Source: Escherichia coli (GTDB taxonomy: Bacteria; Pseudomonadota; Gammaproteobacteria; Enterobacterales; Enterobacteriaceae). Taken from it: a DNA stretch of 64,000 nucleotides. The DNA lies in NCBI RefSeq assembly GCF_041248615.1, contig NZ_CP158426.1. One strand, written 5' to 3'. The translations under genes were made by a program, and so were the position numbers. Position 1 is the first letter of the stretch. Every line of letters begins with the position of its first letter. The notes beneath the pieces were generated by a model that worked only from the letters and a program-made list of their open reading frames with translations, did not search any database and had not been told where the DNA came from. This document shows, one piece after another, positions 1 through 64,000 of the stretch.

Positions 1-8615: not shown

Positions 8616-9488
8616 TGCATCGAAAAGCATTTCTTCAGAAATAATTTTAAGTTTTGCACCATTATCATCCCTATAAGATATAGCCTTTTCGATCTTCCTT
8701 CCGTGACTAGAGAATTTCCAATCACGGGAGGAAAGCGTCCCAATTACTAAAAAATCCAACTTTTGAGTAATTCCACTACTGATGTTCCCACCAGCATTTT
8801 TAATCAAATTTTCAACTACGGCTCTCTTTCCTGCAACAAAAGTGCCTGTAAGACAATAGGTTTTACCCTCTAACTCTATCGAAGCCCCTACATCAATAGG
8901 CAGCCTGGTCGCCAAACCATCCACCACCCCACTTTCCAAGTCACATCCTGTGAAGTCTACTAATGCCTTATGTAGAGTTAAACTCTCATCTTCAGTAATA
9001 ACACCATCTTTAAGAATTTCCTTTACAAGTGCATAAAGTTTTTTTCCTGGGTAGTTGTTCTTCAAAGCTCCATTTTGCTCAAGCCACCAATTAAGATATC
9101 TTATTTCTTCTTGAGTTAAGTTCCGATCAGCAATTAATCCTTTACATAGTCCATTAAGTAAATGGACATCTACATCCTTGGAGTAAAAATCAATTTCAGG
9201 GATATCAAGAATTTCCCTCTGTATTTGGAGAAGACTATTTTTAAGGTCATCACGTTCTTCTGATGTGATTATTCCATCCGCAAGAATATCCGACACCCGT
9301 GCAGATAGACTTTTTATAACTCCATTATTGATAATCTGCTTTGCTTCAAGTAACCATGTATCTAAGTAAAGAACCTCCTCTTCACGGACAACTCCATCTG
9401 CAATGATTCCATCAATGATGCTAATCAAGTTAGCAAATAACTTGTCCCGGTTCTGTGTGTAATTAAAAGCGTAAAGCGCGTCTTCCAT
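8598..9488 (-). CDS. repeat-containing protein with C-terminal BRCT domain (296 aa from ATG 9488, GGAGG SD)
   Basis: four ~40-aa repeats with ADG(V/I)ITxEE motif, then EGKTYCLTGTFVAGKRAVVENLIKNAGGNISSGITQKLDFLVIG resembling the LigA-type BRCT fold. Confidence 0.55.
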   Translation of the reverse strand: MEDALYAFNYTQNRDKLFANLISIIDGIIADGVVREEEVLYLDTWLLEAKQIINNGVIKSLSARVSDILADGIITSEERDDLKNSLLQIQREILDIPEIDFYSKDVDVHLLNGLCKGLIADRNLTQEEIRYLNWWLEQNGALKNNYPGKKLYALVKEILKDGVITEDESLTLHKALVDFTGCDLESGVVDGLATRLPIDVGASIELEGKTYCLTGTFVAGKRAVVENLIKNAGGNISSGITQKLDFLVIGTLSSRDWKFSSHGRKIEKAISYRDDNGAKLKIISEEMLFDALPSSR

Positions 9489-9545
9489 ACAACCTCCTTT
9501 TTTTGATAATCCTTGCACTCCTTGGCTACTCGTTCAAACCACATA

Positions 9546-9595
9546 AAGTTGTTGACAACATTCAAAACCACAACTAAATTACAACTTAAAGGTGT
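9546..9595 (+). promoter_or_regulatory. second operator/promoter region (OL-like): -35 TTGACA (9552..9557), 17 bp, -10 TAAATT (9575..9580) overlapped by the same heptamer repeats
   Basis: AAGTTGT 9546, ACAACAT 9555, ACAACTA 9570, ACAACTT 9581, and ACAACTT-AA-AGGTGTT 16-mer shared with the 7860 region. Confidence 0.45.
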
Positions 9596-9712
9596 TAAGA
9601 CAACGAACAGGCAGGACGCCCACGAAGTAGCCGCTTGGGGCATATGAAGTCCAGGATGATTCGTTGAGTCATGTTGTGCCACTAGGCACTCATGTTAAAG
9701 CAGGTGTATGAA

Positions 9713-9988
9713 ATGAAAGTCCAGATTTTAAACAATAACTGTGAAGTCGTTTGGTCATACGACATAGCCGCCCCTGTAGATCAGAGCGGCGATAGCTGGA
9801 CCAATGGGAAACATCAGATTATGGCTGGAGTTGTGTTCTCTTTACGCCGTGCTTTGGAACAGGCTGAAGTATTTCCATCAGACCCTGAATGGAAATGGCC
9901 TTTTTCTATTTGTCCAAATTCGGAGAGCACATTTCAGAAAATTGGTCAGAAAGTCGCACTCGAAGAGCATCAGCCAACTGTTTCCTGA
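9713..9988 (+). CDS. hypothetical small protein (91 aa from ATG 9713; AGGTG SD)
   Basis: ORF downstream of the OL-like promoter; overlaps a convergent ORF; no family recognised. Confidence 0.25.
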   Translation: MKVQILNNNCEVVWSYDIAAPVDQSGDSWTNGKHQIMAGVVFSLRRALEQAEVFPSDPEWKWPFSICPNSESTFQKIGQKVALEEHQPTVS

Positions 9989-10151
9989 TTTTTTCAGGTA
10001 ACTCGTCGGCATCGCAGAAACAACAACGCTCGATCATGTTGAAAGCCGATTCGTAGAACTGTTTCTGCTGAGTGTCGCTGAGACAGGAAAAGAGCGACGT
10101 TACGATGATTTTATTAATTGCATTATCAAATTCTTTTTCATCAAAAGTCAT
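9906..10151 (-). CDS. hypothetical small protein (81 aa)
   Basis: ORF with AGGA SD 7 nt upstream of ATG 10151; no family recognised. Confidence 0.35.
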   Translation of the reverse strand: MTFDEKEFDNAINKIIVTSLFSCLSDTQQKQFYESAFNMIERCCFCDADELPEKIRKQLADALRVRLSDQFSEMCSPNLDK

Positions 10152-10406
10152 TTGATTTTCCTTTTATGTATACGGGCTTAAAAGGATACCACCGAGCCTG
10201 AAGTGGTGAAAAGACAGGCACATAACAGCTAAGTATTTTCAACCAAAGAGAATCCTTAGCGTTGTGGTGAATGCGGCTCAGCGCACGCGGGTTAAGGTTG
10301 AGGCTGACAGTCGACCTTCTGTGGATACCCACCCGCCTGGTGTGCAACCTTCGCCAGGCACCGGGAGGCACCCGGCACCACAACTTTATGCTGTGTGTAG
10401 TCTTGG

Positions 10407-10452
10407 CGGTACCAGTTTGTACACTTGCTTCCGGCTGGTACCGCTCTTTTTA
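10407..10452 (+). terminator. strong hairpin plus T-run at the end of a GC-rich structured non-coding stretch
   Basis: CGGTACCAG (10407..10415) pairs with CTGGTACCG (10435..10443), 19-nt loop, then CTCTTTTTA. Confidence 0.4.
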
Positions 10453-10588
10453 CAAAACAGAGAAGAGCATCACCGGACGACGGGCTCATAACCCAATCCA
10501 TCCGGGCGGCTGCCACCGCAGGTGTTCTTCTCTGTTTTGTGGAGAAACCAACCGACCTTGCAGGGTCGATATGATGAGGAGCAGCAAA

Positions 10589-10951
10589 ATGGCTAGCGAA
10601 CGCAGTACTGATGTGCAGGCATTTATCGGGGAGCTGGACGGCGGCGTATTTGAAACCAAAATCGGCGCAGTTCTCAGTGAAGTCGCTTCCGGTGTTATGA
10701 ACACGAAAACCAAAGGTAAGGTCTCACTCAACCTGGAAATCGAACCATTTGATGAGAACCGTGTGAAAATCAAACACAAACTCTCATATGTTCGCCCGAC
10801 TAACCGCGGGAAAATTTCCGAAGAAGACACCACCGAAACGCCGATGTATGTCAATCGCGGTGGTCGCCTGACTATTCTGCAGGAAGACCAGGGACAGTTA
10901 CTGACTCTTGCCGGTGAACCTGACGGAAAACTCCGCGCAGCAGGTCGTTAA
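10589..10951 (+). CDS. hypothetical prophage early protein (YfdP-like by position; 120 aa from ATG 10589, AGGAG SD)
   Basis: ORF-track 226-aa frame trimmed to the first ATG with a good SD; lies upstream of yfdQRS-like genes. Confidence 0.45.
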   Translation: MASERSTDVQAFIGELDGGVFETKIGAVLSEVASGVMNTKTKGKVSLNLEIEPFDENRVKIKHKLSYVRPTNRGKISEEDTTETPMYVNRGGRLTILQEDQGQLLTLAGEPDGKLRAAGR

Positions 10952-11044
10952 TATCGTTTTTAATTAACTGATTATTTATCTCATCACTGGGTGATGCTGC
11001 CAACTTACTGATTTAGTGTATGATGGTGTTTTTGAGGTGCTCCA

Positions 11045-11320
11045 GTGGCTTCTGTTTCTATCAGCTGTCCCTCCTGTTCAGCTACTGACGGGGTGGTGCG
11101 TAACGGCAAAAGCACCGCCGGACATCAGCGCTATCTCTGCTCTCACTGCCGTAAAACATGGCAACTGCAGTTCACTTACACCGCTTCTCAACCCGGTACG
11201 CACCAGAAAATCATTGATATGGCCATGAATGGCGTTGGATGCCGGGCAACCGCCCGCATTATGGGCGTTGGCCTCAACACGATTTTCCGCCATTTAAAAA
11301 ACTCAGGCCGCAGTCGGTAA
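11045..11320 (+). CDS. insA: IS1 InsA
   Basis: 91 aa [40 protein letters not shown]... Confidence 0.95.
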
Positions 11321-11742
11321 CCTCGCGCATACAGCCGGGCAGTGACGTCATCGTCTGCGCGGAAATGGACGAACAGTGGGGATACGTCGGGGCTAAATCG
11401 CGCCAGCGCTGGCTGTTTTACGCGTATGACAGGCTCCGGAAGACGGTTGTTGCGCACGTATTCGGTGAACGCACTATGGCGACGCTGGGGCGTCTTATGA
11501 GCCTGCTGTCACCCTTTGACGTGGTGATATGGATGACGGATGGCTGGCCGCTGTATGAATCCCGCCTGAAGGGAAAGCTGCACGTAATCAGCAAGCGATA
11601 TACGCAGCGAATTGAGCGGCATAACCTGAATCTGAGGCAGCACCTGGCACGGCTGGGACGGAAGTCGCTGTCGTTCTCAAAATCGGTGGAGCTGCATGAC
11701 AAAGTCATCGGGCATTATCTGAACATAAAACACTATCAATAA
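11239..11742 (+). CDS. insB: IS1 InsB reading frame (expressed as InsAB' by -1 frameshift)
   Basis: 167-aa frame matching recalled IS1 InsB. Confidence 0.9.
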
Positions 11743-11792
11743 GTTGGAGTCATTACCCATCACTGAATATCTTTATATAGTGAGGACTTATT

Positions 11793-12617
11793 ATGTCTCA
11801 GAACTTAGACGCAACCGCAATTAATCAAATCCATGCCCTTATTTCTGCTCAGGGTGTTAATGAAATTATCAGTAAGATTGGTGCCGATGCTGTGGCATTG
11901 CCTGAGAATTTCCGCATTCATGATCTGGAAAAATTTAATTTAAATCGCTTCCGTTTCCGTGGTGCGCTTTCCACTGCCAGCATCGATGACTTTACCCGTT
12001 ATTCTAAAGATCTTGCAGATGAAGGCACCCGCTGCTTTATCGATGCTGATAATATGCGTGCCGTCAGTGTGCTTAACCTGGGTACTATTGATGAACCAGG
12101 TCACGCAGATAACACCGCCACACTCAAACTGAAAAAGACAGCACCGTTCTCTGCTCTGTTGTCTGTTAACGGCGAGCGTAACTCCCAGAAGTCACTGGCA
12201 GAATGGATTGAAGACTGGGCCGACTATCTTGTGGGCTTTGATGCTAATGGTGACGCTATTCAGGCAACAAAAGCGGCTGCGGCTGTCCGTAAAATCACGA
12301 TTGAAGCAAACCAGACCGCTGATTTTGAAGATAATGACTTCAGCGGCAAACGCTCCCTGATGGAGTCTGTCGAAGCGAAAACCAAAGACATTATGCCAGT
12401 GGCATTTGAATTTAAATGCGTTCCGTTTGAAGGCCTGAAAGAACGTCCGTTTAAATTACGCCTCAGCATTATCACTGGCGATCGTCCTGTACTGGTTCTG
12501 CGCATTATTCAGCTGGAAGCGGTGCAGGAAGAAATGGCTAACGAATTTCGTGATCTGCTTGTTGAGAAATTCAAAGACAGCAAAGTAGAAACCTTCATTG
12601 GTACTTTCAGCGCCTGA
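11793..12617 (+). CDS. yfdQ: YfdQ-like prophage protein (DUF2303)
   Basis: 274 aa, same length and gene context as recalled K-12 CPS-53 YfdQ. Confidence 0.7.
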
Positions 12618-12744
12618 TTTCATTACTGCAAATGCCCCTGCGGGGGCATTTATGGAAACATAATCGACTCAATAATCGCCGGATGGTGAGGGCTTCCTTT
12701 TACCAGAATTCAGCGTGGTGCAGCACATATACGTGGAGAACAAA

Positions 12745-13281
12745 ATGTCATTTATTAAAACTTTTTCTGGGAAGCATTTTTATTATGACAAGATAAATAA
12801 AGACGACATCGTGATTAACGATATCGCGGTTTCCCTTTCAAATATCTGTCGCTTTGCAGGACATCTTTCACACTTCTACAGCGTCGCCCAACATGCGGTG
12901 CTTTGCAGCCAACTGGTACCGCAGGAATTTGCTTTTGAAGCGTTAATGCATGATGCAACAGAAGCGTATTGTCAGGACATCCCCGCTCCACTGAAACGCC
13001 TTCTTCCTGACTATAAACGGATGGAAGAAAAAATAGACGCCGTAATCCGTGAGAAATACGGGTTACCCCCGGTTATGAGCACGCCTGTGAAATATGCCGA
13101 TCTCATCATGCTGGCAACTGAACGCCGCGAACTCGGGCTTGATGATGGCTCTTTCTGGCCAGTACTGGAAGGTATCCCGGCAACAGAGATGTTCAAAGTT
13201 ATTCCACTGGCTCCGGGTCATGCCTACGGGATGTTTATGGAACGTTTTAACGAGTTATCGGAGTTACGCAAATGCGCATGA
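12745..13281 (+). CDS. yfdR: YfdR-like HD-domain 5'-deoxynucleotidase (178 aa from ATG 12745)
   Basis: HD-domain residues (H...HD...D); GGAG SD; length matches K-12 YfdR. Confidence 0.75.
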   Translation: MSFIKTFSGKHFYYDKINKDDIVINDIAVSLSNICRFAGHLSHFYSVAQHAVLCSQLVPQEFAFEALMHDATEAYCQDIPAPLKRLLPDYKRMEEKIDAVIREKYGLPPVMSTPVKYADLIMLATERRELGLDDGSFWPVLEGIPATEMFKVIPLAPGHAYGMFMERFNELSELRKCA

Positions 13282-13634
13282 ATGTTTTCGAAATGGAAGG
13301 GTTTCTTCACGGGAGATGTGTACCACGAGACCTGAAAGTGAATGAAACGGATGCTGAATACCTGGTGCGTAAATTCGATGCGCTTGAAGCTAAATGTGCA
13401 GCACAGGAAAACAAAGTAATACCAGTATCAGTTGAACTGCCACCAGCAAATGAAAGTGTTCTGTTATTTGATGCTAACGGAGAAGGCTGGCTGATTGGCT
13501 GGCGTTCTCTCTGGTACACCTGGGGACAAAAAGAAACCGGAGAATGGCTGTGGACATTTCAGATCGGGGACCTTGAAAATATTAATATCACTCACTGGGC
13601 AGTAATGCCAAAAGCACCGGAGGCTGGAGCATAA
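13272..13634 (+). CDS. yfdS: YfdS-like prophage protein
   Basis: 120 aa, overlaps the yfdR stop; same order as CPS-53 yfdQRS. Confidence 0.6.
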   Translation: MRMNVFEMEGFLHGRCVPRDLKVNETDAEYLVRKFDALEAKCAAQENKVIPVSVELPPANESVLLFDANGEGWLIGWRSLWYTWGQKETGEWLWTFQIGDLENINITHWAVMPKAPEAGA

Positions 13635-14254
13635 TGACCACTTACACCGATAAGGAACAGATTAAAGAAATCAAAGAACGAATCGGCAGCCTAGACGTGC
13701 GAGACAATGTTGAGCGCCTTGCTTATGAAATTGCTCTGGCATCACTGGAAGCAGAGCCGGTGGCGTGGCTTCATTCAGACAATGGCTTAGGTATTCCGGC
13801 AATAACCAGGAGCAAAAACATTGCTGACAGTTGGTTATCAAAGGGCTGGTATATTCAGCCGCTATATATGGCTCAGCCAGTGTCGGTGGTGCCGGATGCT
13901 CTTCCGTCTTTAAATAATGGCATAGTCGGCTTTGATGAAGGCTGGAACGCCTGCCGCGCCGCCATGCTTCATGGTGCCAAACCTGTAAGCCAGACTTACA
14001 AGTTGAACGAGCTGTCGGGCAACTCTCCGGTAACTCCGGATGGTTGGATAAGCTGTAGTGAGCGAATGCCGAACGATAAACAGTATGTTTGGTGTTGGGG
14101 GAAGTCTTACGGCTGGACTGAGTGCGATACCTTCGAAGGGTATTACGATTGGTCGAGAAACAAATGGTGGGCAGTTACTGACGATGTGGAAGAACCGGCA
14201 TCGAAAGTAACCCACTGGATGCCGCTACCGGAGCCGCCGCAGGAGGTAAAGTAA
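13634..14254 (+). CDS. prophage protein with DUF551-like C-terminus (YfdT-position)
   Basis: 206 aa; C-terminal W-rich segment ending THWMPLPEPP; start overlaps the upstream stop. Confidence 0.45.
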   Translation: MTTYTDKEQIKEIKERIGSLDVRDNVERLAYEIALASLEAEPVAWLHSDNGLGIPAITRSKNIADSWLSKGWYIQPLYMAQPVSVVPDALPSLNNGIVGFDEGWNACRAAMLHGAKPVSQTYKLNELSGNSPVTPDGWISCSERMPNDKQYVWCWGKSYGWTECDTFEGYYDWSRNKWWAVTDDVEEPASKVTHWMPLPEPPQEVK

Positions 14255-14436
14255 TGAACAACTTAATGACAACTAAACAAGTCGCCAACTTCTGTGGAGT
14301 TTCAGTATCGACAGTTCTTCGCTGGAACAGCGTAAACAGGAGAACTGGCCAGAAATACAGGCCAGACTTTCCAGATCCTGATATTAAATCATGCCCAAAT
14401 AAATGGGCATCAGAGCCTGTACATAGATTTGTGTAA
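14254..14436 (+). CDS. AlpA/Xis-like HTH protein (putative excisionase or regulator)
   Basis: 60 aa; TTKQVANFCGVSVSTVLRW ... FPDP pattern resembling the AlpA/HTH_17 family. Confidence 0.45.
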   Translation: MNNLMTTKQVANFCGVSVSTVLRWNSVNRRTGQKYRPDFPDPDIKSCPNKWASEPVHRFV

Positions 14437-14484
14437 TTGCCTGATTTTGATATGTTCAATCCAGCATCAAATGAAGGTTAATTT

Positions 14485-15693
14485 ATGGACGAAAAACAGT
14501 TACAGGCTCTGGCTAACGAACTGGCCAAAAACCTCAAAACCCCTGAAGACCTCAGTCAGTTTGATCGGCTGCTGAAAAAGCTCAGCGTTGAAGCCGCTCT
14601 CAATGCAGAGATGACACACCATCTTGGGTATGAGAAAAATCAGTCCAGACCAGGAGCTAACTCCCGCAACGGTTATTCCACAAAGACCGTTATCACAGGC
14701 GACGGTCCACTGGAACTGCGTACTCCGCGCGATCGTGACGGTACCTTCGAACCACAACTGGTAAAGAAAAATCAGACCCGTATTACCGGGATGGATAACC
14801 AGATCCTCTCGTTGTATGCCAAAGGGATGACCACCCGTGAGATAGCCGCTGCGTTCAAAGAACTGTATGACGCAGATGTTTCACCGGCACTGATATCAAA
14901 GGTTACCGATGCCGTGATGGAGCAGGTTGTAGAATGGCAAAACCGACCACTGGATGCTGTTTACCCCATTGTTTATCTTGACTGTATCGTCCTGAAAGTT
15001 CGGCAGGACAGTCGCATCATCAACAAATCGGTGTTCCTGGCACTGGGCATCAATATCGAAGGTCAGAAAGAACTGCTGGGTATGTGGCTGGCCGAAAATG
15101 AAGGGGCGAAGTTCTGGCTCAATGTGCTGACTGAACTGAAAAACCGCGGTCTGAACGATATCCTCATCGCCTGTGTGGATGGCCTGAAAGGCTTCCCGGA
15201 TGCCATCAACACAGTATATCCGAAGGCCCGCATCCAGTTATGCATCGTGCATATGGTGCGCAACAGCCTGCGCTTCGTGTCATGGAAGGACTACAAAGCC
15301 GTCACTCGCGACCTGAAAGCGATTTATCAGGCTCCCACGGAAGAGGCAGGTCAGCAGGCACTGGAAGCGTTCGCTGCGGCCTGGGACAGTCGCTATCCTC
15401 AGATAAGCCGAAGCTGGCAGGCTAACTGGCCGAATCTTGCCACGTTCTTCGCTTATCCAACGGACATCCGCAAAGTGATCTATACGACGAATGCCATCGA
15501 GTCGCTAAACAGCGTGATCCGCCATGCGATCAAAAAGCGTAAAGTGTTCCCGACAGACGACTCGGTGAAAAAAGTGGTGTGGCTGGCAATCCAGTCTGCG
15601 TCCCAGAAATGGACGATGCCGTTGAAGGACTGGCGAATGGCAATGAGCCGCTTTATTATCGAGTTCGGTGACCGCCTGGACGGTCACTTCTGA
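14485..15693 (+). CDS. IS256-family (Mutator-type) transposase
   Basis: 402 aa; IS256-family transposase architecture recognised from recall; terminal inverted repeats of the element not resolved by eye. Confidence 0.85.
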   Translation: MDEKQLQALANELAKNLKTPEDLSQFDRLLKKLSVEAALNAEMTHHLGYEKNQSRPGANSRNGYSTKTVITGDGPLELRTPRDRDGTFEPQLVKKNQTRITGMDNQILSLYAKGMTTREIAAAFKELYDADVSPALISKVTDAVMEQVVEWQNRPLDAVYPIVYLDCIVLKVRQDSRIINKSVFLALGINIEGQKELLGMWLAENEGAKFWLNVLTELKNRGLNDILIACVDGLKGFPDAINTVYPKARIQLCIVHMVRNSLRFVSWKDYKAVTRDLKAIYQAPTEEAGQQALEAFAAAWDSRYPQISRSWQANWPNLATFFAYPTDIRKVIYTTNAIESLNSVIRHAIKKRKVFPTDDSVKKVVWLAIQSASQKWTMPLKDWRMAMSRFIIEFGDRLDGHF

Positions 15694-15878
15694 GAAAAGG
15701 CATTTACACAGAATCCTAAACAGGCTCGGGCATCACGCAAGATTTACAAATTTGCGGGAGTTATTGAGTAACGAGCATTAGCTCAGATGAGAGTTGGTAC
15801 ACCTATGGCACAGAGCTAAACCTGATCTGTTATATTCGCTCTGTGCCGGAAGTATGCCATATTTATTACATACAGTTG

Positions 15879-18011
15879 TCAATCTTTAAGACTAATTGTG
15901 ATTGCATCTGGAAATCCAATTTGGCTATAGCACATAGTTTCGGTTATGAATAATTTTCTATCGATAAAATCAAGTACATCTTTTTTCGTGAGCCCCGTTA
16001 ACATCGTCAATTTGTTAATTACATAATCATACCAATCATGGTGAAGCATGTTTATATACATGTTAATATCAACTGCATCTTTCTTCCATGAATTATTCGG
16101 TATCAAATCTTCAGATAAAAATCCTCTTATTAAATCGCTTGCATAGGACATCCTAAGAAAAACAGAAAGAAAAAGCCTTACATTAACATGTGTAAAATTT
16201 GTAGATAGCGTCGAAGGAAACTCGTAAAACCGGTAGATCAACCGACTTACAAAAACAGCAGAGTCTATCGCATTTACAGGCAGTAATGTTCCGATGACAC
16301 TTAATGCACCACTTATAACGAAGCCATTAGCAACAGAGGCATGAGAACCACTTAGGGCAGATGTTAAACATGCACTCAGAATTACGATAGGAGGAATTCT
16401 TGCTATTTTTCTCAAACTCCAAGTGTCCACTTTATCCTCACCTATTATTAACCATCCATGACTCCCATTGCCATCATGGTTTCCATGACAATCCATAACA
16501 AGAATATGACCTTGATATTGATTTAGAGCATCAATAAACTCAGCTTTCGATCTAACATCAATAATCTCGCAATCAAGATCTGGCATCTGTTTTTTAAATA
16601 TCTCAATTGCGTTCTCTAATATGAACTTTAAGTGATCATCAGGCTCAAAAGAACGTATAACTAAAACCTTTCTCAACTCAGATGCTTTTACTAAAACGCG
16701 CGGAAAAGCAGAGGCGCTCTGTAGAAGAACGTTACCAGGCGTAGCATTTATTCTTGATATCTCATGACTGAACATTATAGGTATGTTATTAAACCTAATC
16801 CAATCCAATGGTACATCACAAACAAAGGACAAATCGCTATAGTTTTTACTTATATATGTTCTCAACTTGCAACCAAGGGCTCTTCGAATAACAGTATTGA
16901 ATGCTTTAGATTTAGTGATGAATGCTTCACTATTTATCCCAGAAGAAGTTGCAAGATCTTCAAGATTTTTCAAATAATTGGAGTAATGATTTATTGCATT
17001 TGGCAATCTTATTGCTGGGATTTTTTTATTTATGCTAAATAAAGTAATCGCAGCTGTTGTTAATCGCATTTCAGCGCGTCTTAGTGAGGTGAGGTAACGG
17101 AAAGCAGGACTTTTAAAAAGTTCTTTTCTATCTGAATTTATATCAAGTCTAATTCCAGAATAGCCTGGATTCCTCAACACTCCATCAATAAGGAATTTTT
17201 TCTCAATTGTGGATAAATTTTCCGTTATTAACTCATAAAAGTCATTATTTTTATCATATAAAAAAGAGTGCATACCCGGAGCAAAAAGTAAGACTTCCGT
17301 TGGAAGTGGTATATCTAATTCCTTTAAACATTCGGTGTATGCATCAACGCTATGAAGTATTATTTCTATAAACTCTCTTTTGCTACTACCATCTTTAATT
17401 CTTTTTGGTGGAGATAGCATATAGCCAAGTGATTCAATTAACAACTCATTGGGTAGTGTTGAATTGTTAAGCGTCGATCTCCAAGGTGATTTATTAAATA
17501 AAGCCCCTCTTCGCTTCAACTTCGTTGATATTTTCTTTTCACTGTGATTTTTTCTTATTTTATCCTCAATGAATTTCAACCGAGAGAAGAGCACCTTATC
17601 AAATGAGTATATACTATTAATCTTATTAAGTGGTAGATCAGCGCGTTTAGAATTGCAACAAATTATAGGTGGTATAGCAAAATGTTTTTTTAAAGCACAA
17701 ACATACGAAAAATCTTCTTTAGCACAAAAAATTAAGCAAAATGGCGTTTGATAAATATTTGGTATTTTTTCAAGATTTTCTTTAGATATTAAAAAAATAG
17801 GATTTAGCCCGCTTAGAGTAGGCTGAAAGTTATCATTTTCACTGACAAAAATCTCACTAATTTCTTTTGGTGTTTTGGCCAATAAAAAAAGAATGTTGGA
17901 TATCTCTGGGTTGAGGAGGCCAGTATCGAAACCTTGGATTATGGTTTGTTCCCCAGTAGTAGGCATGATTACAACTTTAAGTATCGCCCCGTGTTCCTGT
18001 AACAGTTCCAT
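15879..18011 (-). CDS. CHAT/caspase-like protease-domain protein with large unassigned N-terminal region (710 aa from ATG 18011; track 729 aa to 18068)
   Basis: C-terminal ILVMDCHGNHD ... PPIVILSACLTSALSG His/Cys dyad context typical of CHAT (Peptidase C14-like); strongly AT-rich; AGGA SD before ATG 18011. Confidence 0.55.
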   Translation of the reverse strand: MELLQEHGAILKVVIMPTTGEQTIIQGFDTGLLNPEISNILFLLAKTPKEISEIFVSENDNFQPTLSGLNPIFLISKENLEKIPNIYQTPFCLIFCAKEDFSYVCALKKHFAIPPIICCNSKRADLPLNKINSIYSFDKVLFSRLKFIEDKIRKNHSEKKISTKLKRRGALFNKSPWRSTLNNSTLPNELLIESLGYMLSPPKRIKDGSSKREFIEIILHSVDAYTECLKELDIPLPTEVLLFAPGMHSFLYDKNNDFYELITENLSTIEKKFLIDGVLRNPGYSGIRLDINSDRKELFKSPAFRYLTSLRRAEMRLTTAAITLFSINKKIPAIRLPNAINHYSNYLKNLEDLATSSGINSEAFITKSKAFNTVIRRALGCKLRTYISKNYSDLSFVCDVPLDWIRFNNIPIMFSHEISRINATPGNVLLQSASAFPRVLVKASELRKVLVIRSFEPDDHLKFILENAIEIFKKQMPDLDCEIIDVRSKAEFIDALNQYQGHILVMDCHGNHDGNGSHGWLIIGEDKVDTWSLRKIARIPPIVILSACLTSALSGSHASVANGFVISGALSVIGTLLPVNAIDSAVFVSRLIYRFYEFPSTLSTNFTHVNVRLFLSVFLRMSYASDLIRGFLSEDLIPNNSWKKDAVDINMYINMLHHDWYDYVINKLTMLTGLTKKDVLDFIDRKLFITETMCYSQIGFPDAITISLKD

Positions 18012-28992: not shown

Positions 28993-29487
28993 ATGATGAA
29001 AACTGTTAAACATCTTCTGTGCTGTGCCATTGCCGCCAGCGCATTAATTTCCACCGGGGCACATGCTGCGTCATGGAAAGATGCGCTCTCCAGCGCCGCC
29101 AGCGAACTTGGCAACCAAAACAACACGACACAGGAAGGCGGTTGGTCGCTCGCGTCATTAACTAACTTGCTTAGCAGCAGGAACCAGGCCTTAAGCGCAG
29201 ATAACATGAACAATGCCGCAGGCATTCTGCAATACTGCGCGAAGCAAAAGCTGGCTTCGGTAACCGATGCCGAAAACATCAAGAATCAGGTACTGGAAAA
29301 ACTGGGCCTGAACAGTGAAGAGCAAAAAGAAGACACCAACTATCTGGATGGCATTCAGGGTTTGCTGAAAACTAAAGATGGTCAGCAACTCAATCTGGAT
29401 AATATCGGAACGACTCCGCTGGCAGAAAAGGTGAAAACCAAAGCCTGCGATCTGGTGTTAAAGCAGGGGCTGAACTTCATTTCCTGA
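28993..29487 (+). CDS. yjjA: secreted protein YjjA (DUF2501)
   Basis: 164 aa with signal peptide (MMKTVKHLLCCAIAASALISTGAHA); start among three tandem ATGs is uncertain. Confidence 0.8.
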   Translation: MMKTVKHLLCCAIAASALISTGAHAASWKDALSSAASELGNQNNTTQEGGWSLASLTNLLSSRNQALSADNMNNAAGILQYCAKQKLASVTDAENIKNQVLEKLGLNSEEQKEDTNYLDGIQGLLKTKDGQQLNLDNIGTTPLAEKVKTKACDLVLKQGLNFIS

Positions 29488-29740
29488 ACCGCGAAACGCC
29501 GCGTTTTAGCTGTTACCCGGCTGACGCGGCTCTCTCCTGCCCTTTTCCCTGCTCCTGGACGGTTTTCCCCCTGTTACACGGGAAGCGACCGTAATCAAAA
29601 AAGTCTGTTTATAAACTAATTCCTAACAACATCGCATTTTTTTGACACTAGAATTGCAGCAATATGGCCACGCCATTACATTGTGCTTCTCAAAAAGCTT
29701 AAACGTTGGCTAAACGGCCCGGTTTAGTGAGGATCGCCCG

Positions 29741-32032
29741 TTGTCAGAACTACTCTCTTTCGCCCTTTTTCTCGCCTCTGTGCTGATTTACGCATGGAAA
29801 GCGGGACGTAACACCTGGTGGTTTGCAGCCACGTTAACGGTGCTGGGGCTATTTGTCGTTTTAAATATCACCCTGTTTGCCAGCGACTATTTTACTGGTG
29901 ATGGTATTAACGACGCGGTTCTCTATACCTTAACCAACAGCCTGACCGGTGCTGGTGTCAGCAAATACATTCTTCCGGGTATCGGCATTGTGCTGGGGCT
30001 GACGGCGGTGTTCGGTGCGCTGGGCTGGATCCTGCGCCGTCGTCGTCATCATCCGCACCATTTTGGTTACAGCCTGCTGGCACTCTTACTGGCGTTGGGT
30101 TCAGTGGATGCCAGCCCGGCATTTCGTCAGATAACGGAACTGGTGAAGTCCCAGTCACGCGACGGCGACCCGGACTTTGCGGCTTATTATAAAGAGCCGT
30201 CGAAAACTATCCCTGACCCGAAACTCAACCTGGTTTATATCTACGGCGAAAGTCTCGAGCGGACCTATTTTGATAACGAAGCTTTCCCGGATCTCACGCC
30301 TGAACTGGGCGCGTTGAAAAATGAAGGCCTGGATTTCAGCCACACGCAGCAGCTGCCGGGAACGGATTACACGATTGCGGGTATGGTGGCTTCTCAGTGC
30401 GGCATTCCGCTTTTTGCCCCATTTGAAGGTAACGCCTCCGCTTCTGTTTCCAGCTTCTTCCCGCAGAACATCTGTCTGGGCGATATCCTGAAAAACTCGG
30501 GTTATCAGAACTATTTCGTGCAGGGCGCGAATCTGCGTTTTGCCGGTAAAGATGTGTTCCTGAAGTCGCATGGCTTCGACCACTTATACGGCTCAGAAGA
30601 GCTGAAAAGCGTGGTAGCCGACCCGCACTATCGCAACGACTGGGGATTCTACGACGATACCGTTCTCGATGAAGCGTGGAAAAAGTTTGAAGAGCTTTCC
30701 CGCTCAGGTCAGCGATTCTCACTGTTTACCCTGACAGTCGATACCCATCACCCGGATGGTTTTATCTCGCGTACCTGTAACCGCAAAAAATATGATTTTG
30801 ACGGTAAGCCGAATCAGTCATTCAGCGCGGTAAGTTGCAGCCAGGAGAATATCGCGACGTTTATCAACAAAATCAAAGCGTCACCGTGGTTTAAAGATAC
30901 CGTCATCGTCGTCTCTTCTGACCATTTAGCGATGAACAACACGGCGTGGAAATACCTTAATAAACAGGATCGCAATAACCTGTTTTTTGTCATCCGTGGC
31001 GACAAGCCGCAGCAAGAGACGCTGGCAGTGAAGCGTAACACGATGGATAACGGCGCGACGGTGCTGGACATTCTCGGTGGCGATAACTATCTCGGACTTG
31101 GTCGTAGCAGTTTATCCGGGCAGTCGATGTCGGAAATCTTCCTCAATATCAAAGAGAAAACATTGGCGTGGAAGCCGGATATCATCCGCCTGTGGAAATT
31201 CCCTAAAGAGATGAAAGAGTTCACCATCGACCAGCAGAAAAACATGATTGCCTTCTCGGGTAGCCATTTCCGTTTGCCGCTGCTGTTGCGGGTTTCAGAC
31301 AAGCGCGTAGAACCGCTGCCGGAAAGTGAATACTCAGCACCGCTGCGTTTCCAGCTGGCCGATTTCGCTCCACGCGACAATTTCGTCTGGGTTGACCGTT
31401 GCTATAAGCTGGCACAACTCTGGGCTCCGGAACTGGCACTTTCCACCGACTGGTGTGTCTCGCAAGGGCAGCTTGGCGGTCAGCAAATTGTCCAGCATGT
31501 TGATAAAACAACATGGAAGGGCAAAACGGCATTTAAAGATACGGTCATCGACATGGCGCGTTACAAAGGCAATGTCGATACGCTGAAGATTGTTGATAAC
31601 GATATTCGCTACAAAGCCGACAGTTTCATCTTTAACGTCGCCGGTGCGCCAGAAGAGGTGAAACAGTTTAGCGGGATTTCCCGTCCGGAGTCGTGGGGCC
31701 GCTGGTCCAACGCGCAACTGGGCGACGAAGTAAAAATCGAGTACAAGCATCCGCTGCCGAAGAAATTTGACCTGGTGATTACCGCCAAAGCATACGGCAA
31801 TAACGCCAGCCGTCCTATTCCGGTACGCGTAGGCAATGAAGAACAAACTCTTGTGCTGGGCAATGAAGTGACCACCACCACGCTGCATTTCGATAACCCA
31901 ACCGATGCCGACACGCTGGTAATTGTGCCGCCGGAACCTGTCTCAACCAACGAAGGGAATATCCTCGGACACTCGCCGCGTAAGCTCGGGATCGGCATGG
32001 TGGAAATTAAAGTGGTAGAACGTGAAGGTTAA
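29741..32032 (+). CDS. opgB: phosphoglycerol transferase I OpgB (MdoB), TTG start
   Basis: 763 aa matching recalled K-12 OpgB; sulfatase-like domain. Confidence 0.95.
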
Positions 32033-32046
32033 TTCCTGACTGATGT

Positions 32047-32071
32047 GTAGGTCGCATAAGGTGCGACCTAC
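32047..32071. repeat. REP-like inverted repeat between convergent opgB and lgoD
   Basis: GTAGGTCGCA-TAAG-GTGCGACCTAC palindrome. Confidence 0.5.
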
Positions 32072-32169
32072 ACGCCTTCTCCGGCTTACAACACACTATT
32101 AAGAAACAAAAAAAACAGCGCCCAACACTTCCCCGGACGCTGCATGGCAACTTTAATAATCTCGCCTTA

Positions 32170-33192
32170 TCAGAAAGTAATTACACCCTTAATCAACTCA
32201 CGATTGTTAATCACATCACGCTCGTAGGTTTCTGCCAGCGTGGCGAACGGGTAGCGATGGGTTAACATCATGTCGGCAGTGATTTTCCCTTCCGCCATCA
32301 GTCGACCGACTTTAGCGAAATCTTCCGGCGTGGCGTTGCGGCTACCCATCATCGTCGTTTCTTTTTTATGGAATTCTGGATCGGAGAACTGCAACTCACC
32401 TTTAAACAGACCGACAAATACCACCGTGCCGCCGTGACGAATCAGATTCACGGTGTTATTCATCGCATGTTGATTACCTGTCGCGTCGATCACTTTCTGC
32501 GCCAGCGAACCACCAAACTGCGCCCGCAGCTGCGCGTCAAAATCTTCGGCTGACGGGTCCAGCACGGGCAACTCCAGACGCGTTGCCACATGTTCACGGC
32601 GCGCCGGACTGGTATCCGCCACCACTACCTGTGCGCCATCGGCTTTAGCGATTGCCGCCGCGCCCAGACCGATTGGCCCCGCCCCGACCACCAGCACCTG
32701 CTCGCCGGGAGCCATGGCTGCGCGACGCACCGCATGAGCGCTAATAGCGAAAGGTTCAATCAATGCTGCCGCCTGCGGGTCAATACCGTCTGCGGGCAAA
32801 ATGTTCGCCACCGGCACGCTCAAATACTCACTAAAACCGCCATCCTGATGCACGCCAATGACTGAAATTTTTTCACAGCAATTGGTACGCCCGCTTTTAC
32901 ACGCCGGGCATTGCTGACAGGCAACATAAGGGATCACCGCTACTTGCTGTCCATTTTTAAGATTTGCAATATTTTTACCCAGCCCAACAATCTCCCCACA
33001 TATTTCATGGCCTAAAACCCGTGGATAACTAAAAAATGGTTGATTTCCACCCCAGGCATGAATATCGGTACCGCAAATCCCGACAGACTTAATTTTTATT
33101 AATGCTTCATTGTCACCCGGAATAGGTATCTCGCGTTGTTTCCAGACTAATTCTTTCGGCTGCTGGCAAATTAAAACATTCATCGTAGACAT
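32170..33192 (-). CDS. lgoD: L-galactonate-5-dehydrogenase LgoD (340 aa from ATG 33192)
   Basis: Zn-dependent MDR dehydrogenase motifs (GICGTDIHAW); matches K-12 YjjN. Confidence 0.9.
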   Translation of the reverse strand: MSTMNVLICQQPKELVWKQREIPIPGDNEALIKIKSVGICGTDIHAWGGNQPFFSYPRVLGHEICGEIVGLGKNIANLKNGQQVAVIPYVACQQCPACKSGRTNCCEKISVIGVHQDGGFSEYLSVPVANILPADGIDPQAAALIEPFAISAHAVRRAAMAPGEQVLVVGAGPIGLGAAAIAKADGAQVVVADTSPARREHVATRLELPVLDPSAEDFDAQLRAQFGGSLAQKVIDATGNQHAMNNTVNLIRHGGTVVFVGLFKGELQFSDPEFHKKETTMMGSRNATPEDFAKVGRLMAEGKITADMMLTHRYPFATLAETYERDVINNRELIKGVITF

Positions 33193-33330
33193 GATTCGGC
33201 TCTCCATTTTTTGTTGCCTTAGATATCAATGAAAATGAAAAATGGCAGCGGAACGGAAAATCTGTTTTGTGAAAACACACGCATAAAAATGTTTTAAATC
33301 GGGTTTTAATGGACTCACAAGGAGGAAAAT

Positions 33331-34245
33331 ATGAGTCGTTCACAAAATTTACGCCACAATGTGATTAACCAGGTCATTGATGATATGGCGCGGGGTCATA
33401 TCCCTTCCCCACTTCCATCGCAAAGTGCGTTGGCGGAAATGTACAACATCAGCCGCACTACAGTGCGTCATATTCTCAGCCACTTACGCGAATGCGGCGT
33501 CTTAACGCAGGTTGGAAACGACTATGTTATTGCGCGTAAACCTGACCATGATGACGGTTTCGCCTGTACTACCGCTTCAATGAGTGAACAAAACAAAGTG
33601 TTTGAGCAGGCTTTTTTCACGATGATAAACCAGCGTCAGTTACGCCCTGGGGAAACTTTTTCTGAACTGCAACTGGCTCGGGCCGCGGGTGTCAGCCCGG
33701 TTGTAGTAAGAGAATATCTTTTAAAATTCGGCCGTTATAATCTTATTCAAAGCGAAAAGCGCGGCCAGTGGAGCATGAAGCAATTCGATCAATCCTACGC
33801 TGAGCAGCTGTTTGAGCTACGCGAAATGCTCGAAACTCATTCACTTCAGCACTTTCTCAACCTGCCTGATCATGATCCCCGCTGGCTGCAGGCGAAAACC
33901 ATGCTCGAACGTCATCGGCTACTGCGTGACAACATCGGCAATAGCTTTCGCATGTTCTCGCAACTTGACAGAGATTTTCACTCCTTACTGCTTTCAGCTG
34001 CCGACAATATCTTTTTTGATCAATCGCTTGAGATCATCTCAGTCATCTTTCATTTTCACTATCAATGGGACGAAAGCGATCTTAAACAGCGCAATATCAT
34101 TGCCGTCGATGAGCATATGACCATTCTCAGCGCTCTGATTTGCCGCAGTGACCTTGATGCCACCCTTGCGCTCCGTAACCATTTGAATTCAGCTAAACAA
34201 TCAATGATTCGATCCATTAATGAGAACACGCGTTATGCTCATTAA
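33331..34245 (+). CDS. lgoR: GntR-family regulator LgoR
   Basis: 304 aa with N-terminal GntR HTH and FCD domain; K-12 YjjM. Confidence 0.9.
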   Translation: MSRSQNLRHNVINQVIDDMARGHIPSPLPSQSALAEMYNISRTTVRHILSHLRECGVLTQVGNDYVIARKPDHDDGFACTTASMSEQNKVFEQAFFTMINQRQLRPGETFSELQLARAAGVSPVVVREYLLKFGRYNLIQSEKRGQWSMKQFDQSYAEQLFELREMLETHSLQHFLNLPDHDPRWLQAKTMLERHRLLRDNIGNSFRMFSQLDRDFHSLLLSAADNIFFDQSLEIISVIFHFHYQWDESDLKQRNIIAVDEHMTILSALICRSDLDATLALRNHLNSAKQSMIRSINENTRYAH

Positions 34246-34459
34246 GTACGGATTAAAAACAGCAAACTATTAGCGGGTGCACGGTTTTATCAAAAGATAA
34301 ATACCGGGAAATTCCCGCTTACCTATGCTCACAATCAGTCGACTAAAAATGTTTTTGTGAGCGGTAGTAAAGTCCTAAAACTTTAACCTGCCGTTAATGT
34401 CAACCTTGCGTAATGCACAATTACGTAAACAATTAAAATTATAAATACAGGAGTCCGGC

Positions 34460-35821
34460 GTGGAAAAAGAAAATATCACCCTCGATCCGCGTTCTTCATT
34501 TACTCCATCTTCGTCGGCAGATATTCCCGTGCCACCAGATGGATTAGTTCAACGCAGTACCCGAATTAAACGCATTCAAACCACCGCCATGTTGTTATTA
34601 TTTTTTGCGGCGGTAATCAATTATCTCGACCGCAGTTCGCTGTCGGTAGCAAATTTAACGATTCGTGAAGAATTGGGATTAAGTGCCACCGAAATCGGCG
34701 CTTTGCTCTCCGTGTTTTCACTCGCTTACGGGATTGCGCAACTTCCTTGCGGCCCACTATTGGATCGTAAAGGCCCGCGCCTGATGCTGGGACTCGGGAT
34801 GTTCTTCTGGTCACTGTTCCAGGCAATGTCTGGCATGGTGCACAGCTTTACGCAGTTCGTGTTGGTGCGTATCGGTATGGGGATTGGTGAAGCGCCGATG
34901 AACCCATGCGGTGTAAAAGTCATTAACGACTGGTTCAACATCAAAGAGCGCGGACGCCCGATGGGCTTCTTCAACGCAGCTTCTACCATTGGCGTTGCCG
35001 TAAGCCCACCGATTCTTGCGGCGATGATGCTGGTGATGGGCTGGCGCGGGATGTTTATTACCATTGGTGTACTGGGGATTTTTCTCGCCATCGGCTGGTA
35101 TATGCTCTATCGCAACCGCGAGCACGTAGAACTGACTGCCGTTGAACAAGCTTATCTCAATGCAGGTAGCGTCAATGCCCGCCGAGATCCGCTCAGTTTT
35201 GCCGAATGGCGCAGCCTGTTCCGTAACCGCACAATGTGGGGAATGATGCTCGGATTCAGTGGCATCAACTACACTGCGTGGCTGTATCTGGCCTGGCTTC
35301 CTGGTTACCTGCAAACAGCCTATAACCTGGATTTAAAAAGCACAGGGTTGATGGCGGCTATCCCTTTCCTGTTTGGGGCTGCCGGGATGCTGGTCAACGG
35401 TTACGTTACTGACTGGCTGGTCAAAGGGGGAATGGCTCCGATTAAAAGCCGTAAGATCTGCATTATTGCCGGGATGTTCTGTTCTGCCGCCTTTACGCTG
35501 GTCGTACCGCAAGCGACAACATCCATGACGGCGGTTCTGCTGATTGGCATGGCACTGTTCTGTATTCACTTTGCCGGAACATCCTGCTGGGGCTTGATCC
35601 ACGTCGCAGTTGCTTCTCGCATGACGGCGTCGGTGGGCAGTATCCAGAACTTTGCCAGCTTCATCTGCGCCTCTTTTGCGCCGATCATTACTGGTTTTAT
35701 TGTTGATACCACCCACTCATTCCGTCTGGCACTAATCATCTGCGGTTGCGTCACCGCAGCGGGGGCACTGGCGTACATCTTCCTGGTTCGTCAGCCGATC
35801 AACGACCCGCGTAAAGATTAA
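34460..35821 (+). CDS. lgoT: MFS L-galactonate transporter LgoT
   Basis: 453 aa, 12-TM MFS; K-12 YjjL. Confidence 0.9.
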   Translation: MEKENITLDPRSSFTPSSSADIPVPPDGLVQRSTRIKRIQTTAMLLLFFAAVINYLDRSSLSVANLTIREELGLSATEIGALLSVFSLAYGIAQLPCGPLLDRKGPRLMLGLGMFFWSLFQAMSGMVHSFTQFVLVRIGMGIGEAPMNPCGVKVINDWFNIKERGRPMGFFNAASTIGVAVSPPILAAMMLVMGWRGMFITIGVLGIFLAIGWYMLYRNREHVELTAVEQAYLNAGSVNARRDPLSFAEWRSLFRNRTMWGMMLGFSGINYTAWLYLAWLPGYLQTAYNLDLKSTGLMAAIPFLFGAAGMLVNGYVTDWLVKGGMAPIKSRKICIIAGMFCSAAFTLVVPQATTSMTAVLLIGMALFCIHFAGTSCWGLIHVAVASRMTASVGSIQNFASFICASFAPIITGFIVDTTHSFRLALIICGCVTAAGALAYIFLVRQPINDPRKD

Positions 35822-35869
35822 ACTCCCTATGCCCGATAACATTTTGCTTATCGGGCATTTTTATGGCGA

Positions 35870-37534
35870 TTAAAACGTTTCCCAATTCTCGCCGCTATCT
35901 GCCACGGCCATTTTACGCGGCGTAGCTGGCGTCACGGTTTTTACTACAGCCGATGTTTCACGCTGCTGTTGCTGCTGTTGCTGAATCCGGAACACTGCCA
36001 CAGCTTCGGTCAGGCGACTGGCCTGCTCTTCCAGCGCGGCAGCGGCGGCGGCAGATTCTTCCACCAGCGCGGCGTTCTGTTGAGTTACCCGGTCCATCTC
36101 AGCAACCGCTAATCCAACCTGATCGATACCACGGCTCTGCTCATCAGAAGCAGAAGCAATTTCGCCCATAATGTCCGTCACGCGGGTCACGGCACTGACA
36201 ATCTCCGCCATTGTTTCCCCTGCGCTTTCGACCAGCGTAGAGCCAACATCCACTTTCCCCACCGAGTCTTCAATCAGGCTTTTAATTTCACGAGCCGCCT
36301 GGGCGCTGCGCTGGGCCAGATTACGCACTTCTCCCGCGACCACCGCAAAACCGCGCCCTTGCTCACCCGCGCGCGCTGCTTCAACCGCCGCGTTCAAAGC
36401 CAGAATATTGGTCTGGAAGGCAATGCCGTCAATTACGCTGATAATATCGGCGATTTTCTGCGAACTGGTGGAGATATCGCGCATAGTCTGCACCACGTTA
36501 TCCACCACTTTGCCGCCGCGTTGCGCCGTTTCAGAAGCACTTAACGCCAGCTGGCTGGCCTGGCGCGCATTTTCGGCGTTCTGCTTCACCGTTGCGGTCA
36601 GTTGCTCCATGCTGGCTGCCGTCTCTTCCAGCGAAGCGGCCTGTTGCTCGGTGCGCGAAGAGAGATCGTTATTACCGGTGGCGATTTCGCTGGCACCGCT
36701 ATAGATGGCATTGGCCCCGTTGCGCACATCACCGACGGTACGCATCAGCTCTCCCTGCATATGGCGCAAACTCTCTGCCAGTTGCCCCATCTCATTAGAG
36801 CCATCTACCTCAATCGGTTTCACCAGATCGCCGCCTGCAATATGACGAATGCTGTCAATCAGGCGATTCATTGGCGCTACCAACGAGGCTTTAATACCGA
36901 ACCAGACGGCGAAGATGACCGCCAGTACGACGATCATCACGCCCACCAGGATCCACATCGCCTGGCTGTAGGAGGCATTATTATCGCTGACGGCGATATC
37001 ATAGAGCCGATCGTTTTGCTCCATGTAAGCCACATACTGCTTCTCGAAACCGTCCTGATATCCCTGGGTCGGCTGATCAAAGAACTCGTTGATTTTGCCT
37101 GCACCTAACAGTTGGATCAGCTCCGCCAGCGCATTGTGATAAATATCGTAATTACGTTTGATCTCTGCCGCTGCGGCGGTGCTCTGACGCGGGTCACGCG
37201 GCAACGCTTCGTAATCCGCCCAGTTTTTTTCCGCCTGTTTCAGCGAAATACTGGCACTCTGCATCAGCTCAGCAACGGTTGAACCGCTACCAATATTATT
37301 CTGATCCATCATGTAGCGGATACCCGCGCGGTTGAGGGTGTTACGCGTCTGCAACAACGCAACCCAGCTGCCATTCAGCGTGGATTGCTGCTGGCGAATG
37401 GTTTGTAAAACAGTGAAATTTTCTTTGTCATTCTTTAAGGCATTAAAGAACAGACCGCCTGATGTCAGTTGTAAAAGGCCAAAAACGGCCAAAACCAGCA
37501 GTAAGCTGGTCACAATTTTGATACGTTTTAACAT
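35870..37534 (-). CDS. tsr: serine chemoreceptor Tsr (554 aa; Gln run is 3 residues longer than the recalled K-12 protein)
   Basis: MCP with HAMP and methylation motifs, C-terminal NWETF; matches recalled Tsr. Confidence 0.95.
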
Positions 37535-37652
37535 GGTTTCTCTTTCCTGTGGACCGATGCAAGATTTTCGGCCTGGAAAGCAAAAACTTTATGAAAAGGT
37601 GTAACCCGCCATCCATGGAAAAACCAGGCGCTGGTTATCAGATATTAAAAAG

Positions 37653-38099
37653 TTATTCATTATCGCCCGGGATGTCTTCTTGTCGGGAATTACCCAGAGC
37701 AATAAATTCCTCTAACAGATGGGTTAACTGTTGCATTTTCTCGGCAGTAAACTGAGCTTCAATCTGCCGATAGGCTTCTTCAATCTGTGTCTGAGCGCGG
37801 TTATACAGGGCCTGCCCCTCTTTGGTCAGCGAGATATAGAGCTTCCGCTGATCATTGATCGGCTTTAATCGCAACACTAAACCGTCGCGTTCCATCCGCG
37901 TGAGGATCCCGGTCAGGCTTGGGCGCAAAATGCAGGCGCGATACGCCAGATCGTGAAAATCCATTGATGGGCTTTCCGCCAGAATACGCACGATGCGCCA
38001 CTGTTGCTCAGTCAAATTATGCCGTTTAACGATTGGGCGAAAATAACTCATCGCCGCTTCTCGCGCCTGGAGCAACGCAATGGTTAGTGAGTCGTGCAT
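37653..38099 (-). CDS. hpaR: MarR-family repressor HpaR (148 aa from ATG 38099)
   Basis: MHDSLTIALLQAREAAMSYFRP... MarR wHTH; divergent from hpaG. Confidence 0.85.
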   Translation of the reverse strand: MHDSLTIALLQAREAAMSYFRPIVKRHNLTEQQWRIVRILAESPSMDFHDLAYRACILRPSLTGILTRMERDGLVLRLKPINDQRKLYISLTKEGQALYNRAQTQIEEAYRQIEAQFTAEKMQQLTHLLEEFIALGNSRQEDIPGDNE

Positions 38100-38370
38100 T
38101 ATCTTTCCCCTGAAAAATTCAAAATCATTAATATAGAAACAGTTAATCATCACATTACTGGGACTGAGCTATCCCCGCAATTCCTCATTTTATCAAAATT
38201 GAGCATACTTTATTAACTTACTGATATTTAGTATTTTATTACCTGCAAATGTAAATAGTTTGTTAATTGGATCACATTTACATCACTTACTTTTGCCAAA
38301 CTTCGCAATCGGGAATAAAAGTAATCATTAACATATTAATGATTAAAATGATCGAATCCGAGGAGTGGTA

Positions 38371-39660
38371 ATGAAAGGCACTATCTTCGCCGTAGCGTTG
38401 AACCATCGCAGCCAGCTTGATGCATGGCAGGAAGCGTTCCAGCAATCCCCCTACAAAGCCCCGCCTAAAACTGCGGTCTGGTTTATTAAACCGCGCAATA
38501 CGGTGATTGGTTGCGGTGAACCGATTCCCTTTCCACAGGGTGAAAAAGTACTGAGCGGTGCGACTGTTGCGCTGATTGTGGGGAAAACGGCGACGAAAGT
38601 ACGTGAAGAAGATGCGGCAGAGTACATCGCCGGATATGCGCTGGCTAACGACGTCAGCCTGCCGGAAGAGAGCTTTTACCGCCCGGCAATCAAAGCAAAA
38701 TGTCGTGATGGATTCTGCCCCATTGGCGAAACCGTGGCTCCCAGCAATGTCGATAATCTGACTATCTATACCGAGATCAACGGGCGTCCTGCCGATCATT
38801 GGAACACCGCCGATTTACAACGTAACGCCGCGCAGTTGCTGAGCGCTCTGAGCGAATTTGCCACGCTGAATCCAGGCGATGCCATTCTGCTCGGCACGCC
38901 ACAGGCGCGCGTGGAAATACAGCCAGGCGATCGCGTGCGTGTTCTCGCAGAAGGTTTCCCGCCACTGGAAAATCCGGTAGTGGACGAACGTGAAGTGACC
39001 ACGCGCAAGAGCTTCCCAACGCAGCCACACCCGCACGGCACGCTGTTTGCCCTCGGCCTGAACTACGCCGACCACGCCAGCGAACTGGAATTTAAGCCAC
39101 CGGAAGAACCGCTGGTGTTCCTGAAAGCGCCGAATACCCTCACTGGCGATAACCAGACCTCCGTGCGCCCGAACAATATTGAATACATGCACTACGAAGC
39201 GGAGCTGGTGGTAGTTATTGGCAAGCAGGCGCGTAACGTCAGCGAAGCCGATGCCATGGATTATGTCGCGGGCTACACCGTGTGTAACGACTACGCCATT
39301 CGCGACTATCTGGAAAACTACTACCGCCCTAACCTGCGGGTAAAAAGCCGCGACGGACTGACGCCGATGCTTTCAACCATCGTGCCGAAAGAGGCGATCC
39401 CGGACCCGCATAATCTGACCCTTCGCACCTTCGTCAACGGCGAGTTACGCCAGCAAGGCACCACCGCCGATCTGATCTTCAGCGTGCCCTTCCTGATCGC
39501 CTACTTAAGCGAATTTATGACCCTGAATCCGGGCGACATGATCGCCACCGGCACACCAAAAGGCTTATCTGACGTGGTGCCTGGCGATGAAGTAGTGGTG
39601 GAAGTAGAAGGCGTGGGCCGCCTGGTGAACCGAATTGTGAGTGAGGAAACAGCGAAATGA
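38371..39660 (+). CDS. hpaG: bifunctional OPET decarboxylase / HHDD isomerase HpaG (429 aa, ATG 38371)
   Basis: tandem FAH-family domains; AGGAG SD; first gene of the hpa meta-cleavage operon. Confidence 0.9.
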   Translation: MKGTIFAVALNHRSQLDAWQEAFQQSPYKAPPKTAVWFIKPRNTVIGCGEPIPFPQGEKVLSGATVALIVGKTATKVREEDAAEYIAGYALANDVSLPEESFYRPAIKAKCRDGFCPIGETVAPSNVDNLTIYTEINGRPADHWNTADLQRNAAQLLSALSEFATLNPGDAILLGTPQARVEIQPGDRVRVLAEGFPPLENPVVDEREVTTRKSFPTQPHPHGTLFALGLNYADHASELEFKPPEEPLVFLKAPNTLTGDNQTSVRPNNIEYMHYEAELVVVIGKQARNVSEADAMDYVAGYTVCNDYAIRDYLENYYRPNLRVKSRDGLTPMLSTIVPKEAIPDPHNLTLRTFVNGELRQQGTTADLIFSVPFLIAYLSEFMTLNPGDMIATGTPKGLSDVVPGDEVVVEVEGVGRLVNRIVSEETAK

Positions 39661-41123
39661 AAAAAGTAAATCATTGGATCAACGGCAAAAATGTTGCAGG
39701 TAACGACTACTTCCAGACCACCAATCCGGCAACGGGTGAAGTGCTGGCAGATGTGGCCTCCGGCGGTGAAGCGGAGATCAATCAGGCGGTAGCGGCAGCG
39801 AAAGAGGCGTTCCCGAAATGGGCCAATCTGCCGATGAAAGAGCGTGCGCGCCTGATGCGCCGTCTGGGCGATCTGATCGACCAGAACGTGCCTGAGATCG
39901 CCGCGATGGAAACCGCGGACACGGGCCTGCCGATCCATCAGACCAAAAATGTATTGATCCCACGCGCTTCTCACAACTTTGAATTTTTCGCGGAAGTCTG
40001 CCAGCAGATGAACGGCAAGACCTATCCGGTTGACGACAAGATGCTCAACTACACGCTGGTGCAACCGGTAGGCGTTTGTGCGCTGGTATCGCCGTGGAAC
40101 GTGCCGTTTATGACCGCCACATGGAAGGTCGCGCCGTGTCTGGCGCTGGGCAATACCGCGGTGTTGAAAATGTCGGAACTCTCCCCGCTGACCGCTGACC
40201 GCCTGGGTGAGCTGGCGCTGGAAGCCGGTATTCCGGCGGGCGTGCTGAACGTGGTACAGGGCTACGGCGCAACCGCAGGCGATGCGCTGGTTCGTCATCA
40301 TGACGTACGTGCCGTGTCGTTCACCGGCGGTACGGCCACCGGGCGCAACATCATGAAAAACGCCGGGCTGAAAAAATACTCCATGGAACTGGGCGGTAAA
40401 TCGCCGGTGCTGATTTTTGAAGATGCCGATATTGAACGCGCGCTGGACGCTGCCCTGTTCACCATCTTCTCGATCAACGGCGAGCGCTGCACCGCCGGTT
40501 CGCGCATCTTTATTCAGCAAAGCATCTACCCGGAATTCGTTAAACGCTTTGCCGAACGCGCCAACCGTCTGCGCGTGGGCGATCCGAACGATCCGAATAC
40601 CCAGGTTGGGGCGCTTATCAGCCAGCAACACTGGGAAAAAGTCTCCGGCTATATTCGTCTCGGCATTGAAGAAGGCGCAACCCTGCTAGCGGGCGGTCCG
40701 GATAAACCGTCCGACCTGCCTGCGCACCTGAAAGGCGGCAACTTCCTGCGCCCAACGGTGCTGGCTGACGTTGATAACCGTATGCGCGTCGCCCAGGAAG
40801 AGATTTTCGGGCCGGTCGCCTGTCTGCTGCCGTTTAAAGACGAAGCTGAAGGTCTGCGCCTGGCAAATGACGTGGAGTATGGCCTCGCGTCGTACATCTG
40901 GACGCAGGATGTCAGCAAAGTGTTACGCCTGGCGCGTGGCATTGAAGCAGGCATGGTGTTCGTCAACACCCAGAACGTGCGCGACCTGCGCCAGCCGTTT
41001 GGCGGCGTAAAAGCCTCCGGCACCGGGCGTGAAGGCGGTGAGTACAGCTTCGAAGTGTTCGCGGAAATGAAGAACGTCTGCATTTCCATGGGCGACCATC
41101 CAATTCCGAAATGGGGAGTCTGA
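39657..41123 (+). CDS. hpaE: 5-carboxymethyl-2-hydroxymuconate semialdehyde dehydrogenase HpaE
   Basis: 488 aa aldehyde dehydrogenase (catalytic Cys in GERCTAGS, ELGGKSP). Confidence 0.9.
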   Translation: MKKVNHWINGKNVAGNDYFQTTNPATGEVLADVASGGEAEINQAVAAAKEAFPKWANLPMKERARLMRRLGDLIDQNVPEIAAMETADTGLPIHQTKNVLIPRASHNFEFFAEVCQQMNGKTYPVDDKMLNYTLVQPVGVCALVSPWNVPFMTATWKVAPCLALGNTAVLKMSELSPLTADRLGELALEAGIPAGVLNVVQGYGATAGDALVRHHDVRAVSFTGGTATGRNIMKNAGLKKYSMELGGKSPVLIFEDADIERALDAALFTIFSINGERCTAGSRIFIQQSIYPEFVKRFAERANRLRVGDPNDPNTQVGALISQQHWEKVSGYIRLGIEEGATLLAGGPDKPSDLPAHLKGGNFLRPTVLADVDNRMRVAQEEIFGPVACLLPFKDEAEGLRLANDVEYGLASYIWTQDVSKVLRLARGIEAGMVFVNTQNVRDLRQPFGGVKASGTGREGGEYSFEVFAEMKNVCISMGDHPIPKWGV

Positions 41124-41124
41124 T

Positions 41125-41976
41125 ATGGGTAAGTTAGCGTTAGCCGCCAAAATCACGCACGTACCGTCGATGTATCTCTCTGAACTGCCAGGGAAAAACC
41201 ACGGTTGCCGCCAGGGTGCGATCGACGGGCATAAAGAGATCAGCAAGCGTTGCCGGGAAATGGGCGTCGATACCATTATCGTTTTCGATACTCACTGGCT
41301 GGTCAACAGTGCTTATCACATCAACTGTGCAGACCATTTTGAAGGCGTCTACACCAGTAACGAGCTGCCGCATTTTATTCGTGACATGACCTACAACTAC
41401 GAGGGCAACCCGGAGTTGGGGCAGCTTATTGCCGATGAAGCGTTAAAACTCGGCGTGCGGGCAAAAGCGCACAATATTCCCAGCCTGAAACTGGAATACG
41501 GCACGCTGGTGCCAATGCGCTACATGAATGAAGACAAGCACTTCAAAGTGGTCTCCATTTCGGCTTTCTGCACGGTTCACGATTTTGCCGACAGCCGCAA
41601 GCTTGGCGAAGCGATTTTGAAAGCAATCGAACAGTACGACGGCACCGTGGCGGTCCTTGCCAGCGGTTCGTTATCGCACCGCTTTATTGACGATCAGCGT
41701 GCAGAAGAAGGGATGAACAGCTACACCCGCGAGTTCGACCGCCAGATGGACGAGCGCGTGGTGAAGCTGTGGCGCGAAGGCCAGTTCAAAGAGTTCTGCA
41801 ATATGCTGCCGGAGTACGCCGACTACTGCTACGGCGAAGGCAATATGCACGACACGGTGATGCTGCTGGGGATGCTCGGCTGGGATAAATACGACGGCAA
41901 GGTGGAGTTTATTACCGAGCTGTTCCCAAGCTCTGGCACCGGTCAGGTTAACGCTGTTTTCCCGCTTCCCGCGTAA
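41125..41976 (+). CDS. hpaD: homoprotocatechuate 2,3-dioxygenase HpaD
   Basis: 283 aa extradiol dioxygenase in conserved hpa order. Confidence 0.9.
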   Translation: MGKLALAAKITHVPSMYLSELPGKNHGCRQGAIDGHKEISKRCREMGVDTIIVFDTHWLVNSAYHINCADHFEGVYTSNELPHFIRDMTYNYEGNPELGQLIADEALKLGVRAKAHNIPSLKLEYGTLVPMRYMNEDKHFKVVSISAFCTVHDFADSRKLGEAILKAIEQYDGTVAVLASGSLSHRFIDDQRAEEGMNSYTREFDRQMDERVVKLWREGQFKEFCNMLPEYADYCYGEGNMHDTVMLLGMLGWDKYDGKVEFITELFPSSGTGQVNAVFPLPA

Positions 41977-41985
41977 GGAACCACC

Positions 41986-42366
41986 ATGCCGCACTTTATC
42001 GTGGAATGTACTGAAAATATTCGTCAAGAAGCCCGCTTACCTGAGCTGTTTGCCAGTGTTAACACCGCACTGGCGGCGACGGGGATTTTTCCGCTTGGGG
42101 GAATACGTAGCCGGGCGCACTGGATCGATACCTGGCAAATGGCTGATGGCAAGCACGATTACGCCTTTGTGCATATGACGCTAAAAATCGGCAGCGGGCG
42201 CAGTCTGGAAAGCCGTCAGGAAGTAGGCGAAATGCTGTTTGATCTGATTAAAACGCACTTCGCCTCACTGATGGAGAGCCGTTACCTGGCGCTTTCATTT
42301 GAGATTGCAGAGCTGCACCCGACGTTGAATTTCAAACAGAACAACGTACACGCGTTGTTTAAATAA
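41986..42366 (+). CDS. hpaF: 5-carboxymethyl-2-hydroxymuconate isomerase HpaF
   Basis: 126 aa, [12 protein letters not shown]... CHMI family. Confidence 0.9.
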
Positions 42367-42433
42367 ATTTGTACCAGCTTCCAGGCCGGATGATAAGGCG
42401 CAGCCGCATCCGGCAATGCCACAGGATATCGCC

Positions 42434-43237
42434 ATGTTCGATAAACACACCCACACCCTGATCGCCCAGCGTCTGGATCAGGCAGAAAAACAGCGCGAAC
42501 AGATCCGCGCGATCTCGCTGGATTACCCGGAGATCACCATCGAAGACGCCTACGCCGTACAGCGCGAATGGGTCCGCCTGAAAATTGCCGAAGGCCGTAC
42601 GCTGAAAGGCCACAAAATCGGCCTGACCTCAAAAGCGATGCAGGCAAGCTCGCAGATCAGCGAACCGGATTACGGCGCACTGCTGGACGACATGTTCTTC
42701 CACGATGGCAGCGATATCCCGACCGATCGCTTTATCGTGCCGCGCATTGAAGTGGAGCTGGCTTTTGTGCTGGCAAAACCGCTGCGTGGGCCAAACTGCA
42801 CGCTGTTCGACGTTTACAACGCCACGGACTACGTGATCCCGGCACTGGAGCTGATCGACGCTCGCTGCCACAACATCGATCCGGAAACCCAGCGCCCGCG
42901 CAAAGTATTCGACACCATTTCCGATAATGCCGCCAACGCCGGAGTGATCCTCGGCGGTCGTCCCATTAAGCCCGATGAGTTGGATCTACGTTGGATCTCC
43001 GCCCTGATGTATCGCAACGGCGTGATTGAAGAAACCGGCGTCGCCGCTGGCGTGCTGAATCACCCGGCAAACGGCGTGGCCTGGCTGGCGAACAAACTCG
43101 CACCGTATGACGTGCAACTGGAAGCCGGGCAAATCATTCTCGGCGGTTCGTTCACCCGCCCGGTTCCGGCGCGTAAGGGCGACACCTTCCACGTCGATTA
43201 CGGCAACATGGGTTCCATTAGCTGCCGCTTTGTTTAA
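42434..43237 (+). CDS. hpaH: 2-oxo-hept-3-ene-1,7-dioate hydratase HpaH (267 aa)
   Basis: hydratase family; start set to ATG 42434. Confidence 0.85.
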
Positions 43238-43247
43238 GGAGAGAACG

Positions 43248-44036
43248 ATGGAAAACAGTTTTAAAGCGGCGCTGAAAGCAGGCCGTCCGCAGATCGGATT
43301 ATGGCTGGGGCTGAGCAGCAGCTACAGCGCAGAGTTACTGGCCGGAGCAGGATTCGACTGGTTATTGATCGACGGTGAGCACGCGCCGAATAACGTGCAA
43401 ACCGTGCTCACCCAGCTACAGGCGATTGCGCCCTACCCCAGCCAGCCGGTAGTACGTCCGTCGTGGAACGATCCGGTGCAAATCAAACAACTGCTGGACG
43501 TCGGCACACAAACCTTACTGGTGCCGATGGTTCAAAACGCTGACGAAGCCCGTGAAGCGGTACGCGCCACCCGTTATCCCCCCGCCGGTATTCGCGGTGT
43601 GGGCAGTGCGCTGGCCCGCGCCTCGCGCTGGAATCGCATTCCTGATTACCTGCAAAAAGCCAACGATCAAATGTGCGTACTGGTGCAGATCGAAACTCGT
43701 GAGGCAATGAAGAACCTACCGCAGATTCTGGACGTGGAAGGGGTAGACGGCGTGTTTATCGGCCCGGCGGATCTGAGCGCCGATATGGGTTATGCCGGTA
43801 ATCCGCAGCACCCGGAAGTGCAGGCCGCCATTGAACAGGCGATCGTGCAAATCCGTGAAGCGGGCAAAGCTCCGGGGATCCTGATCGCCAATGAGCAACT
43901 GGCAAAACGCTACCTGGAACTGGGCGCGCTATTTGTCGCCGTCGGCGTTGACACCACCCTGCTCGCCCGCGCCGCCGAAGCGCTGGCAGCACGGTTTGGC
44001 GCGCAGGCCACGACCGTTAAGCCCGGCGTGTATTAA
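43248..44036 (+). CDS. hpaI: 2,4-dihydroxyhept-2-ene-1,7-dioate aldolase HpaI (262 aa)
   Basis: [20 protein letters not shown]...; class II aldolase; ORF-track upstream extension rejected. Confidence 0.9.
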
Positions 44037-44043
44037 TGCTGAA

Positions 44044-44108
44044 TGCGCTTATCCGGCTTACAGCAGTACCAAACTGTAGCCGGATAAGGCGTTTACGCCG
44101 CATCCGCC
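44044..44108. repeat. REP/BIME element
   Basis: GCGCTTATCCGGCTTACA ... TGTAGCCGGATAAGGCGTTTACGCCGCATCCG palindromic units. Confidence 0.7.
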
Positions 44109-44153
44109 ATAAATCTTGTCGTACCCTACAAAAATCCCATTAGAGGAAGAAAA

Positions 44154-45530
44154 ATGAGCGACACCTCACCTGCCATACCGGAAAGTATCGATCCGGCAAA
44201 TCAGCATAAAACGCTGACTGCCGGACAACAGGCGGTTATTAAGAAGCTATTTCGCCGCCTGATCGTCTTTCTGTTCGTGCTGTTTATCTTCTCGTTCCTT
44301 GATCGCATCAACATCGGCTTTGCCGGGCTAACGATGGGACGCGACCTCGGTCTGAGCGCCACCATGTTTGGCCTCGCCACCACCCTGTTCTATGCCGCTT
44401 ATGTCATCTTCGGCATTCCCAGCAACATTATGCTGAGTATTGTCGGTGCGCGGCGCTGGATCGCCACCATCATGGTGCTCTGGGGCATCGCCTCTACGGC
44501 CACCATGTTTGCCACTGGCCCCACCAGCTTATACGTACTGCGTATACTGGTTGGCATTACCGAAGCCGGCTTTCTGCCTGGCATTCTGCTGTATTTAACC
44601 TTCTGGTTTCCGGCCTATTTCCGCGCCCGTGCCAACGCCTTGTTTATGGTAGCAATGCCGGTAACGACAGCGCTGGGATCGATCGTTTCCGGCTACATTT
44701 TGTCGCTGGATGGCGTAATGGCATTAAAAGGCTGGCAGTGGCTGTTTTTGCTGGAAGGCTTCCCGTCGGTATTACTCGGCGTCATGGTGTGGTTCTGGCT
44801 TGATGACTCACCGGACAAAGCTAAGTGGCTGACGAAAGAAGACAAAAAATGCCTGCAAGAGATGATGGATAACGATCGTCTGACGCTGGTTCAGCCAGAG
44901 GGAGCCATCAGTCACCACGCCATGCAACAACGCAGCATGTGGCGGGAGATCTTCACTCCGGTGGTGATGATGTATACCCTGGCGTATTTCTGCCTGACCA
45001 ACACACTTAGTGCAATCAGCATCTGGACACCGCAGATCCTACAAAGCTTTAATCAGGGCAGCAGTAATATCACCATCGGCCTGCTGGCCGCCGTACCGCA
45101 GATTTGTACCATTCTCGGGATGATCTACTGGAGCCGTCACTCAGATCGCCGCCAGGAACGAAGGCATCACACCGCCCTTCCTTATTTGTTCGCTGCCGCT
45201 GGTTGGTTACTGGCTTCGGCAACTGATCACAACATGATCCAGATGCTGGGGATCATTATGGCTTCGACCGGATCATTCAGCGCAATGGCGATTTTCTGGA
45301 CAACACCGGATCAGTCCATCAGCCTGCGGGCACGAGCGATCGGTATTGCGGTGATCAACGCCACTGGCAACATTGGTTCAGCGTTAAGTCCGTTTATAAT
45401 CGGCTGGTTGAAAGATCTGACCGGCAGCTTTAACAGTGGATTGTGGTTTGTTGCCGCGCTGCTGGTGATTGGTGCGGGGATTATCTGGGCAATTCCAATG
45501 CAGTCCTCCCGTCCGCGAGCGACCCCGTAA
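44154..45530 (+). CDS. hpaX: MFS 4-hydroxyphenylacetate permease HpaX
   Basis: 458 aa, 12-TM MFS in the hpa cluster. Confidence 0.9.
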   Translation: MSDTSPAIPESIDPANQHKTLTAGQQAVIKKLFRRLIVFLFVLFIFSFLDRINIGFAGLTMGRDLGLSATMFGLATTLFYAAYVIFGIPSNIMLSIVGARRWIATIMVLWGIASTATMFATGPTSLYVLRILVGITEAGFLPGILLYLTFWFPAYFRARANALFMVAMPVTTALGSIVSGYILSLDGVMALKGWQWLFLLEGFPSVLLGVMVWFWLDDSPDKAKWLTKEDKKCLQEMMDNDRLTLVQPEGAISHHAMQQRSMWREIFTPVVMMYTLAYFCLTNTLSAISIWTPQILQSFNQGSSNITIGLLAAVPQICTILGMIYWSRHSDRRQERRHHTALPYLFAAAGWLLASATDHNMIQMLGIIMASTGSFSAMAIFWTTPDQSISLRARAIGIAVINATGNIGSALSPFIIGWLKDLTGSFNSGLWFVAALLVIGAGIIWAIPMQSSRPRATP

Positions 45531-45539
45531 GGAACGACG

Positions 45540-46430
45540 ATGTGTGACCGTCAGATTGCCAATATTGATATCAGCAAAGAGTACGATGAAAGCCTGGGCA
45601 CGGACGATGTGCATTATCAGTCCTTCGCCCGCATGGCGGCATTTTTTGGCCGCCATATGCTGCCACATCGCCACGAACAGTACTTTCAGATGCATTTCCT
45701 CAATAGCGGACAGATTGAGCTACAGCTTGACGATCATCGCTACTCGGTGGAAGCGCCCCTGTTTGTCCTGACGCCGCCGTCAGTACCTCATGCGTTTATT
45801 ACGGAGTCTGACGCCGACGGTCATGTGTTGACGGTACGGGAAGATCTGATCTGGCCCCTGCTGGAAGTTCTTTATCCGGGCACTCGGGAAACCTTCGGCC
45901 TGCCGGGGATTTGCCTGTCACTGGCAGATAAACCCGACGAACTGGCAGCGCTGGAACACTATTGGCAACTGATAGAGCGGGAATCGGTGGAACAACTGCC
46001 TGGACGGGAACACACCCTGACGTTACTGGCACAGGCAGTATTCACCCTACTGCTGCGTAACGCAAAACTCGACGACCATGCCGCCAGCGGGATGCGCGGA
46101 GAATTAAAACTGTTCCAGCGTTTTAATATGCTGATTGAAAGCCATTTTCATCAGCACTGGACAGTACCGGATTACGCTAACGAACTGCATATCACCGAAT
46201 CACGTCTCACGGACATCTGCCGCCGCTTTGCCAACCGTCCGCCAAAACGGTTGATTTTCGACAGGCAGCTGCGAGAAGCCAAGCGGCTGCTGCTGTTTTC
46301 TGATAACGCCGTGAACAATATTGCCTGGCAACTCGGTTTTAAGGATCCGGCTTATTTTGCGCGCTTTTTTAATCGTTTAGTCGGTTGCTCGCCCAGTGCT
46401 TATCGTGCCAAAAAAGTACCTGTGACGTGA
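45540..46430 (+). CDS. hpaA: AraC-family activator HpaA
   Basis: 296 aa with C-terminal AraC HTH. Confidence 0.9.
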   Translation: MCDRQIANIDISKEYDESLGTDDVHYQSFARMAAFFGRHMLPHRHEQYFQMHFLNSGQIELQLDDHRYSVEAPLFVLTPPSVPHAFITESDADGHVLTVREDLIWPLLEVLYPGTRETFGLPGICLSLADKPDELAALEHYWQLIERESVEQLPGREHTLTLLAQAVFTLLLRNAKLDDHAASGMRGELKLFQRFNMLIESHFHQHWTVPDYANELHITESRLTDICRRFANRPPKRLIFDRQLREAKRLLLFSDNAVNNIAWQLGFKDPAYFARFFNRLVGCSPSAYRAKKVPVT

Positions 46431-46680
46431 AAATCCCTTAGCCTTAACGGGAAACCAGGCACCACCTGCTATTCCCCTTTCTCCGCCTGGAGCAAGGGGA
46501 TTTAGTAACGTCAAAAATCGCTAAAAGCGACCTCGATCACAAAACCGTACCCGACCTGAAAAGTACCAGCCATTGTCCCAAAAGTGTCTTCCCGTAATCG
46601 CCCCTGCAAGCTTCAATTGAATAACAAAAACAACACACAAAATTAACAATCGTATTCCGATTAATACTGTAGAGGTCGAC

Positions 46681-48243
46681 ATGAAACCAGAAGATTTCCG
46701 CGCCAGTACCCAACGTCCGTTCACCGGGGAAGAGTATCTGAAAAGCCTGCAGGATGGTCGCGAGATCTATATCTACGGCGAGCGAGTGAAAGACGTCACC
46801 ACTCATCCGGCATTTCGTAATGCGGCAGCGTCTGTTGCCCAACTGTACGACGCGCTGCACAAACCGGAGATGCAGGACTCTCTGTGTTGGAATACCGACA
46901 CCGGCAGTGGCGGCTATACCCATAAATTCTTCCGCGTGGCGAAAAGTGCCGACGACCTGCGCCAGCAACGCGATGCCATCGCTGAATGGTCACGCCTGAG
47001 CTATGGCTGGATGGGCCGTACCCCAGACTACAAAGCCGCTTTCGGTTGCGCACTGGGCGCGAATCCGGGCTTTTACGGTCAGTTCGAGCAGAACGCCCGT
47101 AACTGGTACACCCGTATTCAGGAAACTGGCCTCTACTTTAACCACGCGATTGTTAACCCACCGATCGATCGTCATTTGCCGACCGATAAAGTGAAAGACG
47201 TTTACATCAAGCTGGAAAAAGAGACTGACGCCGGGATTATCGTCAGCGGTGCGAAAGTGGTTGCCACCAACTCGGCGCTGACTCACTACAACATGATTGG
47301 CTTCGGCTCGGCACAAGTGATGGGCGAAAACCCGGACTTCGCACTGATGTTCGTTGCGCCAATGGATGCCGATGGCGTGAAATTAATCTCCCGCGCCTCT
47401 TATGAGATGGTCGCGGGTGCTACCGGCTCGCCGTACGACTACCCGCTCTCCAGCCGCTTCGATGAGAACGATGCGATTCTGGTGATGGATAACGTGCTGA
47501 TCCCATGGGAAAACGTGCTGATCTACCGCGATTTTGATCGCTGCCGTCGCTGGACGATGGAAGGCGGTTTCGCCCGTATGTATCCGCTGCAAGCCTGTGT
47601 GCGCCTGGCAGTGAAACTCGACTTCATTACGGCACTGCTGAAAAAATCACTCGAATGTACCGGCACCCTGGAGTTCCGTGGTGTGCAGGCCGATCTCGGT
47701 GAAGTGGTGGCGTGGCGCAACACCTTCTGGGCATTGAGTGACTCGATGTGTTCAGAAGCGACGCCGTGGGTCAACGGGGCTTATTTACCGGATCATGCCG
47801 CACTGCAAACCTATCGCGTACTGGCACCAATGGCCTATGCGAAGATCAAAAACATTATCGAACGCAACGTTACCAGTGGCCTGATCTATCTCCCTTCCAG
47901 TGCCCGTGACCTGAACAATCCGCAGATCGACCAGTATCTGGCGAAGTATGTGCGCGGTTCGAATGGTATGGATCACGTCCAGCGCATCAAGATCCTCAAA
48001 CTGATGTGGGACGCCATTGGCAGCGAGTTTGGTGGTCGTCACGAACTGTATGAAATCAACTACTCCGGTAGCCAGGATGAGATTCGCCTGCAATGTCTGC
48101 GCCAGGCACAAAGCTCCGGCAATATGGACAAGATGATGGCGATGGTTGATCGCTGCCTGTCGGAATACGACCAGAACGGCTGGACTGTGCCACACCTGCA
48201 CAACAACGACGATATCAACATGCTGGATAAGCTGCTGAAATAA
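46681..48243 (+). CDS. hpaB: 4-hydroxyphenylacetate 3-monooxygenase oxygenase component HpaB
   Basis: 520 aa two-component flavin-dependent monooxygenase. Confidence 0.95.
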   Translation: MKPEDFRASTQRPFTGEEYLKSLQDGREIYIYGERVKDVTTHPAFRNAAASVAQLYDALHKPEMQDSLCWNTDTGSGGYTHKFFRVAKSADDLRQQRDAIAEWSRLSYGWMGRTPDYKAAFGCALGANPGFYGQFEQNARNWYTRIQETGLYFNHAIVNPPIDRHLPTDKVKDVYIKLEKETDAGIIVSGAKVVATNSALTHYNMIGFGSAQVMGENPDFALMFVAPMDADGVKLISRASYEMVAGATGSPYDYPLSSRFDENDAILVMDNVLIPWENVLIYRDFDRCRRWTMEGGFARMYPLQACVRLAVKLDFITALLKKSLECTGTLEFRGVQADLGEVVAWRNTFWALSDSMCSEATPWVNGAYLPDHAALQTYRVLAPMAYAKIKNIIERNVTSGLIYLPSSARDLNNPQIDQYLAKYVRGSNGMDHVQRIKILKLMWDAIGSEFGGRHELYEINYSGSQDEIRLQCLRQAQSSGNMDKMMAMVDRCLSEYDQNGWTVPHLHNNDDINMLDKLLK

Positions 48244-48260
48244 CGCAGCAGGAGGTTAAG

Positions 48261-48773
48261 ATGCAATTAGATGAACAACGCCAGCGCTTTCGTGACGCAA
48301 TGGCCAGCCTGTCGGCAGCGGTAAATATTATCACCACCGAGGGCGACGCCGGACAATGCGGGATTACGGCAACGGCTGTCTGCTCGGTCACGGACACACC
48401 ACCGTCGCTGATGGTGTGCATTAACGCCAACAGTGCGATGAACCCGGTTTTTCAGGGCAACGGCAAGTTGTGCGTCAACGTCCTCAACCATGAGCAGGAA
48501 CTGATGGCACGCCACTTCGCGGGCATGACAGGCATGGCGATGGAAGAGCGTTTTAGCCTCTCATGCTGGCAAAAAGGTCCGCTGGCGCAGCCGGTGCTAA
48601 AAGGTTCGCTGGCCAGTCTTGAAGGTGAGATCCGCGATGTGCAGGCAATTGGCACACATCTGGTGTATCTGGTGGAGATTAAAAACATCATCCTCAGTGC
48701 AGAAGGTCACGGACTTATCTACTTTAAACGCCGTTTCCATCCGGTGATGCTGGAAATGGAAGCTGCGATTTAA
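48261..48773 (+). CDS. hpaC: NAD(P)H-flavin reductase HpaC
   Basis: 170 aa flavin reductase following hpaB. Confidence 0.95.
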   Translation: MQLDEQRQRFRDAMASLSAAVNIITTEGDAGQCGITATAVCSVTDTPPSLMVCINANSAMNPVFQGNGKLCVNVLNHEQELMARHFAGMTGMAMEERFSLSCWQKGPLAQPVLKGSLASLEGEIRDVQAIGTHLVYLVEIKNIILSAEGHGLIYFKRRFHPVMLEMEAAI

Positions 48774-48779
48774 GCTCCA

Positions 48780-48815
48780 GCCCCTTCACGCATTCGTCGA
48801 AGGGGCATTTTTATT
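48780..48815 (+). terminator. intrinsic terminator after hpaC
   Basis: GCCCCTTC (48780..48787) pairs with GAAGGGGC (48799..48806), then ATTTTTATT. Confidence 0.6.
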
Positions 48816-49165
48816 GTGATCTCAATCACATATCCACCCGATGAATAATTCTTGCCCAACCGCTCACCGCCATTCCTGACCGCTTACATCCCTAAAATAA
48901 CCACTCAGTTATTTACCTTACTTTACGCGCGCGTAACTCTGGCAACATCACTGCAGGATAGCGGTCAATTTACCTCCTCAAACGCAACGCAAACCTAGAA
49001 CGGCTTCGGCCTATGATTAACAAATTACTCTATGGATTTTGGTTTGCAGGAAGGCAGCAAGTGAGTGAATCCCCGGGAGCTTACAACAGTAAGTGACAGG
49101 GGTGAACGAACGCAGCTGCCGCACCTGTAAGCCAAAAGACGACGAGTAAAATGCCAGGTTTTACT

Positions 49166-51316
49166 ATGGATACGAAAAAACTATTCAAGCACATACCCTG
49201 GGTGATTCTCGGAATCATCGGTGCATTCTGCCTCGCGGTAGTTGCATTACGTCGGGGGGAGCACGTCAGCGCCCTGTGGATCGTGGTCGCCTCTGTGTCG
49301 GTGTATCTGGTGGCTTATCGCTACTACAGTCTGTACATCGCCCAGAAGGTAATGAAACTCGACCCCACGCGCGCGACGCCTGCGGTTATTAACAACGACG
49401 GTCTGAACTACGTTCCGACCAACCGTTACGTGTTGTTTGGTCACCACTTCGCCGCTATCGCCGGTGCTGGTCCGCTGGTTGGTCCGGTTCTCGCCGCGCA
49501 GATGGGCTACCTGCCTGGCACGCTGTGGCTGCTGGCGGGGGTCGTGCTGGCCGGTGCAGTACAGGACTTTATGGTGCTGTTTATCTCCTCTCGCCGTAAC
49601 GGCGCATCTCTCGGTGAGATGATCAAAGAAGAGATGGGACCAGTACCGGGGACTATCGCGCTGTTTGGCTGTTTCTTAATCATGATCATCATCCTCGCCG
49701 TTCTGGCGCTGATTGTGGTTAAAGCCCTGGCCGAAAGTCCGTGGGGTGTCTTCACCGTTTGCTCAACCGTACCGATTGCGCTGTTTATGGGTATCTACAT
49801 GCGCTTTATCCGTCCGGGGCGTGTGGGTGAAGTTTCTGTCATTGGTATCGTGCTGCTGGTTGCCTCTATCTACTTCGGTGGCGTGATTGCACACGATCCG
49901 TACTGGGGTCCGGCACTGACCTTTAAAGACACCACCATTACCTTCGCGCTGATTGGCTATGCGTTTGTTTCCGCACTGCTGCCAGTGTGGCTAATCCTCG
50001 CACCGCGCGACTATCTGGCAACCTTCCTGAAAATCGGTGTTATCGTCGGCCTGGCGCTGGGTATCGTGGTGCTGAACCCGGAACTGAAAATGCCTGCGAT
50101 GACTCAGTACATTGACGGTACTGGCCCGCTGTGGAAAGGCGCTCTGTTCCCGTTCCTGTTCATCACCATCGCCTGTGGTGCGGTATCTGGCTTCCACGCG
50201 CTGATCTCTTCCGGTACGACGCCGAAACTGCTGGCTAACGAAACCGACGCGCGTTTCATTGGCTACGGCGCAATGCTGATGGAGTCCTTCGTGGCGATTA
50301 TGGCGCTGGTTGCTGCGTCCATCATCGAACCGGGTCTTTACTTCGCGATGAATACCCCGCCTGCTGGCCTTGGCATCACCATGCCTAACCTGCATGAAAT
50401 GGGTGGCGAGAACGCGCCGATCATCATGGCGCAGCTGAAAGACGTTACCGCACACGCGGCAGCGACCGTCAGCTCCTGGGGCTTCGTGATTTCGCCAGAG
50501 CAGATCCTGCAAACCGCGAAAGACATTGGTGAGCCTTCTGTCCTGAACCGTGCAGGTGGTGCGCCAACGCTGGCGGTAGGTATCGCTCACGTGTTCCACA
50601 AAGTGCTGCCGATGGCTGACATGGGCTTCTGGTATCACTTCGGTATTCTGTTCGAAGCCCTGTTCATCCTGACCGCGCTGGATGCGGGTACCCGTTCTGG
50701 CCGCTTTATGCTGCAAGACCTGCTGGGTAACTTCATCCCGTTCCTGAAAAAAACCGACTCTCTGGTTGCCGGTATCATCGGTACTGCGGGCTGTGTGGGT
50801 CTGTGGGGCTACCTGCTGTATCAGGGCGTGGTCGATCCGCTGGGCGGCGTTAAGAGCCTGTGGCCGCTGTTCGGTATCTCCAACCAGATGCTGGCAGCCG
50901 TGGCGCTGGTACTGGGTACCGTTGTGCTGATTAAGATGAAGCGCACCCAATACATCTGGGTAACTGTTGTTCCGGCTGTATGGCTGCTTATCTGCACTAC
51001 CTGGGCGCTGGGCCTGAAACTGTTCAGCACCAACCCGCAGATGGAAGGCTTCTTCTACATGGCAAGCCAGTACAAAGAGAAGATTGCTAACGGTACTGAC
51101 CTGACGGCGCAGCAGATTGCCAACATGAACCACATCGTTGTGAACAACTACACCAACGCAGGCCTGAGTATTCTGTTCCTGATTGTGGTGTACAGCATCA
51201 TCTTCTACGGTTTCAAAACCTGGCTGAAGGTGCGTAACAGCGACAAACGTACTGACAAAGAAACACCGTACGTTCCAATCCCGGAAGGCGGCGTGAAGAT
51301 CTCTTCGCACCACTAA
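49166..51316 (+). CDS. btsT: pyruvate/H+ symporter BtsT (YjiY), CstA family (716 aa)
   Basis: MDTKKLFKHIPWVILGIIG...; polytopic CstA-family transporter. Confidence 0.95.
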   Translation: MDTKKLFKHIPWVILGIIGAFCLAVVALRRGEHVSALWIVVASVSVYLVAYRYYSLYIAQKVMKLDPTRATPAVINNDGLNYVPTNRYVLFGHHFAAIAGAGPLVGPVLAAQMGYLPGTLWLLAGVVLAGAVQDFMVLFISSRRNGASLGEMIKEEMGPVPGTIALFGCFLIMIIILAVLALIVVKALAESPWGVFTVCSTVPIALFMGIYMRFIRPGRVGEVSVIGIVLLVASIYFGGVIAHDPYWGPALTFKDTTITFALIGYAFVSALLPVWLILAPRDYLATFLKIGVIVGLALGIVVLNPELKMPAMTQYIDGTGPLWKGALFPFLFITIACGAVSGFHALISSGTTPKLLANETDARFIGYGAMLMESFVAIMALVAASIIEPGLYFAMNTPPAGLGITMPNLHEMGGENAPIIMAQLKDVTAHAAATVSSWGFVISPEQILQTAKDIGEPSVLNRAGGAPTLAVGIAHVFHKVLPMADMGFWYHFGILFEALFILTALDAGTRSGRFMLQDLLGNFIPFLKKTDSLVAGIIGTAGCVGLWGYLLYQGVVDPLGGVKSLWPLFGISNQMLAAVALVLGTVVLIKMKRTQYIWVTVVPAVWLLICTTWALGLKLFSTNPQMEGFFYMASQYKEKIANGTDLTAQQIANMNHIVVNNYTNAGLSILFLIVVYSIIFYGFKTWLKVRNSDKRTDKETPYVPIPEGGVKISSHH

Positions 51317-51324
51317 CCGTGTTT

Positions 51325-51353
51325 AGCCCCGCTTCGGCGGGGCTTTGTTCTTA
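51325..51353 (+). terminator. intrinsic terminator after btsT
   Basis: AGCCCCGC-TTCG-GCGGGGCT hairpin followed by TTGTTCTT. Confidence 0.6.
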
Positions 51354-51365
51354 TCAGAGTGAACT

Positions 51366-51569
51366 ATGTTTGGTAACTTAGGACAGGCAAAAAAATATCT
51401 CGGCCAGGCGGCGAAGATGTTGATTGGCATTCCAGACTACGACAACTACGTCGAGCATATGAAGACCAACCATCCCGACAAGCCGTACATGAGCTATGAA
51501 GAATTCTTCCGCGAACGCCAGAACGCGCGCTACGGCGGCGATGGTAAAGGCGGTATGCGCTGTTGTTAA
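51366..51569 (+). CDS. yjiX: YjiX (DUF466 small protein)
   Basis: 67 aa matching recalled K-12 YjiX. Confidence 0.9.
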
Positions 51570-51579
51570 TGGAGAGAGC

Positions 51580-52536
51580 ATGAACCCGATTGCAGTGACC
51601 CTACTCACCGGTTTTTTAGGCGCGGGCAAAACTACCCTGCTGCGCCATATTCTTAACGAACAACACGGCTACAAGATTGCCGTGATTGAAAACGAATTCG
51701 GCGAAGTCTCCGTTGATGATCAACTGATTGGCGACCGCGCCACGCAGATCAAAACGCTGACCAACGGCTGCATCTGCTGTTCGCGCTCCAACGAGCTGGA
51801 GGACGCGCTACTCGACCTGCTGGACAATCTCGACAAGGGCAATATTCAGTTCGACCGTCTGGTCATTGAATGCACCGGCATGGCCGATCCTGGCCCGATT
51901 ATTCAGACCTTTTTCTCCCATGAGATTTTATGCCAGCGCTACCTGCTGGACGGGGTGATTGCGCTGGTGGATGCGGTACATGCCGATGAGCAGATGAACC
52001 AGTTCACCATCGCCCAGTCACAGGTTGGCTACGCCGACCGTATTCTGCTGACTAAAACCGACGTCGCAGGCGAAGCAGAAAAACTGCGCGAACGCCTGGC
52101 GCGCATCAACGCCCGCGCACCGGTCTACACCGTCACCCACGGCGACATCGACCTGGGCCTGCTGTTCAACACCAACGGTTTTATGCTGGAAGAAAACGTC
52201 GTCAGCACCAAACCGCGTTTCCACTTTATCGCGGATAAACAAAACGATATTTCGTCGATTGTGGTGGAACTGGATTACCCGGTAGATATCAGCGAAGTTT
52301 CCCGGGTGATGGAAAACCTGCTGCTGGAATCGGCAGATAAACTGCTGCGTTACAAAGGGATGCTGTGGATTGACGGCGAACCTAACCGCCTGCTGTTCCA
52401 GGGCGTCCAGCGCCTCTACAGCGCCGACTGGGACAGGCCGTGGGGCGATGAAAAACCGCATAGCACGATGGTGTTTATCGGGATTCAGCTGCCGGAGGAT
52501 GAGATTCGGGCAGCGTTTGCTGGGTTGAGGAAGTAA
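51580..52536 (+). CDS. yjiA: COG0523 GTPase / zinc chaperone YjiA (318 aa)
   Basis: MNPIAVTLLTGFLGAGKTTLL (Walker A), CxCC motif; start set to ATG 51580. Confidence 0.9.
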   Translation: MNPIAVTLLTGFLGAGKTTLLRHILNEQHGYKIAVIENEFGEVSVDDQLIGDRATQIKTLTNGCICCSRSNELEDALLDLLDNLDKGNIQFDRLVIECTGMADPGPIIQTFFSHEILCQRYLLDGVIALVDAVHADEQMNQFTIAQSQVGYADRILLTKTDVAGEAEKLRERLARINARAPVYTVTHGDIDLGLLFNTNGFMLEENVVSTKPRFHFIADKQNDISSIVVELDYPVDISEVSRVMENLLLESADKLLRYKGMLWIDGEPNRLLFQGVQRLYSADWDRPWGDEKPHSTMVFIGIQLPEDEIRAAFAGLRK

Positions 52537-52559
52537 GTTCGGGAAAGATCAACTTTTTG

Positions 52560-52595
52560 AGAGTTCCACCGCAACATTATTACAAGTGGAACTCT
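52560..52595. terminator. bidirectional hairpin between convergent yjiA and the GmrSD-like gene
   Basis: AGAGTTCCAC (52560..52569) pairs with GTGGAACTCT (52586..52595), 16-nt loop, T-rich on both sides. Confidence 0.5.
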
Positions 52596-52604
52596 TTAGA
52601 TATG

Positions 52605-54257
52605 TCAGACCAACCAAAGCTTCTTCAATTGCGTTTTCATTTTTTCATGTCTCATTTTCAGTTCAGCCAATCCCCATTCTGAAGAATTACAAACATCTTT
52701 TGTTAAATCAAAAGAGCTTTTACTATTAAGTTTCTCATAAATAGATTTCTTTTTGATAAAATCATAGTGTTGTGCTTCAGAATTTTTGGAACCACTTATG
52801 AGTGTTAAATTACCTATTTTATGCAGCCAGTAGACATGCTCTTGAGGTTGGAATCTATTAATCCAGTATTCATTAACTAATGCTTGAGGAAGAATATGCT
52901 CAATTGTGATTCTCCCCGTATAGGTTTTAATCACGCTCTCATCTTGTTGCTCCATGTCTAAGCGAAGCAAAATTGCTTTTATTAAGTTCACTTGATTCGG
53001 ACGAGGCTCATATAAATCTTCATCCAGAGCAGCTATAAAACCTGAATTATCTGCATGTTGGTTTATCTGATTTATCACAGAATCAAAAGGCATATCATTA
53101 TTTATTGCTACCAGAGCTGAATAACAAACCATTTCTCTTTGGCTTTTAATTTGTTTTTTTAACCACCCATGCATATATACCTTCTCAAAGGCGGTAATAA
53201 ATTGAGAAAAATCATCTAAATTAAAATCTTCTGTACGAGCCATTCGATTCATGAATGCCATAACCGGAGGAATCCACTCATCTACCCCTAAATTACTTAG
53301 CGATGCTATTTTTCGTCGTATTGAAGGGTGTTCAAAATCATTCTCTAAAATCTTAGTATAATTTTTTGCAGAATTAACCAACATCAGTGACATAGCAATA
53401 GCATCTCCATCAAATTGCTGCTGGAGATTTTCAATAAAAGCTTCAAAACCTTTTTGTAATACCCTGTCACGATCTTTTTTCTCGGAAAGCTTATGAAGAG
53501 TAAGAAATTTATCAAGCCGTCTCACTCCAACCATATCTTCAATTTGCGACCATGCTGATTCTATTTGCTCTGATTTTTTATTATGCGTAGAAGCTGATTC
53601 AAACAGTGCATTTTTTAAAAGATCTGCATTACTTAAAGGTAAACCTCGACTATTTAATACATTAAAGAGTCTAAATGATGATGCGAAATCATCAGTTTGC
53701 ACAAATACGATATATACATTTTGCAAAATATATTTAGCAAGCAACTTCAACTCATCAACAGATAACCGCAACAAATAATCTCTAATTGTTTCAGCGTTGC
53801 TAATGAATACTAACTCAGTATCCGATGGCTTTTCAGGTTTATAATCTTTAGAATCCTGCAGTATATAATATTTATAAAGATCATACTCTTTTTTTCTAAC
53901 AATTAGTCTTGGTTCATCAGTTTCATCAGAATAAACATCAATAGGCAGAACTCTTTTTTGCAAATCATCTTTTATCCCCTGAATCGGGATGATTTTTTTT
54001 AGCTCGGAGACAATAATGCTTAACGTTGTAAGACGTTGTTGTCCATCTACAACTTCATACTGATTTTGCCCTTTATTGATACAAATCATACTCCCAATAA
54101 AATATTCATTCTCTTCTGATTGAGAGCTTTTATAAATATCATCAATGAGTTGCTCTGCATTATCTACCGTCCAACTGTAAGGACGCTGATAAGAAGGAAT
54201 AATAAACTTTTTGTTTTCAGTAAGGATATCCTGCACCTTACATTCTTTAGCTTCCAT
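52605..54257 (-). CDS. DUF262 + DUF1524 (GmrSD-family) putative type IV modification-dependent restriction endonuclease, occupying the K-12 mrr slot
   Basis: N-terminal ParB-like DUF262 motifs (IPSYQRPYSW, VVDGQQRLTTL); C-terminal His-Me finger DUF1524 motif (TIEHILPQ...GNLTLISGSKN); AT-rich; first ATG 54257 (track TTG 54278). Confidence 0.7.
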   Translation of the reverse strand: MEAKECKVQDILTENKKFIIPSYQRPYSWTVDNAEQLIDDIYKSSQSEENEYFIGSMICINKGQNQYEVVDGQQRLTTLSIIVSELKKIIPIQGIKDDLQKRVLPIDVYSDETDEPRLIVRKKEYDLYKYYILQDSKDYKPEKPSDTELVFISNAETIRDYLLRLSVDELKLLAKYILQNVYIVFVQTDDFASSFRLFNVLNSRGLPLSNADLLKNALFESASTHNKKSEQIESAWSQIEDMVGVRRLDKFLTLHKLSEKKDRDRVLQKGFEAFIENLQQQFDGDAIAMSLMLVNSAKNYTKILENDFEHPSIRRKIASLSNLGVDEWIPPVMAFMNRMARTEDFNLDDFSQFITAFEKVYMHGWLKKQIKSQREMVCYSALVAINNDMPFDSVINQINQHADNSGFIAALDEDLYEPRPNQVNLIKAILLRLDMEQQDESVIKTYTGRITIEHILPQALVNEYWINRFQPQEHVYWLHKIGNLTLISGSKNSEAQHYDFIKKKSIYEKLNSKSSFDLTKDVCNSSEWGLAELKMRHEKMKTQLKKLWLV

Positions 54258-54534
54258 TTCATATACCCAATCAAACAATCAACAATAACATTATCTTTCT
54301 TGCTCGAAAGAAACGCAACTATAAGATTTTTATATATTTTGTTAGAGTTGATATGGTTCCTGTAACTTCTGTTTATCTGTCTCTGATATGCCCAGATTAA
54401 TTCAAGCAAGATATAACAGAGATATCAATGTGATCTCTGCTACGTACTTTACGTTGAAACACCGCCCTAAATCATAGCCAGGCTATTGATTTTATGTACA
54501 ATCAGAATCGTCCTGATAAAAGCGAGAATACCCC

Positions 54535-56967
54535 ATGGCGGAACTGAACCTAAGTAACCTGACGGAAGCAGACATCATTACCAAATGCGTTATGCCAGCC
54601 ATTCTCAATGCAGGCTGGGACAACACAACGCAAATCAGACAGGAGGTCAAACTCCGGAACGGTAAAGTCATCGTACGTGGTAAAGTTGCGGCACGCAGAA
54701 CGGTAAAATCTGCTGACATCGTGCTGTATCACAAACCAGGCATTCCCTTAGCCGTGATTGAAGCAAAAGCCAACAAACATGAAATCGGCAAAGGGATGCA
54801 ACAGGGCATTGAATATGCGCGCCTGCTGGACGTTCCTTTTGTTTTTGCCACCAACGGTGATGGCTTTATCTTCCGCGACGCCACCGCAGCCGAAGGTGAA
54901 TGCCTTGAAAAGCAAATAACGCTGGATGACTTCCCCTCCCCCGCTGAACTCTGGCAAAAATTCTGCCTCTGGAAAGGATACACACAAGCTCAGCTTCCGG
55001 TGATTACTCAGGACTATTACGACGATGGCAGCGGTAAATCACCACGTTATTACCAGCTTCAGGCAATCAACAAAACCATTGAAGCCGTCTCCAACGGGCA
55101 AAACCGCGTTCTGCTGGTCATGGCGACCGGAACAGGGAAAACCTATACCGCATTCCAGATCATCTGGCGCCTGTGGAAATCAAAAAATAAAAAACGCATT
55201 TTGTTCCTTGCCGATCGCAACATTCTGGTCGACCAAACCAAACATAATGATTTCCAGCCATTTGGTACGGCAATGACCAAAGTCAGCGGACGCACCATTG
55301 ATCCCGCTTATGAAATTCACCTCGCGCTCTATCAGGCTATAACTGGCCCGGAGGAAGACCAAAAAGCGTTTAAACAAGTCGCACCAGATTTCTTCGATCT
55401 GATCGTGATCGACGAATGCCATCGCGGCAGCGCATCCGAAGACAGCGCCTGGCGAGAGATCCTTGATTATTTCAGTTCCTCCACCCAAATTGGCTTAACC
55501 GCCACGCCAAAAGAGACGCATGAAGTCTCCAGCACGGATTACTTCGGCGATCCGGTTTACGTCTACTCACTAAAAGAAGGGATCGAAGACGGCTTCCTCG
55601 CCCCTTATAAAGTTGTCCGTGTTGATATTGATATAGACCTGCAAGGCTGGCGCCCAACCAAAGGGCAAACTGACTTAAACGGCGAAGTGATCGACGATCG
55701 TATCTATAACCAGAAAGATTTCGATCGCACGATGGTAATCGACGAACGCACAGAACTGGTTGCCAGAACCATTACCGACTACCTCAAGCGCACCAACCCG
55801 ATGGATAAAACCATCGTCTTCTGTAACGACATCGATCATGCAGAACGTATGCGCCGCGCCCTGGTTAATCTCAACCCGGAGCAGGTGAAAAAGAACGACA
55901 AATACGTCATGAAAATCACCGGCGATGATGAAATTGGCAAAGCTCAGTTGGATAACTTCATCAACCCGAAAAAACCGTACCCGGTTATCGCGACCACTTC
56001 AGAGCTGATGACCACCGGTGTGGATGCTAAAACCTGCAAACTGGTAGTACTGGACCAGAACATCCAGTCGATGACCAAATTCAAGCAAATTATCGGTCGT
56101 GGTACACGCATCGACGAACGTTACGGCAAACTCTGGTTTACCATCCTCGACTTTAAAAAAGCCACCGAACTGTTTGCCGATGAGCGTTTCGATGGCATTC
56201 CCGAAAAAGTCATGGATACCACGCCAGAGGATATCGCCGACCCAGAATCTGATTTTGAAGAGAAACTCGAAGAAATCAGCGAACATGACGACGAACAGGT
56301 AACAGGCGTTGATGAACCGCCTGCGCCACCATACCAGGTTACCGATACCGATGATGTCGGCCCACTTCCGGAAGAAGACGAGAAGAAAATCCGCAAGTTT
56401 CACGTCAACGGTGTAGCGGTGGGCGTTATTGCGCAGCGTGTTCAGTATTACGATGCCGACGGTAAACTGGTTACCGAATCTTTTAAAGATTACACCCGCA
56501 AAACACTGCTCAAAGAATATGCCTCGCTGGATGACTTTACCCGCAAGTGGCAGGACGCCGATCGCAAAGAAGCGATCATTCACGAGCTGGAACAACAGGG
56601 GATCATCTGGGAAGTACTGGCAGAAGAAGTCGGTAAAGATCTCGACCCGTTCGACATGCTTTGCCACGTAGTGTATGGTCAGCCGCCGTTAACCCGCAAA
56701 GAGCGCGCCGAGAACGTGCGCAAGCGGAACTACTTCACAAAATACTCTGAAGCAGCGCAAGCCGTGCTCGATAATCTGCTGGATAAATACGCCGATGCGG
56801 GCGTACAGGAGATCGAAAGTATTCAGGTGCTGAAACTTAAGCCATTCGACAGCATGGGCACCTTACCGGAGATTATTAAAACCGGATTTGGCGACCGTAA
56901 CGGGTATAATCAGGCGCTCAGCGAGCTGGAAAACGAAATCTACCAATTACCGCCCCGCTCTGCTTAA
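54535..56967 (+). CDS. hsdR: type I restriction enzyme R subunit (810 aa, type IB/EcoAI-like size class)
   Basis: SF2 helicase motifs (MATGTGKT Walker A, DECHRGSA); length fits the type IB class, not the 1170-aa EcoKI HsdR. Confidence 0.9.
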
Positions 56968-56981
56968 CAACTCTCTTTTGC

Positions 56982-57020
56982 GCCTTCTGCAACCATCATG
57001 TTGCAGAAGGCCTTGTTTTT
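56982..57020 (+). terminator. perfect 11-12-bp hairpin plus T-run in the hsdR-hsdM spacer
   Basis: GCCTTCTGCAA (56982..56992) pairs with TTGCAGAAGGC (57001..57011), then CTTGTTTTT. Confidence 0.5.
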
Positions 57021-57033
57021 CATGGAATACAAC

Positions 57034-58503
57034 ATGTCTATCAGCTCAGTAATCAAATCATTACAAGATATTATGCGCAAAGATGCCGGTGTGGACGGCG
57101 ATGCGCAGCGTCTCGGTCAGCTCTCCTGGCTGCTGTTTTTGAAAATCTTCGATGCCCAGGAAGAGGCGCTGGAACTGGAGCAGGATAACTATCAATATCC
57201 GATCCCACAGCGTTATTTATGGCGCAGTTGGGCCGCAAACGCTCAGGGCATTACCGGTGATTCCCTGCTGGAATTCGTTAATGATGATCTGTTCCCGGCG
57301 TTGAAAAACCTCACTGCGCCTATCGATAAAAACCCACGCGGCTACGTGGTAAAGCAGGCGTTCAGCGATGCCTATAACTACATGAAAAACGGTACGCTAC
57401 TGCGTCAGGTGATCAACAAGCTGAACGAAATTGACTTTACCAGCGCCAGCGAACGGCATCTGTTTGGTGATATTTACGAGCAGATCCTTAAAGATCTGCA
57501 ATCTGCGGGCAATGCGGGCGAATTCTATACTCCACGCGCCGTCACTCGCTTTATGGTGGATCGCGTTGATCCGAAACTCGGCGAATCCATTATGGACCCG
57601 GCCTGCGGTACGGGCGGTTTTCTTGCCTGCGCATTTGATCATGTAAAGAACAAATACGTGAAGAGCGTCGCCGATCATCAGACGCTGCAACAACAGATCC
57701 ACGGTGTTGAGAAAAAACAGCTTCCGCACCTGCTGGCGACCACCAATATGCTGCTACACGGCATTGAAGTGCCAGTGCAAATTCGTCACGACAACACTCT
57801 GAACAAACCGCTTTCCTCCTGGGATGAGCAACTGGATGTCATTGTTACCAACCCGCCGTTTGGTGGCACGGAAGAAGACGGTATTGAGAAGAACTTTCCA
57901 GCAGAGATGCAAACCCGCGAAACGGCGGATTTGTTCCTGCAACTGATTGTGGAAGTACTGGCGAAAAATGGTCGCGCGGCGGTGGTATTGCCGGATGGCA
58001 CACTATTTGGCGAAGGCGTTAAAACCAAAATCAAAAAGCTACTTACCGAAGAGTGCAACCTGCATACCATCGTGCGCTTACCGAATGGTGTGTTTAACCC
58101 CTATACCGGCATTAAAACCAACCTGTTGTTCTTTACCAAAGGTCAGCCAACCAAAGAGATTTGGTTCTATGAGCATCCGTATCCGGCGGGCGTGAAAAAT
58201 TACAGTAAAACTAAGCCGATGAAGTTTGAAGAGTTTCAGGCGGAGATTGACTGGTGGGGTAACGAGGCCGATGGTTTTGCCAGCCGCGTCGAGAATGAGC
58301 AGGCGTGGAAAGTCAGCATTGATGACGTGATTGCGCGCAACTTCAATCTGGATATTAAAAACCCACATCAGGCGGAAACCGTTAGCCATGATCCGGACGA
58401 ACTGTTAGCGCAGTATGCAAAACAGCAGGCGGAGATCCAGACGCTGCGTAATCAACTGCGCGATATTCTTGGCGCTGCGCTGTCTGGCAAGGAGGTTAAC
58501 TAA
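57034..58503 (+). CDS. hsdM: type I N6-adenine DNA methyltransferase M subunit (489 aa from ATG 57034)
   Basis: SAM motif I (DPACGTGGFL) and motif IV (NPPFG); stop overlaps hsdS start (TAATG). Confidence 0.9.
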   Translation: MSISSVIKSLQDIMRKDAGVDGDAQRLGQLSWLLFLKIFDAQEEALELEQDNYQYPIPQRYLWRSWAANAQGITGDSLLEFVNDDLFPALKNLTAPIDKNPRGYVVKQAFSDAYNYMKNGTLLRQVINKLNEIDFTSASERHLFGDIYEQILKDLQSAGNAGEFYTPRAVTRFMVDRVDPKLGESIMDPACGTGGFLACAFDHVKNKYVKSVADHQTLQQQIHGVEKKQLPHLLATTNMLLHGIEVPVQIRHDNTLNKPLSSWDEQLDVIVTNPPFGGTEEDGIEKNFPAEMQTRETADLFLQLIVEVLAKNGRAAVVLPDGTLFGEGVKTKIKKLLTEECNLHTIVRLPNGVFNPYTGIKTNLLFFTKGQPTKEIWFYEHPYPAGVKNYSKTKPMKFEEFQAEIDWWGNEADGFASRVENEQAWKVSIDDVIARNFNLDIKNPHQAETVSHDPDELLAQYAKQQAEIQTLRNQLRDILGAALSGKEVN

Positions 58504-60248
58504 TGAGTGTGGAAAAGCTGATCGTTGATCATATGGAAACCTGGACCTCGGCGTTGCAAACCCGTTCCACCGCCGGGCGCGGCAGTTCCGGAAAAATTGA
58601 TTTATATGGCATTAAGAAATTACGTGAGCTGATTCTGGAACTGGCTGTGCGCGGTAAACTGGTGCCGCAGGACCCGAACGATGAACCGGCGTCGGAGCTG
58701 CTGAAGCGTATTGCGGCAGAAAAAGCAGAGCTGGTGAAGCAAGGTAAAATTAAAAAGCAAAAACCACTGCCGGAAATTAGTGAGGAAGAGAAGCCGTTTG
58801 AATTGCCGGAGGGATGGGAGTGGGTGCGTATTAGTGAAATTGGACATGACTGGGGACAAAAAACTCCAGATAAAGATTTTACTTACATTGATGTTGGTTC
58901 AATAAATAAAGAATATGGAATTATTGAAGAGCCATCTATTCTTTCAGCGAAAGATGCCCCATCGCGAGCGAGAAAAATTGTTCAGCAAGGGACTATCATA
59001 TACTCTACTGTTCGCCCGTATTTGTTAAATATAGCTATTATTGAAAACGAAATACTACCTGAACCGATCGCTAGTACTGCCTTCGCTATTATTCATCCAT
59101 ATACGGCGATGGATGCTAATTTCATTTATTATTATCTACGTTCTCCGGTATTTGTTTGTTATGTTGAAAATTGTCAGACAGGGGTTGCCTATCCAGCAAT
59201 CAATGACAAACAATTTTTTTCTGGAATAACTCCAGTTCCTCCATCCTTGGAACAAGTTCGCATCGCAAACAAAATCAAAGAATTAATGTCCCTCTGCGAC
59301 CAACTGGAACAGCAATCCCTGACCAGTCTGGACGCACATCAACAACTGGTTGAAACCCTGTTGGGAACGCTGACTGACAGCCAAAACGCCGAGGAACTGG
59401 CTGAAAACTGGACGCGTATTAGCGAGCATTTCGACACACTATTTACCACCGAAGCCAGCGTGGATGCGCTAAAACAGACCATTCTGCAACTGGCGGTAAT
59501 GGGTAAACTTGTGCCGCAGGATCCGAATGACGAACCTGCCTCTGAACTGCTCAAACGAATTGCGCAGGAAAAAGCACAACTGGTGAAAGACGGGAAAATA
59601 AAAAAACAAAAACCGTTGCCGCCGATTAGCGATGAGGAAAAACCGTTTGAACTGCCGGATGGGTGGGAGTGGTGTCGTATCGTTGATTTAGCAATTGTAG
59701 GTACAGGCGCAACACCTTCTCGTGATGAGCCCAACTATTGGAAAAATGGAGTAATTAATTGGGTGACAAGTGGAGAAACTTGCTTACCTTTTATTCAAAA
59801 CACCACCGAACATATTACCCAAAAGGCTGTTGATGAAACAAATGTTTCAATCTATCCACCAGGAACTCTTATTATTGCAATGTATGGACAAGGAAAAACA
59901 AGAGGGCAAATCACAGAGTTATTAATAAGTGCTGGAACAAACCAAGCATGCGCAGCCATTCGATTAATCGAAACGGATAATGAGCATCGTAAATTTATAA
60001 AACTTTTTTTTGAAAAGTCTTATGATGATTTACGTAGTTTAGCCGCTGGAGGTGCACAGCCAAATCTAAATGTAGCAAAAATATCACAAACTGTTATACC
60101 ATTGCCCCCTAAAAGAGAACAAAATCGGATCGTTTCTATTGTGGGGGAGTTATTAATTTATTGCGATAAATTACGCAAAAATATCCAGACCGCCCAACAA
60201 ACCCAACTGCACCTTGCAGATGCACTAACTGACGCGGCGATAAACTAA
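58503..60248 (+). CDS. hsdS: type I specificity subunit HsdS (581 aa) with two conserved repeats flanking AT-rich target-recognition domains
   Basis: GKLVPQDPNDEPASELLKRIA...KQKPLP...EEKPFELP(E/D)GWEW repeated at about residues 45-110 and 330-395; AGGAGG SD. Confidence 0.9.
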   Translation: MSVEKLIVDHMETWTSALQTRSTAGRGSSGKIDLYGIKKLRELILELAVRGKLVPQDPNDEPASELLKRIAAEKAELVKQGKIKKQKPLPEISEEEKPFELPEGWEWVRISEIGHDWGQKTPDKDFTYIDVGSINKEYGIIEEPSILSAKDAPSRARKIVQQGTIIYSTVRPYLLNIAIIENEILPEPIASTAFAIIHPYTAMDANFIYYYLRSPVFVCYVENCQTGVAYPAINDKQFFSGITPVPPSLEQVRIANKIKELMSLCDQLEQQSLTSLDAHQQLVETLLGTLTDSQNAEELAENWTRISEHFDTLFTTEASVDALKQTILQLAVMGKLVPQDPNDEPASELLKRIAQEKAQLVKDGKIKKQKPLPPISDEEKPFELPDGWEWCRIVDLAIVGTGATPSRDEPNYWKNGVINWVTSGETCLPFIQNTTEHITQKAVDETNVSIYPPGTLIIAMYGQGKTRGQITELLISAGTNQACAAIRLIETDNEHRKFIKLFFEKSYDDLRSLAAGGAQPNLNVAKISQTVIPLPPKREQNRIVSIVGELLIYCDKLRKNIQTAQQTQLHLADALTDAAIN

Positions 60249-60374
60249 TTTTCTCGCCCTCAAAAAAACCAATAAAGCGGCTCAATAGCCGCTTTATTAA
60301 CATCACCAAAAATTATATTTCACGCTAATTTTCATCTTATTTTCATTAATTTTTAGCTGGACTTTCCCTGTATT

Positions 60375-60394
60375 TACTGATGATATATCCAGGT
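60375..60394. promoter_or_regulatory. putative LexA box in the symE promoter region
   Basis: TACTGATGATATATCCAGGT matches the LexA consensus at 14/20 (CTG-N10-CAG); symE is SOS-induced (established). Confidence 0.4.
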
Positions 60395-60396
60395 AT

Positions 60397-60473
60397 TTAG
60401 CGCGGTGCGGATGTGCGCCAACACACCCACACCGCTCATCACAATCCCTATTTCACGAGAATAGTAATCATGA
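60397..60473 (-). ncRNA. symR: SymR antisense sRNA (approximate position, inferred from symE)
   Basis: in K-12 the ~77-nt SymR is encoded antisense over the symE 5' UTR and start codon; coordinates are by analogy, not read from a conserved sequence. Confidence 0.3.
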
Positions 60474-60811
60474 CTGACACGCATTCTATTGCACAACCGT
60501 TCGAAGCAGAAGTCTCCCCGGCAAATAACCGTCAATTAACCGTGAGTTATGCGAGCCGCTACCCGGATTACAGCCGTATTCCCGCCATCACCCTGAAAGG
60601 TCAGTGGCTGGAAGCTGCCGGTTTTGCCACCGGCACGGCGGTAGATGTCAAAGTGATGGAAGGCTGTATTGTCCTCACCGCCCAACCACCCGCCGCCGAA
60701 GAGAGCGAGCTAATGCAGTCGCTGCGCCAGGTGTGCAAGCTGTCGGCGCGTAAACAAAAGCAGGTGCGGGAATTTATTGGGGTGATTGCGGGTAAACAGA
60801 AAGTCGCCTGA
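60470..60811 (+). CDS. symE: SOS-induced toxin SymE (113 aa, AbrB-fold endoribonuclease-like)
   Basis: [47 protein letters not shown]... matches recalled K-12 SymE. Confidence 0.9.
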
Positions 60812-60857
60812 TACATTGACCCGGTAGCGCCAGTGCTACCGGGTATTATTCGCCACG

Positions 60858-62951
60858 TTATACCAACGCGTTCTCCATCTGTTTTTCAAATGCCTGACGA
60901 ATTAATCCCATAATGTAAGGAAGTTGTGCGAGGTCGCTGAAACCAATTTCCACATCACCATTGCCCCAGCGCCCAACATTTGTCACATCTTTGGCAATAC
61001 CTTTCGGATCGACCAGTTCATGAAACTGCATATTAAGCGACAATCGCAGTCGGCTTTTTTGCGGCACAACATCAACAAAATTCGTTTCAGCTTTAAACGC
61101 AATATATAGCTTCAATACTTCCTGCGTGATCCCTGCGTCCAGGCGCATAACTTCATCGCGAAGATGATCGAATAACACTCGGCTATGCGAACCATCAGCA
61201 AGAAAAGGAAAATCATTCAGGCTGTAACTGGTTTTGTTTTCAGGCTGCCCCCGATAAACAGCTAAAACCTCTTCAGGAAGAGCAGGCGCTTGCCAAACCT
61301 GAACCGCAAGCTCCGCCAGACGATCGGCACGGGCATGAATGGCGGCTTCATCCCATTTTTCGCACTGTCCAAGACCGATATTCAAATAGAGCGGGCTATG
61401 TTTAAAGCCGTCTTCAATATCGCGTTTTTCCGCGAAAGGTCTGTCACTGTAGCGGGAGTTATAGCGCGTTAAAGTGAGATTCCCCAACGTATGTAACAGT
61501 TCTTTATGCACACGCTGCCAGTCGCTTCCCAGCTCTTCACGCCATTTAGCCGACAGATTTTCGTTCTGCGGCATAATATGCTCAATCGTAAACTCTTCCA
61601 CGCGCTCTCTGCGTTTATCGTTTTCCAGTCGTCGTAACCAGTAGCTGCGACTACGGAAGTTATAGAGATCGCGAACTTTTAATTCCCGTTTAAATTCATC
61701 ATCGTTGGGGAAACGACGATATGAAGGCAGATTCAGAAAATGTACCTGAATACTTTCCAGATATTTTTCTTTAATAATGACCTTATAAAAGGTAGCAAAC
61801 GTCTTGTTAAGAGAATTTGTCGGAATCGCACATACTGCACGGCGGAAAACATAAGATTCAATTAAACGAATTATGCTCAGGAAATCTTCGTGAGGCAAAT
61901 CGCCATTTTTATAGTCATGATAAAGCGCCAGTAAGAAAGGATACGCCACATCGACCTTTAACTCGCGCAAATCCTGAAAAGCCGTAGCAAGCGATTTGTC
62001 ACTTTCTTTACCCAATGCCATTGCACAGTAATACTCCGCGTAGATGTGAATATCTTCAACCAGGCGATCTACGCCTTTTTCAGCAACACTCTGGCTGCGG
62101 GCATGGAGTTTAAATGCCTCATAGACTTCATCTGTCCGAGGGATCTCCCCCGTTTTTACCGTCAGATAATGACGCATAAAACTGTCAAAATATTCGCTGT
62201 AACCTTGCTGACCAAAAGCGACTTCCATGGGTCGCCAGTGATCTTCATACAACCGGGTTTGATGCTCTGGTTCGAGGCCCATCAGAATAAAATTGCGCAC
62301 CAGATCGGCCTGACTTAACGCCTTACCGGTAGAGTTCATACTTTCAAAAATCAGTTGCGGATTATCCTGACCACGATTAAGCGCCACATCGACAATTAAT
62401 AATTTTGCTAACCCACGACATAAGGGAATCAAGTCATCCCCGAGTTTGGCAATTTGTTCATCAAAGAAAGTAAAGTTTTCCATTATTCGATGGGAATAGT
62501 TTTCTGGCATTGGTCTTTGTTTTATTAACGCCAGCAAACTGTCTTTATCAGTCTCGGTCAGCAGTAATTTAAATCCTTTCTCGCCGGACTCATAAGGATT
62601 GAGTAAATAATAATTACGCAATTTCATTGCTGAAAAGCCATCAAAAACTTCGTCTTCGCCAAGATGACGCGATAAAGCCTCAATCAGCAACATTGCGGTC
62701 GTCAGCCTTTGTTGACCATCAATGACCAGTAACGGAGAAATACCAGAAACCTGATACAACCCCTGCTCAATATAAACAACCGAACCGATAAAATGCGCTG
62801 ATATATCGTCACGCTTTCCGGCACGAATGATGTCGTCCCAAAGTTGCCGACATTGTTGTTCTGTCCATGAATAAGTCCGTTGATAAATGGGAATAACAAA
62901 CTGCTGCGAACGTTTTAAAAAATCGAGTAGGCGGGCTTCTGTAGCTTTCAT
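60858..62951 (-). CDS. second DUF262 + DUF1524 (GmrSD-family) putative type IV restriction endonuclease, occupying the K-12 mcrBC slot
   Basis: 697 aa; N-terminal IPIYQRTYSW and VIDGQQRLTTA (DUF262); C-terminal FTIEHIMPQN...GNLTLTRYN (DUF1524). Confidence 0.7.
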   Translation of the reverse strand: MKATEARLLDFLKRSQQFVIPIYQRTYSWTEQQCRQLWDDIIRAGKRDDISAHFIGSVVYIEQGLYQVSGISPLLVIDGQQRLTTAMLLIEALSRHLGEDEVFDGFSAMKLRNYYLLNPYESGEKGFKLLLTETDKDSLLALIKQRPMPENYSHRIMENFTFFDEQIAKLGDDLIPLCRGLAKLLIVDVALNRGQDNPQLIFESMNSTGKALSQADLVRNFILMGLEPEHQTRLYEDHWRPMEVAFGQQGYSEYFDSFMRHYLTVKTGEIPRTDEVYEAFKLHARSQSVAEKGVDRLVEDIHIYAEYYCAMALGKESDKSLATAFQDLRELKVDVAYPFLLALYHDYKNGDLPHEDFLSIIRLIESYVFRRAVCAIPTNSLNKTFATFYKVIIKEKYLESIQVHFLNLPSYRRFPNDDEFKRELKVRDLYNFRSRSYWLRRLENDKRRERVEEFTIEHIMPQNENLSAKWREELGSDWQRVHKELLHTLGNLTLTRYNSRYSDRPFAEKRDIEDGFKHSPLYLNIGLGQCEKWDEAAIHARADRLAELAVQVWQAPALPEEVLAVYRGQPENKTSYSLNDFPFLADGSHSRVLFDHLRDEVMRLDAGITQEVLKLYIAFKAETNFVDVVPQKSRLRLSLNMQFHELVDPKGIAKDVTNVGRWGNGDVEIGFSDLAQLPYIMGLIRQAFEKQMENALV

Positions 62952-63047
62952 TCTGACGTCTTTCCGTGAAGCGATGATTTCGCAATAATAACCACTTCCT
63001 TGTGGAGGTTATAGAGAAATCCTGTTTATCCGCGACGAACTGCCCCC

Positions 63048-63212
63048 TCACTCCACATCCTCCCTGCGTAACCCAATATCCCTCAACCGCTCATCACTCA
63101 TCTGCTGTAACACCCGCCGGGCCTGCATTTGCCGCCGCCAACGCCTCACTGCCTGCCAGAGTTGCACAAGTCCAATAAACGGTGCTTTAGCTTTGTTTTC
63201 GTGAAATTCCAT
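63048..63212 (-). CDS. yjiS: YjiS (DUF1127 small protein, 54 aa; below the ORF-track length cutoff)
   Basis: hand translation gives MEFHENKAKAPFIGLVQLWQAVRRWRRQMQARRVLQQMSDERLRDIGLRREDVE, matching recalled K-12 YjiS. Confidence 0.8.
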   Translation of the reverse strand: MEFHENKAKAPFIGLVQLWQAVRRWRRQMQARRVLQQMSDERLRDIGLRREDVE

Positions 63213-63388
63213 CTGCTGCCTCCTCATCTTTCAGAGGCTTCATCATCCGCCTTCTGGCAGTTCACAATACAGATGCAAATATTAGTTTTATTTAACATAC
63301 AGACAGGTTAAAACAGCATCTGCATCCGGTTTTTTAGCCTCATCTGTACCGGTTTTTCTCTCTGTATGGTCCAAAGAAGGAATACAGC

Positions 63389-64000
63389 ATGACGCGTTAT
63401 CAACATCTGGCGACTTTGCTTGCCGAGCGGATTGAGCAAGGGCTGTATCGTCACGGGGAGAAATTGCCGTCGGTGCGCAGCTTAAGTCAGGAGCACGGCG
63501 TCAGCATCAGCACCGTGCAGCAGGCGTACCAGACGCTGGAGACGATGAAGCTCATCACTCCGCAGCCGCGTTCGGGTTATTTTGTCGCACAACGTAAAGC
63601 CCAGCCGCCAGTACCACCAATGACGCGTCCGGTGCAGCGCCCGGTGGAAATTACCCAGTGGGATCAGGTGCTGGATATGCTGGAGGCGCATAGCGACAGT
63701 TCCATTGTACCGTTAAGCAAAAGCACGCCGGATGTCGAAACGCCCAGCCTGAAACCGCTGTGGCGTGAGCTAAGCCGGGTGGTGCAGCATAATCTGCAAA
63801 CCGTTCTCGGTTATGACTTGTTAGCCGGTCAGCGAGTGTTGCGAGAGCAGATTGCCCGCCTGATGCTCGACAGCGGCTCGGTGGTCACTGCCGATGACAT
63901 CATCATCACCAGCGGCTGCCATAACTCGATGTCGCTGGCGTTAATGGCGGTGTGTAAACCGGGCGATATTGTCGCGGTCGAATCCCCCTGTTATTACGGT
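63389..64000 (+). CDS. yjiR: MocR/GntR-family regulator YjiR, 5' portion (runs off the window end)
   Basis: ATG 63389, in frame to the window end; N-terminal GntR HTH (MTRYQHLATLLAERIEQGLYRHGEKLPSVRSLSQEHGVSISTVQQAY) then aminotransferase-like region. Confidence 0.85.
   Translation, partial: MTRYQHLATLLAERIEQGLYRHGEKLPSVRSLSQEHGVSISTVQQAYQTLETMKLITPQPRSGYFVAQRKAQPPVPPMTRPVQRPVEITQWDQVLDMLEAHSDSSIVPLSKSTPDVETPSLKPLWRELSRVVQHNLQTVLGYDLLAGQRVLREQIARLMLDSGSVVTADDIIITSGCHNSMSLALMAVCKPGDIVAVESPCYYG

Follow-up and report, generated by a model that had tools for sequence, protein, structure and literature searches.

What does the hairpin-dense stretch that precedes a yfdP-like gene in an Escherichia coli prophage encode? 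The preliminary description of the window (the whole stretch of 64,000 nucleotides that was analysed) had placed there a candidate structured RNA ending in a strong terminator, and had offered an early transcript leader, an sRNA or a terminator cluster requiring antitermination as possible roles. The stretch is a genuine non-coding, two-part prophage RNA, in which an STnc100/PasD-related pseudoknotted domain is followed by a DicF-like RNA with a terminator hairpin, and these two modules belong to a PL-type, early-left operon within an SfV/e14-like prophage. This kind of RNA is largely known, and the variant in the window is unannotated, or mis-annotated as YmfH in E. coli K-12. Homology, structure, covariation, the non-coding nature and the operon layout of the element were all established in this analysis. 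The 451-nt stretch 10150-10600, comprising the element and the start of yfdP, matches 2785 of 5426 complete E. coli genomes, 1813 of them with at least 80% of its length covered, and partial matches may contain only the DicF-like hairpin and the yfdP leader.

The three stems and the hairpin with its U-tract that had been described were all located at the positions claimed. As read from the sequence, GCCTGGTG (10335-10342) pairs with CGCCAGGC (10352-10359) and CCGGG (10361-10365) lies opposite CCCGG (10371-10375), and a repeat search returned GCGGTACCAG (10406-10415) and CTGGTACCGC (10435-10444) as a perfect 10-bp inverted repeat. The stretch is GC-rich compared with its neighbours (G+C of 0.54-0.565 across 10200-10500, against 0.385-0.40 immediately upstream) but not compared with the E. 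coli average, to which it is close. On the + strand, 10190-10460 folds with a minimum free energy of -107.2 kcal/mol, against -85.5 +/- 5.2 kcal/mol for shuffled sequences (z = -4.18; 0 of 200 as stable), whereas on the - strand z was -1.69 and 13 of 200 shuffles were equally stable; the structure is therefore strand-specific and goes beyond chance.

In the Rfam scan, STnc100 (RF02076) was the sole significant family, its full-length model matching 10239-10453 with 43.8 bits (E = 4.4e-8). This lies below the STnc100 gathering score of 47 bits, as do the matches of all early-left-type relatives (29-44 bits); across SfV-like, ST64B, phiES15, P7/SJ46, e14 and Qin the model hits homologous positions at 29-44 bits. 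Judged by sequence comparison, the element is a homologous sub-threshold variant of STnc100 and not a member by Rfam's rule. The consensus architecture of that family is present in the window, with P1, P2, P4, P5 (CCGGG-AGGCA-CCCGG) and the terminator, and the core is predicted to be a compact pseudoknotted domain of five helices, P1, P2, a variable P3, P4 and P5, laid out as follows.

10261-10384, + strand: Module 1, the STnc100-type core, about 125 nt, multi-helix and pseudoknotted (Rfam match and covariation).
10261-10269 with 10376-10384, + strand: closing helix P1, GUUGUGGUG with CACCACAAC; five pairs changed on both sides among 38 representatives.
10270-10272, + strand: near-invariant junction AAU, preceding P2.
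10273-10288, + strand: hairpin P2, with 10273-10288, 10274-10287, 10275-10286, 10276-10284 and 10277-10283 paired.
10294-10300, + strand: pseudoknot 5' strand AAGGUUG, whose partner CAACCUU (10345-10351) lies in the P4 loop.
10301-10334, + strand: variable region P3, differing in length and sequence among family members (alignment A1).
10335-10359, + strand: hairpin P4, GCCUGGUG / CGCCAGGC; at least 12 stem sequences keep the pairing.
10361-10375, + strand: hairpin P5, CCGGG-AGGCA-CCCGG, almost invariant and abutting the P1 3' strand.

Compensatory changes among more than 100 variants back P1, P2, P4 and the loop-to-junction pseudoknot. P1, P2 and P5 together are 95.6% paired, with a covariation of 0.310 compared with 0.120 in shuffles (0 of 500 reaching it) and at most 0.178 when the partners were slid. 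In P2, which has a UCAGC loop and a bulged A10285, 100% of cells are paired among the 38 representatives and three of the five pairs changed on both sides; its variants include CCCC/GGGG, GCG/CGC, CCUUUC/GAAAGG and, in Rahnella, CCUACC/GGUAGG. The stem variants of P4 all lie at the same position, 1 nt ahead of P5, and its 9-nt loop, UGCAACCUU, holds the pseudoknot 3' strand. Pseudoknot partners are wholly different between subtypes with complementarity kept (AAGGCUG/CAGCCUU, UGGUUAU/AUAACCA, CCAGUC/GACUGG, UGCGGC/GCCGCA and others, besides the P7 pair CAGUUAA/UUAACUG, read by eye from the sequence), their duplexes average -9.6 kcal/mol for cognate and -5.0 kcal/mol for non-cognate combinations (23 distinct loops), and the pseudoknot and P4 co-vary. 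P5 is invariant in the 38 representatives, with a G-U pair in P7 and a compensatory CCUGG/CCAGG in a dicF-adjacent subtype. The P3 region of the window contains a local hairpin, GUGG-AUAC-CCAC, at 10321-10332, and the length of the core ranges from 107 to 139 nt among family members. Folding and covariance analysis across homologous prophages, which had been suggested as a check, thus returned both structure and compensatory changes; homology, covariation and the pseudoknot together give the candidate structured RNA full support.

Three ORFs overlap the element.

10264-10491, + strand: ORF of 75 aa.
10141-10383, - strand: ORF from the ORF list.
10292-10516, - strand: ORF from the ORF list.

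RefSeq annotates the e14 homologue as a CDS, ymfH, and ORF 10264-10491 is open in the window, so that a small protein, either the YmfH of K-12 or the 75-aa product, had to be considered. We regard it as extremely improbable, given that among the 106 unique cores that entered the reading-frame test (roughly 200 were collected) the ymfH frame is stop-free in only 28 and holds an ORF of 60 aa or more in only ten, and that core lengths modulo 3 are evenly spread (32/30/44). The + strand ORF has no match among Pfam or NCBIfam families and encloses a strong intrinsic terminator, and the substitutions are compensatory for RNA helices. The overlapping ORFs had been called implausible before, and for the + strand ORF we concur: its frame is unconserved among homologues, and the region is not coding. 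The annotation of the equivalent K-12 stretch as the protein gene ymfH had escaped the preliminary description.

A second reading that the evidence leaves with hardly any probability is a P4-like transcription-termination immunity RNA (CI/C4 with seqA/IsrK). Such immunity is said to have been described in SfV by Allison et al. in 2002, and the SfV record marks a terminator beside the region of the element. However, the 'immunity region' of that record is orf37, across cro from the element, and neither C4 (RF01695) nor IsrK (RF01394) matched 9900-10700 at E values up to 10 or anything in the whole window, although both models detected P4 as positive control (74.9 and 60.8 bits) and matched two relatives (L156 and L158). 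The consensus fold of C4 on P4 differs from that of the element, and in ST64B-like relatives C4 and IsrK match another locus, which lies about 2.5 kb from the element and on the other strand. Models for tRNA and tmRNA gave no match in the element either (ARAGORN and Rfam).

Downstream of the core lies the second module.

10385-10404, + strand: single-stranded part of Module 2, an AU-rich linker plus the conserved seed-like UGCUGUGUGUAGUCUU.
10405-10451, + strand: DicF-like hairpin and U-tract of Module 2 (inverted repeat I8, folding, alignment A2).

The hairpin has 13 pairs (10405-10417 with 10433-10445; -21.2 kcal/mol on folding) and is followed by C-UUUUU at 10446-10451, which bears out the claim that the stretch ends in a strong terminator: a GC-rich hairpin directly before a U-tract on the transcribed strand is what defines an intrinsic terminator, and a simple terminator scanner is blind to this one owing to its loop limit of 8 nt. 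The DicF model (RF00039) scores only 18.9 bits at 10392-10446, short of its gathering score of 48; it gives 28.5 bits in e14 and 38, 41, 61 and 61 bits in intermediates that join the window hairpin to K-12 DicF in graded steps (alignment A2), and the two 61-bit intermediates, above the gathering score, carry the seed of the window. Because these graded intermediates bridge the gap, we assign module 2 (10385-10451), on sequence grounds, to the DicF family as a putative divergent small RNA. The DicF family membership of the 3' hairpin had been missed before. The seed is conserved in SfV, e14, phiES15 and two further loci (L147 and L140) and nearly so in ST64B and loci L160 and L156, and the hairpins differ. 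Its complement was found nowhere else in the window, where the element alone matches. As a candidate target of the DicF-like module, ftsZ gave no signal in a crude duplex test that ignores intramolecular structure: the duplex energy was -27.7 kcal/mol, weaker than the -34.5 kcal/mol averaged by shuffles; by the same crude method K-12 DicF gave -38.5 against -32.0 kcal/mol.

The operon in which both modules lie is defined by the following features.

9552-9580, + strand: PL-like sigma-70 promoter, TTGACA-17-TAAATT (promoter scan, 10 of 12 matches).
10452-10540, + strand: neighbouring element in the yfdP 5' UTR, a 25-nt inverted repeat (I1), 84% complementary, forming a long hairpin.
10589-10951, + strand: yfdP-like gene, the first after the terminator (ORF lists and annotation of matching records).

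Operator-like repeats (D1/I5) at 9537-9552 and 9581-9596 flank the promoter and resemble those between cro and cI (7840-7901), and the gene at 7929-8615 encodes an HTH_3 plus Peptidase_S24 repressor. The PL-like promoter is the probable source of the transcript, the scan having reported no above-threshold promoter-like site nearer to the element and none between the terminator and yfdP, and the layout fits the early transcript leader downstream of an OL-like promoter that had been envisaged. The downstream gene, described as yfdP-like, is indeed named YfdP in matching records, and genes are co-oriented from yfdP to int (14485-15693); since they lack an intervening promoter-like site after the terminator, read-through is logically required. 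Of the proposed terminator cluster needing antitermination, a single strong intrinsic terminator with obligatory read-through thus stands, and the cluster does not. The 10452-10540 repeat lies outside the structured RNA element; its homologous counterpart stands ahead of the core in P1/P7/SJ46 and after tR' in lambda.

Two further sites were considered and rejected. AAGACA-17-TATTTT (10211-10239), as a promoter of the element's own, agrees at only 8 of the 12 positions and is absent from the scan output; it is conserved only in near-identical relatives and overlaps a predicted hairpin. The operator-like ACCACAACTTTATGCTGT (10377-10394), which agrees with an OR operator at 15 of 18 positions, is largely conserved in ST64B and phiES15 despite differing flanks; because it overlaps P1 and the seed, this conservation probably lies at the RNA level and does not mark a repressor site.

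Our preferred reading, to which we give somewhat better than even chances, is a two-module locus that joins a homolog of the STnc100/PasD core to a diverged DicF-family RNA, whose hairpin and U-tract would form an Hfq-type 3' end and at the same time an intrinsic terminator. Most probably, the PL transcript would be terminated early and processed, releasing one or more Hfq-binding small RNAs, and the terminator would gate yfdP through int. On loss of the repressor, RNA polymerase starting at the PL-like promoter would cross the element and much of the transcription would end near 10450. An RNase E-type cut within the AU-rich linker, of the sort that DicF undergoes in Qin, would free a DicF-like RNA of about 65 nt, whose seed might, with the assistance of Hfq, base-pair to mRNAs of the host or the phage. 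The structured core would persist, either on its own as a stable RNA or forming the 5' body of a species of about 190 nt. Polymerases that read through would express yfdP to xis/int, and in this way the terminator could gate the operon. In this scheme the ends of the transcript, its processing, its dependence on Hfq and its targets in trans are inferred. The sRNA suggested by the preliminary description stands as far as homology carries it, by way of the validated Hfq-associated relatives STnc100, PasD1/2 and DicF. PasD1/2 are Hfq-dependent small RNAs validated by Northern blot (PMC8550237), PasD and STnc100 were judged related (bioRxiv 10.64898/2026.05.13.724894), and eleven STnc100 copies are expressed in EDL933, with Northern confirmation for one (PMC5331693). 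The ymfH gene belongs to the e14 'YmfT' co-expression set (PMC12133099), and the e14 copy is therefore transcribed with its prophage. Because PL is repressed in the lysogen, the RNA in the window may be made only on induction, unlike the late-operon copies.

Core-bearing phages occur in many Enterobacterales genera. In other lambdoid phages the core lies between Q genes, which fall into three Pfam families, and holin genes; in P1/P7/SJ46 it lies among tRNA genes in the ban operon; an unannotated copy lies between dicF and dicB in the Qin prophage of K-12; and lambda retains only a truncated relic after tR'. What follows the core varies between terminators, DicF-like modules and a ribosome-binding site 30-40 nt away. 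At tciA of P1/P7 and dicB of Qin, the core stands 30-40 nt ahead of the start codon with neither seed nor terminator, and its role must therefore reach beyond the 'Hfq small RNA' model.

The core could instead be a cis-acting leader that, in the manner of HK022 put, Bacillus EAR or nut, modifies the transcribing polymerase or its factors, so that the following and later terminators are read through, and it would then provide the antitermination needed by an N-less early-left operon. Its co-directional embedding in operons agrees with this, the nearest downstream ORF of at least 150 aa being co-oriented with the core in 98 of 100 informative contexts and a terminator-like hairpin following within 170 nt in 104 of 130, and so does the lack of a promoter-like site of their own for the downstream genes of the window in the scan. 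In ST64B no ORF is annotated between cI (sb38) and the element, and therefore no N-like gene precedes the terminator; the near-invariant paired GGUG/CACC and CCGGG/CCCGG suggest recognition by a conserved host factor. However, the late-operon copies lie between the Q antiterminator gene and the holin gene, where Q already explains read-through, and the Qin core, being downstream of the DicF terminator, is unable to act on it. The HK022 put region resembles the core neither in sequence nor by model, and the HK022 nun-cI interval contains no STnc100-type match at E values up to 5. A boxA-like UGCUCUUUC 5' of P1 in P1/SJ46/lambda-type flanks is apparently the 3' strand of an adjacent helix, pairing by eye with the upstream AAGAGCAU, and is unconserved in the window. 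We also discarded a riboswitch-type anti-terminator, for which no conserved pairing between the 3' part of the core and the 5' half of the terminator was seen by eye in the window variant. A terminator resembling P2, as judged by eye, occurs in some late-operon copies, and this is not general. We therefore consider a cis-acting leader improbable. The element may also bear on read-through of the first early terminator in N-less lambdoid phages.

The variable neighbourhood raises another reading, which we hold to be unlikely though less so than the cis-acting leader: the core as an autonomous functional RNA domain and not a base-pairing regulator, with the DicF-like part as one of several interchangeable neighbours. 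Such a domain might act as processing or stability 'punctuation', being excised or shielding the downstream mRNA as a 5' cap, with cleavage by RNase III or, should the P1/P5 stack mimic the acceptor/T-arm of tRNA, by RNase P; or it might bind a host or defence protein. The conserved unit is indeed the core, and its 3' neighbours are variable. In the dicF-adjacent subtype P1 is lengthened to 21-22 bp (20 flank variants), and the published 3' end that RNase III creates on the 72-nt DicF (PMC5069750) maps to L240:1154, inside this extended helix; in contrast, P1 of the window has only 9 bp and is no RNase III-type helix. The P1/P7/SJ46 core also lies amid tRNA genes, and the P5 3' strand runs straight into that of P1, giving a 5-bp plus 7-9-bp stack like a T-arm on an acceptor stem, but the P5 loop has 5 nt and not the 7 nt of a T-loop, there is no free CCA, and tRNA models found no match. 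As a further point in favour of an autonomous domain, over-expression of a 'ymfH' clone triggered the retron-Sen2 toxin (bioRxiv 10.1101/2020.06.22.160242), and this clone carries the e14 version of the core RNA; the effect may, however, stem from a peptide or an artefact. More generally, it is a tentative idea, with a limited though slightly greater chance, that the STnc100-type core is more than the body of an Hfq small RNA, namely an unrecognised autonomous pseudoknotted domain whose binding partner is a conserved host or defence factor and which, in many phages of Enterobacterales, marks antiterminated operons at their leaders and intercistronic junctions. If so, the core would act either in cis, in the control of transcription or processing, or in trans as a protein-binding RNA, which could explain the triggering of the retron toxin, and K-12 would hold two overlooked copies, 'YmfH' and the dicF-dicB spacer, where RNase III cuts.

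Returning to the two-module locus that we favour, it can be set against several known systems. Like HK022 put and lambda nut, the element is a structured RNA near the start of an early operon, upstream of terminators, and the phage in the window has no recognisable N gene; put RNA consists of two stem-loops of about 70 nt, whereas the element is a five-helix pseudoknot. P4 CI RNA and P1 C4 RNA, with seqA/IsrK, are likewise prophage structured RNAs tied to termination and are present in relatives, but they have another fold, occupy another locus and are absent from the window. Lambda 6S RNA arises by early termination (PR'-tR'), and StxS of Stx phages is said by Sy et al. in 2020 to arise by termination at the first terminator of an antiterminated operon; the element would resemble both in being an RNA from a first terminator that stops most polymerases in such an operon, and the late-operon members of the family occupy precisely the interval between Q and the holin gene. 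By sequence the element is related to neither 6S nor StxS, and the window copy lies in a PL-type operon repressed in the lysogen.

Closest to the element are STnc100, PasD1 and PasD2, which share its core architecture and near-identical motifs (GGUGAAU ... CACCGGGAGGCACCCGGCACCA) and are also prophage-borne with an intrinsic terminator next to them. The element differs in its P2 (GCG.../...CGC, theirs being CCCC/GGGG), in an extra local hairpin in its variable region, in its position in the early-left operon downstream of cI and not between Q and the lysis genes, and in its DicF-like 3' module; it also lacks an above-threshold promoter-like site of its own, whereas the late-operon copies, which are expressed in lysogens (PMC5331693), have a TTGAC -35-like element. 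With DicF it shares the hairpin base UUGGCGGUA(C/U)CAG...CUG..CCGCC plus U-tract, and DicF too lies in a repressor-controlled early-left-type operon, dicBF of Qin, linked to the same core. The seeds differ (UGCUGUGUGUAGUC against UUUCUGGUGACG), the hairpin of the element is longer and reaches only 18.9 bits, no ftsZ complementarity signal was seen in the window module by the crude duplex test, and the order is core then DicF-like module in the window but dicF then core in Qin. A structured RNA thus replaces a hypothetical-protein annotation, for ymfH in K-12 and for many 'hypothetical protein' calls in phage records. The near-invariant paired sequences and the fixed operon-leader position across many Enterobacterales genera point to a conserved interaction, as a candidate that is testable in K-12, whose dicF-dicB spacer contains a conserved pseudoknotted domain exactly at the RNase III cut mapped decades ago. 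STnc100/PasD and DicF, hitherto treated as separate families, are linked here as adjacent modules of one recombining cassette.

The element consists of two homologous RNA modules, structured and non-coding (module 1 or core, 10261-10384; module 2, 10385-10451), with a PL-like promoter on their 5' side and co-oriented genes on their 3' side. They belong to the left arm of an SfV/e14/KpLE1-type lambdoid prophage, whose features, in order, are:

minus strand: cro-side replication arm, the first in order
7929-8615: repressor gene, with HTH_3 and Peptidase_S24 domain matches
8598-9518, minus strand: gene for a 306-aa protein with a BRCT domain at its C terminus, in the interval from the repressor gene to the PL-like promoter
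9552-9580, plus strand: strong promoter-like site TTGACA-17-TAAATT, from the promoter scan
9692-9988, plus strand: ymfJ-like small ORF (98 aa) without family match, between the promoter-like site and the element
9906-10151, minus strand: ymfI-like small ORF without family match, just upstream of the element
10589-10951, plus strand: yfdP, 3' of the element
about 10995-11760, plus strand: IS1 copy (insA/insB ORFs 11045-11320 and 11239-11742), between yfdP and yfdQ
plus strand: yfdQ, yfdR and then the integrase gene (14485-15693), 3' of IS1

The repeats flanking the site at 9552-9580 resemble the cro-cI operators, and the promoter scan found no promoter-like site reaching threshold between this PL-like promoter, the element and the co-oriented genes of the early-left operon, which is interrupted by IS1 downstream of the element. 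The position of the BRCT gene is like that of a moron, and the gene may be related to defence or to DNA damage. The ymfJ-like and ymfI-like ORFs are convergent with an 83-nt overlap; the latter has, by eye, a good Shine-Dalgarno sequence and, if real, must have a promoter overlapping the element region at its 5' edge. The segment 10150-10600 (451 nt; element plus yfdP start) is 98% identical to phage SfV, in which cI/orf33 is on one side of it and orf32 on the other, no gene being annotated between orf33 and orf32. Of 5426 complete E. coli genomes, 2785 have a match to this segment, and in 1813 the match covers at least 80% of it; partial matches may contain only the DicF-like hairpin and the yfdP leader. 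In the yfdP 5' UTR, a 25-nt inverted repeat (84% complementary, 10452-10476/10516-10540) forms a long hairpin; a homologous segment (AAGAGCAU...ACGGGYUCAUA.CCCAAUC) is found 5' of the core in P1/P7/SJ46 and after tR' in lambda. This leader hairpin gives the impression of being a second mobile RNA module.

The GC-richness claimed in the preliminary description corresponds to a rise in G+C from about 0.39 to 0.54-0.565, and sequence inspection located both stems that it named, GCCTGGTG/CGCCAGGC (10335-10342 and 10352-10359) and CCGGG/CCCGG (10361-10365 and 10371-10375). Its terminator is a perfect 10-bp inverted repeat, GCGGTACCAG/CTGGTACCGC (10406-10415 and 10435-10444), which on folding extends to 13 pairs (-21.2 kcal/mol) and is followed by C-TTTTT. 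For the plus strand of 10190-10460 the folding energy is -107.2 kcal/mol versus -85.5 +/- 5.2 in shuffles (z = -4.18, 0/200), and the minus strand reaches a z of only -1.69 in the same kind of test; the structured stretch is real and strand-specific.

An Rfam scan had also been proposed. At curated thresholds it gave no match at the element, and in sensitive mode it returned a single significant family, STnc100 (RF02076), full-length with 43.8 bits (E = 4.4e-8) against a gathering score of 47. The same model matches the equivalent site in P7, SJ46, phiES15, 118970_sal3, ST64B, e14 and K-12 Qin with 29-44 bits. Three pattern scans (viral contigs with the P5 motif, viral contigs with the P2 motif, and one genome per species) yielded about 200 unique, phylogenetically redundant cores from Escherichia, Salmonella, Citrobacter, Enterobacter, Pantoea, Erwinia, Rahnella and other Enterobacterales; matches in unrelated high-GC taxa comprise the short motif only. 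The core is built as follows:

10261-10269 with 10376-10384, plus strand: P1, GUUGUGGUG paired with CACCACAAC
directly after the P1 5' strand, plus strand: junction AAU
10273-10288, plus strand: P2
10294-10300 with 10345-10351, plus strand: pseudoknot, AAGGUUG with CAACCUU in the P4 loop
3' of the pseudoknot 5' strand, plus strand: P3, in a variable region
plus strand: P4, GCCUGGUG/CGCCAGGC, with one A between P4 and P5
plus strand: P5, CCGGG-AGGCA-CCCGG, whose 3' strand runs straight into P1

The covariance analysis suggested earlier, run over these homologues, revealed paired changes in the core helices, in P4 and in the pseudoknot partners. Among 38 representatives, P1, P2 and P5 are 95.6% paired with eight pairs changed on both sides, and the covariation score is 0.310, compared with 0.120 in shuffles (0/500) and at most 0.178 with slid partners. 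P5 is almost invariant, with a compensatory CCUGG/CCAGG in the dicF-adjacent subtype. As parsed in this analysis, with kinship ignored, P4 pairing is kept across at least 12 unrelated stem sequences, and nearly all subtypes have complementary pseudoknot partners of unrelated sequence (AAGGCUG/CAGCCUU, UGGUUAU/AUAACCA, CCAGUC/GACUGG, UGCGGC/GCCGCA and, by eye, CAGUUAA/UUAACUG in P7). Cognate pseudoknot duplexes average -9.6 kcal/mol versus -5.0 for non-cognate ones (23 distinct loops, kinship again ignored). No earlier description of this pseudoknot was found in the accessible literature; a 2026 preprint (bioRxiv 10.64898/2026.05.13.724894) folded with RNAalifold, a method incapable of pseudoknots.

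Coding in related phages had been named as evidence against a structured RNA, and RefSeq annotates the e14 copy as ymfH. Of 106 unique cores, only 28 have the ymfH frame open throughout and only 10 have an ORF of 60 aa or more in it; core lengths modulo 3 are spread 32/30/44. The element ORF matches no Pfam or NCBIfam family and contains a strong terminator. We therefore reject YmfH as a protein, and that the element encodes one is extremely improbable. The K-12 e14 ymfH (3579-3890 of the e14 locus) is a slightly decayed copy of the element, with a P5 loop one base short and 29.2 bits. Over-expression of ymfH is reported to trigger the retron-Sen2 RcaT toxin (preprint, bioRxiv 10.1101/2020.06.22.160242), an effect of the clone that could be due to the RNA.

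The terminal hairpin of module 2 is a weak DicF match (18.9 bits in the window, 28.5 in e14), and its alignment is unbroken from the window via e14 and intermediates to K-12 DicF. At other loci the window's seed (GUGUGUAGUCUU) sits on a canonical DicF hairpin (61 bits, above the DicF gathering score), and other variants score 41 and 38 bits. In Qin-type prophages, from the second viral scan, an 18-nt gap separates canonical DicF plus terminator from a downstream core of the same subtype, after which comes dicB. Given the continuity of the window hairpin with DicF, the order is core then DicF-like in the window versus DicF then core in Qin, and the two modules are recombining neighbours. The single-stranded UGCUGUGUGUAGUC is seed-like, since it stays constant while hairpins diverge. 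A crude duplex test gave no signal for ftsZ pairing of the DicF-like module, and no site complementary to the seed was found within the window. The stretch 10377-10394 (ACCACAACTTTATGCTGT) matches the OR operator at 7858-7875 at 15 of 18 positions and was rejected as a repressor site; as much of it is kept in phages with other flanks, this is probably RNA-level conservation of the P1 3' strand and seed.

We favour, with moderate confidence, an account of the element as small RNA plus gating terminator. Upon derepression the PL transcript would end largely around 10450; a cut in the AU-rich linker would free a DicF-like, Hfq-binding RNA of ~65 nt acting via its seed; the core would remain, either as a stable, structured RNA or within a ~190-nt species whose body it forms; and polymerases reading through would express yfdP through int. 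In vivo read-through fits the report of e14 ymfH, xisE and intE in one co-expression set (PMC12133099). This account, however, leaves out the role of the core, which occurs without seed or terminator in P1 and Qin.

Among 130 distinct contexts, 100 are informative on the nearest long downstream ORF, which has the orientation of the core in 98 of them; a terminator-like hairpin lies within 170 nt downstream of the core in 104 of the 130. Late-type copies are found 225-410 nt downstream of Q antiterminator genes, which belong to three Pfam families (PF03589, PF06323, PF06530/DUF1133), and precede holins (three families) or the nanS-p esterase; this is the position of the lambda PR'-tR' '6S RNA'. 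In lambda itself the late leader after tR' (about 370-560 of the lambda locus; about 44,770-44,960) holds a yfdP-leader-type hairpin module and then only a truncated core relic (GUUGUGCUGAAUUAAGCGAAUACCGGAAGCAGAACCGGAUCACCA), lacking the P2 3' strand, pseudoknot and P4. Some prophages (L112 5010-5141, 7243-7371 and 7774-7881; L284; L310) carry two or three tandem promoter-like, core and terminator modules, spaced by about 500 bp and located 5' of nanS-p esterase genes. One copy has a tail-completion gene on one side and, downstream, a 213-aa ORF that its sequence suggests is a baseplate gene, in a phage that looks P2/Mu-like. Late-type copies are expressed in lysogens, EDL933 having eleven, one of them confirmed by Northern blot (PMC5331693), and in Salmonella LT2 STnc100 promoter regions were examined by ChIP-exo for RpoD and RpoN binding. 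A put/EAR/nut-like cis antiterminator would suit an early operon that lacks N, and in ST64B no ORF is annotated from cI to the element; nevertheless, the core lacks similarity to put, coexists with Q in late operons and follows the DicF terminator in Qin, which makes this reading unlikely.

An unannotated STnc100-type core fills the K-12 dicF-dicB spacer (1153-1286 of that locus, L240; 34.4 bits, E = 1e-5; about 1,649,452-1,649,585 in MG1655). In this subtype P1 is lengthened to 21-22 bp in 20 of 20 flank variants, and the 3' end of 72-nt DicF generated by RNase III (PMC5069750) maps to L240:1154, within the lengthened P1, an indirect sign of helix formation in vivo. This coincidence, together with a T-arm/acceptor-like stack in the core, the reported retron-Sen2 effect of the ymfH clone and the location in P1/P7/SJ46 within a tRNA cluster of the ban operon, some 35 nt 5' of tciA and with no terminator, supports an autonomous processing, stability or protein-binding RNA, a possibility that we regard as doubtful.

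A P4-like immunity RNA is highly implausible: Rfam found no IsrK or C4 match in the window. The ST64B-like relatives do carry these P4-type seqA/CI immunity RNAs (L158 4608-4796, L156 3020-3208), but at a different locus, in L158 about 2.5 kb from the element and on the opposite strand. Further Rfam matches in the window (516-955, minus; 22448-22641, minus; 22781-23103, plus; 60399-60475, minus) comprise a cspA-type thermoregulator leader, two naRNA4/REP-like elements, three tRNA-Leu(CAG) genes and SymR.

The covarying pseudoknot, the physical linkage of an STnc100-type core with DicF-family modules, the core copy in the K-12 dicF-dicB spacer and the reinterpretation of ymfH as RNA all appear to be new. 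The identity of the element is largely explained, and its strongly conserved core is easily tested in K-12. The element falls under the gathering scores of both STnc100 and DicF; by the curated rule it is thus not a member but a sub-threshold variant. PasD, a small RNA related to STnc100, depends on Hfq and has been detected by RIL-seq (PMC8550237). The element is homologous to STnc100/PasD and DicF and probably works alike.

Follow-up and report, generated by a model that had tools for sequence, protein, structure and literature searches.

A simple IS1 insertion between yfdP and yfdQ in a lambdoid prophage of Escherichia coli NRZ14408

The prophage early-left region and its IS1 element

The stretch of DNA analysed here, referred to as the window, comprises 64,000 nucleotides, and its position 1 corresponds to position 4,611,546 of NZ_LT599825.1, the chromosomal record of E. 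coli NRZ14408. This clinical isolate is resistant to multiple drugs, carbapenems included (PMC8694152). The window contains an SfIV/SfV-like lambdoid prophage adjoining yjjG, with an IS1 element in the early-left region; the features are compiled in Table 1. On the minus strand of the prophage, leftward, lie a cro-like gene, replication genes, a Q-type antiterminator and the lysis genes. The gene for a BRCT-domain protein, located between the CI-like repressor gene and the pL-like promoter and also found in related prophages (L002), stands where an accessory gene expressed in the lysogen would be located. The genes from yfdQ to that of the DUF551 protein are co-oriented, with yfdR and yfdS overlapping, a single base shared at each of the yfdS/DUF551 and DUF551/HTH junctions, and a gap of 127 bp between yfdQ and yfdR. 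The DUF551 protein takes the position of YfdT, and just 47 of its residues match the 101-aa K-12 YfdT.

In the initial annotation, IS1 was described as separating a yfdP-like open reading frame from a yfdQ-yfdR-yfdS-like module, and this description is borne out, with identities of 98.3%, 98.9%, 98.3% and 92.5% to K-12 YfdP, YfdQ, YfdR and YfdS, respectively. The element lies 38 bp past the stop of yfdP (10951) and 35 bp ahead of the ATG of yfdQ (11793), and the Shine-Dalgarno sequence of yfdQ, GTGAGGA at 11780-11786, is retained after the insertion. Without IS1, the spacer between the two genes measures 65 bp and consists to 77% of A+T; IS1 favours A+T-rich targets. The spacer also holds a PacI site, TTAATTAA, at 10960-10967, 22 bp upstream of the IS1 insertion point.

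Table 1. Annotated and candidate features of the prophage region, in window coordinates.
Feature	Coordinates	Strand	Basis or remark
CI-like repressor (HTH_3 + Peptidase_S24)	7929..8615	+	Pfam; RefSeq
BRCT-domain protein gene	8598-9518	-	Between CI-like repressor and pL-like promoter
Candidate pL-like (early-left) promoter, TTGACA-17-TAAATT	9552..9580	+	10/12; best promoter-like site in 7600-14600
STnc100/PasD-like prophage sRNA candidate	10239..10453 (extends to ~10545)	+	Rfam RF02076
yfdP, 120 aa, intact	10589..10951	+	RefSeq; 118/120 identical to K-12 YfdP
Left target-site duplication copy CATCACTG, 8 bp	10982..10989	.	Abuts IS1 end; single in empty sites
IS1 element, IS1B-like allele	10990..11757	+	Canonical ends, K-12 comparison, RefSeq annotation
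IRL, IS1 left inverted repeat GGTGATGCTGCCAACTTACTGAT	10990..11012	+	Exact pattern match at 10990
IS1 own promoter-like site (pIRL/PIS1), CTGCCA-16-TATGAT	10997..11024	+	Promoter scan, 9/12
insA, 91 aa	11045..11320	+	ORF list; Pfam Zn_ribbon_InsA + HTH_Tnp_IS1
insAB' transposase, 232 aa	11045..11742	+	Conceptual -1 frameshift fusion; Pfam DDE_Tnp_IS1 E=3.7e-78
IRR, IS1 right inverted repeat GGTAATGACTCCAACTTATTGAT	11735..11757	-	Exact pattern match ending at 11757
Right target-site duplication copy CATCACTG, 8 bp	11758..11765	.	Abuts IS1 end; single in empty sites
yfdQ, 274 aa, DUF2303, first gene past IS1	11793..12617	+	Pfam DUF2303 E=2e-92; 271/274 to K-12 YfdQ
yfdR, 178 aa, 5'-deoxynucleotidase	12745..13281	+	RefSeq; 175/178 to K-12 YfdR
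yfdS homologue, 120 aa, overlaps yfdR end	13272..13634	+	111/120 to K-12 YfdS
DUF551 protein, 206 aa, in yfdT position	13634..14254	+	Pfam DUF551 E=7e-17
Small HTH ORF	14254..14436	+	3' end clipped by IS1414
IS1414 (IS256 family), 1315 bp	14413..15727	+	Flank alignments to DCE7 overlap by 8 bp
CHAT-domain protein gene, 710 aa	15879-18011	-	Next to prophage integrase
Prophage integrase	18145-19362	-	yjjG-proximal end

The repeats D1, D3 and D4 around 9552-9580 are common to the repressor/cro intergenic region (7840-7899) and are operator-like, and the 9552-9580 site is accordingly listed as a candidate pL-like promoter with its operators. Between this site and yfdP, a 13-bp hairpin followed by CUUUUU (10405-10453), with which the sRNA candidate terminates, strongly resembles a terminator, and because of this intervening hairpin the coupling of yfdP and yfdQ to the pL-like promoter is uncertain even without IS1. 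The promoter scan, run at a threshold of 9/12, returned no site of at least that score in the spacer, at the right IS1 junction, or between the 10405-10453 hairpin and yfdQ. As for the sRNA candidate, its match to RF02076 (STnc100) reaches 43.8 bits (E=5e-7), below the gathering score of 47, and the stretch folds with a z-score of -5.65. Here and in several other genomes, RefSeq places a 'frameshifted hypothetical protein' at 10264-10574, overlapping the sRNA candidate, and this entry appears to be an sRNA gene called in error. The homology of many genomes to the locus starts at 10403, where the hairpin has its foot.

The IS1 element itself is complete. It was annotated from the start as a 768-bp copy with canonical ends and a flanking direct repeat, and pattern matches confirmed an exact length of 768 bp on the plus strand, both canonical ends, and CATCACTG on both sides. 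The two terminal repeats, each identical to the 23-bp canonical pattern, agree with one another as inverted repeats at 18 of 23 positions; read on the plus strand, the right end runs ...AAGTTGGAGTCATTACC up to 11757, the IRR being also given as ...ATCAATAAGTTGGAGTCATTACC. The A6C frameshift motif occupies 11296-11302, no stop interrupts the insB' frame between 11239 and 11742, and the conceptual InsAB' product is uninterrupted, with PF03811, PF12759 and PF03400 all far above the Pfam cut-offs; the PGAP annotation of the reading frame mentions a 'programmed frameshift'. RefSeq labels the element 'IS1-like element IS1B family transposase', and its identity to IS1B/IS1C of K-12 amounts to 766/768 positions, compared with 761/768 to IS1A. 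Copies that are 100% identical occur in at least 60 other E. coli records, chromosomes as well as many plasmids, and eight IS1-containing matches were counted on the source chromosome. Judging from its intact reading frames and ends, and from the widespread identical allele, this IS1 is presumably competent for transposition.

Target-site duplication and distribution of the junction

The repeat flanking IS1 is 8 bp long, not 9, the next base outward being different on each side, and the interval 10982-11765 of the initial annotation corresponds to IS1 together with both copies of CATCACTG. A range of 8-9 bp has been described for the IS1 target duplication (PMC12903888). An 8-bp match abutting both ends of the element has a chance probability of 4^-8 (~1.5e-5), and the CATCACTG motif occurs six times on both strands of the window. 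Comparison with IS1-free homologous prophages, as suggested in the initial annotation, gave collinear spacers with exactly one CATCACTG each (the four unrelated genomes L002, L003, L004 and L006, CPS-53 of K-12, and strain DCE7), and in DCE7, the closest relative, the alignments of the two flanks have exactly 8 bp in common. Because a single copy is present in every empty site examined and the DCE7 flanks overlap by 8 bp, the repeat is evidently a true target-site duplication and the element a simple insertion, which agrees with the original proposal of a simple insertion with its duplication intact. The accompanying argument, according to which a single repeat in IS1-free copies would speak against that proposal, was inverted; one copy is what a true duplication predicts.

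For the distribution of the insertion, a reconstructed empty-junction query of 160 nt spanning the yfdP/yfdQ spacer was compared with 5426 complete E. coli genomes. Matches were obtained in 2507 of these, and 2505 were uninterrupted; the two exceptions were the source genome and one record with an interrupted or partial junction. With the filled locus as query, the IS1 junction was recovered from the source only among the 5426 genomes. The module is also uninterrupted in 46 phage records, among them those of Stx2c phages and of the temperate phages SfIV and SfV. The filled junction might be used as a marker specific to strain NRZ14408. The insertion had been called fresh, and this holds in a relative sense, given a junction unique among 5426 genomes, a perfect repeat, and an IS1 allele in wide circulation. 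The collection yielded no clonal sister of the source genome; its best relative is 98-99.8% identical in the flanks, and for this reason 'recent' is to be read as undecayed and unshared, not as dated.

A second insertion, IS1414, lies 2.6 kb downstream of IS1 and is bordered by a perfect 8-bp duplication, GGGCATCA, at 14405-14412 and 15728-15735. The same right arm of the prophage (yfdQ through CHAT and int to yjjG) is present in 18 other genomes; among the matches listed (14 of the 18), the alignment covers ~7,410 bp, compared with 8,735 bp in the query, and the difference is about the length of IS1414. On these alignments, the IS1414 insertion is evidently private to the source strain. It was also considered whether the prophage integrase had been lost through a deletion by IS1414, with the int and CHAT genes on the minus strand stemming from another island; this was rejected in view of the 18 genomes with the same arrangement. 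The CHAT-int pair is native to the prophage family (19 genomes), and the CHAT-domain gene may represent accessory or defence-type cargo.

Expression of the yfdQRS module and competing readings

Classical IS1 insertions in the gal and lac operons, analysed genetically in the 1970s, are strongly polar in a Rho-dependent manner. A search of the literature for IS1 polarity and Rho gave no results. In the present locus, insA and insB' are co-oriented with yfdP and yfdQ, so that a transcript arriving from upstream would have to cross the 768 bp of IS1, and the RNA past insA would be mostly untranslated. Rho-dependent polarity would then strongly reduce expression of yfdQ-yfdR-yfdS-DUF551 from upstream promoters, and a polar block of yfdQRS by IS1, in the sense of the uncoupling from the early promoter proposed in the initial annotation, is a plausible outcome. 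Read-through from the weak, InsA-repressed promoter of IS1 may leave at most a trickle. Base composition was also considered in this context: the plus strand of the insB' region is G-rich (C/G 0.64-0.86), which is atypical for Rho loading, and the C-rich stretch sits within translated insA, such that composition is uninformative as evidence for Rho loading.

The statement that the yfdQRST genes of CPS-53 interfere with DnaA and initiation when overexpressed reproduces the literature accurately: YfdR is a DnaA-binding protein, and replication initiation is inhibited by K-12 yfdQRST in multicopy on pBR322, while chromosomal deletion of yfdQRST left initiation unchanged (PMC4776307). In that work, plasmid pSSP, which carries functional yfdQRST, was cut at the PacI site of the spacer; it retains ~50 bp ahead of yfdQ and is functional (PMC4776307). 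The IS1 insertion point falls within this ~50 bp of native upstream sequence. Since the study names no promoter, no native yfdQ promoter can be derived from pSSP. The published data suggest that the DnaA effect needs multicopy expression; if the insertion did alter yfdQRS expression, it would provide a natural allele with which to probe the effect of the module on DnaA control at chromosomal copy number.

Taken together, the locus very probably records a single simple transposition of a common, intact IS1 into the yfdP-yfdQ spacer, private to this strain among the genomes inspected, with the flanking reading frames and the yfdQ ribosome-binding site left intact; expression of yfdQRS would be reduced by polarity, with a probably near-neutral outcome, as one step in the IS-driven decay of the prophage. 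Near neutrality is deduced from the repression of the operon by the CI-like repressor that is expected in the lysogen, and from the published phenotype, which needed multicopy and had no counterpart upon chromosomal deletion. Together with the private IS1414, IS1 points to a prophage accumulating IS hits. In essence, this is an ordinary and already annotated IS1 insertion, a known element with known behaviour, and a small example of the erosion of a resident prophage by insertion sequences.

An activating insertion would be the opposite outcome: IS1 would free yfdQRS from the prophage repressor and permit low constitutive expression, through a hybrid promoter or by read-through from the IS1 promoter, with altered DnaA-dependent initiation as the result. 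This is improbable, although several of its elements are in place. IS1 is co-oriented with yfdQ and carries its own promoter-like site; its terminal repeat holds an outward -35 and can create hybrid promoters (PMC8764528; PMC9330008, citing Prentki 1986), and the inhibition of initiation by multicopy yfdQRST would supply a phenotype. Here, the outward-facing -35-like hexamer TTGGAG lies at 11744-11749, inside the IRR, and the best hybrid at the right end, TTGGAG-18-TATCTT (-10 at 11768-11773), scores 7/12 with non-optimal spacing, and is absent from the scan at 9/12. With a relaxed threshold, the filled site and the reconstructed empty site were rescanned, and scores of 7-8/12 were obtained for the filled site. 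The start predicted for the hybrid promoter, ~11780, falls on the Shine-Dalgarno sequence of yfdQ. A weak -10, TATAGT (11776-11781), is paired with TTATCT as its -35 before the insertion and with TTACCC after it, both equally poor. Hence nothing is clearly gained or lost by the insertion with regard to a hybrid promoter, no suitable -10 being positioned 16-18 bp from the outward -35, and the earlier suggestion that IS1 supplies an outward promoter is not established. In E. coli ST131, IS1 upstream of afaA activated transcription only where a -10 was well placed; of two other insertions, one reduced transcription and one had no effect on it (PMC8764528). The promoter of IS1 that overlaps the IRL is weak and repressed by InsA (PMC12903888), and the initiation phenotype needed a multicopy plasmid, with chromosomal deletion being without effect (PMC4776307).

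Separately, a small hairpin can form at 11758-11787 by pairing of CATCACTG with TAGTGAGG, a stretch that includes the Shine-Dalgarno sequence of yfdQ. It was examined as a possible effect of IS1 and discarded, being present with and without the element and having a z-score of 0.14 against shuffled sequences in the empty context.

In its most far-reaching form, activation would mean that IS1 drives a low constitutive level of YfdQ-YfdR-YfdS, the DnaA-binding set, outside repressor control, subtly shifting replication initiation or the stress tolerance of a clinical, multidrug-resistant E. coli, and that the yfdQ and yfdR hits seen elsewhere reflect selection on the same module; we regard this as very unlikely.

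A selected inactivation or a hotspot, in which yfdQ and yfdR would be preferred or selected IS1 targets, the module costly, and the hits convergent, is likewise very unlikely. Fourteen other genomes carry IS1 near yfdP/yfdQ, in all cases elsewhere: inside yfdQ at four sites (L003, L004, L007 and L011), in yfdR at two, near its start (L013 and L014), or further up- or downstream. These insertions in yfdQ and yfdR are independent, the four inspected (L003, L004, L006 and L007) have 9-bp duplications of their own, and the A+T-rich spacer is of the type that IS1 prefers. Against this, none of the 14 has IS1 in the spacer, which is intact in 2505 of 2507 genomes. The median genome carries 11 copies of IS1, and a rough estimate gives ~8 co-oriented IS1 by chance in the ~4 kb visible to the search across ~2500 module-carrying genomes, which are not independent of one another, as compared with ~12 seen. 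The hits in the yfdQ/yfdR region show no clear excess over chance on this rough estimate, and the hotspot idea was rejected.

An artefact, that is, misplacement in the assembly or a product of IS1-IS1 recombination, can practically be dismissed: assemblies commonly go wrong at IS copies, and eight IS1-containing matches lie on the chromosome, but both junctions are exact, more than 2500 empty sites are collinear with the flanks, the 8-bp duplication is perfect, and IS1-IS1 recombination would give non-matching flanking repeats.

Relation to known insertions and prophages

With IS1B/IS1C and IS1A of K-12, the present copy shares the length of 768 bp, the terminal inverted repeats, the insA/insB' arrangement with its A6C -1 frameshift, and the Zn-ribbon, HTH and DDE_Tnp_IS1 domains; it differs from K-12 IS1B by two internal substitutions, at IS1 positions 127 and 704, with identical ends, and by its new chromosomal location. 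While the other IS1 insertions examined (L003, L004, L006 and L007) are flanked by 9-bp duplications, that at 10990-11757 is flanked by 8 bp. CPS-53 (KpLE1) of K-12, SfV and SfIV have the same gene order and the same 65-bp spacer, with YfdP, YfdQ, YfdR and YfdS being 92-99% identical. Compared with CPS-53, the module resides here in a different prophage, one adjoining yjjG, with a CI-like immunity region and a longer DUF551 protein replacing YfdT, and it is interrupted by IS1.

As in the gal and lac insertions, IS1 is placed between co-transcribed genes and lower expression of the distal ones is expected; unlike those insertions, it is intergenic here and the distal ribosome-binding site is intact. 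The outward-facing -35-like hexamer of the IS1 terminus, as described by Prentki et al. (1986) and for afaA in ST131 (PMC8764528), here faces a gene 35 bp downstream. In ST131, a strong hybrid promoter resulted upstream of afaA; at the yfdQ junction, the hexamer is combined with an 18-bp spacer and no good -10, giving a site of 7/12 whose predicted start overlaps the Shine-Dalgarno sequence.

Follow-up and report, generated by a model that had tools for sequence, protein, structure and literature searches.

Results

The tsr locus

The window, the whole stretch of 64,000 nucleotides of Escherichia coli DNA that was analysed (contig NZ_CP158426.1), carries on its minus strand, at 35870..37534, the coding sequence of the serine chemoreceptor gene tsr (MCP-I), 554 aa plus stop; the assignment comes from the open reading frame listing, the profile NF011615 and an annotated identical gene. 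The NCBIfam equivalog NF011615 matched the open reading frame from residue 1 to residue 554, along the whole 554-position profile, with 1223.1 bits (cut-off 947), whereas the competing Tar and citrate-transducer models scored 754 and 710 bits respectively, both below their own cut-offs of 900 bits. In NZ_OW967178.1 a gene annotated as tsr, flanked by lgoT and hpaR, is 100% identical to that of the window. In the window, lgoT lies 48 bp downstream of tsr, the same neighbour as in K-12 and in most of the fetched genomes. Alignment with K-12 showed that NWETF is present at the C-terminus and that the methylation-site residues Q297, E304, Q311, E493 and E502 are unchanged (numbering of K-12 Tsr). 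Profile, pentapeptide, methylation residues and lgoT neighbour are thus all as expected, and by these sequence criteria the open reading frame is an ordinary Tsr. Identity of at least 99% to this particular tsr allele was found in only 17 of 5387 genomes.

From window to K-12 (window numbering) the substitutions are Q92E, Y178H, Q328H, T538A and G548E. Codon 328 (about 36551–36553) encodes Q in the window and H in K-12 as well as in the other two aligned strains, and residues 538 and 548, both in the C-terminal tether, are T and G in the window against A and E in K-12.

The flanks of tsr also show variation. Between lgoT and tsr, which converge and are 48 bp apart, lies a hairpin with an 11 bp stem followed by TTTTT (35829–35858, plus strand), consistent with an intrinsic terminator of lgoT that is possibly bidirectional. 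In APEC IMT5155, 21AR0133, DE17, UPEC957C and MS20674 a TRAP transporter large permease gene replaces lgoT downstream of tsr; because of this replacement in those five strains, the 3' flank of tsr is a junction that varies between lineages. On the upstream side btsT follows directly in K-12, whereas in the window the hpa (4-hydroxyphenylacetate) catabolic cluster, hpaR to hpaC (37653–48773), which K-12 lacks, lies between tsr and btsT.

Elsewhere in the window, positions 1–19592 are non-collinear with isolate 362, to which the sequence is otherwise 99.98% identical. This segment resembles the terminal part of a lambdoid prophage, with the 5' end of prfC as its insertion site. Its genes include those for a tyrosine integrase (18145–19362) and a Q antiterminator (1729–2481), as well as KilA-N and DUF968 genes. 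The 5.5 kb stretch 15000–20500 is 100% identical to NZ_LT599825.1, and only 31 genomes have a match that spans 80% or more of it. Adjoining the integrase, a minus-strand gene (15879–18068) encodes a 729 aa protein with a weak match to the caspase-like CHAT domain, possibly a cargo or defence gene. Just beyond it lies an IS256-family (IS1414) transposase gene (14485–15693, plus strand); the IS1414 insertion is absent from the other genomes carrying the prophage element.

The glutamine run and its repeat structure

Residues 518–524 of the window Tsr are encoded by CAG CAA CAG CAG CAA CAG CAG (35963..35983, minus strand), read directly from the sequence, and the seven consecutive glutamine codons of the original prediction are therefore confirmed. 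With 44 Gln among 554 residues and independent draws, the expected number of runs of at least seven Gln is 1.1e-5; the run is therefore not due to chance.

The run had been described as a short trinucleotide repeat prone to slippage. A short repeat is indeed present, but its period is not three. The tract consists of 2.33 copies of the 9 bp unit CAGCAACAG, or, put otherwise, of the 12 nt sequence CAGCAACAGCAG repeated directly 9 nt further on. Over 35962–35983, Tandem Repeats Finder reported a period of 3 with 78% matches and a period of 9 (2.4 copies) with 100% matches. Within the 21 nt tract the 3 bp register gave mismatches at 4 of 18 comparisons and the 6 bp register at 3 of 15, while all 12 of 12 matched in the 9 bp register; the 3 bp register is imperfect because of the CAA interruptions. 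As length differences among the sampled alleles are confined to 9 bp steps, and the period-3 match is 78%, a (CAG)n trinucleotide slippage tract was ruled out, and the unit of instability appears from the sequence to be 9 bp rather than 3 bp. A phase-variable contingency locus was ruled out too, since the 9 bp unit lies within the coding sequence and alleles of 1656, 1665 and 1674 bp all keep the reading frame and the NWETF end.

tsr contains a second repeat, GCGGCA in 3.2 copies (36036–36054), which supplies the minus-strand codons for Ala495–Ala500; the AAAAAA run that it encodes falls between the methylation sites E493 and E502. In strain PSS-08-1, whose tsr is 2 SNPs from that of Nissle 1917, 6 bp (two Ala) are missing from this run. 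Such a deletion in the methylation helix would shift the coiled-coil register and may impair the receptor; alternatively, the 6 bp loss could be an assembly error.

The run opens the C-terminal tether of the receptor. Conservation in the kinase-control domain ends with residue 517 (PMC4692393), and this residue, I517, is where the published tether count starts (PMC10561060). In the window this non-conserved flexible linker comprises residues 518–549 (35888..35983, minus strand), 32 residues as compared with 29 in K-12, and it leads to the NWETF pentapeptide (35873..35887, minus strand, from the translation). NWETF does not vary across the aligned E. coli sequences; it binds CheR and CheB and holds both near the methylation sites (PMC4692393). 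Among 80 orthologues conservation stops after ...AVAVFRI(QQ). Placement of the run in the linker before NWETF was therefore upheld, the run beginning after I517 at the point where orthologue conservation breaks. Published EPR and truncation evidence likewise puts the run where helix and tether meet. The run forms the first stretch of a disordered tether that extends from I517, where the cytoplasmic helical bundle stops, to NWETF, the tether being 29, 32 or 35 residues long in alleles with four, seven or ten codons.

The possibility that the glutamines serve as CheB deamidation/methylation sites was rejected, the run lying beyond the last conserved helix residue. The known Tsr methylation sites, 297, 304, 311, 493 and 502, include none within the run.

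Allele frequencies in E. coli

In K-12 (GM4792, WP_000919536.1) the run is CAG CAA CAG CAG, in a gene of 1656 bp that encodes 551 aa. The four Gln given for K-12 Tsr in the original prediction are thus correct; window and K-12 are exactly one 9 bp unit apart at the run, and the length polymorphism of Tsr relative to K-12 is real.

A seven-codon query of 97 nt gave BLAST matches of at least 95% identity in 4059 of 5342 complete E. coli genomes, and the remaining 1283 matched it with the identity expected for a 9 bp gap. The four-codon query gave the mirror result (1286 genomes with at least 95% identity, 4053 at 80–90%). With the ten-codon query 68 genomes were found, including LF82, NRG 857C and HS, at E<=1e-38, a threshold that admitted only near-full-length matches, four-codon genomes otherwise giving two joined pieces of 100% identity. 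Taken from BLAST identity bands and samples rather than from per-genome extraction, the shares among the 5342 complete genomes are about 76% for the seven-codon, about 23% for the four-codon and about 1.3% for the ten-codon allele, leaving about six genomes at most outside these classes, which could hold 3 or 6 bp variants. Samples drawn at even steps through the rankings gave whole-gene matches of only 1665, 1656 and 1674 bp, apart from one of 1659 bp caused by an unrelated Ala-run deletion, and the corresponding short queries measured 97, 88 and 106 nt. Laboratory K-12 derivatives (RR1, J53, DHB4, BW25113) are among the sampled four-codon genomes, so the figure of 23% exceeds the natural four-codon frequency.

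Most E. coli tsr genes carry the seven-codon run, which is the normal allele and ordinary natural variation, and K-12 is the odd form. The original prediction had implied an unusual, longer run in the window; this is not so, since its length is that of about 76% of 5342 genomes and of the outgroups. The proposed comparison with reference Tsr proteins gave an answer that depends on the reference, as most RefSeq E. coli Tsr carry the same Gln count and K-12 does not. Long-read assemblies do sometimes miscall short repeats, from which a seven-codon length might arise as a sequencing or assembly artefact. However, the same 21 nt tract recurs across thousands of independent complete genomes, and the lengths fall into three discrete classes 9 bp apart, unlike errors of the homopolymer type; we give the artefact practically no credence.

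Ancestral length

A scan with one genome per species yielded 80 Tsr orthologues from other Enterobacteriaceae, with E. coli, E. albertii and E. fergusonii representatives absent among the loci returned. The modal length of these proteins is 554 aa, and the segment from the conserved ...AVAVFRx to the pentapeptide has 32 residues in 47 of the 80 and 31–33 in 71. A linker of 29 residues, the K-12 length, occurs in two Trabulsiella species only, whose tail differs. The tail typically begins QQ[E/D]QQ[K/R]A, within an overall pattern FRI-QQxQQ[KR], and no orthologue among the 80 has a Gln run longer than three. One related sequence, on a contig labelled Chryseobacterium sp. 18061 (CACSKA010000015.1), is a typical enterobacterial Tsr, 78% identical and ending in NWETF; contamination or a wrong assembly label is the probable reason.

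The closest outgroups, Escherichia sp. E1V33 and the divergent 'E. coli'-labelled SCPM-O-B-8794 (93–94% identity), both have a tail of the form FRIQQ[T/A]QQRQHEALPVVKTVTP... (FRI-QQ[T/A]QQRQ-HEALPVVKTVTP... when written in segments), which aligns to the window allele without a gap. Because these tails are collinear with the window allele, the seven-codon length is ancestral and the K-12 form a derived 9 bp deletion, with no expansion in the window. This polarity is based on the two cryptic Escherichia outgroups, the more distant genera and the within-species tree. It fixes the ancestral state for the length of the run; the codon string inside the run is a separate matter. QQxQQRQ has become a pure Gln tract in E. 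coli, from which three codons were then lost in K-12.

The opposite polarity, in which four Gln, as in K-12, came first and a duplicated 9 bp unit brought the run to seven, draws on the standing of K-12 as the textbook reference and on the ten-codon alleles, which show that 9 bp gains do occur. We consider it very unlikely. Seven codons are found in about 76% of genomes and on every major branch sampled, outgroup Tsr is 554 aa long with a 32-residue linker collinear with the seven-codon allele, four-codon alleles are nested beside seven-codon sisters, and the four-codon tract has almost no 9 bp homology from which to duplicate.

Recurrent changes of length

A neighbour-joining tree of 19 E. 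coli tsr genes, rooted on the two outgroups and calculated without bootstrap support, placed four-codon alleles beside seven-codon sisters in several positions: N25 beside Sanji (2 SNPs), APEC IMT5155 and DE17 beside UPEC957C (6 SNPs) and UC4316 beside O121:H19 (7 SNPs). Four-codon alleles of different backgrounds are separated from one another by 23–37 SNPs; closer four-codon pairs share a background (APEC IMT5155/DE17, 0 SNPs; K-12/SCU-118, 12 SNPs). In all, four or more distinct local haplotypes carry the four-codon allele, and each has a seven-codon sister beside it. These patterns indicate at least three or four independent 9 bp losses, as read from the alignments, with UC4316 ambiguous.

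A single origin of the four-codon allele, followed by its spread to other tsr backgrounds through homologous recombination, would also place it on several haplotypes. E. coli recombines, the tsr SNP table is mosaic, so that some four-codon backgrounds could reflect recombination, and in UC4316 the SNPs to either side of the run are K-12-like. In N25, APEC IMT5155/DE17 and 21AR0133, however, SNPs that belong to the strain's own background, or are private to it, persist within 6–25 nt of the run, and there these strains differ from K-12. Because flanking SNPs are kept this close, import of a K-12 segment would need a tract of less than about 60 nt. The independent ten-codon alleles, moreover, show repeated mutation at the site, and we judge a single origin to be unlikely.

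Gains show a similar pattern. ET350 carries a pure Q10 run on an O157-like background, and JNEC-KY177 a ten-codon derivative of the QQQQQHQ type, QQQQQQQQHQ, on a CAT-bearing background; CUVET21-1780 has a CAT-bearing seven-codon allele, QQQQQHQ. The JNEC-KY177 allele derives from a CAT-bearing seven-codon allele like that of CUVET21-1780. Strains LF82 and HS have ten-codon alleles too, and on this comparison ten-codon alleles have more than one origin.

Discussion

The genomes themselves show the repeat, how common each allele is, which length came first and that the change recurs; the slippage mechanism and the near-neutral effect are inferred. We regard it as highly probable that the majority seven-codon allele is ancestral, that its length changes by 9 bp slippage, that loss of the K-12 type recurs and that the resulting variation in the tether is near-neutral.

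Slippage or misalignment between the two overlapping 12 nt copies would remove or add one 9 bp unit in frame, and such steps would generate the series of four, seven and ten codons. The tract that is left after a loss, CAG CAA CAG CAG, retains 3 nt of homology in the 9 bp register. Because only these 3 nt remain, reversion from four codons should be rare, and the short allele may accumulate as in a ratchet.

The consequences for the receptor can be gauged from published work on tether length. When Tar tethers were engineered to 22, 29, 34 and 46 residues, the peak of tethered CheR shifted by 0.128 +/- 0.048 nm per residue, and the spacing of methylation sites in Tsr is about 1.05 nm (PMC10561060). 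A change of three residues is predicted to move the peak of the tethered enzyme by about 0.4 nm. Because this shift is small relative to the site spacing, the natural variation in tether length probably has a small effect on adaptation and is close to neutral.

Tether length could instead be under selection, the 29-, 32- and 35-residue alleles tuning the reach of CheR and CheB and being kept by niche-specific selection on serine adaptation. Linker lengths of 22, 29, 34 and 46 residues in Tar measurably alter adaptation behaviour (PMC10561060), linker length among the orthologues is tight (31–33 residues in 71 of 80), and the short allele stands at about 23% on several backgrounds. The predicted shift of about 0.4 nm for three residues is nevertheless small as compared with the site spacing, a mutational ratchet alone would also yield frequent recurrence, and the sampled genomes show no association with host or source. 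Selection of this kind therefore seems improbable to us, and we are equally doubtful of the related idea that the natural 9 bp steps (29/32/35) act as a recurrent tuning knob for the sampling of methylation sites by CheR and CheB. If tuning did occur, serine adaptation kinetics in wild E. coli would differ from those of K-12, and models calibrated on K-12 would be using an atypical, derived tether.

The biological weight of the window allele is low: Tsr in RefSeq commonly has this form, and what varies is the length of a disordered tail, by a short insertion or deletion that keeps the frame. The seven-codon allele is already known in the sense that it is annotated in thousands of public genomes and that the curated profile has 554 positions. 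A literature search for the Tsr Gln run or for natural tsr length polymorphism returned nothing relevant, which is weak evidence given that subscription journals were mostly outside its scope. The result matters more for the reference strain: K-12 Tsr, the basis of nearly all chemotaxis experiments and models, carries a derived three-residue deletion in the tether for CheR and CheB. The Tsr tether has been described as shorter than that of Tar, 30 as compared with 34 residues, and this difference has been related to methylation-site geometry (PMC10561060). By the same counting, roughly three in four E. coli genomes encode a Tsr tether of 33 residues, almost the length in Tar. Since most E. coli Tsr tethers are of this length, the argument from tether geometry holds for K-12 and not for the species.

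K-12 Tsr itself is the closest point of comparison. It is the same gene with the same lgoT neighbour and architecture, about 99% identical in amino acid sequence, and identical in NWETF and the methylation residues, but its Gln run is shorter (4, as compared with 7 in the window), and so is its tether (29 residues as compared with 32). More generally, the tail conforms to the linker and pentapeptide at the C-termini of Tar and Tsr, a non-conserved segment of about 30 residues from the helical bundle to NWETF, and in such linkers length, rather than composition, matters (PMC4692393, PMC10561060). The published tether experiments differ in that they used engineered Tar or single-chain Tsr and larger changes; here the changes are natural and amount to +/-3 residues. 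As a mutational system, the run resembles bacterial in-frame SSR indels produced by slipped-strand mispairing, in which whole units are gained or lost, recurring on independent backgrounds. It differs from contingency loci in that the tsr unit is a multiple of three and lies in a disordered tail, so that only length changes and there is no off-switch.

Follow-up and report, generated by a model that had tools for sequence, protein, structure and literature searches.

The window analysed here is a 64,000-nucleotide stretch of Escherichia coli DNA (assembly GCF_041248615.1, contig NZ_CP158426.1), in which hpaR, hpaGEDFHI, hpaX, hpaA and hpaBC span positions 37653-48773 in the characterised order (n = 11 genes), between tsr and btsT (Table 1). 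The genome of E. coli NRZ14408 (NZ_LT599825.1) is 100% identical to the window over 36000-50500, and its RefSeq annotation lists eleven hpa CDS, with no pseudogene flags. All 11 Hpa proteins matched NCBIfam equivalog models end to end and above the curated cut-offs (e.g. HpaR at 201 bits against TIGR02337, with a cut-off of 121), and internal stops were found in 0 of the 11 hpa genes. The eleven ordered genes proposed in an earlier, sequence-only reading are thus borne out by annotation and model matches. To judge from these gene models, the interval is almost certainly the complete and intact hpa (homoprotocatechuate meta-cleavage) cluster of E. coli, and it is the already known, ordinary eleven-gene set. 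In the W and C systems, 3- and 4-hydroxyphenylacetate are imported by HpaX, and substrate-bound HpaA switches on the hpaBC promoter. The two-component flavin-dependent monooxygenase HpaBC converts the substrate to 3,4-dihydroxyphenylacetate, which lifts HpaR repression of the hpaG promoter; the ring is then cleaved by HpaD and the product turned into pyruvate and succinic semialdehyde by HpaE, F, G, H and I.

Table 1. Features of the tsr-btsT interval, in window coordinates.
Feature	Position	Strand	Basis or remark
tsr	35870-37534	minus	RefSeq annotation of NRZ14408; left neighbour of cluster
Predicted tsr sigma-28 (FliA) promoter	37565-37591	minus	-35 TAAAGTTT at 37584-37591, 11-nt spacer, -10 GCCGAAAA at 37565-37572
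Putative hpaR terminator	37622-37636	minus	weak hairpin AACCAGCGCCTGGTT and U-run 3' of hpaR stop codon
hpaR, MarR-family repressor of meta-cleavage operon, 148 aa	37653-38099	minus	TIGR02337 equivalog
Divergent hpaR/hpaG promoter region	38100-38370		two HpaR-operator-like palindromes
hpaG, bifunctional decarboxylase/isomerase	38371-39660	+	NF011750, full length, above cut-off
hpaE, CHMS dehydrogenase	39657-41123	+	TIGR02299, full length, above cut-off
hpaD, homoprotocatechuate 2,3-dioxygenase	41125-41976	+	TIGR02298, full length, above cut-off
hpaF, CHM isomerase, B-type allele	41986-42366	+	NF011605, full length, above cut-off
REP element, hpaF-hpaH spacer	42385-42414	minus	sequence, weak consensus match, hairpin
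hpaH, hydratase	42434-43237	+	TIGR02312, above cut-off
hpaI, aldolase yielding pyruvate and succinic semialdehyde	43248-44036	+	TIGR02311, above cut-off
Inverted REP pair, BIME-like, hpaI-hpaX spacer	44045-44108		partial REP 44045-44061 (+), full REP 44076-44108 (minus)
hpaX, MFS 4-hydroxyphenylacetate permease	44154-45530	+	TIGR02332, above cut-off
hpaA, AraC/XylS-family activator of hpaBC	45540-46430	+	TIGR02297, above cut-off
hpaA-hpaB spacer, HpaA-dependent hpaBC promoter region	46431-46680	+	regulatory role from literature
hpaB, oxygenase component of two-component 4-HPA 3-monooxygenase, Arg379	46681-48243	+	TIGR02310, above cut-off
hpaC, flavin reductase of the same monooxygenase	48261-48773	+	NF012030, above cut-off
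hpaC intrinsic terminator, right cluster edge	48780-48814	+	stem 48780-48806, then T-run
btsT regulatory region	48815-48886	+	kept in all alleles
ERIC/IRU element, 127-bp imperfect palindrome	49024-49150		15 bp upstream of btsT start codon, outside cluster
btsT	49166-51316		RefSeq annotation of NRZ14408; right neighbour of cluster

The allele-specific segment covers 37596-48814 (11,219 bp) and occupies the gap from the tsr sigma-28 promoter to the btsT CRP/BtsR sites; its counterparts, as BLAST-defined fillers, are 133 bp in K-12 and 820 bp in the O157:H7-type allele. These limits were set from blastn breakpoints, junction sequences and a cross-genus alignment, in which homology restarts at the CRP box. 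On the left, K-12 homology stops at 37595, 4 bp upstream of the tsr promoter -35, this promoter being a predicted one since the FliA consensus (TAAAGTTT-N11-GCCGATAA) comes from established knowledge. Because the fold of the hpaR-side hairpin is not significant (z -0.57), its function as a terminator is likewise putative; approximately 42 bp adjoining hpaR are kept in Pseudocitrobacter. On the right, the hpaC terminator folds at dG -18 kcal/mol (z -4.28). The limits given in the sequence-only reading, 37653-48815, were accurate: the hpaR stop codon ends at 37653, and the btsT CRP box begins at 48815, one base beyond the terminator T-run. This box (TGTGATCTCAATCACA) lies at 48815-48830 and is followed at 48859-48886 by a BtsR/YehT direct repeat (ACCGCTCA-N12-ACCGCTTA). 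The K-12 YehT-binding oligonucleotide spans sequence homologous to this repeat region (PMC4847170), and yjiY is under cAMP-CRP control (PMC5431176). Within the cluster, a palindrome (TAATCATTAA-CATA-TTAATGATTA) is present at 38322-38345, with a related copy, detected by repeat search, 200 bp upstream at 38123-38146. HpaR sites are of the TTAA-N4-TTAA type and arranged as two sites (PMC7180172), and the two palindromes are candidate HpaR operators. The hpaA-hpaB spacer, which has a known regulatory role (PMC7180172), is 98-99.6% identical to those of W and B.

REP elements are confined to the cluster interior, in the hpaF-hpaH and hpaI-hpaX spacers. The former matches the REP consensus weakly (12 nt, E 0.075), with a hairpin, and the latter closely (28 nt at 96%, E 5e-9), with a hairpin of dG -33 kcal/mol (z -4.7). 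Both spacers vary in length, hpaF-hpaH being 67 bp in this strain and in B and 110 bp in W and C, and hpaI-hpaX 117 bp in this strain, 123 bp in B and 174 bp in W and C. Searches of the tsr-hpaR and hpaC-btsT spacers with the REP consensus found none. The suggestion that REPs both bound and punctuate the cluster therefore holds for the two internal spacers and fails for the edges, where REPs were rejected as boundaries in favour of the weak hairpin and U-run after hpaR on the left and the hpaC intrinsic terminator on the right. The right-flank repeat was also rejected as a REP; it is an ERIC/IRU element (ERIC core match 90%, dG -61.6 kcal/mol, z -10). This insertion is not present in the K-12 allele, the O157 allele or any other genus examined. 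ERIC has a median of 8 copies per genome, and a copy of at least 95% identity occurs in 2,060 genomes, against 2,072 hpa-positive genomes; the hpa haplotype and the ERIC element upstream of btsT are linked.

The hpa cluster of E. coli W (ATCC 9637/11105) was reportedly described by Prieto, Diaz and Garcia in 1996, and the hpc/hpa cluster of E. coli C by Roper et al. in 1993. In K-12 MG1655, tsr adjoins btsT across a 377-bp spacer and hpa is absent, as the sequence-only reading had stated; in B REL606, W and C all eleven genes sit at this tsr-btsT site, ordered as they are here, and that reading's description of the locus as B/C/W-like rather than K-12-like is correct. Growth on hydroxyphenylacetate has been reported for B, C and W and not for K-12, with B strains able to grow on 4-HPA (PMC7201708, PMC3446290). 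W shares gene number, order, orientation and location with the window, has HpaR, E, D, H, A and B of identical sequence, and differs by 1-3 substitutions each in HpaG, I, X and C. Its hpaC-btsT spacer is also 392 bp, so that the ERIC element is included; however, its hpaF is a different allele (80% nucleotide identity, 20 of 126 amino acids changed), its REP-containing spacers are longer, and pac (penicillin G acylase) lies beyond yjiA, a place taken in this strain by a DUF262 gene and a type I restriction-modification system. In E. coli B (REL606 and BL21(DE3)), locus, order and gene number are again the same, as are the sequences of HpaF, R, D, H and A, with 1-4 substitutions each in HpaG, E, I, X, B and C. 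E. coli C shares cluster order, tsr-btsT location and the DUF262 gene adjoining yjiA. Its HpaF/HpcD is of the W type, and the sequence of the CHMI structure 1OTG differs at about 20 positions from HpaF of this strain. The likeness to B, C and W is thus uneven at hpaF, where this strain carries the B-type allele.

The hpa cluster of this strain is apparently functional, to judge from its coding sequences and regulatory sites. The rival reading, a cryptic or non-functional cluster that private substitutions or promoter changes silence or weaken, so that growth on hydroxyphenylacetate could not be predicted from genotype, is very improbable. A single HpaB substitution (R379C) abolishes 3-HPA use in REL606, which has Cys379, and Arg379 is the form supporting growth on both 3-HPA and 4-HPA (PMC7201708); the window encodes Arg379, as do BL21(DE3) and W. 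This strain has private substitutions relative to both W and B, such as HpaG Pro124 (Leu in W and B) and HpaC Gln8 (Leu in W, B and 19/19 outgroup sequences), and outside the REPs no stretch diverges more from W and B than the hpaR-hpaG intergenic region (92-94% identity). However, HpaC residue 8 falls outside the conserved domain model, which starts at residue 10, all 11 reading frames are intact and full length above the equivalog cut-offs, and seven of the proteins are identical to those of HPA-growing strains. Moreover, the cluster has a palindrome resembling an HpaR operator, and both its terminator and its hpaA-hpaB promoter region are conserved.

Among 5,426 complete E. coli genomes, hpa DNA was present in 2,072 (38%), the K-12-type filler in 2,752 (51%), K-12 and ST131 among them, and the O157-type allele (820 bp, with an orphan ORF) in 363 (7%). 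The K-12 filler falls into two divergence classes, indicating a single old origin. The haplotype of the window is rare, with at least 99% identity in only 12 genomes. In strain 47-1826 the region from hpaH to past btsT has been lost, the breakpoint lying in the REP-bearing hpaF-hpaH spacer, a case of ongoing decay of the cluster. Beyond these genomes, hpaC is followed by btsT-yjiX-yjiA within 263-357 bp in nine species of about five genera (Citrobacter, Pseudocitrobacter, the oxytoca group of Klebsiella, Raoultella and 'Enterobacter sp.'), as found in a contig scan with exact peptide words that returned no genomes of E. albertii, E. fergusonii or S. enterica. From hpaR to hpaC the genes run as in the window in Citrobacter, Pseudocitrobacter, the Klebsiella oxytoca group and Raoultella. 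The order hpaC, terminator hairpin, CRP box and btsT-yjiX-yjiA is common to the nine species, and BtsR repeats follow the CRP box in the other-genera clusters as they do here. These clusters lack the ERIC element and are 78-93% identical to the window at the nucleotide level. Exactly the CRP box seen in the hpa allele occurs in 7/9 species (Klebsiella, Raoultella, Pseudocitrobacter and Enterobacter sp. 10-1), the two Citrobacter species being 1-2 bases off and K-12 and O157 2-3 bases off. Between CRP box and BtsR site, the window agrees with the outgroup consensus at 45/63 positions, K-12 at 39/63 and O157 at 34/63, albeit in a small sample; further downstream all three alleles agree equally (99-100/137). 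The neighbour on the hpaR side in other genera is not tsr and varies by genus, so that only the right-hand linkage is demonstrably old; in a divergent Escherichia lineage (L020), tsr adjoins hpaR as well.

In the sequence-only reading the cluster was an island inserted between tsr and btsT, and 'inserted' is probably the wrong direction of the event. Like a classical genomic or pathogenicity island, hpa is a strain-variable multi-gene block with an accessory metabolic trait. Unlike one, it has no integrase, IS or tRNA in the variable segment and no flanking direct repeats by repeat search, its composition is not atypical (54.4% G+C against 52.9% in flanking core genes), and it occupies an intergenic promoter gap for which several alternative alleles exist. 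The alternative, that a K-12-like spacer is ancestral and the 11-kb hpa segment was gained horizontally and inserted in the lineage of B, C, W and this strain, is unlikely. It would fit the K-12-type spacer being the commonest allele, found in distant phylogroups such as those of K-12 and ST131. In Pseudocitrobacter, moreover, hpaE, hpaD and hpaH are 92-93% identical to the window, against 86% for btsT and 85-86% for btsT/yjiA, suggesting that some inter-genus exchange is possible, and this strain may itself have acquired hpa from a different E. coli, through homologous recombination within tsr and btsT. The 133-bp K-12 filler has no detectable origin, which weighs against the replacement reading. 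However, except for the CRP box the filler has no counterpart in the hpa allele. Simple insertion would have retained the filler, which is missing from both sides of hpa; K-12 thus carries a replacement allele rather than an empty target site. Insertion is further opposed by the lack of mobility genes, target duplication and compositional anomaly, by the hpaC-btsT adjacency and shared intergenic architecture in about five other genera, and by the btsT upstream region, which is closest to the outgroups in the hpa allele. In addition, the cluster differs from its W and B counterparts by approximately 1-3%, as much as tsr and btsT do. Loss in K-12 is already favoured in PMC7201708, with reference to Diaz et al. 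2001.

The most economical interpretation is that the linkage is ancestral and that loss or replacement later gave rise to the K-12-type allele, and we infer from the synteny and junctions that the hpa arrangement is likely to be ancestral and lost in K-12. Taken as a whole, the account of a complete, apparently functional cluster that is an allele of a multi-allelic site, rather than a mobile island, is very probable. This old site would span exactly the gap from the tsr sigma-28 promoter to the CRP/BtsR sites of btsT, with hpa adjoining btsT as the ancestral state in Enterobacteriaceae. The K-12-type and O157-type alleles would be derived replacements, and all alleles may later have spread among E. 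coli lineages via ordinary homologous recombination.

The region between tsr and btsT carries a complete hpa cluster, in which all eleven genes lie in the characterised order that the sequence-only reading had given them: hpaR, divergent from hpaGEDFHI, then hpaX, hpaA and hpaBC. Gene coordinates were taken from the RefSeq annotation of the E. coli NRZ14408 chromosome (NZ_LT599825.1), which is 100% identical to the window over 36000-50500, and the same eleven ORFs are present in a mechanical ORF list of the window. No pseudogene flag is attached to any of the eleven genes in that annotation, and no internal stops or frameshifts were found in any of the ORFs, whose lengths equal those of E. coli W and B. 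Each of the eleven proteins matched its own NCBIfam equivalog over its full length and well above the curated cut-off, as with HpaB (1,110 bits; cut-off 885), HpaG (975; 811) and HpaR (201; 121). Seven are identical to a W or B counterpart, namely HpaR, HpaE, HpaD, HpaH, HpaA and HpaB to W and HpaF to B; HpaG, HpaI, HpaX and HpaC differ from W by 1-3 residues, and Pro124 of HpaG and Gln8 of HpaC are private changes. At HpaG position 124, a conservation check was confounded because the two halves of the protein are homologous and hit each other. Residue 379 of HpaB is Arg, the form that a 2020 study showed to be needed if both 3-HPA and 4-HPA are to support growth; in that study the REL606 protein is reported to have Cys379 (PMC7201708). 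The locus is a textbook hpa cluster, already known.

Features of the tsr-btsT region in the window (genes from the RefSeq annotation of the identical NRZ14408 sequence)
Feature	Coordinates	Strand	Remark
tsr	35870-37534	minus	left flank of hpa
sigma-28-type tsr promoter	37565-37591	minus	TAAAGTTT-N11-GCCGAAAA
hpaR	37653-38099	minus	
perfect palindrome	38322-38345		TAATCATTAA-CATA-TTAATGATTA; hpaR-hpaG spacer
hpaG	38371-39660		
hpaE	39657-41123		
hpaD	41125-41976		
hpaF	41986-42366		
REP	42385-42414		hpaF-hpaH spacer; REP consensus search
hpaH	42434-43237		
hpaI	43248-44036		
inverted partial + full REP pair	44045-44061 and 44076-44108		hpaI-hpaX spacer; 28 nt, 96% to consensus
hpaX	44154-45530		
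hpaA	45540-46430		
hpaB	46681-48243		
hpaC	48261-48773		
hpaC intrinsic terminator	48780-48806 + T-run		dG -18 kcal/mol, z -4.3 (folding)
CRP box (perfect)	48815-48830		TGTGATCTCAATCACA
BtsR/YehT direct repeat	48859-48886		ACCGCTCA-N12-ACCGCTTA
ERIC/IRU imperfect palindrome	49024-49150		127 bp; dG -61.6 kcal/mol, z -10
btsT	49166-51316		right flank of hpa

In K-12 MG1655, btsT (b4354) adjoins tsr (b4355) across a 377-bp spacer without hpa, and the earlier statement that K-12 has only an intergenic spacer here was borne out against that genome. B REL606, W and C each have this set of eleven genes between tsr and btsT, in identical order, so the background at this locus is indeed B/C/W-like rather than K-12-like. 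Growth on hydroxyphenylacetate has been reported for B, C and W but not for K-12 (PMC7201708), and hpa is a difference of B from K-12 that is paralleled in phenotype arrays on p-hydroxyphenylacetate (PMC3446290). Within the left flank, Tsr has 554 residues in the window, W and C and 551 in K-12 and B, and the part of tsr most divergent from B is its 3' end (35870-36070, ~90%).

Further from the cluster, the “immigration control region” to the right of yjiA (52600-63600) differs from K-12. It carries a low-G+C (33%) DUF262 gene, an EcoAI-family type I restriction-modification system, symE with the SymR RNA and a GmrSD-family nuclease, and its K-12 counterpart contains mrr, hsdRMS(EcoKI) and mcrBC. 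E. coli W also departs from the window here, with penicillin G acylase to the right of yjiA. At the other end of the window, a prophage-like mosaic element (1-19400) adjoins yjjG; it holds cspB/cspF, antitermination and RusA genes, IS1, IS1414, a tyrosine integrase and a gene for a 710-residue CHAT-domain protein, and Rfam places a cspA-type thermoregulator RNA at 516-955.

In blastn comparisons, homology of the window with K-12 stops at 37595 and with an O157:H7-type genome at 37592, and with both it picks up again at ~48860; between these breakpoints K-12 has 133 bp and O157-type strains 820 bp of their own sequence. The left breakpoint lies 4 bp upstream of a tsr promoter of the sigma-28 type, the consensus of which is well established. 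On the right, the strong hpaC terminator is followed directly by a CRP box and next by a BtsR/YehT direct repeat. A consensus promoter and terminator scan gave counts at or below shuffle expectation and overlooked the genuine hpaC terminator, the loop of which is longer than the scan allows; folding was used instead. The stretch homologous to the BtsR repeat is covered by the K-12 YehT-binding oligonucleotide (PMC4847170), and yjiY/btsT is under cAMP-CRP control (PMC5431176). With one breakpoint at the tsr promoter and the other at the btsT CRP box, the segment 37596-48814 exactly occupies the interval that separates two divergent promoter regions, both of which have to be kept.

The cluster had also been described as bounded and punctuated by REP elements, of which only the punctuation stands. 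With the consensus GCCGGATGCGGCG...CGCCTTATCCGGCCTAC, no match was found in either boundary spacer (tsr-hpaR or hpaC-btsT), and the only consensus matches near the cluster are internal (42403-42414 and 44079-44106), in the hpaF-hpaH and hpaI-hpaX spacers. The former spacer is 67 bp long in the window and B and 110 bp in W and C; the latter is 117 bp in the window, 123 bp in B and 174 bp in W and C. The edges of the cluster are set by neighbouring promoters and terminators, not by REP elements. Elsewhere in the window, a tandem REP/BIME array lies between rsmC and three tRNA-Leu genes (22400-22660), which Rfam scores as two copies of naRNA4, a nucleoid-associated ncRNA.

The description of the cluster as inserted between tsr and btsT is probably wrong, since the hpa and K-12 alleles are replacements of one another, mobility features are lacking and hpaC is linked to btsT in other genera. 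A mobile genomic island was considered and rejected: within 37596-48814 there is no integrase, transposase, IS, tRNA/att site or flanking direct repeat, and the closest integrase is ~18 kb off and belongs to an unrelated element. Searches for direct or inverted flanking repeats and target-site duplications returned only short, chance-level matches. Base composition is typical, with 54.4% G+C in the hpa segment versus 52.9% for lgoR-tsr plus btsT-yjiA, and the G+C and skew profile has no island signature. No RNA family was found inside the cluster when the whole window was run against Rfam at the gathering threshold. Only the CRP box is common to the hpa and K-12 alleles, and the difference between them is explained neither by clean insertion nor by clean deletion. 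Local alignment with shuffles detected no other K-12 filler remnant in the hpa segment or at its ends; with no filler in the hpa allele, nor the converse, beyond that box, the two alleles are replacements of one another and not an insertion into an empty site. The best alignment of the K-12 and O157 fillers is itself unconvincing (15 of 500 shuffles score as well). Moreover, the hpa segment of the window diverges from W and B by ~1-3% in a mosaic fashion, as do tsr and btsT, and only 12 of the 2,072 hpa-positive genomes reach at least 99% identity to the window; the cluster is therefore an old resident.

Outgroup comparisons bear on which allele is the older. A scan of species-representative genomes for HpaX returned 35 loci; it depends on exact 8-residue words, and the failure of E. 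albertii, E. fergusonii and S. enterica to be returned is not evidence that they lack hpa. In nine species (two of Citrobacter, two of Pseudocitrobacter, Klebsiella michiganensis, K. grimontii, K. spallanzanii, Raoultella terrigena and “Enterobacter sp. 10-1”), btsT-yjiX-yjiA follows hpaC after 263-357 bp. Intergenic alignment gave the same layout in all nine, namely hairpin, CRP box, BtsR repeats and btsT. The CRP box is that of the window in seven and differs by 1-2 bases in the two Citrobacter; those of K-12 and O157 are 2-3 bases off the box common to the window and outgroups. From the CRP box to the BtsR repeat, the positions agreeing with the outgroup consensus number 45 of 63 for the window, 39 for K-12 and 34 for O157, and downstream of this stretch the three are equal (99-100 of 137). 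The divergent Escherichia lineage L020 also has lgoT-tsr-hpaR, with tsr at 89% and lgoT at 83% nucleotide identity. The left neighbour of hpaR varies by genus, so only the btsT side of the linkage is demonstrably ancient. Taken together, the replacement alleles, the lack of mobility signs, the old divergence, the outgroup synteny and L020 favour hpa-btsT linkage as the ancestral state, with the K-12-type allele derived, and we consider this probable. A loss in K-12 is also proposed, from G+C content and phenotype, in a passage of PMC7201708 that cites Diaz et al. 2001.

Among 5,426 complete E. coli genomes, hpa DNA is present in 2,072 (38%; at least 80% of it in one piece in 2,019), the K-12 filler in 2,752 (51%) and the O157-type 820-bp allele with a 180-residue orphan ORF in 363 (7%), with ~240 genomes outside these three typed alleles. 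The K-12 filler, found in K-12 and ST131, falls into two divergence classes (at least 95% identity in 2,047 genomes and 90-95% in 710), as would be expected if the filler arose once, long ago, and not by deletion over and over. Phylogroup A holds both states, K-12 being without hpa and B and C with it, so evidently either homologous recombination has exchanged the alleles or they were sorted from a polymorphism of long standing. The O157-type allele (3094-3913 of the O157:H7-type locus L003) is AT-rich and occupies the same tsr-btsT site; its orphan ORF has no NCBIfam hit and, in Pfam, only a sub-threshold match to a TnsA-like N-terminal domain (E 0.068). Two independent variants of the cluster were also seen. 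Strain 47-1826 retains hpaR-hpaF; a large deletion runs from the hpaF-hpaH REP spacer, across btsT and the restriction region, as far as iraD. In Z1323HEC0462 the cluster has 12 genes, with one for an MBL-fold metallo-hydrolase placed between hpaA and hpaB. Decay of the cluster is ongoing, as in the 47-1826 deletion.

The hpa allele is itself polymorphic. A block of ~0.5 kb (~41870-42430), comprising hpaF and the hpaF-hpaH REP spacer, is 75-83% identical to W at the nucleotide level (about 80% to W and C) and 99-100% identical to B; the neighbouring hpa genes are 97-99% identical to both. Of 126 HpaF residues, 20 differ between the B/window and W/C forms; the E. coli C isomerase of known structure (1OTG) is of the W/C form. 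The two are about equally common, with 1,084 (B/window) and 987 (W) hpa-positive genomes. The W form of hpaF is 93% identical to that of Pseudocitrobacter, in line with neighbouring genes, and the B/window form is ~79% identical to all other genera and 96.6% to L020. The block either recombined long ago or is a dimorphism that has been maintained, and the outlying position of the B/window form could reflect an old gene conversion between lineages or balancing selection acting on the isomerase. Since B grows on 4-HPA, the form carried in the window is functional.

An intergenic ERIC/IRU element lies 15 bp upstream of the btsT ATG, and its core is 90% identical to the ERIC primer-derived consensus. 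Copies of the element occur at a median of 8 places per genome (5,425 genomes); at btsT neither the K-12 nor the O157 allele has it, nor does any other genus examined. In 2,060 genomes a copy reaches 95% identity or more, against 2,072 genomes with hpa, and the 392-bp hpaC-btsT spacer is common to B, W and C; these near-equal counts and the shared spacer make the ERIC element part of the hpa haplotype. It could alter btsT mRNA stability or translation, and as an hpa-linked hairpin in the btsT 5' leader it could tie the alleles to differing btsT expression. The alleles of the tsr-btsT gap may comprise hpa as the ancestral one, a K-12-type filler that arose once and an orphan ORF of the O157 type; that the gap is an ancient multi-allelic site maintained across E. 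coli, with a nested hpaF dimorphism and an hpa-linked ERIC element, is put forward tentatively, as somewhat under an even chance.

The account of the pathway is based on work in E. coli W and C (PMC7180172, PMC7201708) and on general background. Substrate would be imported by HpaX, and 3- or 4-HPA would be hydroxylated to homoprotocatechuate by HpaB with the flavin reductase HpaC, after which HpaD, E, F, G, H and I would yield pyruvate and succinic semialdehyde. HpaA, of the AraC/XylS family, is expected to activate hpaBC, and the MarR-family HpaR to repress hpaGEDFHI and hpaR itself until induction. The hpaR-hpaG spacer holds a perfect palindrome and a related copy 200 bp upstream of it. Two TTAA-N4-TTAA sites have been described for the HpaR family (PMC7180172), and the palindromes fit such sites as candidate operators.

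From its gene content the isolate, unlike K-12, is predicted to use 3- and 4-hydroxyphenylacetate. Both compounds arise in the gut when tyrosine and polyphenols are broken down, and the HpaBC hydroxylase, which the isolate carries, is in wide biotechnological use. The locus has little importance past strain typing, with minor population-genetics leads in the hpaF dimorphism and the hpa-linked ERIC element in the btsT leader. What changes is that hpa is better regarded as a block of ancestral DNA that K-12-type strains have probably lost, and not as an acquired island.

Follow-up and report, generated by a model that had tools for sequence, protein, structure and literature searches.

Organization of the locus

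The stretch of Escherichia coli DNA analysed here (the window, 64 kb in all) contains a variant of the immigration control region (ICR). Six genes lie between the conserved flanking genes yjiA and yjiS: a 550-aa gene of the GmrSD family, hsdR, hsdM, hsdS, symE and a 697-aa gene that also belongs to the GmrSD family (Table 1). The open reading frames and the positions of the motifs agree with the coordinates, lengths and motifs that a preliminary description had given for these six genes. Positions 51500-63800 are 100% identical to E. coli NRZ14408 (NZ_LT599825.1).

The ICR of K-12 has the order mrr-hsdRMS(IA)-symE-mcrBC. The two regions have the yjiA and yjiS anchors and the symE/symR module in common, but the type I system is of type IA in K-12 and of type IB here, and GmrSD-like genes take the place of both Mrr and McrBC. 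As had been described, the 550-aa gene occupies the slot of mrr and the 697-aa gene that of mcrBC.

The base composition also follows the earlier account, in which the two GmrSD-family genes and the target-recognition domains of hsdS were said to be AT-rich relative to the core. The G+C content is 0.332 for the 550-aa gene, 0.439 for the 697-aa gene and 0.375-0.389 for the two hsdS domains, compared with 0.55 for yjiA and 0.50 for hsdR and hsdM. A promoter search of the intergenic region between the 550-aa gene and hsdR gave consensus-level matches only, none of which exceeded the shuffled expectation.

Table 1. Features of the ICR variant, in order of position in the window
Feature	Coordinates	Strand	Basis
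yjiA (GTPase), conserved left ICR anchor	51580..52536	+	RefSeq annotation of identical record; translation checked
550-aa single-chain GmrSD-family gene, WP_000387532.1	52605..54257	-	Pfam GmrSD_N + GmrSD_C
A8 homopolymer, codons 87-89 of the 550-aa gene	53993..54000	-	A7 in EDL933, giving a frameshift
AT-rich divergent intergenic region, 550-aa gene/hsdR; presumed promoters	54258..54534		G+C 0.343
hsdR, type IB (EcoAI/FtnUII family) restriction subunit, 810 aa	54535..56967	+	NF046051; PADLOC REase_I
hsdM, type I methyltransferase subunit, 489 aa	57034..58503	+	PADLOC MTase_I, 807 bits
hsdS, specificity subunit, 581 aa	58503..60248	+	PADLOC Specificity_I PDLC03179, 855 bits, full length
G+C-rich terminator-like hairpin, 15-pair stem, 20 nt 3' of hsdS stop	60268..60301		Stem computed; sequence read
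symR antisense RNA antitoxin	60399..60475	-	Rfam RF01809, 88.1 bits vs gathering score 61, E 2.1e-16
symE, type I toxin, 113 aa	60470..60811	+	NF010128, 228.5 bits vs cut-off 132
697-aa GmrSD-family gene	60858..62951	-	Pfam GmrSD_N + GmrSD_C + DUF5655
G5 homopolymer, around codon 268-269 of the 697-aa gene	62147..62151	-	G4 in EDL933, giving a frameshift
yjiS (DUF1127), conserved right flank	63048..63212	-	Annotation; translation

The type IB system and symE/symR

The hsdR-hsdM-hsdS set is complete, and its earlier placement in type IB is upheld by the match of HsdR to the EcoAI/FtnUII equivalog model of NCBIfam (NF046051), which covers aa 9-804 and scores 1189.7 bits against a cut-off of 550; HsdR is thus an equivalog of the EcoAI family. 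The score against PADLOC REase_I is 1701 bits. HsdR is identical to the EDL933 protein at 805 of its 810 residues and HsdM at 487 of 489. HsdS has two variable domains amid conserved regions. In a block-wise alignment with the HsdS of EDL933, the first target-recognition domain differs from the O157:H7 allele by one substitution, whereas the second (about aa 391-565) is unrelated to it, the conserved frames surrounding the swapped domain. Therefore, the recognition sequence should differ from that of the O157:H7 enzyme in one half-site. We predict that the system marks a bipartite site of its own by methylation and cleaves DNA in which this mark is missing; HsdS would have one half-site domain in common with the O157:H7 enzyme and a different second one.

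SymR overlaps the 5' end of symE, and the two form a type I toxin-antitoxin pair.

The two GmrSD-family proteins

The DUF262 and DUF1524 domains (now GmrSD_N and GmrSD_C in Pfam) reported for the two flanking proteins were recovered in both by a profile search, and the two are indeed distinct, with 24% identity to each other. In the 550-aa protein, GmrSD_N spans aa 8-219 (nt 53601-54236, E 4.7e-41) and GmrSD_C aa 412-540 (nt 52638-53024, E 2.1e-27). The motif DGQQR begins at residue 71, EHILPQ at 453 and GNLTL at 482; in an alignment of 35 homologs, DGQQR 71-75, H454, N483 and N492 are invariant and E453 is nearly so. The length of 550 aa is counted from an ATG and is that of the RefSeq form; the mechanical open reading frame reaches back to a TTG at 54278 and is 557 aa long.

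The 697-aa protein has GmrSD_N at aa 9-222 (nt 62286-62927, E 9.4e-35), GmrSD_C at aa 415-547 (nt 61311-61709, E 1e-26) and, at its C-terminal end, DUF5655 at aa 591-690 (nt 60882-61181), a domain with a YdhG/YjbR-like alpha-beta fold. DGQQR is at residue 78, EHIMPQ at 457 and GNLTL at 490. Among 76 aligned homologs D78, Q80, Q81, R82 and N491 are invariant, and E457, H458 and N498 are nearly so. The AF2 model of this protein has a pLDDT of 90 and a pTM of 0.79, and its fold matches in the PDB include DndI, SspE and BrxU. RefSeq splits the gene into two features, which masks the intact 697-aa form.

By analogy with characterised members of the family, the N-terminal ParB/Srx-like DUF262 domain with its DGQQR motif would bind and hydrolyse NTP and so drive a conformational switch, and the C-terminal DUF1524 His-Me-finger (EH...N...N) would cut or nick DNA. 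The DUF5655 domain may be an extra module for DNA contact or regulation.

The homologs occur in a variety of settings. Those of the 550-aa protein are found alone in an apparent Vibrio integron cassette array, adjoining BrnT in Nostoc and adjoining a TIR gene in Pectobacterium, and WG5, a derivative of E. coli C, retains an identical protein without hsdMS. From these settings and the domain content we infer that the 550-aa protein is a stand-alone nuclease of the GmrSD family. Homologs of the 697-aa protein are found within type I operons or adjoining an Mks-like system, with 70-74% identity across phyla.

Distribution among E. coli genomes

The preliminary description regarded this arrangement as an unusual allelic state of the ICR. 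This is not the case. The 12.3-kb arrangement is present at 80% query coverage or more in 529 of 5,426 complete E. coli genomes (about 10%), and it occurs in serotypes as diverse as O157:H7, O55:H7 and O2:H1 (strain HM670). Taken singly, the 550-aa gene is carried by 11% and the 697-aa gene by 27% of the complete genomes. In a tabulation published in 2025, type IB systems have a frequency of 11% in the ICR and GmrSD one of 12% (PMC12707154). Genomes of O104:H4, LF82 and ABU 83972 also surfaced in the searches with the two genes and apparently carry the present allele.

Both genes are intact here and in HM670, whereas in EDL933 each is frameshifted by a one-base change in a homopolymer. A 61-nt probe across the A8 site of the 550-aa gene is matched exactly in 248 genomes and with one position off in 324; the corresponding numbers for the G5 site of the 697-aa gene are 923 and 383. 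Frameshifts have cost the O157:H7/O55:H7 lineage both genes, which are thus dispensable, a point that counts against the explanation preferred below. The 'empty' site of E. coli C looks like the present arrangement minus 7.9 kb, removed by a deletion that kept the 550-aa gene.

Characterised relatives and published coverage

The type IV prototypes, EcoCT596 GmrSD and Eco94GmrSD, act on glucosyl-hmC and hmC DNA. They resemble the two proteins in having DUF262 and DUF1524 on a single chain, the DGQQR motif and a (D/E)H...N site, of which D507, H508 and N522 are essential for cleavage by Eco94GmrSD (PMC4437046). However, the homology is remote, with identities of 23-24%: 23% to the CT596 prototype over the N-terminal domain of the 550-aa protein (aa 1-241, E 6e-14) and 24% over aa 1-553 of the 697-aa protein (E 1.6e-29). 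The prototypes also differ in being prophage-borne rather than located in the ICR, and in having no DUF5655.

BrxU (PDB 7P9K), a GmrSD-family protein embedded in BREX, is a family-level fold match of the 697-aa protein (Foldseek E 6.8e-5) and is likewise a type IV enzyme placed beside a methylation-based system. BLASTP similarity of BrxU to the two proteins is confined to the DGQQR region, and BrxU lies within BREX and is co-oriented with it, whereas the two genes here are on the strand opposite hsdRMS. No BREX genes are present at this locus.

Much of this region has already been described. He et al. 2015 listed gmrSD homologs that replace mcrBC in the ICR, with 24% identity to Eco94GmrSD (PMC4437046, Fig. 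8). They occupy the same slot as the 697-aa gene and are most likely the same gene; in EDL933 the copy is found next to symE on one side and yjiS on the other, with 97% DNA identity, and is frameshifted there but intact here. A further difference is that those homologs are mostly drawn with Mrr opposite, while the mrr slot here holds a second GmrSD-like gene. In Silas et al. 2025 (PMC12373910), WP_000387532 is listed in cluster CLS_005, and WP_001304006 and WP_001304007, the EDL933 fragments of the 697-aa protein, are listed in CLS_001, the largest cluster. In the same study, representatives of all 15 GmrSD groups were synthesised and challenged with T2, T4 and T6, and five of 12 previously untested enterobacterial groups restricted T-even phages; its text is silent on the two genes flanking a single type IB system. 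The arrangement is therefore a common ICR allele, the genes of which are catalogued and have already been included in the phage assays of others.

Interpretation and alternatives

We read the region as an ICR variant that stacks four independent modules, namely the 550-aa gene, hsdRMS, symE/symR and the 697-aa gene, and we put the probability of this reading at about 0.72. The two GmrSD-like proteins would probably depend on DNA modification, as the prototypes do, and their most likely targets would be phage genomes with hypermodified bases that evade the type I enzyme.

One or both proteins could instead resemble DndI or SspE, that is, read a modification of the host DNA (phosphorothioate or similar) that protects it and attack DNA without the mark. 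DndI of Salmonella Cerro 87 (PDB 9JFL) has the same two-domain architecture and is the top PDB match by sequence for both proteins (E 4.8e-13 and 1.9e-12) and by fold for the 697-aa protein (Foldseek E 1.8e-16), but the identity is only about 18%. The best PADLOC models for the two belong to an 'Orf5' set, a name apparently taken from ORF5 in the dpt cluster of Salmonella (PMC2978375); this ORF seems to be the gene subsequently called dndI (PMC11662687). DndI nicks unmodified DNA and is released by the host phosphorothioate (PMC11662687), and so the GmrSD-like family is not uniformly modification-dependent. However, DndI has dndBCDE phosphorothioation as its partner, and there are no dnd or ssp modification genes (dndBCDE, sspABCD) in the locus or in the rest of the window. 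DndI is also toxic without phosphorothioate (PMC11662687), and the 550-aa gene nevertheless stands alone in WG5 and in other taxa. Set against the frequencies of the two genes given above, Dnd is absent from the ICR and present at 2% in hotspot 37 (PMC12707154). We consider a DndI-like role to be very improbable. Functional coupling of the 697-aa protein to type I restriction-modification, for example by responding to the methylation state set by the type I system or to a block of its enzyme, would make it something other than an autonomous type IV enzyme. Its Kiritimatiella homolog, 71% identical, is flanked by hsdS and hsdR, and start and stop codons overlap there, the Oceanimonas homolog overlaps the 3' end of hsdR, the gene adjoins the hsdRMS-symE block in all four of the E. 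coli loci with this gene that were examined (including PMC4437046, Fig. 8), and the family is unusually conserved. Against this, the E. coli gene is convergent with hsdRMS, on the opposite strand, and so is not co-transcribed with it; He et al. report the gene in the neighbourhood of ICRs that contain Mrr and other type I sets (PMC4437046); and no type I system adjoins the Nitrincola homolog. Where GmrSD-like genes are embedded in type I, BREX or Hma systems, this has been read as complementary but independent defence (bioRxiv 10.1101/2024.01.29.577857; PMC4619093), and the constructs of Silas et al. were single- or two-gene GmrSD without type I genes (PMC12373910). We regard such coupling as unlikely.

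It could also be argued that neither gene has a function in the present strain and that both are relics, either silent or in decay. The frameshifts throughout the O157:H7/O55:H7 lineage and the lack of a promoter signal beyond the shuffled expectation fit this view. So does E. coli C, which is the classical 'restrictionless' host and lacks the classical restriction phenotype despite an intact 550-aa gene (PMC12707154), an observation that weighs against our preferred explanation. On the other hand, both reading frames are intact here and in HM670, the intact form of the frameshift sites is found in at least 248 (550-aa gene) and at least 923 (697-aa gene) complete genomes, and 836 contigs encode exactly the 697-aa protein. 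From Enterobacterales to Nostoc and Kiritimatiella, the proteins keep their length and their catalytic residues, and we doubt that these genes are relics. A more speculative idea, to which we also give rather low odds, is that the 697-aa protein (CLS_001) belongs to a distinct and unusually conserved subclass, which uses its YdhG/YjbR-like C-terminal domain to read a DNA mark or the state of type I restriction-modification, and is not an ordinary free-standing GmrSD of the T-even type. This would account for the identity of about 70% from E. coli to Kiritimatiellota and for the translationally coupled embedding between hsdS and hsdR elsewhere. As a corollary for the 550-aa protein, 'restrictionless' E. 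coli C would carry a restriction enzyme active on some modified DNA.

Concluding remarks

The discovery value of the locus is small. The additions made here are the DUF5655 ending of the 697-aa protein, its cross-phylum identity and the presence of its homologs inside type I operons of other bacteria. Under our reading as four independent modules, strains with the present allele, apparently including O104:H4, LF82 and ABU 83972, probably have two intact type IV-like nucleases, both of which O157:H7 has lost. Two intact predicted nucleases could limit T-even-like therapeutic phages or the uptake of modified DNA. For the most common enterobacterial GmrSD cluster, both the substrates and the part played by the DUF5655 domain would be worth defining.

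Organization of the immigration control region

The locus between yjiA and yjiS in the window is a common, published allele of the immigration control region (ICR) in an intact form. All six open reading frames of the preliminary description are present. A type IB hsdRMS set and symE lie between two genes of the GmrSD type IV restriction family, referred to here as g1 (in the mrr slot) and g2 (in the mcrBC slot), and the whole arrangement covers 12.3 kb. E. coli NRZ14408 (NZ_LT599825.1) is identical to the window over positions 51500-63800. A promoter/terminator scan found no promoters above shuffled expectation.

Features of the immigration control region (window coordinates)
Feature	Position	Strand	Remarks
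yjiA	51580-52536		flank
g1	52605-54257	-	550 aa from ATG; TTG-extended ORF reaches 54278
hsdR	54535-56967	+	810 aa
hsdM	57034-58503	+	489 aa
hsdS	58503-60248	+	581 aa
symR antisense RNA	60399-60475	-	Rfam, 88 bits
symE	60470-60811	+	113 aa
g2	60858-62951	-	697 aa
yjiS	63048-63212		flank

The G+C values agree with the earlier observation that g1 (0.332), g2 (0.439) and the two hsdS target-recognition domains (0.375-0.389) are AT-rich; the corresponding values are 0.55 for yjiA and 0.50 for hsdR and hsdM.

The hsdRMS genes had been called type IB by size. HsdR scores 1189.7 bits against the NCBIfam EcoAI/FtnUII-family equivalog, which has a cut-off of 550, and so the system is indeed type IB. 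HsdM and HsdS match full-length type I models, and SymE scores as its NCBIfam equivalog. HsdR and HsdM are nearly the same as those of the O157:H7 strain EDL933 (805 of 810 and 487 of 489 residues identical, respectively). The first target-recognition domain of HsdS is also near-identical to the EDL933 domain, with one substitution, and the central conserved region is highly similar. However, HsdS residues 391-565, the second target-recognition domain (window 59673-60197), are unrelated to the EDL933/O157:H7 allele. This pattern looks like a domain swap that would alter half of the recognition site, and the window enzyme and the O157:H7 enzyme should have one half-site in common and differ in the other.

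A lambdoid prophage remnant occupies the start of the window (about 1-19400), beside yjjG. It has IS1414, IS1B, a BRCT-domain protein and KilA-N, as well as an integrase at about 18145-19362 (-). Adjoining the integrase, at the prophage end, is a gene for a 710-aa CHAT-domain protein (about 15879-18011, -), possibly cargo or a defence gene.

The two GmrSD-family proteins

Pfam finds GmrSD_N (DUF262) and GmrSD_C (DUF1524) in both g1 and g2, as had been proposed, and g2 has an extra C-terminal domain, DUF5655. The motifs DGQQR, EHI(L/M)PQ and GNLTL were all found, at residues 71, 453 and 482 of g1 and at residues 78, 457 and 490 of g2. The two proteins are also distinct, as originally suggested, with a mutual identity of only 24%. 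Against the GmrSD prototype from strain CT596, identity is 24% for full-length g2 (E 1.6e-29) and 23% for the N-terminal domain of g1 (E 6e-14). BrxU resembles the two proteins only in the DGQQR region. DGQQR and the nuclease residues E-H...N...N show no or almost no variation among 35 aligned homologs of g1 and 76 of g2. The nuclease residues are the counterparts of D507, H508 and N522 of Eco94GmrSD, which are essential (PMC4437046).

NCBIfam has no model for g1 or g2 and hence provides no functional name for them. The top match in a sequence search of the PDB is DndI for both proteins. AlphaFold2 models g2 with confidence (mean pLDDT 90, pTM 0.79), and among solved structures Foldseek ranks DndI (9JFL, E 1.8e-16) ahead of SspE, which in turn is ahead of BrxU (E 6.8e-5).

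Distribution in E. coli

The preliminary description considered this arrangement to be an unusual allelic state. That view does not hold, because 529 of 5,426 complete E. coli genomes match the 12.3-kb arrangement over at least 80% of its length and the allele is in the 2025 literature; the arrangement is essentially a common and catalogued one, the outcome that the preliminary description itself had set against its reading. A 2025 EcoSal Plus review draws the ICR with gmrSD homologs and reports that among 9,040 enterobacterial genomes type IB systems have a frequency of 11%, GmrSD 12%, Mrr 22% and McrBC 6% (PMC12707154). Silas et al. 2025 sorted enterobacterial DUF262 proteins into clusters; WP_000387532 (g1) belongs to CLS_005, and WP_001304006 and WP_001304007, the fragments of g2 in EDL933, belong to CLS_001, the largest cluster (PMC12373910). 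We place these two fragments between yjiS and symE in EDL933. In the same study representatives of all 15 groups were synthesised and tested against T2, T4 and T6, and five of the previously untested groups were active (PMC12373910).

Considered singly, g1 is present in 619 complete genomes and g2 in 1,480. At the protein level, 836 contigs encode exactly the 697-aa sequence, and at least 1,000 encode exactly the 550-aa sequence. The g1 matches listed include O104:H4, ABU 83972, LF82 and IAI39, and the intact g2 probe site is also present in O104:H4 and ABU 83972.

Much of the set of 529 genomes consists of O157:H7 and O55:H7 strains. In EDL933 the loss of one base from a homopolymer has broken each gene, A8 to A7 at codon 89 of g1 (window 53993-54000) and G5 to G4 at codon 269 of g2 (window 62147-62151). 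Probes of 61 nt across these sites were exact in 248 genomes and had one difference in 324 for g1, and were exact in 923 and had one difference in 383 for g2; the counts of intact sites are lower bounds, and lesions elsewhere in a gene are possible. The sampled rows suggest that most of the one-difference forms at both sites are O157:H7 or related strains. With the probe counts set against the 529, probably some 200 genomes have the arrangement with both sites intact, a figure estimated by subtraction rather than by census. One strain with the same arrangement and with both ORFs intact is HM670 (O2:H1).

The homopolymeric tracts could be taken as sites of phase variation. However, the frameshifted forms in the sampled rows are almost all O157:H7 or related, and so inherited lesions fit better than switching.

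Two genes past yjiS, just outside the window, is a gene for an Rpn-family recombination-promoting nuclease (17545-18489 in the NRZ14408 locus extract and 15551-16307 in that of EDL933). NRZ14408 and WG5 have an intact copy, and the EDL933 copy carries a frameshift; therefore, one more gene at the ICR edge has been lost in O157:H7.

Annotation of g2

In RefSeq/PGAP the intact g2 ORF appears as a 387-aa 'GmrSD restriction endonuclease domain-containing protein' plus a pseudogene labelled 'DUF262 ... missing C-terminus', and the 276 nt between the two features have no annotation. The split occurs even in ORFs free of internal stops, as in NRZ14408 (13359-15452 of its extract) and HM670 (11001-13094). 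Our guess is that frameshifted O157:H7 fragments were used as protein evidence. Since this happens to intact ORFs too, PGAP product names are no guide to whether g2 is intact, and the 61-nt probes across the frameshift sites replaced them.

The ICR of E. coli C

In WG5, which we take to be an E. coli C derivative, the order is yjiA, g1, a 188-aa 5' remnant of the type IB hsdR, and yjiS (8160-10653 of the WG5 extract). The g1 protein is intact and has the same accession, WP_000387532.1. The classical "restrictionless" strain is described as having an "empty" ICR (PMC12707154). Since WG5 aligns to window 51366-55099 and then to 63043-64000, the "empty" ICR looks, from this alignment, like the window arrangement with a 7.9-kb deletion (55100-63042). 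As the intact g1 is retained, the "restrictionless" strain still has one GmrSD-family gene. The UniRef cluster of g1 is named after Q6TMI4_ECOLX, whose low accession number would be consistent with an early deposit.

Homologs in other bacteria

The g2 family is large, with more than 8,000 proteins at E <=1e-10 and 2,782 representatives of 50%-identity clusters at E <=1e-30. Three-domain homologs of about 700 aa with 70-74% identity are present in Halomonas, Oceanimonas, Nitrincola, Salinivibrio and Kiritimatiella; a type IV-like defence gene would not be expected to stay so similar between phyla. GmrSD-like genes often adjoin type I systems or sit within them (Machnicka et al. 2015; Payne et al. 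2024). Two homologs with 71-73% identity to g2 are inside type I R-M operons: the one in Kiritimatiella (8001-10103 of its extract) lies between hsdS and hsdR, the stop and start codons overlapping, and the one in Oceanimonas (8001-10100) overlaps the hsdR end in a brxR-hsdM-hsdS-...-hsdR operon. A functional coupling of g2 to type I systems is conceivable but less likely, given that g2 and hsdRMS are convergent in E. coli and that the Nitrincola copy, which adjoins an Mks-like system, stands alone.

The g1 homologs are uniform in size (550-552 aa) and occur as lone genes with varied neighbors, including BrnT in Nostoc and a TIR-domain gene in Pectobacterium. In Vibrio parahaemolyticus a homolog with 76% identity (8001-9653 in each of two extracts) is found among many small genes that all run in one direction, several of them for acetyltransferases; this long array resembles a chromosomal integron cassette array.

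Possible functions

Mechanisms differ within the GmrSD-like family: host phosphorothioate activates SspE, and phosphorothioate releases DndI, an enzyme that nicks unmodified DNA (PMC11662687). A phosphorothioate role for g1 and g2 has to be weighed, since DndI is their nearest solved relative and their best PADLOC models are the 'Orf5' set, which appears to be named for ORF5 of the Salmonella dpt cluster, seemingly the gene later named dndI. We discarded the 'Orf5' label as evidence because dnd genes are absent and the model set appears to span many DUF262-DUF1524 proteins. The phosphorothioate role itself is argued against by the failure to find dnd or ssp genes within the window, by the frequency of g1 and g2, which are far commoner than Dnd in E. 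coli, and by WG5, which tolerates g1 alone.

The best-supported explanation is that the ICR consists of four stacked, independent modules. On this reading the type IB system methylates its own bipartite site and cuts DNA without that methylation, symE/symR form a toxin-antitoxin pair, and g1 and g2 are two unrelated single-chain GmrSD-family enzymes, in each of which an NTP-driven DUF262 domain would control a His-Me-finger nuclease. Judging from the behaviour of the family (PMC4437046, PMC12373910, PMC12707154), the probable targets of g1 and g2 are hypermodified phage DNAs that would escape the type I enzyme.

Follow-up and report, generated by a model that had tools for sequence, protein, structure and literature searches.

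The hsd locus described here raises the question of how the genes of a type I modification enzyme, hsdM and hsdS, are transcribed when a hairpin that resembles an intrinsic terminator stands directly before them. Little is known about transcription of the type I restriction systems in general (PMC12707154, section 20). Searches of the literature and reviews on the transcription of EcoAI yielded data on EcoKI only. In early papers on EcoA, a separate promoter for hsdMS was reportedly inferred. The locus was analyzed within a window of 64,000 nucleotides of Escherichia coli DNA, the whole stretch under study, and positions are those of the window unless another record is named.

The hsd genes are chromosomal and located in the immigration-control region of E. 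coli. In an E. coli record that is identical, PGAP gives the gene order btsT-yjiX-yjiA, a DUF262 gene, hsdR, hsdM, hsdS, symE, a GmrSD gene and yjiS. The region was matched at 90-100% identity in 946 of 5426 complete E. coli genomes, i.e., about 17% of them carry the locus, O157:H7 and CFT073 being among the carriers. The hsdR gene (54535-56967, + strand, stop codon TAA at 56965-56967) was recognized from its open reading frame, the NF046051 model and the PGAP annotation of the identical record, and codes for a restriction subunit of 810 amino acids. The comparison of HsdR to NF046051 (EcoAI/FtnUII family) produced a score of 1189.7 bits, with a cutoff of 550, and therefore the system can be classified as type IB, which is the type named in an earlier note on this DNA. 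The order hsdR-hsdM-hsdS, found in the open reading frames as well as in the PGAP names, fits the EcoAI family.

The hsdM gene (57034-58503, + strand) specifies a methyltransferase subunit of 489 amino acids. Its ATG at 57034 is the start in the PGAP annotation of the identical record and aligns with the first residue of HsdM in practically all 80 related loci that were fetched from other species. Two other start codons were considered and rejected. The longest open reading frame (56998-58503) starts at an ATG that would make the protein 12 codons too long and is not conserved in the relatives, and we regard it as an artefact of open reading frame listing; the ATG at 57022-57024 is in frame but is not conserved in other genera. 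The gap between hsdR and hsdM is then 66 nt (56968-57033). The specificity subunit gene hsdS (58503-60248, + strand) begins with an ATG that shares one base with the hsdM stop codon (TAATG; junction at 58490-58505), with the sequence AGGAGG (58490-58495) 8 nt 5′ of it. An inverted repeat located 3′ of hsdS (60268-60301) has a T-run when read on the − strand, and its 3′ arm is T-rich on the + strand; it is probably the end of both the hsdMS transcript and the convergent transcript from the symR side. The SymR antitoxin RNA (Rfam RF01809, 88.1 bits; 60399-60475, − strand) is antisense to the start of symE (60413-60811, + strand) and is found directly 3′ of hsdS, as in E. coli K-12. Intact type IV restriction genes of the GmrSD family (DUF262 and DUF1524-type) flank the hsd genes on both sides (52605-54278 and 60858-62951, both − strand), the latter with an additional C-terminal DUF5655 domain. 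In the O157:H7 records TR01 and EDL933, one or both of the GmrSD counterparts are split or annotated as pseudogenes.

The space between hsdR and hsdM contains a perfect hairpin with a stem of 12 bp and a loop of 6 nt (56982-57011), followed by CTTGTTTTT. The 5′ arm, GCCTTCTGCAAC (56982-56993, + strand), starts 14 nt past the hsdR stop codon, and is followed by the loop, CATCAT (56994-56999), and by the fully paired 3′ arm, GTTGCAGAAGGC (57000-57011), the last base of which is 22 nt before the hsdM ATG. The first two bases of the in-frame ATG at 56998-57000 belong to the loop and the third opens the 3′ arm; the loop is where E. coli variants differ. Seven of the 12 pairs are G-C, and the hairpin alone has a folding energy of -20.3 kcal/mol. 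When a region of 86 nt was folded, the z value was -4.07 and none of 200 shuffled sequences was as stable. The inverted repeat is present as a single copy within the window, with a chance expectation of 0.00, and once per genome in 940 E. coli genomes; this copy number led us to discard a REP/BIME-like repeat. No Rfam family was found for the hairpin at E ≤ 1. The T-rich tail, CTTGTTTTTC (57012-57021, + strand), is a putative U-tract composed of one C and then seven T within eight nt (57013-57020). A Shine-Dalgarno-like GGAA (57024-57027, + strand) is located outside the hairpin, 6 nt before the hsdM ATG, and GGAA or GGAAAG was found again at the same position across the enteric loci. The earlier note had described a perfect hairpin and T-run filling the whole spacer (56968-57036). 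Both are there, although the T-run is imperfect (C-UU-G-UUUUU, with a C in the first place and a single G interruption) and the extent was overstated: hairpin and T-run occupy 39 of the 66 nt, leaving 14 nt 5′ of the hairpin and 13 nt, including the GGAA, after the T-run.

These properties were compared to those of Rho-independent terminators. The stem-loop is G+C-rich and its dimensions are within the usual range (stem of about 5-14 bp, loop of 3-8 nt), and it lies on the sense strand, 14 nt past the TAA of hsdR. The copy of the hairpin on the − strand has no U-tract. The U-tract T score was 2.16, and a composite score of the d'Aubenton-Carafa type was about -12, a marginal value obtained with a formula that was calibrated on older energy parameters.

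To place the hairpin in a comparative frame, the spacers of every related locus with a gap of up to 300 nt were collected. A hairpin with a T-rich tail was found at the same place in all 29 enterobacterial type IB loci, which include Kluyvera, Citrobacter, Klebsiella, Raoultella, Lelliottia, Erwinia, Pectobacterium, Dickeya, Rahnella, Pantoea, Buttiauxella and Cedecea, with energies between -14.6 and -27.9 kcal/mol. The geometry is fixed: the distance from the stop codon to the hairpin is 11-17 nt, except for 35 nt in Cedecea, and that from the hairpin to the ATG is 22-29 nt. The stems vary in sequence from clade to clade (GCCTTCTGCAAC, GCCACCTGTGGC, TGCCACCGG.., GTCTGTCACCG). The RNAalifold consensus of an alignment of 27 distinct spacers is the same hairpin that was seen in the window, and 92.2% of the cells in this alignment are paired, a proportion that fell to 32-51% when the 3′ partner was slid by 1-3 columns. 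Compensatory double changes were present in seven of the ten consensus pairs, and the observed covariation score was reached by none of 500 shuffles. The non-Watson-Crick cells included 20 G.U and 2 A.C, and therefore it is the + strand RNA, rather than the complementary one, that has retained the pairing. The columns of the T-tract are nearly invariant and are among the most conserved of the spacer. As judged by these comparisons, the hairpin is real and is under selection, and a covarying stem with a conserved T-tract, on the sense strand and just past a stop codon, is the signature expected of an intrinsic terminator. The terminator-like character that the earlier note had seen in a single spacer extends to the enterobacterial type IB loci compared.

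Variation at the element was also observed. In four variant E. coli genomes that were inspected, the changes are in the loop, beside the stem or downstream, or yield G.U pairs; the most divergent of the four, JNEC-KY176, has also lost the terminal G-C pair. The Cedecea sulfonylureivorans locus (L032, 3900-4001) has an unrelated G+C-rich hairpin of 39 nt, TTCCCTCGCCCC...GGGTGAGGGGA, and retains the T-tract and a distance of 26 nt to the ATG. Two of the records fetched look like products of mis-binning or contamination: a contig labelled as a Bacillota metagenome-assembled genome (L002), where HsdM and the hsdR-hsdM spacer are 100% identical to those of the window and the HsdR C-terminus is 99.5% identical, and one labelled Chryseobacterium sp. 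(L019) with a locus of the enterobacterial type.

Promoters were searched for by consensus and with our own sigma-70 matrix, which takes into account the -35 and -10 hexamers, a spacing of 15-19 nt and a bonus for TG. The consensus scan of the hsdR-hsdM spacer gave no site. When the -10 hexamer was required to lie within the spacer, the best matrix score was 3.6 (TTGCAG-16-TGGAAT) against a shuffle mean of 5.8, and 85% of the shuffles scored equally well or better. Inspection of the spacer by eye revealed no match to the sigma-54 or sigma-E consensus. No sigma-70 promoter-like site above chance is present in the spacer, and a sigma-70 promoter of hsdMS located there, as in EcoKI, was not found. 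A promoter 3′ of the terminator is excluded on geometrical grounds in the enteric loci because only 22-29 nt separate the stem from the ATG in each of them, and the statement of the earlier note that no room is left for a separate promoter agrees with the 22 nt found in the window. With a spacer devoid of a promoter, the hsdMS transcripts would have to start 5′ of the hairpin and read through it. The earlier note had presented read-through and a promoter in the 3′ end of hsdR as two options. These are not true alternatives since a promoter in the 3′ end of hsdR would also be 5′ of the hairpin, and passage through it would be needed in either case.

Two regions upstream of the hairpin were inspected for candidate promoters. 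In hsdR, synonymous-site variation over the last 200 codons of 30 enteric loci revealed no clearly constrained stretch. Two positions of the alignment, 288 nt and 91 nt 5′ of the stop codon, have recurrent promoter-like matches, and the first of these, TCGACA-17-TATGGT in the window (56651-56679), is the best site there, with a score of 9.2. Neither was accepted as evidence of a promoter: they are spelled by conserved F-D, Y-G and E-I-I codons, they are missing in about one third of the loci, and sites of this strength occur about once per 1.3 kb on the strand, that is, at background density. No site stands out inside hsdR, in the 3′ end of which the earlier note had allowed for a promoter, and the two recurrent ones are leads and not evidence. 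Near the start of hsdR, TAGCCA-16-TACAAT (54475-54502, + strand), 32 nt 5′ of the hsdR ATG, is a candidate for the hsdR promoter (Pres) on the basis of a consensus match only (9/12). The strongest promoter-like site near the locus, TTGATA-16-TAAAAT (54076-54103, + strand, matrix score 13.7), lies within the opposite-strand GmrSD gene about 430 nt 5′ of hsdR and could be an alternative hsdR promoter. The matrix scan returned another promoter-like site 5′ of hsdR at 54329-54357. The hsdMS transcripts may originate at the hsdR promoter or at one inside hsdR.

We consider it fairly probable that the element is an intrinsic (Rho-independent) terminator of hsdR, active in the + strand RNA, that is incomplete and acts as an attenuator inside the gene cluster. 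According to this model, RNA polymerase leaving hsdR would meet a hairpin of -20 kcal/mol followed by an imperfect U-tract. A part of the transcripts would terminate there, and the remaining ones would run 22 nt further into the GGAA ribosome-binding site and hsdM-hsdS. Each hsdMS transcript would come from the hsdR promoter, or from a putative promoter inside hsdR, by reading through the hairpin. We infer the termination itself, its partial nature and the upstream origin of the hsdMS transcripts from the nucleotide sequences. Termination would probably be partial because the U-tract is suboptimal, with a C at the first position and a G interruption, and expression of hsdMS would depend on read-through because any promoter that serves these genes is located 5′ of the hairpin.

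There are points against the leaky terminator. If hsdMS were expressed purely by read-through from the hsdR promoter, its mRNA would be no more abundant than that of hsdR, which is the opposite of the expected need of a restriction-modification system. The stoichiometry would then call for an extra promoter within hsdR, or else for translation and the known ClpXP control of HsdR (PMC12707154) to compensate. A further point against the model is that in the classical type I systems of E. coli hsdM-hsdS usually has its own promoter (PMC3510504); no convincing one was found here. It is plausible that the hairpin may set the ratio of methylase to restriction subunit, as the earlier note had proposed. 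A more elaborate version seems distinctly unlikely to us: the hairpin would be a regulated attenuator that adjusts the amount of hsdMS relative to hsdR, or its timing (e.g., with growth state or fresh entry into a cell), or, in some clades, hsdMS transcripts would avoid the hairpin by starting within it. If this were true, the type IB systems would have a layer of transcriptional control, where only ClpXP proteolysis of HsdR is known.

The presence of a conserved and covarying hairpin in the + strand RNA, together with a marginal U-tract, would also fit a structure with a role in RNA stability or processing. Such a hairpin would cause little termination within a polycistronic hsdRMS mRNA, and would protect the 3′ end of hsdR from exonucleases after cleavage in the AU-rich stretch 3′ of it, or would be found at the 5′ end of the hsdMS message or close to it. 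The K-12 type IA hairpin, with its T-rich tail and a position 3′ of a promoter-like site, hints at a hairpin in the hsdM leader. We find this explanation rather doubtful since a T-tract would be superfluous in a hairpin with a pure stability role, and the one that follows the stem directly is among the most conserved columns and persists in Cedecea despite the replacement of the hairpin.

The initiation of hsdMS transcripts inside or 3′ of the terminator, from a weak promoter that overlaps the hairpin, is very unlikely. The sole candidate in the window, TTGCAG (57001-57006)-16-TGGAAT (57023-57028), has no A at the key second position of its -10 hexamer, and its score of 3.6 is lower than the shuffle mean of 5.8. 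Transcripts from this site would start at about the ATG, producing a leaderless hsdM mRNA from which the conserved GGAA would be excluded. Overlapping sites with better scores do exist in some relatives, such as CTGCCA-18-TATTGT (score 7.1) in the clade of Klebsiella, Kluyvera and Raoultella, where the spacer is 8 nt longer, and CTGCCG-17-TAGAAT (score 8.3) in Dickeya (L017), but the site is not conserved across clades and the E. coli clade does not have it. A degraded T-tract, CTTATTGTTA, was seen in the loci L003-L008 (Kluyvera, Citrobacter, Klebsiella, Raoultella), and CTGCCA-18-TATTGT lies over the hairpin in most of them, L004 (Citrobacter youngae) being without it. Given this decay of the T-tract in Klebsiella-like loci and the overlapping promoter-like site, the element may work differently among clades. 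Operators of controller proteins are known in some restriction-modification systems, and a perfect palindrome of 12 bp with a center of 6 bp just 5′ of hsdM has the appearance of a DNA operator for a dimeric regulator. This interpretation is extremely improbable: the arms vary between clades while the pairing is kept, the many G.U wobbles are sensible only in RNA, an unrelated hairpin takes the place of the repeat in Cedecea, and the annotated locus has no regulator gene.

A leaky terminator of hsdR, the reading that we prefer, would have counterparts among the partial intrinsic terminators known in gene clusters, i.e., attenuators such as those of rplL-rpoB and rpsU-dnaG (T1) in E. coli. In these cases, as in the hsd locus, a hairpin and a U-tract are found between co-oriented genes with no promoter before the 3′ gene, and therefore expression of the 3′ gene depends on read-through. 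There are also differences: the 3′ genes of those clusters are needed at a lower level, whereas the methylase is expected to be at least as abundant as the restriction subunit, and read-through in the hsd locus is only predicted.

A different arrangement was found in the type IB loci of other bacteria. The loci with long gaps from marine gammaproteobacteria (e.g., L037, L048, L052, L060) have proteins of the same family (HsdM 77-86% identical) and a terminator-like hairpin after hsdR, but differ from the enteric loci in having room, and strong promoter-like sites, 3′ of the hairpin. Where the gap of a non-enteric type IB locus measures 115-290 nt, TATAAT or TAAAAT sites with scores of 10-11 are located 36-44 nt before the ATG. 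Four of six such loci include a terminator-like hairpin, with the promoter-like site 3′ of it, and their layout is the classical one of a terminator followed by a promoter. In ten loci of Vibrio, Photobacterium and Salinivibrio (L036, L038, L041, L050, L056, L063-L065, L068, L069), 1.1-2.8 kb are inserted between hsdR and hsdM. Two Vibrio loci were checked (L036, L038), and their inserted open reading frames, one for an N6/N4 DNA methylase plus small ones with no Pfam match, have the opposite orientation; the open reading frame in the gap of a Salinivibrio locus (L065) is on the same strand. Where opposite-strand genes separate hsdR from hsdM, as in several Vibrio loci, hsdM needs a promoter of its own.

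As an intrinsic terminator or attenuator, the element is of an ordinary, known kind, the position of which is slightly puzzling here, and a parallel has been reported in EcoKI, the type IA system of E. coli K-12. Two weak promoters and an apparent terminator 3′ of hsdR were described for EcoKI (PMC12707154, section 20). Both systems have the order hsdR-hsdM-hsdS at the same chromosomal site, and in both hsdM shares one base with hsdS (PMC3510504), a type of junction that has been described for the translational coupling of EcoKI. The K-12 hairpin with a T-rich tail (positions 244-222, − strand, of NC_000913.3 4582850-4583350) is likewise separated by 22 nt from the ATG of hsdM; its geometry is similar to that of the type IB hairpin, but its sequence is unrelated. 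The spacers differ: the gap in K-12 is 200 nt, with a reported hsdMS promoter and a TTGATG...TATATT promoter-like site 5′ of the hairpin, whereas the type IB gap in the window is 66 nt and has no promoter-like site above chance. The distinctive point is that a predicted terminator has been kept across the whole enterobacterial type IB family while the hsdMS promoter is apparently not in the spacer. A leaky terminator would fix the proportion of restriction and modification transcripts; with an efficient one, there must be an unrecognized route of hsdMS expression. Either outcome would be a modest refinement, in which methylase genes located directly behind a conserved terminator-like hairpin, with no room for a promoter of their own, depart from the textbook picture of two promoters that is based on EcoKI.

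Follow-up and report, generated by a model that had tools for sequence, protein, structure and literature searches.

In type I specificity subunits (HsdS), each target-recognition domain (TRD) recognises one half-site of a bipartite target, with helices fixing the spacing between the half-sites. A preliminary description of a 64,000-nt stretch of Escherichia coli DNA (contig NZ_CP158426.1; hereafter the window) had noted an hsdS gene in which two conserved repeats flank AT-rich TRDs. It had read this layout as one that permits TRD swapping by homologous recombination, and had suggested that the TRDs came from a different donor than the framework around them. The locus raises the questions of what maintains the repeat, whether the repeat itself is the substrate for exchange, and where the AT-rich domains come from.

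A putative type IB specificity gene

The identity of the gene as hsdS is borne out by its domain content, its structural relatives and its neighbours. Methylase_S (PF01420) is found in two stretches of the product (E 2.6e-27), and its PDB sequence matches are 3OKG, 5YBB and 1YF2 (E ~1e-35 to 1e-37). Immediately upstream, on the same strand, lie hsdR and hsdM (Table 1), the hsdM stop and the hsdS ATG sharing one nucleotide (TAATG). The hsdR product matches the Pfam families ResIII, EcoEI_R_C (E 6e-37) and HSDR_N, and the RefSeq product name of an identical gene is 'EcoAI/FtnUII family type I restriction enzyme subunit R'. The hsdM product matches N6_Mtase (E 8.6e-94) and HsdM_N; its start lies at 56998 by longest open reading frame and at 57034 in RefSeq (489 aa).

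Type IB systems were originally defined by subunit complementation and antibody cross-reaction with EcoAI, and by a 9-bp separation of the methylated adenines (PMC3874165, PMC2481252). Their S subunits have the domain order D2-S1-D1-S2 (PMC3874165) and, as a criterion for the family, a direct amino-acid repeat beginning near residue 50 and residue 325 (PMC2481252); their HsdM is shorter and their HsdS longer than in families IA and IC (PMC3510504). Here, HsdS has 581 aa versus 464 aa in EcoKI, HsdM has 489-501 aa versus 529 aa, and the conserved regions of HsdS are extra-long (N-terminal, 110 aa; central, ~130-145 aa). Together, the EcoEI_R_C domain of HsdR, the two Methylase_S stretches, the subunit lengths and the repeat positions point to type IB. 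[quoted passage not shown] Its architecture is the published hallmark of type IB HsdS and was already known (PMC2481252, PMC3874165, PMC3510504).

Table 1. Features of the hsd locus, in positions of the window
Feature	Positions	Strand	Description
hsdR	54535..56967	+	810 aa; type IB (EcoAI/EcoEI family) restriction subunit, by ORF and Pfam
hsdM	56998..58503	+	N6-adenine methyltransferase subunit, by ORF and Pfam
Tract common to E. coli O157:H7	58402..59371	+	970 nt, 1 mismatch
hsdS	58503-60248	+	581 aa; ATG start; specificity subunit; domain order D2-S1-D1-S2
N-terminal conserved region	58503..58832	+	aa 1-110; 95-100% nt identity to 10 other E. coli alleles
Repeat copy 1	58632..58831	+	aa 44-110: ILELAVRGKLVPQDPNDEPASELLKRIAAEKAELVKQGKIKKQKPLPEISEEEKPFELPEGWEWVRI
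Variable module 1	58833..59291	+	TRD1 and first ~13 residues of central helix; GC 0.36, GC3 0.24
Central conserved region	59292..59681	+	aa 264-393; GC3 ~0.52
Repeat copy 2	59481..59680	+	aa 327-393
Variable module 2	59682..60189	+	TRD2 and first ~27 residues of C-terminal helix; GC 0.36, GC3 0.22
C-terminal conserved tail	60190..60248	+	AQQTQLHLADALTDAAIN; GC 0.54; kept in all alleles

The direct repeat and the domains it flanks

A repeat search of the hsdS region returned two ungapped 200-nt copies with 78% identity, and blastn of one half of the gene against the other found the same pair (E 4e-44). These copies lie within 5 nt of the coordinates first reported (58636-58830 and 59485-59680). 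In 100 codon-shuffled versions of hsdS, the best 200-nt self-match averaged 40% and reached at most 43.5%; the observed identity also lies above the 60 percent that the preliminary description had set as its lower limit. Because the copies are spaced 849 nt, or 283 codons, apart, they are in frame, and the near-identical peptide of about 65 residues attributed to both was recovered, with 59 of 71 residues matching between aa 40-110 and aa 323-393.

Composition follows the domain map. GC and GC3 are 0.51 and 0.56 in the N-terminal conserved region, 0.37 and 0.23 in TRD1, 0.49 and 0.52 in the central conserved region, 0.37 and 0.20 in TRD2, 0.32 and 0.28 in the first 25 aa of the C-terminal helix, and 0.54 and 0.52 in the last 21 aa of HsdS; for comparison, GC3 is 0.56-0.59 in hsdR and hsdM. 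Composition is thus not uniform across the gene, and the segments between and after the repeats are AT-rich, as had been described (TRD GC3 0.20-0.23 versus 0.52-0.56 in the framework). Second codon positions show no decrease (GC2 0.40-0.43 in the TRDs versus 0.33-0.37); the drop therefore lies at synonymous and first positions, and amino-acid composition does not account for it. Conservation among alleles is likewise partitioned: variable module 1 has ~37-40% nucleotide identity to alleles with other TRD1s and 99.8% to O157:H7, and the central conserved region has 94-95% identity to nine of the 10 other alleles, the exception being 027_SK3 (77%).

We also compared the copies in a predicted structure. 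The AlphaFold model of HsdS has a mean pLDDT of 84.8 (shallow alignment, 20 sequences), and every one of its top Foldseek matches in the PDB is an HsdS chain (E 4e-23 to 3e-9), the best being 3OKG, 5YBB, 1YF2 and 2Y7C. Two long helices are modelled, a central coiled-coil helix (aa 248-291) and a second at aa 537-580. Copy 1 comprises the end of a helix (35-49), a loop, a helix (63-79), an extended linker and a strand (106-109) that forms the first beta-strand of TRD1; copy 2 runs through the matching succession of helix (317-332), loop, helix (346-362), linker and strand (389-392). The model thus predicts an HsdS fold with the two copies at equivalent positions.

These features indicate that HsdS is an internally duplicated 'half-S', each half being made up of a conserved helical module, a TRD and a long coiled-coil helix. 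As the type IB N-terminus precedes the first conserved module (D2-S1-D1-S2), the module ahead of TRD1 recurs ahead of TRD2, and this is the 65-70-aa repeat. Selection on the protein, rather than homogenisation of the DNA, appears to maintain it, presumably because the pseudo-symmetric halves contact two HsdM subunits alike. It has also been proposed that the type IB insert derives from the C-terminal tail of IA/IC HsdM (PMC3510504). In a single pairwise BLASTP comparison of the 71-aa repeat with EcoKI HsdM, we found no match to the C-terminal tail, the best match being residues 50-56 (E 0.05), and this one comparison therefore lends such an origin no support.

Recombination between the copies or between alleles

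If the repeat itself were the substrate, TRDs would be reshuffled, lost or duplicated by unequal crossing-over or gene conversion involving its two copies. Changes in central-repeat length in the type IC systems EcoR124I/II are known to alter spacing, the repeat here is real, direct and in frame, and one natural allele (027_SK3, L011) is without the second copy. However, the copies are only 78% identical and their longest stretch of uninterrupted identity is 11 nt, short of the roughly 20-30 bp that RecA-dependent recombination requires in E. coli. Of the 53 nucleotide differences between the copies, 13 are at first, 6 at second and 34 at third codon positions, and the codon differences comprise 27 synonymous and 12 non-synonymous changes. 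Synonymous sites are saturated: synonymous codon identity is 54%, versus 47% expected (P = 0.14). DNA identity (75% over 213 nt) does not exceed what peptide conservation alone predicts (72 +/- 2%), and with the saturation this argues against recent conversion. Moreover, across E. coli, Dickeya and Buttiauxella, copy 1 resembles copy 1 (nucleotide identity 0.86-0.89) and copy 2 resembles copy 2 (0.83-0.88) more than copy 1 resembles copy 2 (0.76-0.83), indicating that each copy is separately orthologous across genera. Nor is the L011 allele a deletion between the copies: copy 1, TRD1 and the central helix remain, and unrelated sequence replaces everything after 'GKL'. The short exact run, the saturation and the separate orthology largely refute recombination between the repeats, which we consider extremely unlikely.

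A phase-variable shufflon was also rejected. The sole inverted repeat in the 2-kb hsdS region is a weak 15-nt pair, 87% complementary, with arms 1,260 nt apart; no other hsdS lies nearby, and the annotation of the flanks, ~9 kb on either side, includes no recombinase gene.

The evidence instead favours exchange between alleles. TRDs are visibly reassorted among 11 E. coli alleles, and the allele in the window shares with O157:H7 a tract that takes in the hsdM 3' end, the N-terminal conserved region and TRD1, and reaches ~80 nt into the central region. Against O157:H7 strain FRIK2533, we counted 9 mismatches in 58194-58401, 1 in 58402-59371 and 17 in 59372-59660, so that the tract is flanked by sequence that is 4-6% diverged. 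One end of the tract falls in the 3' end of hsdM and the other in the unrepeated portion of the central region, so that neither lies in a repeat. The proposal that the layout serves TRD exchange by homologous recombination is therefore supported, by the reassortment and by the tract, with one amendment: exchange appears to rely on the close match of each conserved region to its counterpart in other alleles (94-100% identity), not on that of one repeat to the other. RecA-type recombination between alleles within conserved stretches, the hsdM end included, would move whole TRD modules, since the framework is 94-100% identical between alleles and the TRDs are unalignable, and the moved modules would create new specificities. 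The present allele combines the TRD1 module of O157:H7/O55:H7 with a TRD2 module seldom found in E. coli. Among 5426 complete E. coli genomes, the framework is present in 978, TRD1 (at least 99% identity) in 319 and TRD2 in 5, three of which are strain ST2747. Carriers of the present allele include ST2747 (CP007392-4), LT599825 and OW967178. The central region adjoining TRD2 carries private variants, ~5% diverged from all 10 other alleles. Downstream of hsdS, identity to the sampled alleles is 94.5-97% throughout; none of them is a near-identical partner there, and no 3' crossover of the TRD2 module could be placed.

Origin of the AT-rich TRDs

Part of the suggestion of a different donor stands, in that the TRDs have a history distinct from that of the framework. 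The donor itself was not found, and AT-richness is not peculiar to the present sequence: every TRD of the 10 other E. coli type IB alleles has a GC of 0.31-0.37 and a GC3 of 0.18-0.30. The contrast with the framework recurs in Pectobacterium, Dickeya and Buttiauxella, where TRD GC3 is again about 0.2-0.3, and is weaker in Endozoicomonas and in a Pseudomonas metagenome-assembled genome (MAG), where TRDs have 0.49 GC versus 0.53 in the N-terminal and 0.60 in the central framework (fetched locus ~59% GC). As every sampled IB TRD is AT-rich, composition cannot name a donor. A search for a TRD2 donor in 100,044 species, with one genome per species, returned no near-identical sequence; the best matches, 65-68% identical, come from other Enterobacterales, where they too sit within the IB framework, and relatives at 35-60% identity occur across many phyla. 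More broadly, the nearest relatives outside E. coli are 65-79% identical at the protein level, and the same TRD1 and TRD2 pair, at 67-79% amino-acid identity, is found in Enterobacter, Proteus, Morganella, Pantoea, Dickeya and Vibrio.

Recent import of both TRDs from one identifiable low-GC species would fit their low GC3 relative to the framework, the scarcity of TRD2 in E. coli and the private divergence beside it, which suggests import of that segment. Yet TRDs are equally AT-rich in all sampled IB systems, including those of Pectobacterium, Dickeya and Buttiauxella, so composition is no marker of a recent event here; in addition, no TRD2 relative in the species collection exceeds 65-68% identity, and the exact HsdS protein occurs on 690 contigs, which marks it as an established allele. 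We regard such an import as quite improbable. Alternatively, low GC might arise in place, if TRDs are fast modules under diversifying selection that drift to an AT-biased mutational equilibrium. The restriction of the GC drop to synonymous and first codon positions agrees with this, as does a contrast that appears in every host and scales with host GC, as in the Pseudomonas MAG. However, the near-identity of TRD1 in 319 genomes and the persistence of the TRD pair across genera indicate that individual TRDs are conserved and not drifting fast, and related TRDs across phyla favour a mobile pool. We consider in-place drift unlikely as the explanation. A mobile pool and in-place drift are not mutually exclusive.

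We favour a pool of AT-rich cassettes, common to Gammaproteobacteria, to which these TRD modules would belong. The combined account, of a type IB hsdS with a half-S duplication, a repeat selected at the protein level, inter-allelic TRD exchange and an AT-rich cassette pool, is very probably correct. That the uniform AT-richness has a systematic cause, either a cross-genus pool whose cassettes turn over faster than they ameliorate or selection for AT, is a more tentative idea and, on present evidence, an unlikely one; such selection may involve H-NS-type silencing or the avoidance of recombination with the framework.

Relation to characterised systems

Three characterised type IB enzymes of E. 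coli recognise GAG N7 GTCA (EcoAI), GAG N7 ATGC (EcoEI) and GGA N8 ATGC (EcoAO83I). The present system resembles these enzymes in its operon, its chromosomal region next to symE, its HsdR C-terminal domain and its long D2-S1-D1-S2 HsdS with a direct repeat beginning around residues 50 and 325 (PMC2481252, PMC3874165). In contrast, both TRDs, and with them the specificity, are expected to differ, on the indirect ground that the O157 TRD1, which is also the TRD1 here, is only 30% identical to that of EcoAO83I (PMC2481252). The putative O157:H7 type IB S subunit is listed as S.EcoO157ORF5947P / S.EcoKO157ORF5307P with no site given (PMC2481252). In nucleotides, its N-terminal conserved region and TRD1 match ours fully or at 99.8%, but its TRD2 is unrelated (37% nucleotide identity over aligned codons) and the 300 nt of central region adjoining TRD2 differ by 5-6%. 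No type I methylation motif of O157:H7 was found in the literature searched, and the PDB relatives (3OKG/5YBB for TRD1, 1YF2 for TRD2) yielded no recognition sequence.

Because TRD1 is common to both, we predict from the sequence that this allele has one half-site in common with the O157:H7/O55:H7 system and a different second half-site. If so, DNA moving between this lineage and O157:H7/O55:H7 would be partially cross-protected.

In StySQ/StySJ (type IA) and StySKI/EcoAI (type IB) hybrids, the crossover lies in the central conserved region (PMC3874165). The present allele similarly joins the N-terminal TRD of one allele to the C-terminal TRD of another through the conserved region, where one end of the mapped tract lies, but it is natural, whereas those hybrids were laboratory-made or selected. 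Phase-variable type I systems (SpnD39III, hsdS 'epigenetic invertons') also alter methylation specificity by TRD shuffling, but do so with inverted repeats, silent hsdS copies and a site-specific recombinase in one genome (PMC4190663, PMC7672463), unlike the single hsdS here. The locus has little discovery value in itself, as it re-finds the type IB hallmark and the classical mechanism of type I diversification; it nevertheless provides a clear case, from nature, of a TRD-cassette exchange whose tract has been mapped.

The hsdS repeat is a hallmark of type IB specificity subunits

The preliminary description had reported a nearly identical peptide encoded twice within hsdS. We find an ungapped direct repeat of 200 nt at 58632-58831 (copy 1) and 59481-59680 (copy 2), with 78% identity, above the floor of about 60 percent set beforehand. 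The copies are spaced 849 nt (283 codons) apart and therefore lie in the same frame; between aa 40-110 and aa 323-393, 59 of 71 residues are identical. A blastn comparison of the two gene halves recovered the same pair (E 4e-44), and the best 200-nt self-match in codon shuffles of hsdS had a mean of 40% and a maximum of 43.5% (n=100).

This repeat is a published hallmark of type IB (EcoAI family) HsdS, in which the domain order is D2-S1-D1-S2 (PMC3874165) and a shorter HsdM accompanies a longer HsdS with "extra long conserved regions" (PMC3510504). The repeat starts in the window, aa 44-51 and aa 327-334, agree with the published positions, near residues 50 and 325 (PMC2481252). Compared with EcoKI, HsdS is longer (581 versus 464 aa) and HsdM shorter (489-501 versus 529 aa). 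In an AlphaFold model of HsdS (pLDDT 84.8, pTM 0.69, from a shallow alignment of 20 sequences), whose top PDB fold matches are without exception HsdS chains, each copy begins at the end of a short helix; a loop, a helix of 17 residues and then an extended linker follow, and the copy closes at the first beta-strand of the next target-recognition domain (TRD). One BLASTP comparison with EcoKI HsdM, made to test the published proposal that the type IB insert derives from a C-terminal tail of HsdM, was negative. The gene is an ordinary type IB hsdS of a kind already described; the preliminary observation was accurate, and its interpretation was right in outline but needs two corrections, to the route of domain swapping and to the origin of the domains.

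Features of the hsd region and of HsdS (window coordinates unless marked aa)
Feature	Position	Strand	GC3	Remarks
GmrSD-family ORF	52605-54278	-		557 aa; DUF262 + DUF1524/HNH
hsdR	54535-56967		0.56	ResIII, HSDR_N, EcoEI_R_C domains
hsdM	56998-58503		0.59	N6_Mtase, HsdM_N domains
hsdS	58503-60248	+		581 aa; two Methylase_S stretches
N-terminal conserved region			0.56
TRD1			0.23
Central conserved region			0.52
TRD2			0.20
C-terminal helix, first 25 aa			0.28
Last 21 aa of HsdS			0.52
Variable module 1	58833-59291			TRD1 + start of following helix
Variable module 2	59682-60189			TRD2 + start of following helix
Short helix whose end opens the repeat	aa 35-49 (copy 1), 317-332 (copy 2)			AlphaFold model
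17-residue helix in the repeat	aa 63-79 (copy 1), 346-362 (copy 2)			AlphaFold model
First beta-strand of following TRD	aa 106-109 (copy 1), 389-392 (copy 2)			AlphaFold model
Long coiled-coil helices	aa 248-291, 537-580			AlphaFold model
SymR antitoxin RNA (symR)	60399-60475	-		Rfam RF01809, 88 bits; antisense to symE 5' end
symE	60413-60811	+		Pfam SymE_toxin; directly 3' of hsdS, as in K-12
GmrSD-family ORF	60858-62951	-		697 aa; DUF262 + DUF1524/HNH, plus DUF5655

Domain exchange proceeds through homology between alleles

The repeat-flanked architecture had been described as permitting TRD swapping by homologous recombination. Of the 53 nucleotide differences between the copies, 13 are at first, 6 at second and 34 at third codon positions. 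The same codon is used at 32 of 59 same-residue positions (54%, versus 47% expected from codon usage; P = 0.14), and nucleotide identity is 75%, versus 72 +/- 2% after independent back-translation of both peptides. RecA requires about 20-30 bp of homology. The longest exact run shared by the copies is 11 nt, making them poor substrates for recombining with each other, and with codon sharing and DNA identity this near the peptide-only expectation, these comparisons give no sign of gene conversion between them. Copy-specific signatures (AAEKAELVKQ...PEISE in copy 1, (A/E)QEKAQLVK(D/E)...PP(I/V)SD in copy 2) are common to E. coli, Dickeya and Buttiauxella. With a divergent Pectobacterium copy 1 left out, between-genus nucleotide identity is 0.86-0.89 for copy 1 and 0.83-0.88 for copy 2, and lower, 0.76-0.83, between copies 1 and 2. 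The repeat is old, and it is conserved as protein rather than as DNA.

The swapping itself stands. We compared the window hsdS with ten other E. coli alleles, whose frameworks are 94-100% identical to it except for the central region of 027_SK3 (77%), while TRD modules are unalignable between alleles (about 37-40% over aligned codons). The modules are reassorted: the window allele shares its TRD1 with O157 but not its TRD2, pOHT76-1_1 combines the TRD1 of KKo003 with the TRD2 of O157, and 2014C-3338 the TRD1 of 17-07187 with the TRD2 of 74-2/AUSMDU; 74-2 and 027_SK3 have a common TRD1. Against O157:H7 FRIK2533, the 970 nt at 58402-59371 contain one mismatch, compared with 9 in 58194-58401 and 17 in 59372-59660, several of the latter private to the window allele among the 11. 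The segment 58402-59371 is a recombination tract bearing the TRD1 module, and it is bounded within the 3' end of hsdM on one side and, on the other, within the part of the central conserved region that lies outside the repeat. Domain swapping is thus real and uses homology between alleles, rather than the two repeats.

The type IB framework is present in 978 of 5,426 complete E. coli genomes, the window TRD1 at >=99% identity in 319 (mostly O157:H7/O55:H7), and the window TRD2 in 5, three of these being strain ST2747. No type I motif for O157:H7 was found in the literature searched.

Some compared loci depart from this organization. The 542-aa type IB allele of 027_SK3 (locus L011, 1801-3429) is without copy 2: after 'LAVMGKL', unrelated AT-rich sequence runs straight into a different TRD2, present at >=99% in 15/5426 E. 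coli genomes. This suggests a possibly dispensable second copy of the type IB insert, or a cassette from another type I family. In E. coli CUPS TF 6/1_01 (L009, 1501-4028), an IS1 insertion splits hsdS into two pseudogene fragments. A normally chromosomal hsdM-hsdS-symE-GmrSD block is annotated on the 373-kb 'plasmid' pOHT76-1_1 (L012, 32-4203), the sole plasmid place among 983; a chromid, integration of the segment or an assembly artefact could account for this.

AT-rich recognition domains are a family-wide property

As described, the TRDs are more AT-rich than the framework (GC3 0.20-0.23 versus 0.52-0.56), and composition along the gene is strongly bimodal rather than uniform. Because the TRDs show no drop in GC2, the signal is synonymous and does not stem from amino-acid composition. 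The GC shifts coincide with the edges of the variable modules, which reach past the globular TRDs and take in 13-27 residues at the start of the next helix.

From this contrast, a different donor for the two domains had been suggested. In all ten other E. coli alleles, every TRD lies between 0.31 and 0.37 in GC and between 0.18 and 0.30 in GC3, compared with about 0.5-0.6 for framework GC3, and the contrast recurs in Pectobacterium, Dickeya and Buttiauxella, being weaker in Endozoicomonas and a Pseudomonas MAG. The history of the TRDs therefore differs from that of the framework, but this holds across the family and is not peculiar to one allele; for the window allele, no donor could be identified among 100,044 species representatives. 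There, the nearest TRD2 relatives (65-68% identical) belong to other Enterobacterales with the same type IB framework, and more distant ones (35-60%) are spread across many phyla. Proteins with this TRD1+TRD2 pair are found in Enterobacter, Proteus, Morganella, Pantoea, Dickeya and Vibrio at 67-79% whole-protein identity, and the exact window HsdS protein is on 690 contigs. In some type IB alleles, including protein P0058 and locus L013 (Pectobacterium sp. CFBP8739, 1819-3564), a TRD2-like domain (…GTG(A/S)TPSR…AMYGQGKTRGQ…) occupies both positions, which would predict a near-palindromic target.

The operon lies in the immigration control region

The locus is the E. coli immigration control region with a type IB system, an arrangement already described (PMC2481252, PMC12707154). 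E. coli ST2747 (CP007394) carries an identical hsdS, and its R subunit is named "EcoAI/FtnUII family" by RefSeq. At 58501-58505 (TAATG), the hsdS ATG and the hsdM stop share one base, an overlap tied to translational coupling in EcoKI (PMC3510504). Just 3' of the hsdS stop, a hairpin with a 15-bp stem (60268-60301), preceded by an A-run and, read on the minus strand, followed by a T-run, looks like a terminator between hsdS and symR/symE and may be bidirectional.

GmrSD-family ORFs bracket the operon on both sides. In the interval corresponding to 60858-62951, RefSeq annotates a 1164-nt GmrSD CDS in ST2747 and the other sampled genomes, followed in ST2747, the sole locus fetched that far, by a DUF262 pseudogene; the window's intact 697-aa ORF may thus be an undisrupted version or a fusion. 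On the upstream side of the operon, the annotation of ST2747 shows hypothetical proteins in place of the 557-aa ORF.

Follow-up and report, generated by a model that had tools for sequence, protein, structure and literature searches.

Is the symE toxin gene, which lies among the restriction genes of the immigration control region (ICR) of the Escherichia coli chromosome, a fixed point of that region, or is it one of its exchangeable parts? The window, a stretch of 64,000 nucleotides that takes in the ICR, carries symE between type I hsd genes and a GmrSD-type gene. A sequence-only reading of it had proposed that symE and its upstream region are kept essentially as in K-12 although the genes on both sides differ, that a LexA-box candidate lies in the promoter region, and that the SOS-induced SymE/SymR pair is a fixed anchor across allelic restriction cassettes. 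Its coordinates were exact, the box TACTGATGATATATCCAGGT beginning at position 60375 and the TGA stop of symE ending at 60811; SymR, which it had named but not placed, was located by an Rfam scan. The symE/symR module is real and intact, correctly located and identified, yet ordinary: by every feature testable in sequence the locus appears to fit the SymE/SymR family and the LexA regulon. We consider it highly probable that the window holds an intact symE/symR allele between type IB hsdRMS and GmrSD, with K-12-type regulation by orthology, and that this allele is an accessory block acting as a recombination joint.

The module and its neighbours

The features of the locus, in order along the window, are these:

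54535-56967: hsdR, EcoAI/type IB family
56998-58503: hsdM
58503-60248: hsdS
60268-60301: GC-rich terminator-like hairpin with T/A tracts, just 3' of hsdS (terminator scan)
60349-60374, + strand: conserved promoter-upstream segment (11-genome alignment)
60375-60394, + strand: LexA (SOS) box TACTGATGATATATCCAGGT, CTG-N10-CAG, ortholog of the K-12 symE/yjiW box
60399-60475, - strand: symR, 77-nt cis-antisense antitoxin RNA (Rfam RF01809)
60448-60464: hairpin CTATT-N7-AATAG, inner stem (tip) of the SymR 5' hairpin, with a matching hairpin in symE mRNA
60470-60811, + strand: symE coding sequence, 113 aa, AbrB/MazE-like fold, TGA stop at 60809-60811
60483-60488, - strand: TAGAAT hexamer, probable symR -10, 7 nt upstream of the SymR 5' end and inside the symE ORF
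60820-60843: inverted repeat CCCGGTAGC-N6-GCTACCGGG between the convergent symE and GmrSD genes (read from the sequence)
60858-62951, - strand: GmrSD-type gene, 697 aa, GmrSD_N + GmrSD_C + DUF5655, convergent with symE

The symE product matches the Pfam family SymE_toxin (PF08845) with 76.7 bits (E=1.4e-21; cut-off 29), is identical to K-12 SymE at 108 of 113 amino acids (96%), and is called "endoribonuclease SymE" in a RefSeq record of 100% identity. SymE was first thought to promote RNA cleavage, an assignment later challenged according to PMC11894785, in whose summary Thompson 2022 saw no RNA cleavage by SymE and found that its non-specific DNA binding condenses the nucleoid. One RefSeq genome, that of isolate 362 (NZ_OW967178.1), has 100% identity over the 609-bp query, and differs from the window at 2 of the 11,752 bases compared.

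In K-12 the order of genes at the locus is mrr - hsdRMS (type IA) - symE - mcrBC. The proposal that both symE flanks are unlike those of K-12 holds: type IB hsd genes replace type IA on the left and GmrSD replaces mcrBC on the right. DNA homology with K-12 is limited to 60339-60807, at 92.8% identity (megablast). Within it the coding sequence is 94.2% identical in the MAFFT alignment (94.7% by blastn, query 1-338), the LexA box 95% and the 5'UTR/symR stretch 86.7% (both MAFFT), while the adjacent core gene yjiA is 97.2% identical; by this comparison the symE module has diverged from K-12 more than the surrounding core genome. The description "essentially K-12-like" stands for the protein and the architecture, and is somewhat overstated for the DNA. 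Window and K-12 symE/symR (yjiW/ryjC) agree in locus, orientation and architecture, in the 113-aa SymE and the 77-nt SymR lying over 5'UTR and start codon, in the stretch of the ORF that holds the symR promoter in K-12, which is identical, and in the start of the LexA box 95 nt upstream of the ATG. They differ by 10 substitutions in the 75-nt 5'UTR/symR stretch, by the sequence of a hairpin loop within it (CCTGGAG in K-12, TCACGAG in the window), and by the stop codon, TAA in K-12 and TGA in the window.

Two hairpin-forming sequences flank the module. The terminator-like hairpin at 60268-60301 was confined to IB-type genomes in the module alignment, and is assigned on that basis to the type IB hsd cassette, outside the common symE module. 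The inverted repeat at 60820-60843 was common only to the GmrSD-flanked genomes and is a probable bidirectional terminator of the GmrSD-side cassette; the terminator scan made no call for it. The GmrSD ORF beyond it consists of 697 uninterrupted codons, for which RefSeq has a 387-aa CDS plus a pseudogene labelled "DUF262, missing C-terminus". The same split annotation is given to identical sequence and to relatives in many strains, and looks like an annotation artefact.

Much of this is known. The order GmrSD - 'endoribonuclease' - hsdS - hsdM - hsdR - Mrr - GTPase was drawn in 2015 (He et al., PMC4437046, Fig. 8), and symE symR is one of three toxin-antitoxin systems accompanying type IA, IB and ID genes there (EcoSal Plus review of 2025, PMC12707154, Fig. 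10, Table 3). From GmrSD through the yjiA GTPase the gene order of the GmrSD-bearing ICR alleles in these two papers is that of the window and nothing essential differs; a DUF262 protein adjoins yjiA in the window, whereas Mrr does so in the allele of PMC4437046. Kawano, Aravind & Storz (2007; Kawano 2007 below) aligned symER of several E. coli, Shigella and Salmonella strains and noted the association of SymE with restriction-modification genes (PMC1891008). The module, its three-layer repression and its ICR place next to GmrSD or McrBC are already published; the LexA box, the module boundaries and the module's frequency are not discussed in PMC4437046 or PMC12707154. To these accounts the present analysis brings corrections: the K-12 box is atypical, the box lies at a near-fixed distance across Enterobacterales, and symE is present in only about half (~53%) of complete E. 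coli genomes.

The LexA box and the antisense RNA

The box TACTGATGATATATCCAGGT matches TACTG(TA)5CAGTA at 14 of 20 positions, with both its CTG and CAG arms intact; its K-12 counterpart TACTGATGATATATACAGGT matches at 15, and a change from A to C at position 15 is the sole difference between them. The symE promoter region in the window keeps a LexA box one base removed from the verified one of K-12. Between this box and the 3' end of SymR there are 4 nt. By itself, a match at 14 of 20 positions is no rarity: Markov simulations of 64 kb gave 0.92 +/- 1.1 matches of at least 14/20, against 2 observed in the window. When an intact CTG/CAG core was required the expectation fell to 0.09.

For a graded measure we recovered the heterology index (HI) matrix from PMC12527982, Table S1, by an L1 fit; the matrix, additive and strand-symmetric, reproduces all 140 values exactly, an earlier least-squares fit with strand flipping having failed (RMSE 1.8). 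With it the window box scores 10.80 and the K-12 box 9.40, and TACTGATGATATATCCAGGT ranks second of the 25 CTG-N10-CAG sites in the window. The cluster of LexA-binding K-12 sites has its upper edge at HI ~13.6 (13.60) (PMC12527982, Table S1), which places the window box in the LexA-binding class. By the Berg-von Hippel approximation the A to C change is predicted to weaken LexA binding by e^1.4, or ~4-fold, without abolishing it. The window score is also below those of two sequences of the same Table S1, at 12.09 and 12.85, that are given there without gene names and that we take to be the boxes of polB and dinB respectively. In K-12, symE expression is LexA-dependent, its box having an HI of 7.9 by a different published matrix, and induction is weak, at 1.5-fold with AZT and with a 2.5-fold LexA dependence (PMC11228462, Table 1); the K-12 box itself is credited to Fernandez De Henestrosa 2000 in PMC1891008.

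The C at position 15 is no peculiarity of the window. It was present in 9 of 11 genomes, the A allele being found in K-12 alone (1/11; positions 8037-8056 of the K-12 locus sequence), and among 105 metagenome contigs 65 carried the window box allele and 6 that of K-12. The C variant is the majority natural allele, and the A of K-12 the rare, atypical one.

Conservation extends well beyond E. coli. Among 55 loci with SymE homologs, taken from one-genome-per-species contigs of about a dozen genera of Enterobacterales (including Escherichia, Pseudocitrobacter, Kosakonia, Pantoea, Citrobacter, Salmonella, Kluyvera, Raoultella, Klebsiella, Phytobacter, Leclercia and Chimaeribacter), 50 have a CTG-N10-CAG sequence 93-101 nt upstream of the ATG, or ~140 nt upstream in three. 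The HI is at most 13.6 at 37 of the 55, against a background of 4 sites in 510 kb, or 0.0016 per 200 nt. By this distribution the box qualifies as a phylogenetic footprint. It is credible because an intact core, orthology with K-12, an HI in the binding class and conservation come together in it; core, orthology and conservation across genera speak against a chance 14/20 match, which we reject, and the LexA-box candidate at 60375-60394 is confirmed. A scan of 60200-60900 for the sigma-70 consensus found no canonical promoter; the box may overlap the symE -10 or start site.

The antisense partner is present at full length. The symR sequence scores 88.1 bits against RF01809 (gathering score 61, E=3.5e-17) over model positions 1-77 of 77, and lies across the 5'UTR and Shine-Dalgarno sequence of symE and into its coding sequence by 6 nt (60470-60475). 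SymR is predicted to fold into a pair of strong hairpins with a free energy of -38.5 kcal/mol (z=-6.0, with 0 of 200 shuffled sequences as stable), and K-12 SymR gives -37.8. The symR promoter was placed inside the symE ORF by Kawano 2007 (PMC1891008). The stretch that carries it in K-12, 60470-60534, is identical in the window; a simple sigma-70 scan found no canonical promoter there, and TAGAAT at 60483-60488 is the probable -10. The Shine-Dalgarno sequence of the window is CGAG, weaker than the GGAG of K-12, and translation may therefore be lower. In strain Esc24 the second SymR hairpin has an inverted tip (window counterpart ~60416-60423), GCGCCAAC having become GTTGGCGC.

In K-12, symE is repressed by LexA, SymR and Lon, and overproduced SymE is toxic; SymR is stable, is present in ~10-fold excess, and lowers both translation and mRNA level (PMC1891008). 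If the window allele behaves as its K-12 ortholog does, LexA bound to the CTG-N10-CAG box at 60375-60394 would keep symE off until damage triggers LexA self-cleavage. The stable 77-nt SymR, made from its promoter inside the symE ORF, would then pair with the 5'UTR, ribosome-binding site and start codon, so blocking translation and lowering symE mRNA; such SymE as is made would be degraded by Lon protease, and its accumulation would be toxic. LexA binding and damage induction of the window allele are attributed to it here by analogy with the K-12 allele.

E. coli has another LexA-controlled type I toxin-antitoxin module, tisB/istR-1. The two are alike in that LexA represses transcription of the toxin gene and a small antisense-type RNA represses translation of the toxin. 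They differ in the toxin, TisB being a small membrane peptide whereas SymE is a soluble DNA-binding protein of the AbrB fold, and in the RNA: IstR-1 is divergently encoded with limited complementarity, SymR fully complementary, stable and in ~10-fold excess. The labile partner in symE/symR, moreover, is the toxin, a Lon substrate, and not the antitoxin.

Distribution of symE and of its flanking cassettes

A sensitive blastn search found the symE coding sequence in 2871 of 5426 complete E. coli genomes (~53%), single-copy and chromosomal; yjiA was found in 5382 of the 5426, and yjiS-yjiR in 3740. We read the annotation of the locus in 18 non-laboratory genomes spread along the list of yjiA matches. 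Ten have symE, with these neighbours:

NCTC9100: type IA hsd on the left, DUF1998/STY4851 remnant on the right
2014C-3050, VE-T10, E16 and AHB29: type IB and GmrSD
Ec42: type IA and GmrSD
REL606: type IA and mcrBC
Esc24 and E30: M-S-R-ordered system on the left, yjiS directly on the right
M172-1: hsdR remnant and GmrSD

The other eight lack it:

4 of 8: yjiA-brnTA-IS1-mdtM, the whole region deleted
3 of 8: yjiA-penicillin G acylase-yjiS
1 of 8: scrambled by IS1

We read the M-S-R-ordered system of Esc24 and E30 as the type ID family of PMC12707154, a paper in which the region is bounded by the conserved genes yjiA and yjiN. The brnTA-IS1 and penicillin G acylase types are two common E. coli alleles that have no restriction genes between yjiA and mdtM or yjiS, the former being without yjiS and yjiR as well.

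Taking the ten symE-positive genomes with K-12 and the window, the left neighbour of the ~440-470-bp module is a type IA, IB or ID hsd system or an hsdR remnant, and the right neighbour is mcrBC, GmrSD, the DUF1998/STY4851 remnant or yjiS directly. The combinations found are IA with mcrBC, GmrSD or DUF1998, IB with GmrSD, and ID with yjiS. Alignment of the flanks defines a common block from ~60349 to 60787-60811, outside which homology drops sharply. On the left, identity is uniform across classes from ~60349, making the segment 60349-60374 the module edge common to all cassette contexts; megablast breakpoints fall at query 89-91 in many genomes, and the 10 nt at 60339-60348 go with the left cassette. 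On the right, the last 4-25 nt of the symE coding sequence go with the right cassette, K-12 and REL606 sharing a TAA-ending variant and Esc24 and E30 having another. Haplotypes are mixed within the block too: the 5'UTR variants TAATC and CAGTT are tied neither to one hsd family (IA or IB) nor to one right neighbour (GmrSD or mcrBC), and REL606 is a mosaic that joins the 5'UTR haplotype of the window to the 3' end and TAA stop of K-12.

Since cassettes re-assort around the module and haplotypes are mosaic within it, the module behaves as a recombination joint. It is a short conserved block lying between variable restriction cassettes, and recombination across it has re-assorted them repeatedly. 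The fixed anchor proposed from the window survives in part: the module is kept while cassettes re-assort around symE, but it is not fixed, being found in 2871 of 5426 genomes and missing from 8 of the 18 loci. It is best described as a joint of restriction-bearing alleles, not a universal anchor.

The variable loop and the link to hsd genes

The most variable 7-nt stretch of the module is the loop at 60453-60459, which forms the tip of the SymR 5' hairpin and carries the symE Shine-Dalgarno sequence; from strain to strain it is hypervariable. The 105 metagenome contigs have 16 distinct loops and the 11 genomes have 7, and diversity averages 0.45 in the loop where the module overall has 0.082 (rank 1 of 460 scanned windows); the TCACGAG allele occurs in 11 of the 105 contigs. 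For pairs with 3-10 differences in 425 core positions, loop differences are bimodal (0 in 71 pairs, 1-2 in 15, at least 3 in 184). Such a pattern suggests that loops are replaced en bloc, or that recombination has shuffled alleles of long standing.

Two other origins of the variants were rejected. They are not inversions of each other like the one at the hairpin 2 tip of Esc24, none of the 16 being the reverse complement of another, nor do they change instantaneously in the manner of phase variation, the loops being identical in all 26 pairs with at most 2 core differences. Our literature search found no paper describing a hypervariable symE loop. Because the Shine-Dalgarno sequence lies in it, the loop offers a modest lead, open to testing, on the ways in which toxins under antisense control adjust expression or specificity.

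Could SymE/SymR, then, do something for the restriction genes beside it? As a functional type I restriction-modification accessory, it would supply an SOS-induced DNA-binding protein acting with or on the adjacent Hsd enzyme, perhaps by protecting or compacting the chromosome when unmodified sites arise through damage and repair, or as a fail-safe. In every sampled symE-positive E. coli genome symE does follow immediately on the last gene or remnant of a type I operon, in the same orientation, and this adjacency holds for three unrelated families (IA, IB and ID). In other genera an hsd-to-symE junction was found at about 16 of the 55 loci, with gaps of ~220-400 bp (950 bp in one), and hsdS remnants at three more; SymE is also SOS-controlled and, as PMC11894785 has it, a non-specific DNA binder. 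Yet about 34 of the 55 homologs have no type I gene within 5 kb, other members of the family adjoin transcription factors, transposons and pathogenicity islands, and Kawano 2007 read the link to restriction-modification as co-location of selfish elements (PMC1891008). Moreover, a terminator-like hairpin separates hsdS from symE, M172-1 has retained symE despite its hsd deletion, and deletion of symER in K-12 gave no detectable phenotype (PMC1891008). We regard an accessory function as improbable, and give equally little credence to its extended form, in which SymE is an SOS-triggered restriction accessory whose expression level or antisense specificity is under diversifying selection. The tie of symE to hsd 3' ends across three families and several genera, taken with the hypervariable loop, nevertheless hints that SymE/SymR is more than a passenger, and both features appear to be unpublished.

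The opposite possibility, that the module of this strain is decaying and has lost regulation or expression through the A to C change in the box and a weak Shine-Dalgarno sequence, we find harder still to credit. It can appeal to a box that matches at 14 positions where that of K-12 matches at 15 and scores 1.4 HI units higher, to CGAG in place of GGAG, and to a 5'UTR only 86.7% identical to that of K-12. But the symE ORF is intact and its product 96% identical to that of K-12; C at position 15 is what most natural boxes carry, with K-12 the outlier, and the HI of the window box is still in the LexA-binding class; SymR clears the Rfam threshold by a wide margin, and its fold is as strong as that of K-12; and the TCACGAG loop recurs among the metagenome contigs (11/105). 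An intact allele, regulated as in K-12 and carried in an accessory recombination-joint block, remains much the best account of the locus.

Outside E. coli the hsd genes and symE have diverged to very unequal degrees. At five loci, in Raoultella, Kluyvera, Citrobacter and Klebsiella, the HsdM and HsdR proteins encoded next to symE are 87-98% identical to those of E. coli (91-99% in another comparison across other genera), whereas for the SymE beside them the figure is no more than 67-72%; transfer between genera is probably more recent for hsd than for symE. In several Citrobacter and Raoultella genomes a single contig bears two SymE homologs, separated by 10-36 kb and each with its own CTG-N10-CAG box, the boxes being of different sequence classes (TACTGATGATAT... 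and TACTGG...TTTACAGG).

The window also has a LexA-like box stronger than that of symE. This sequence, CACTGTTCATAAATACAGTA at 4405-4424, matches at 16 of 20 positions with an HI of 7.25 (vs 10.80 for the symE box) and lies in a prophage-like stretch, 86 nt upstream of a KilA-N gene. The ORFs around it are on the - strand (3492-4319, 4470-4865, 4862-5221 and 5188-5682), and RusA, PerC and a 119-aa protein with only the DNA-binding domain of LexA are encoded nearby; the region may be an SOS-controlled switch of the antirepressor type.
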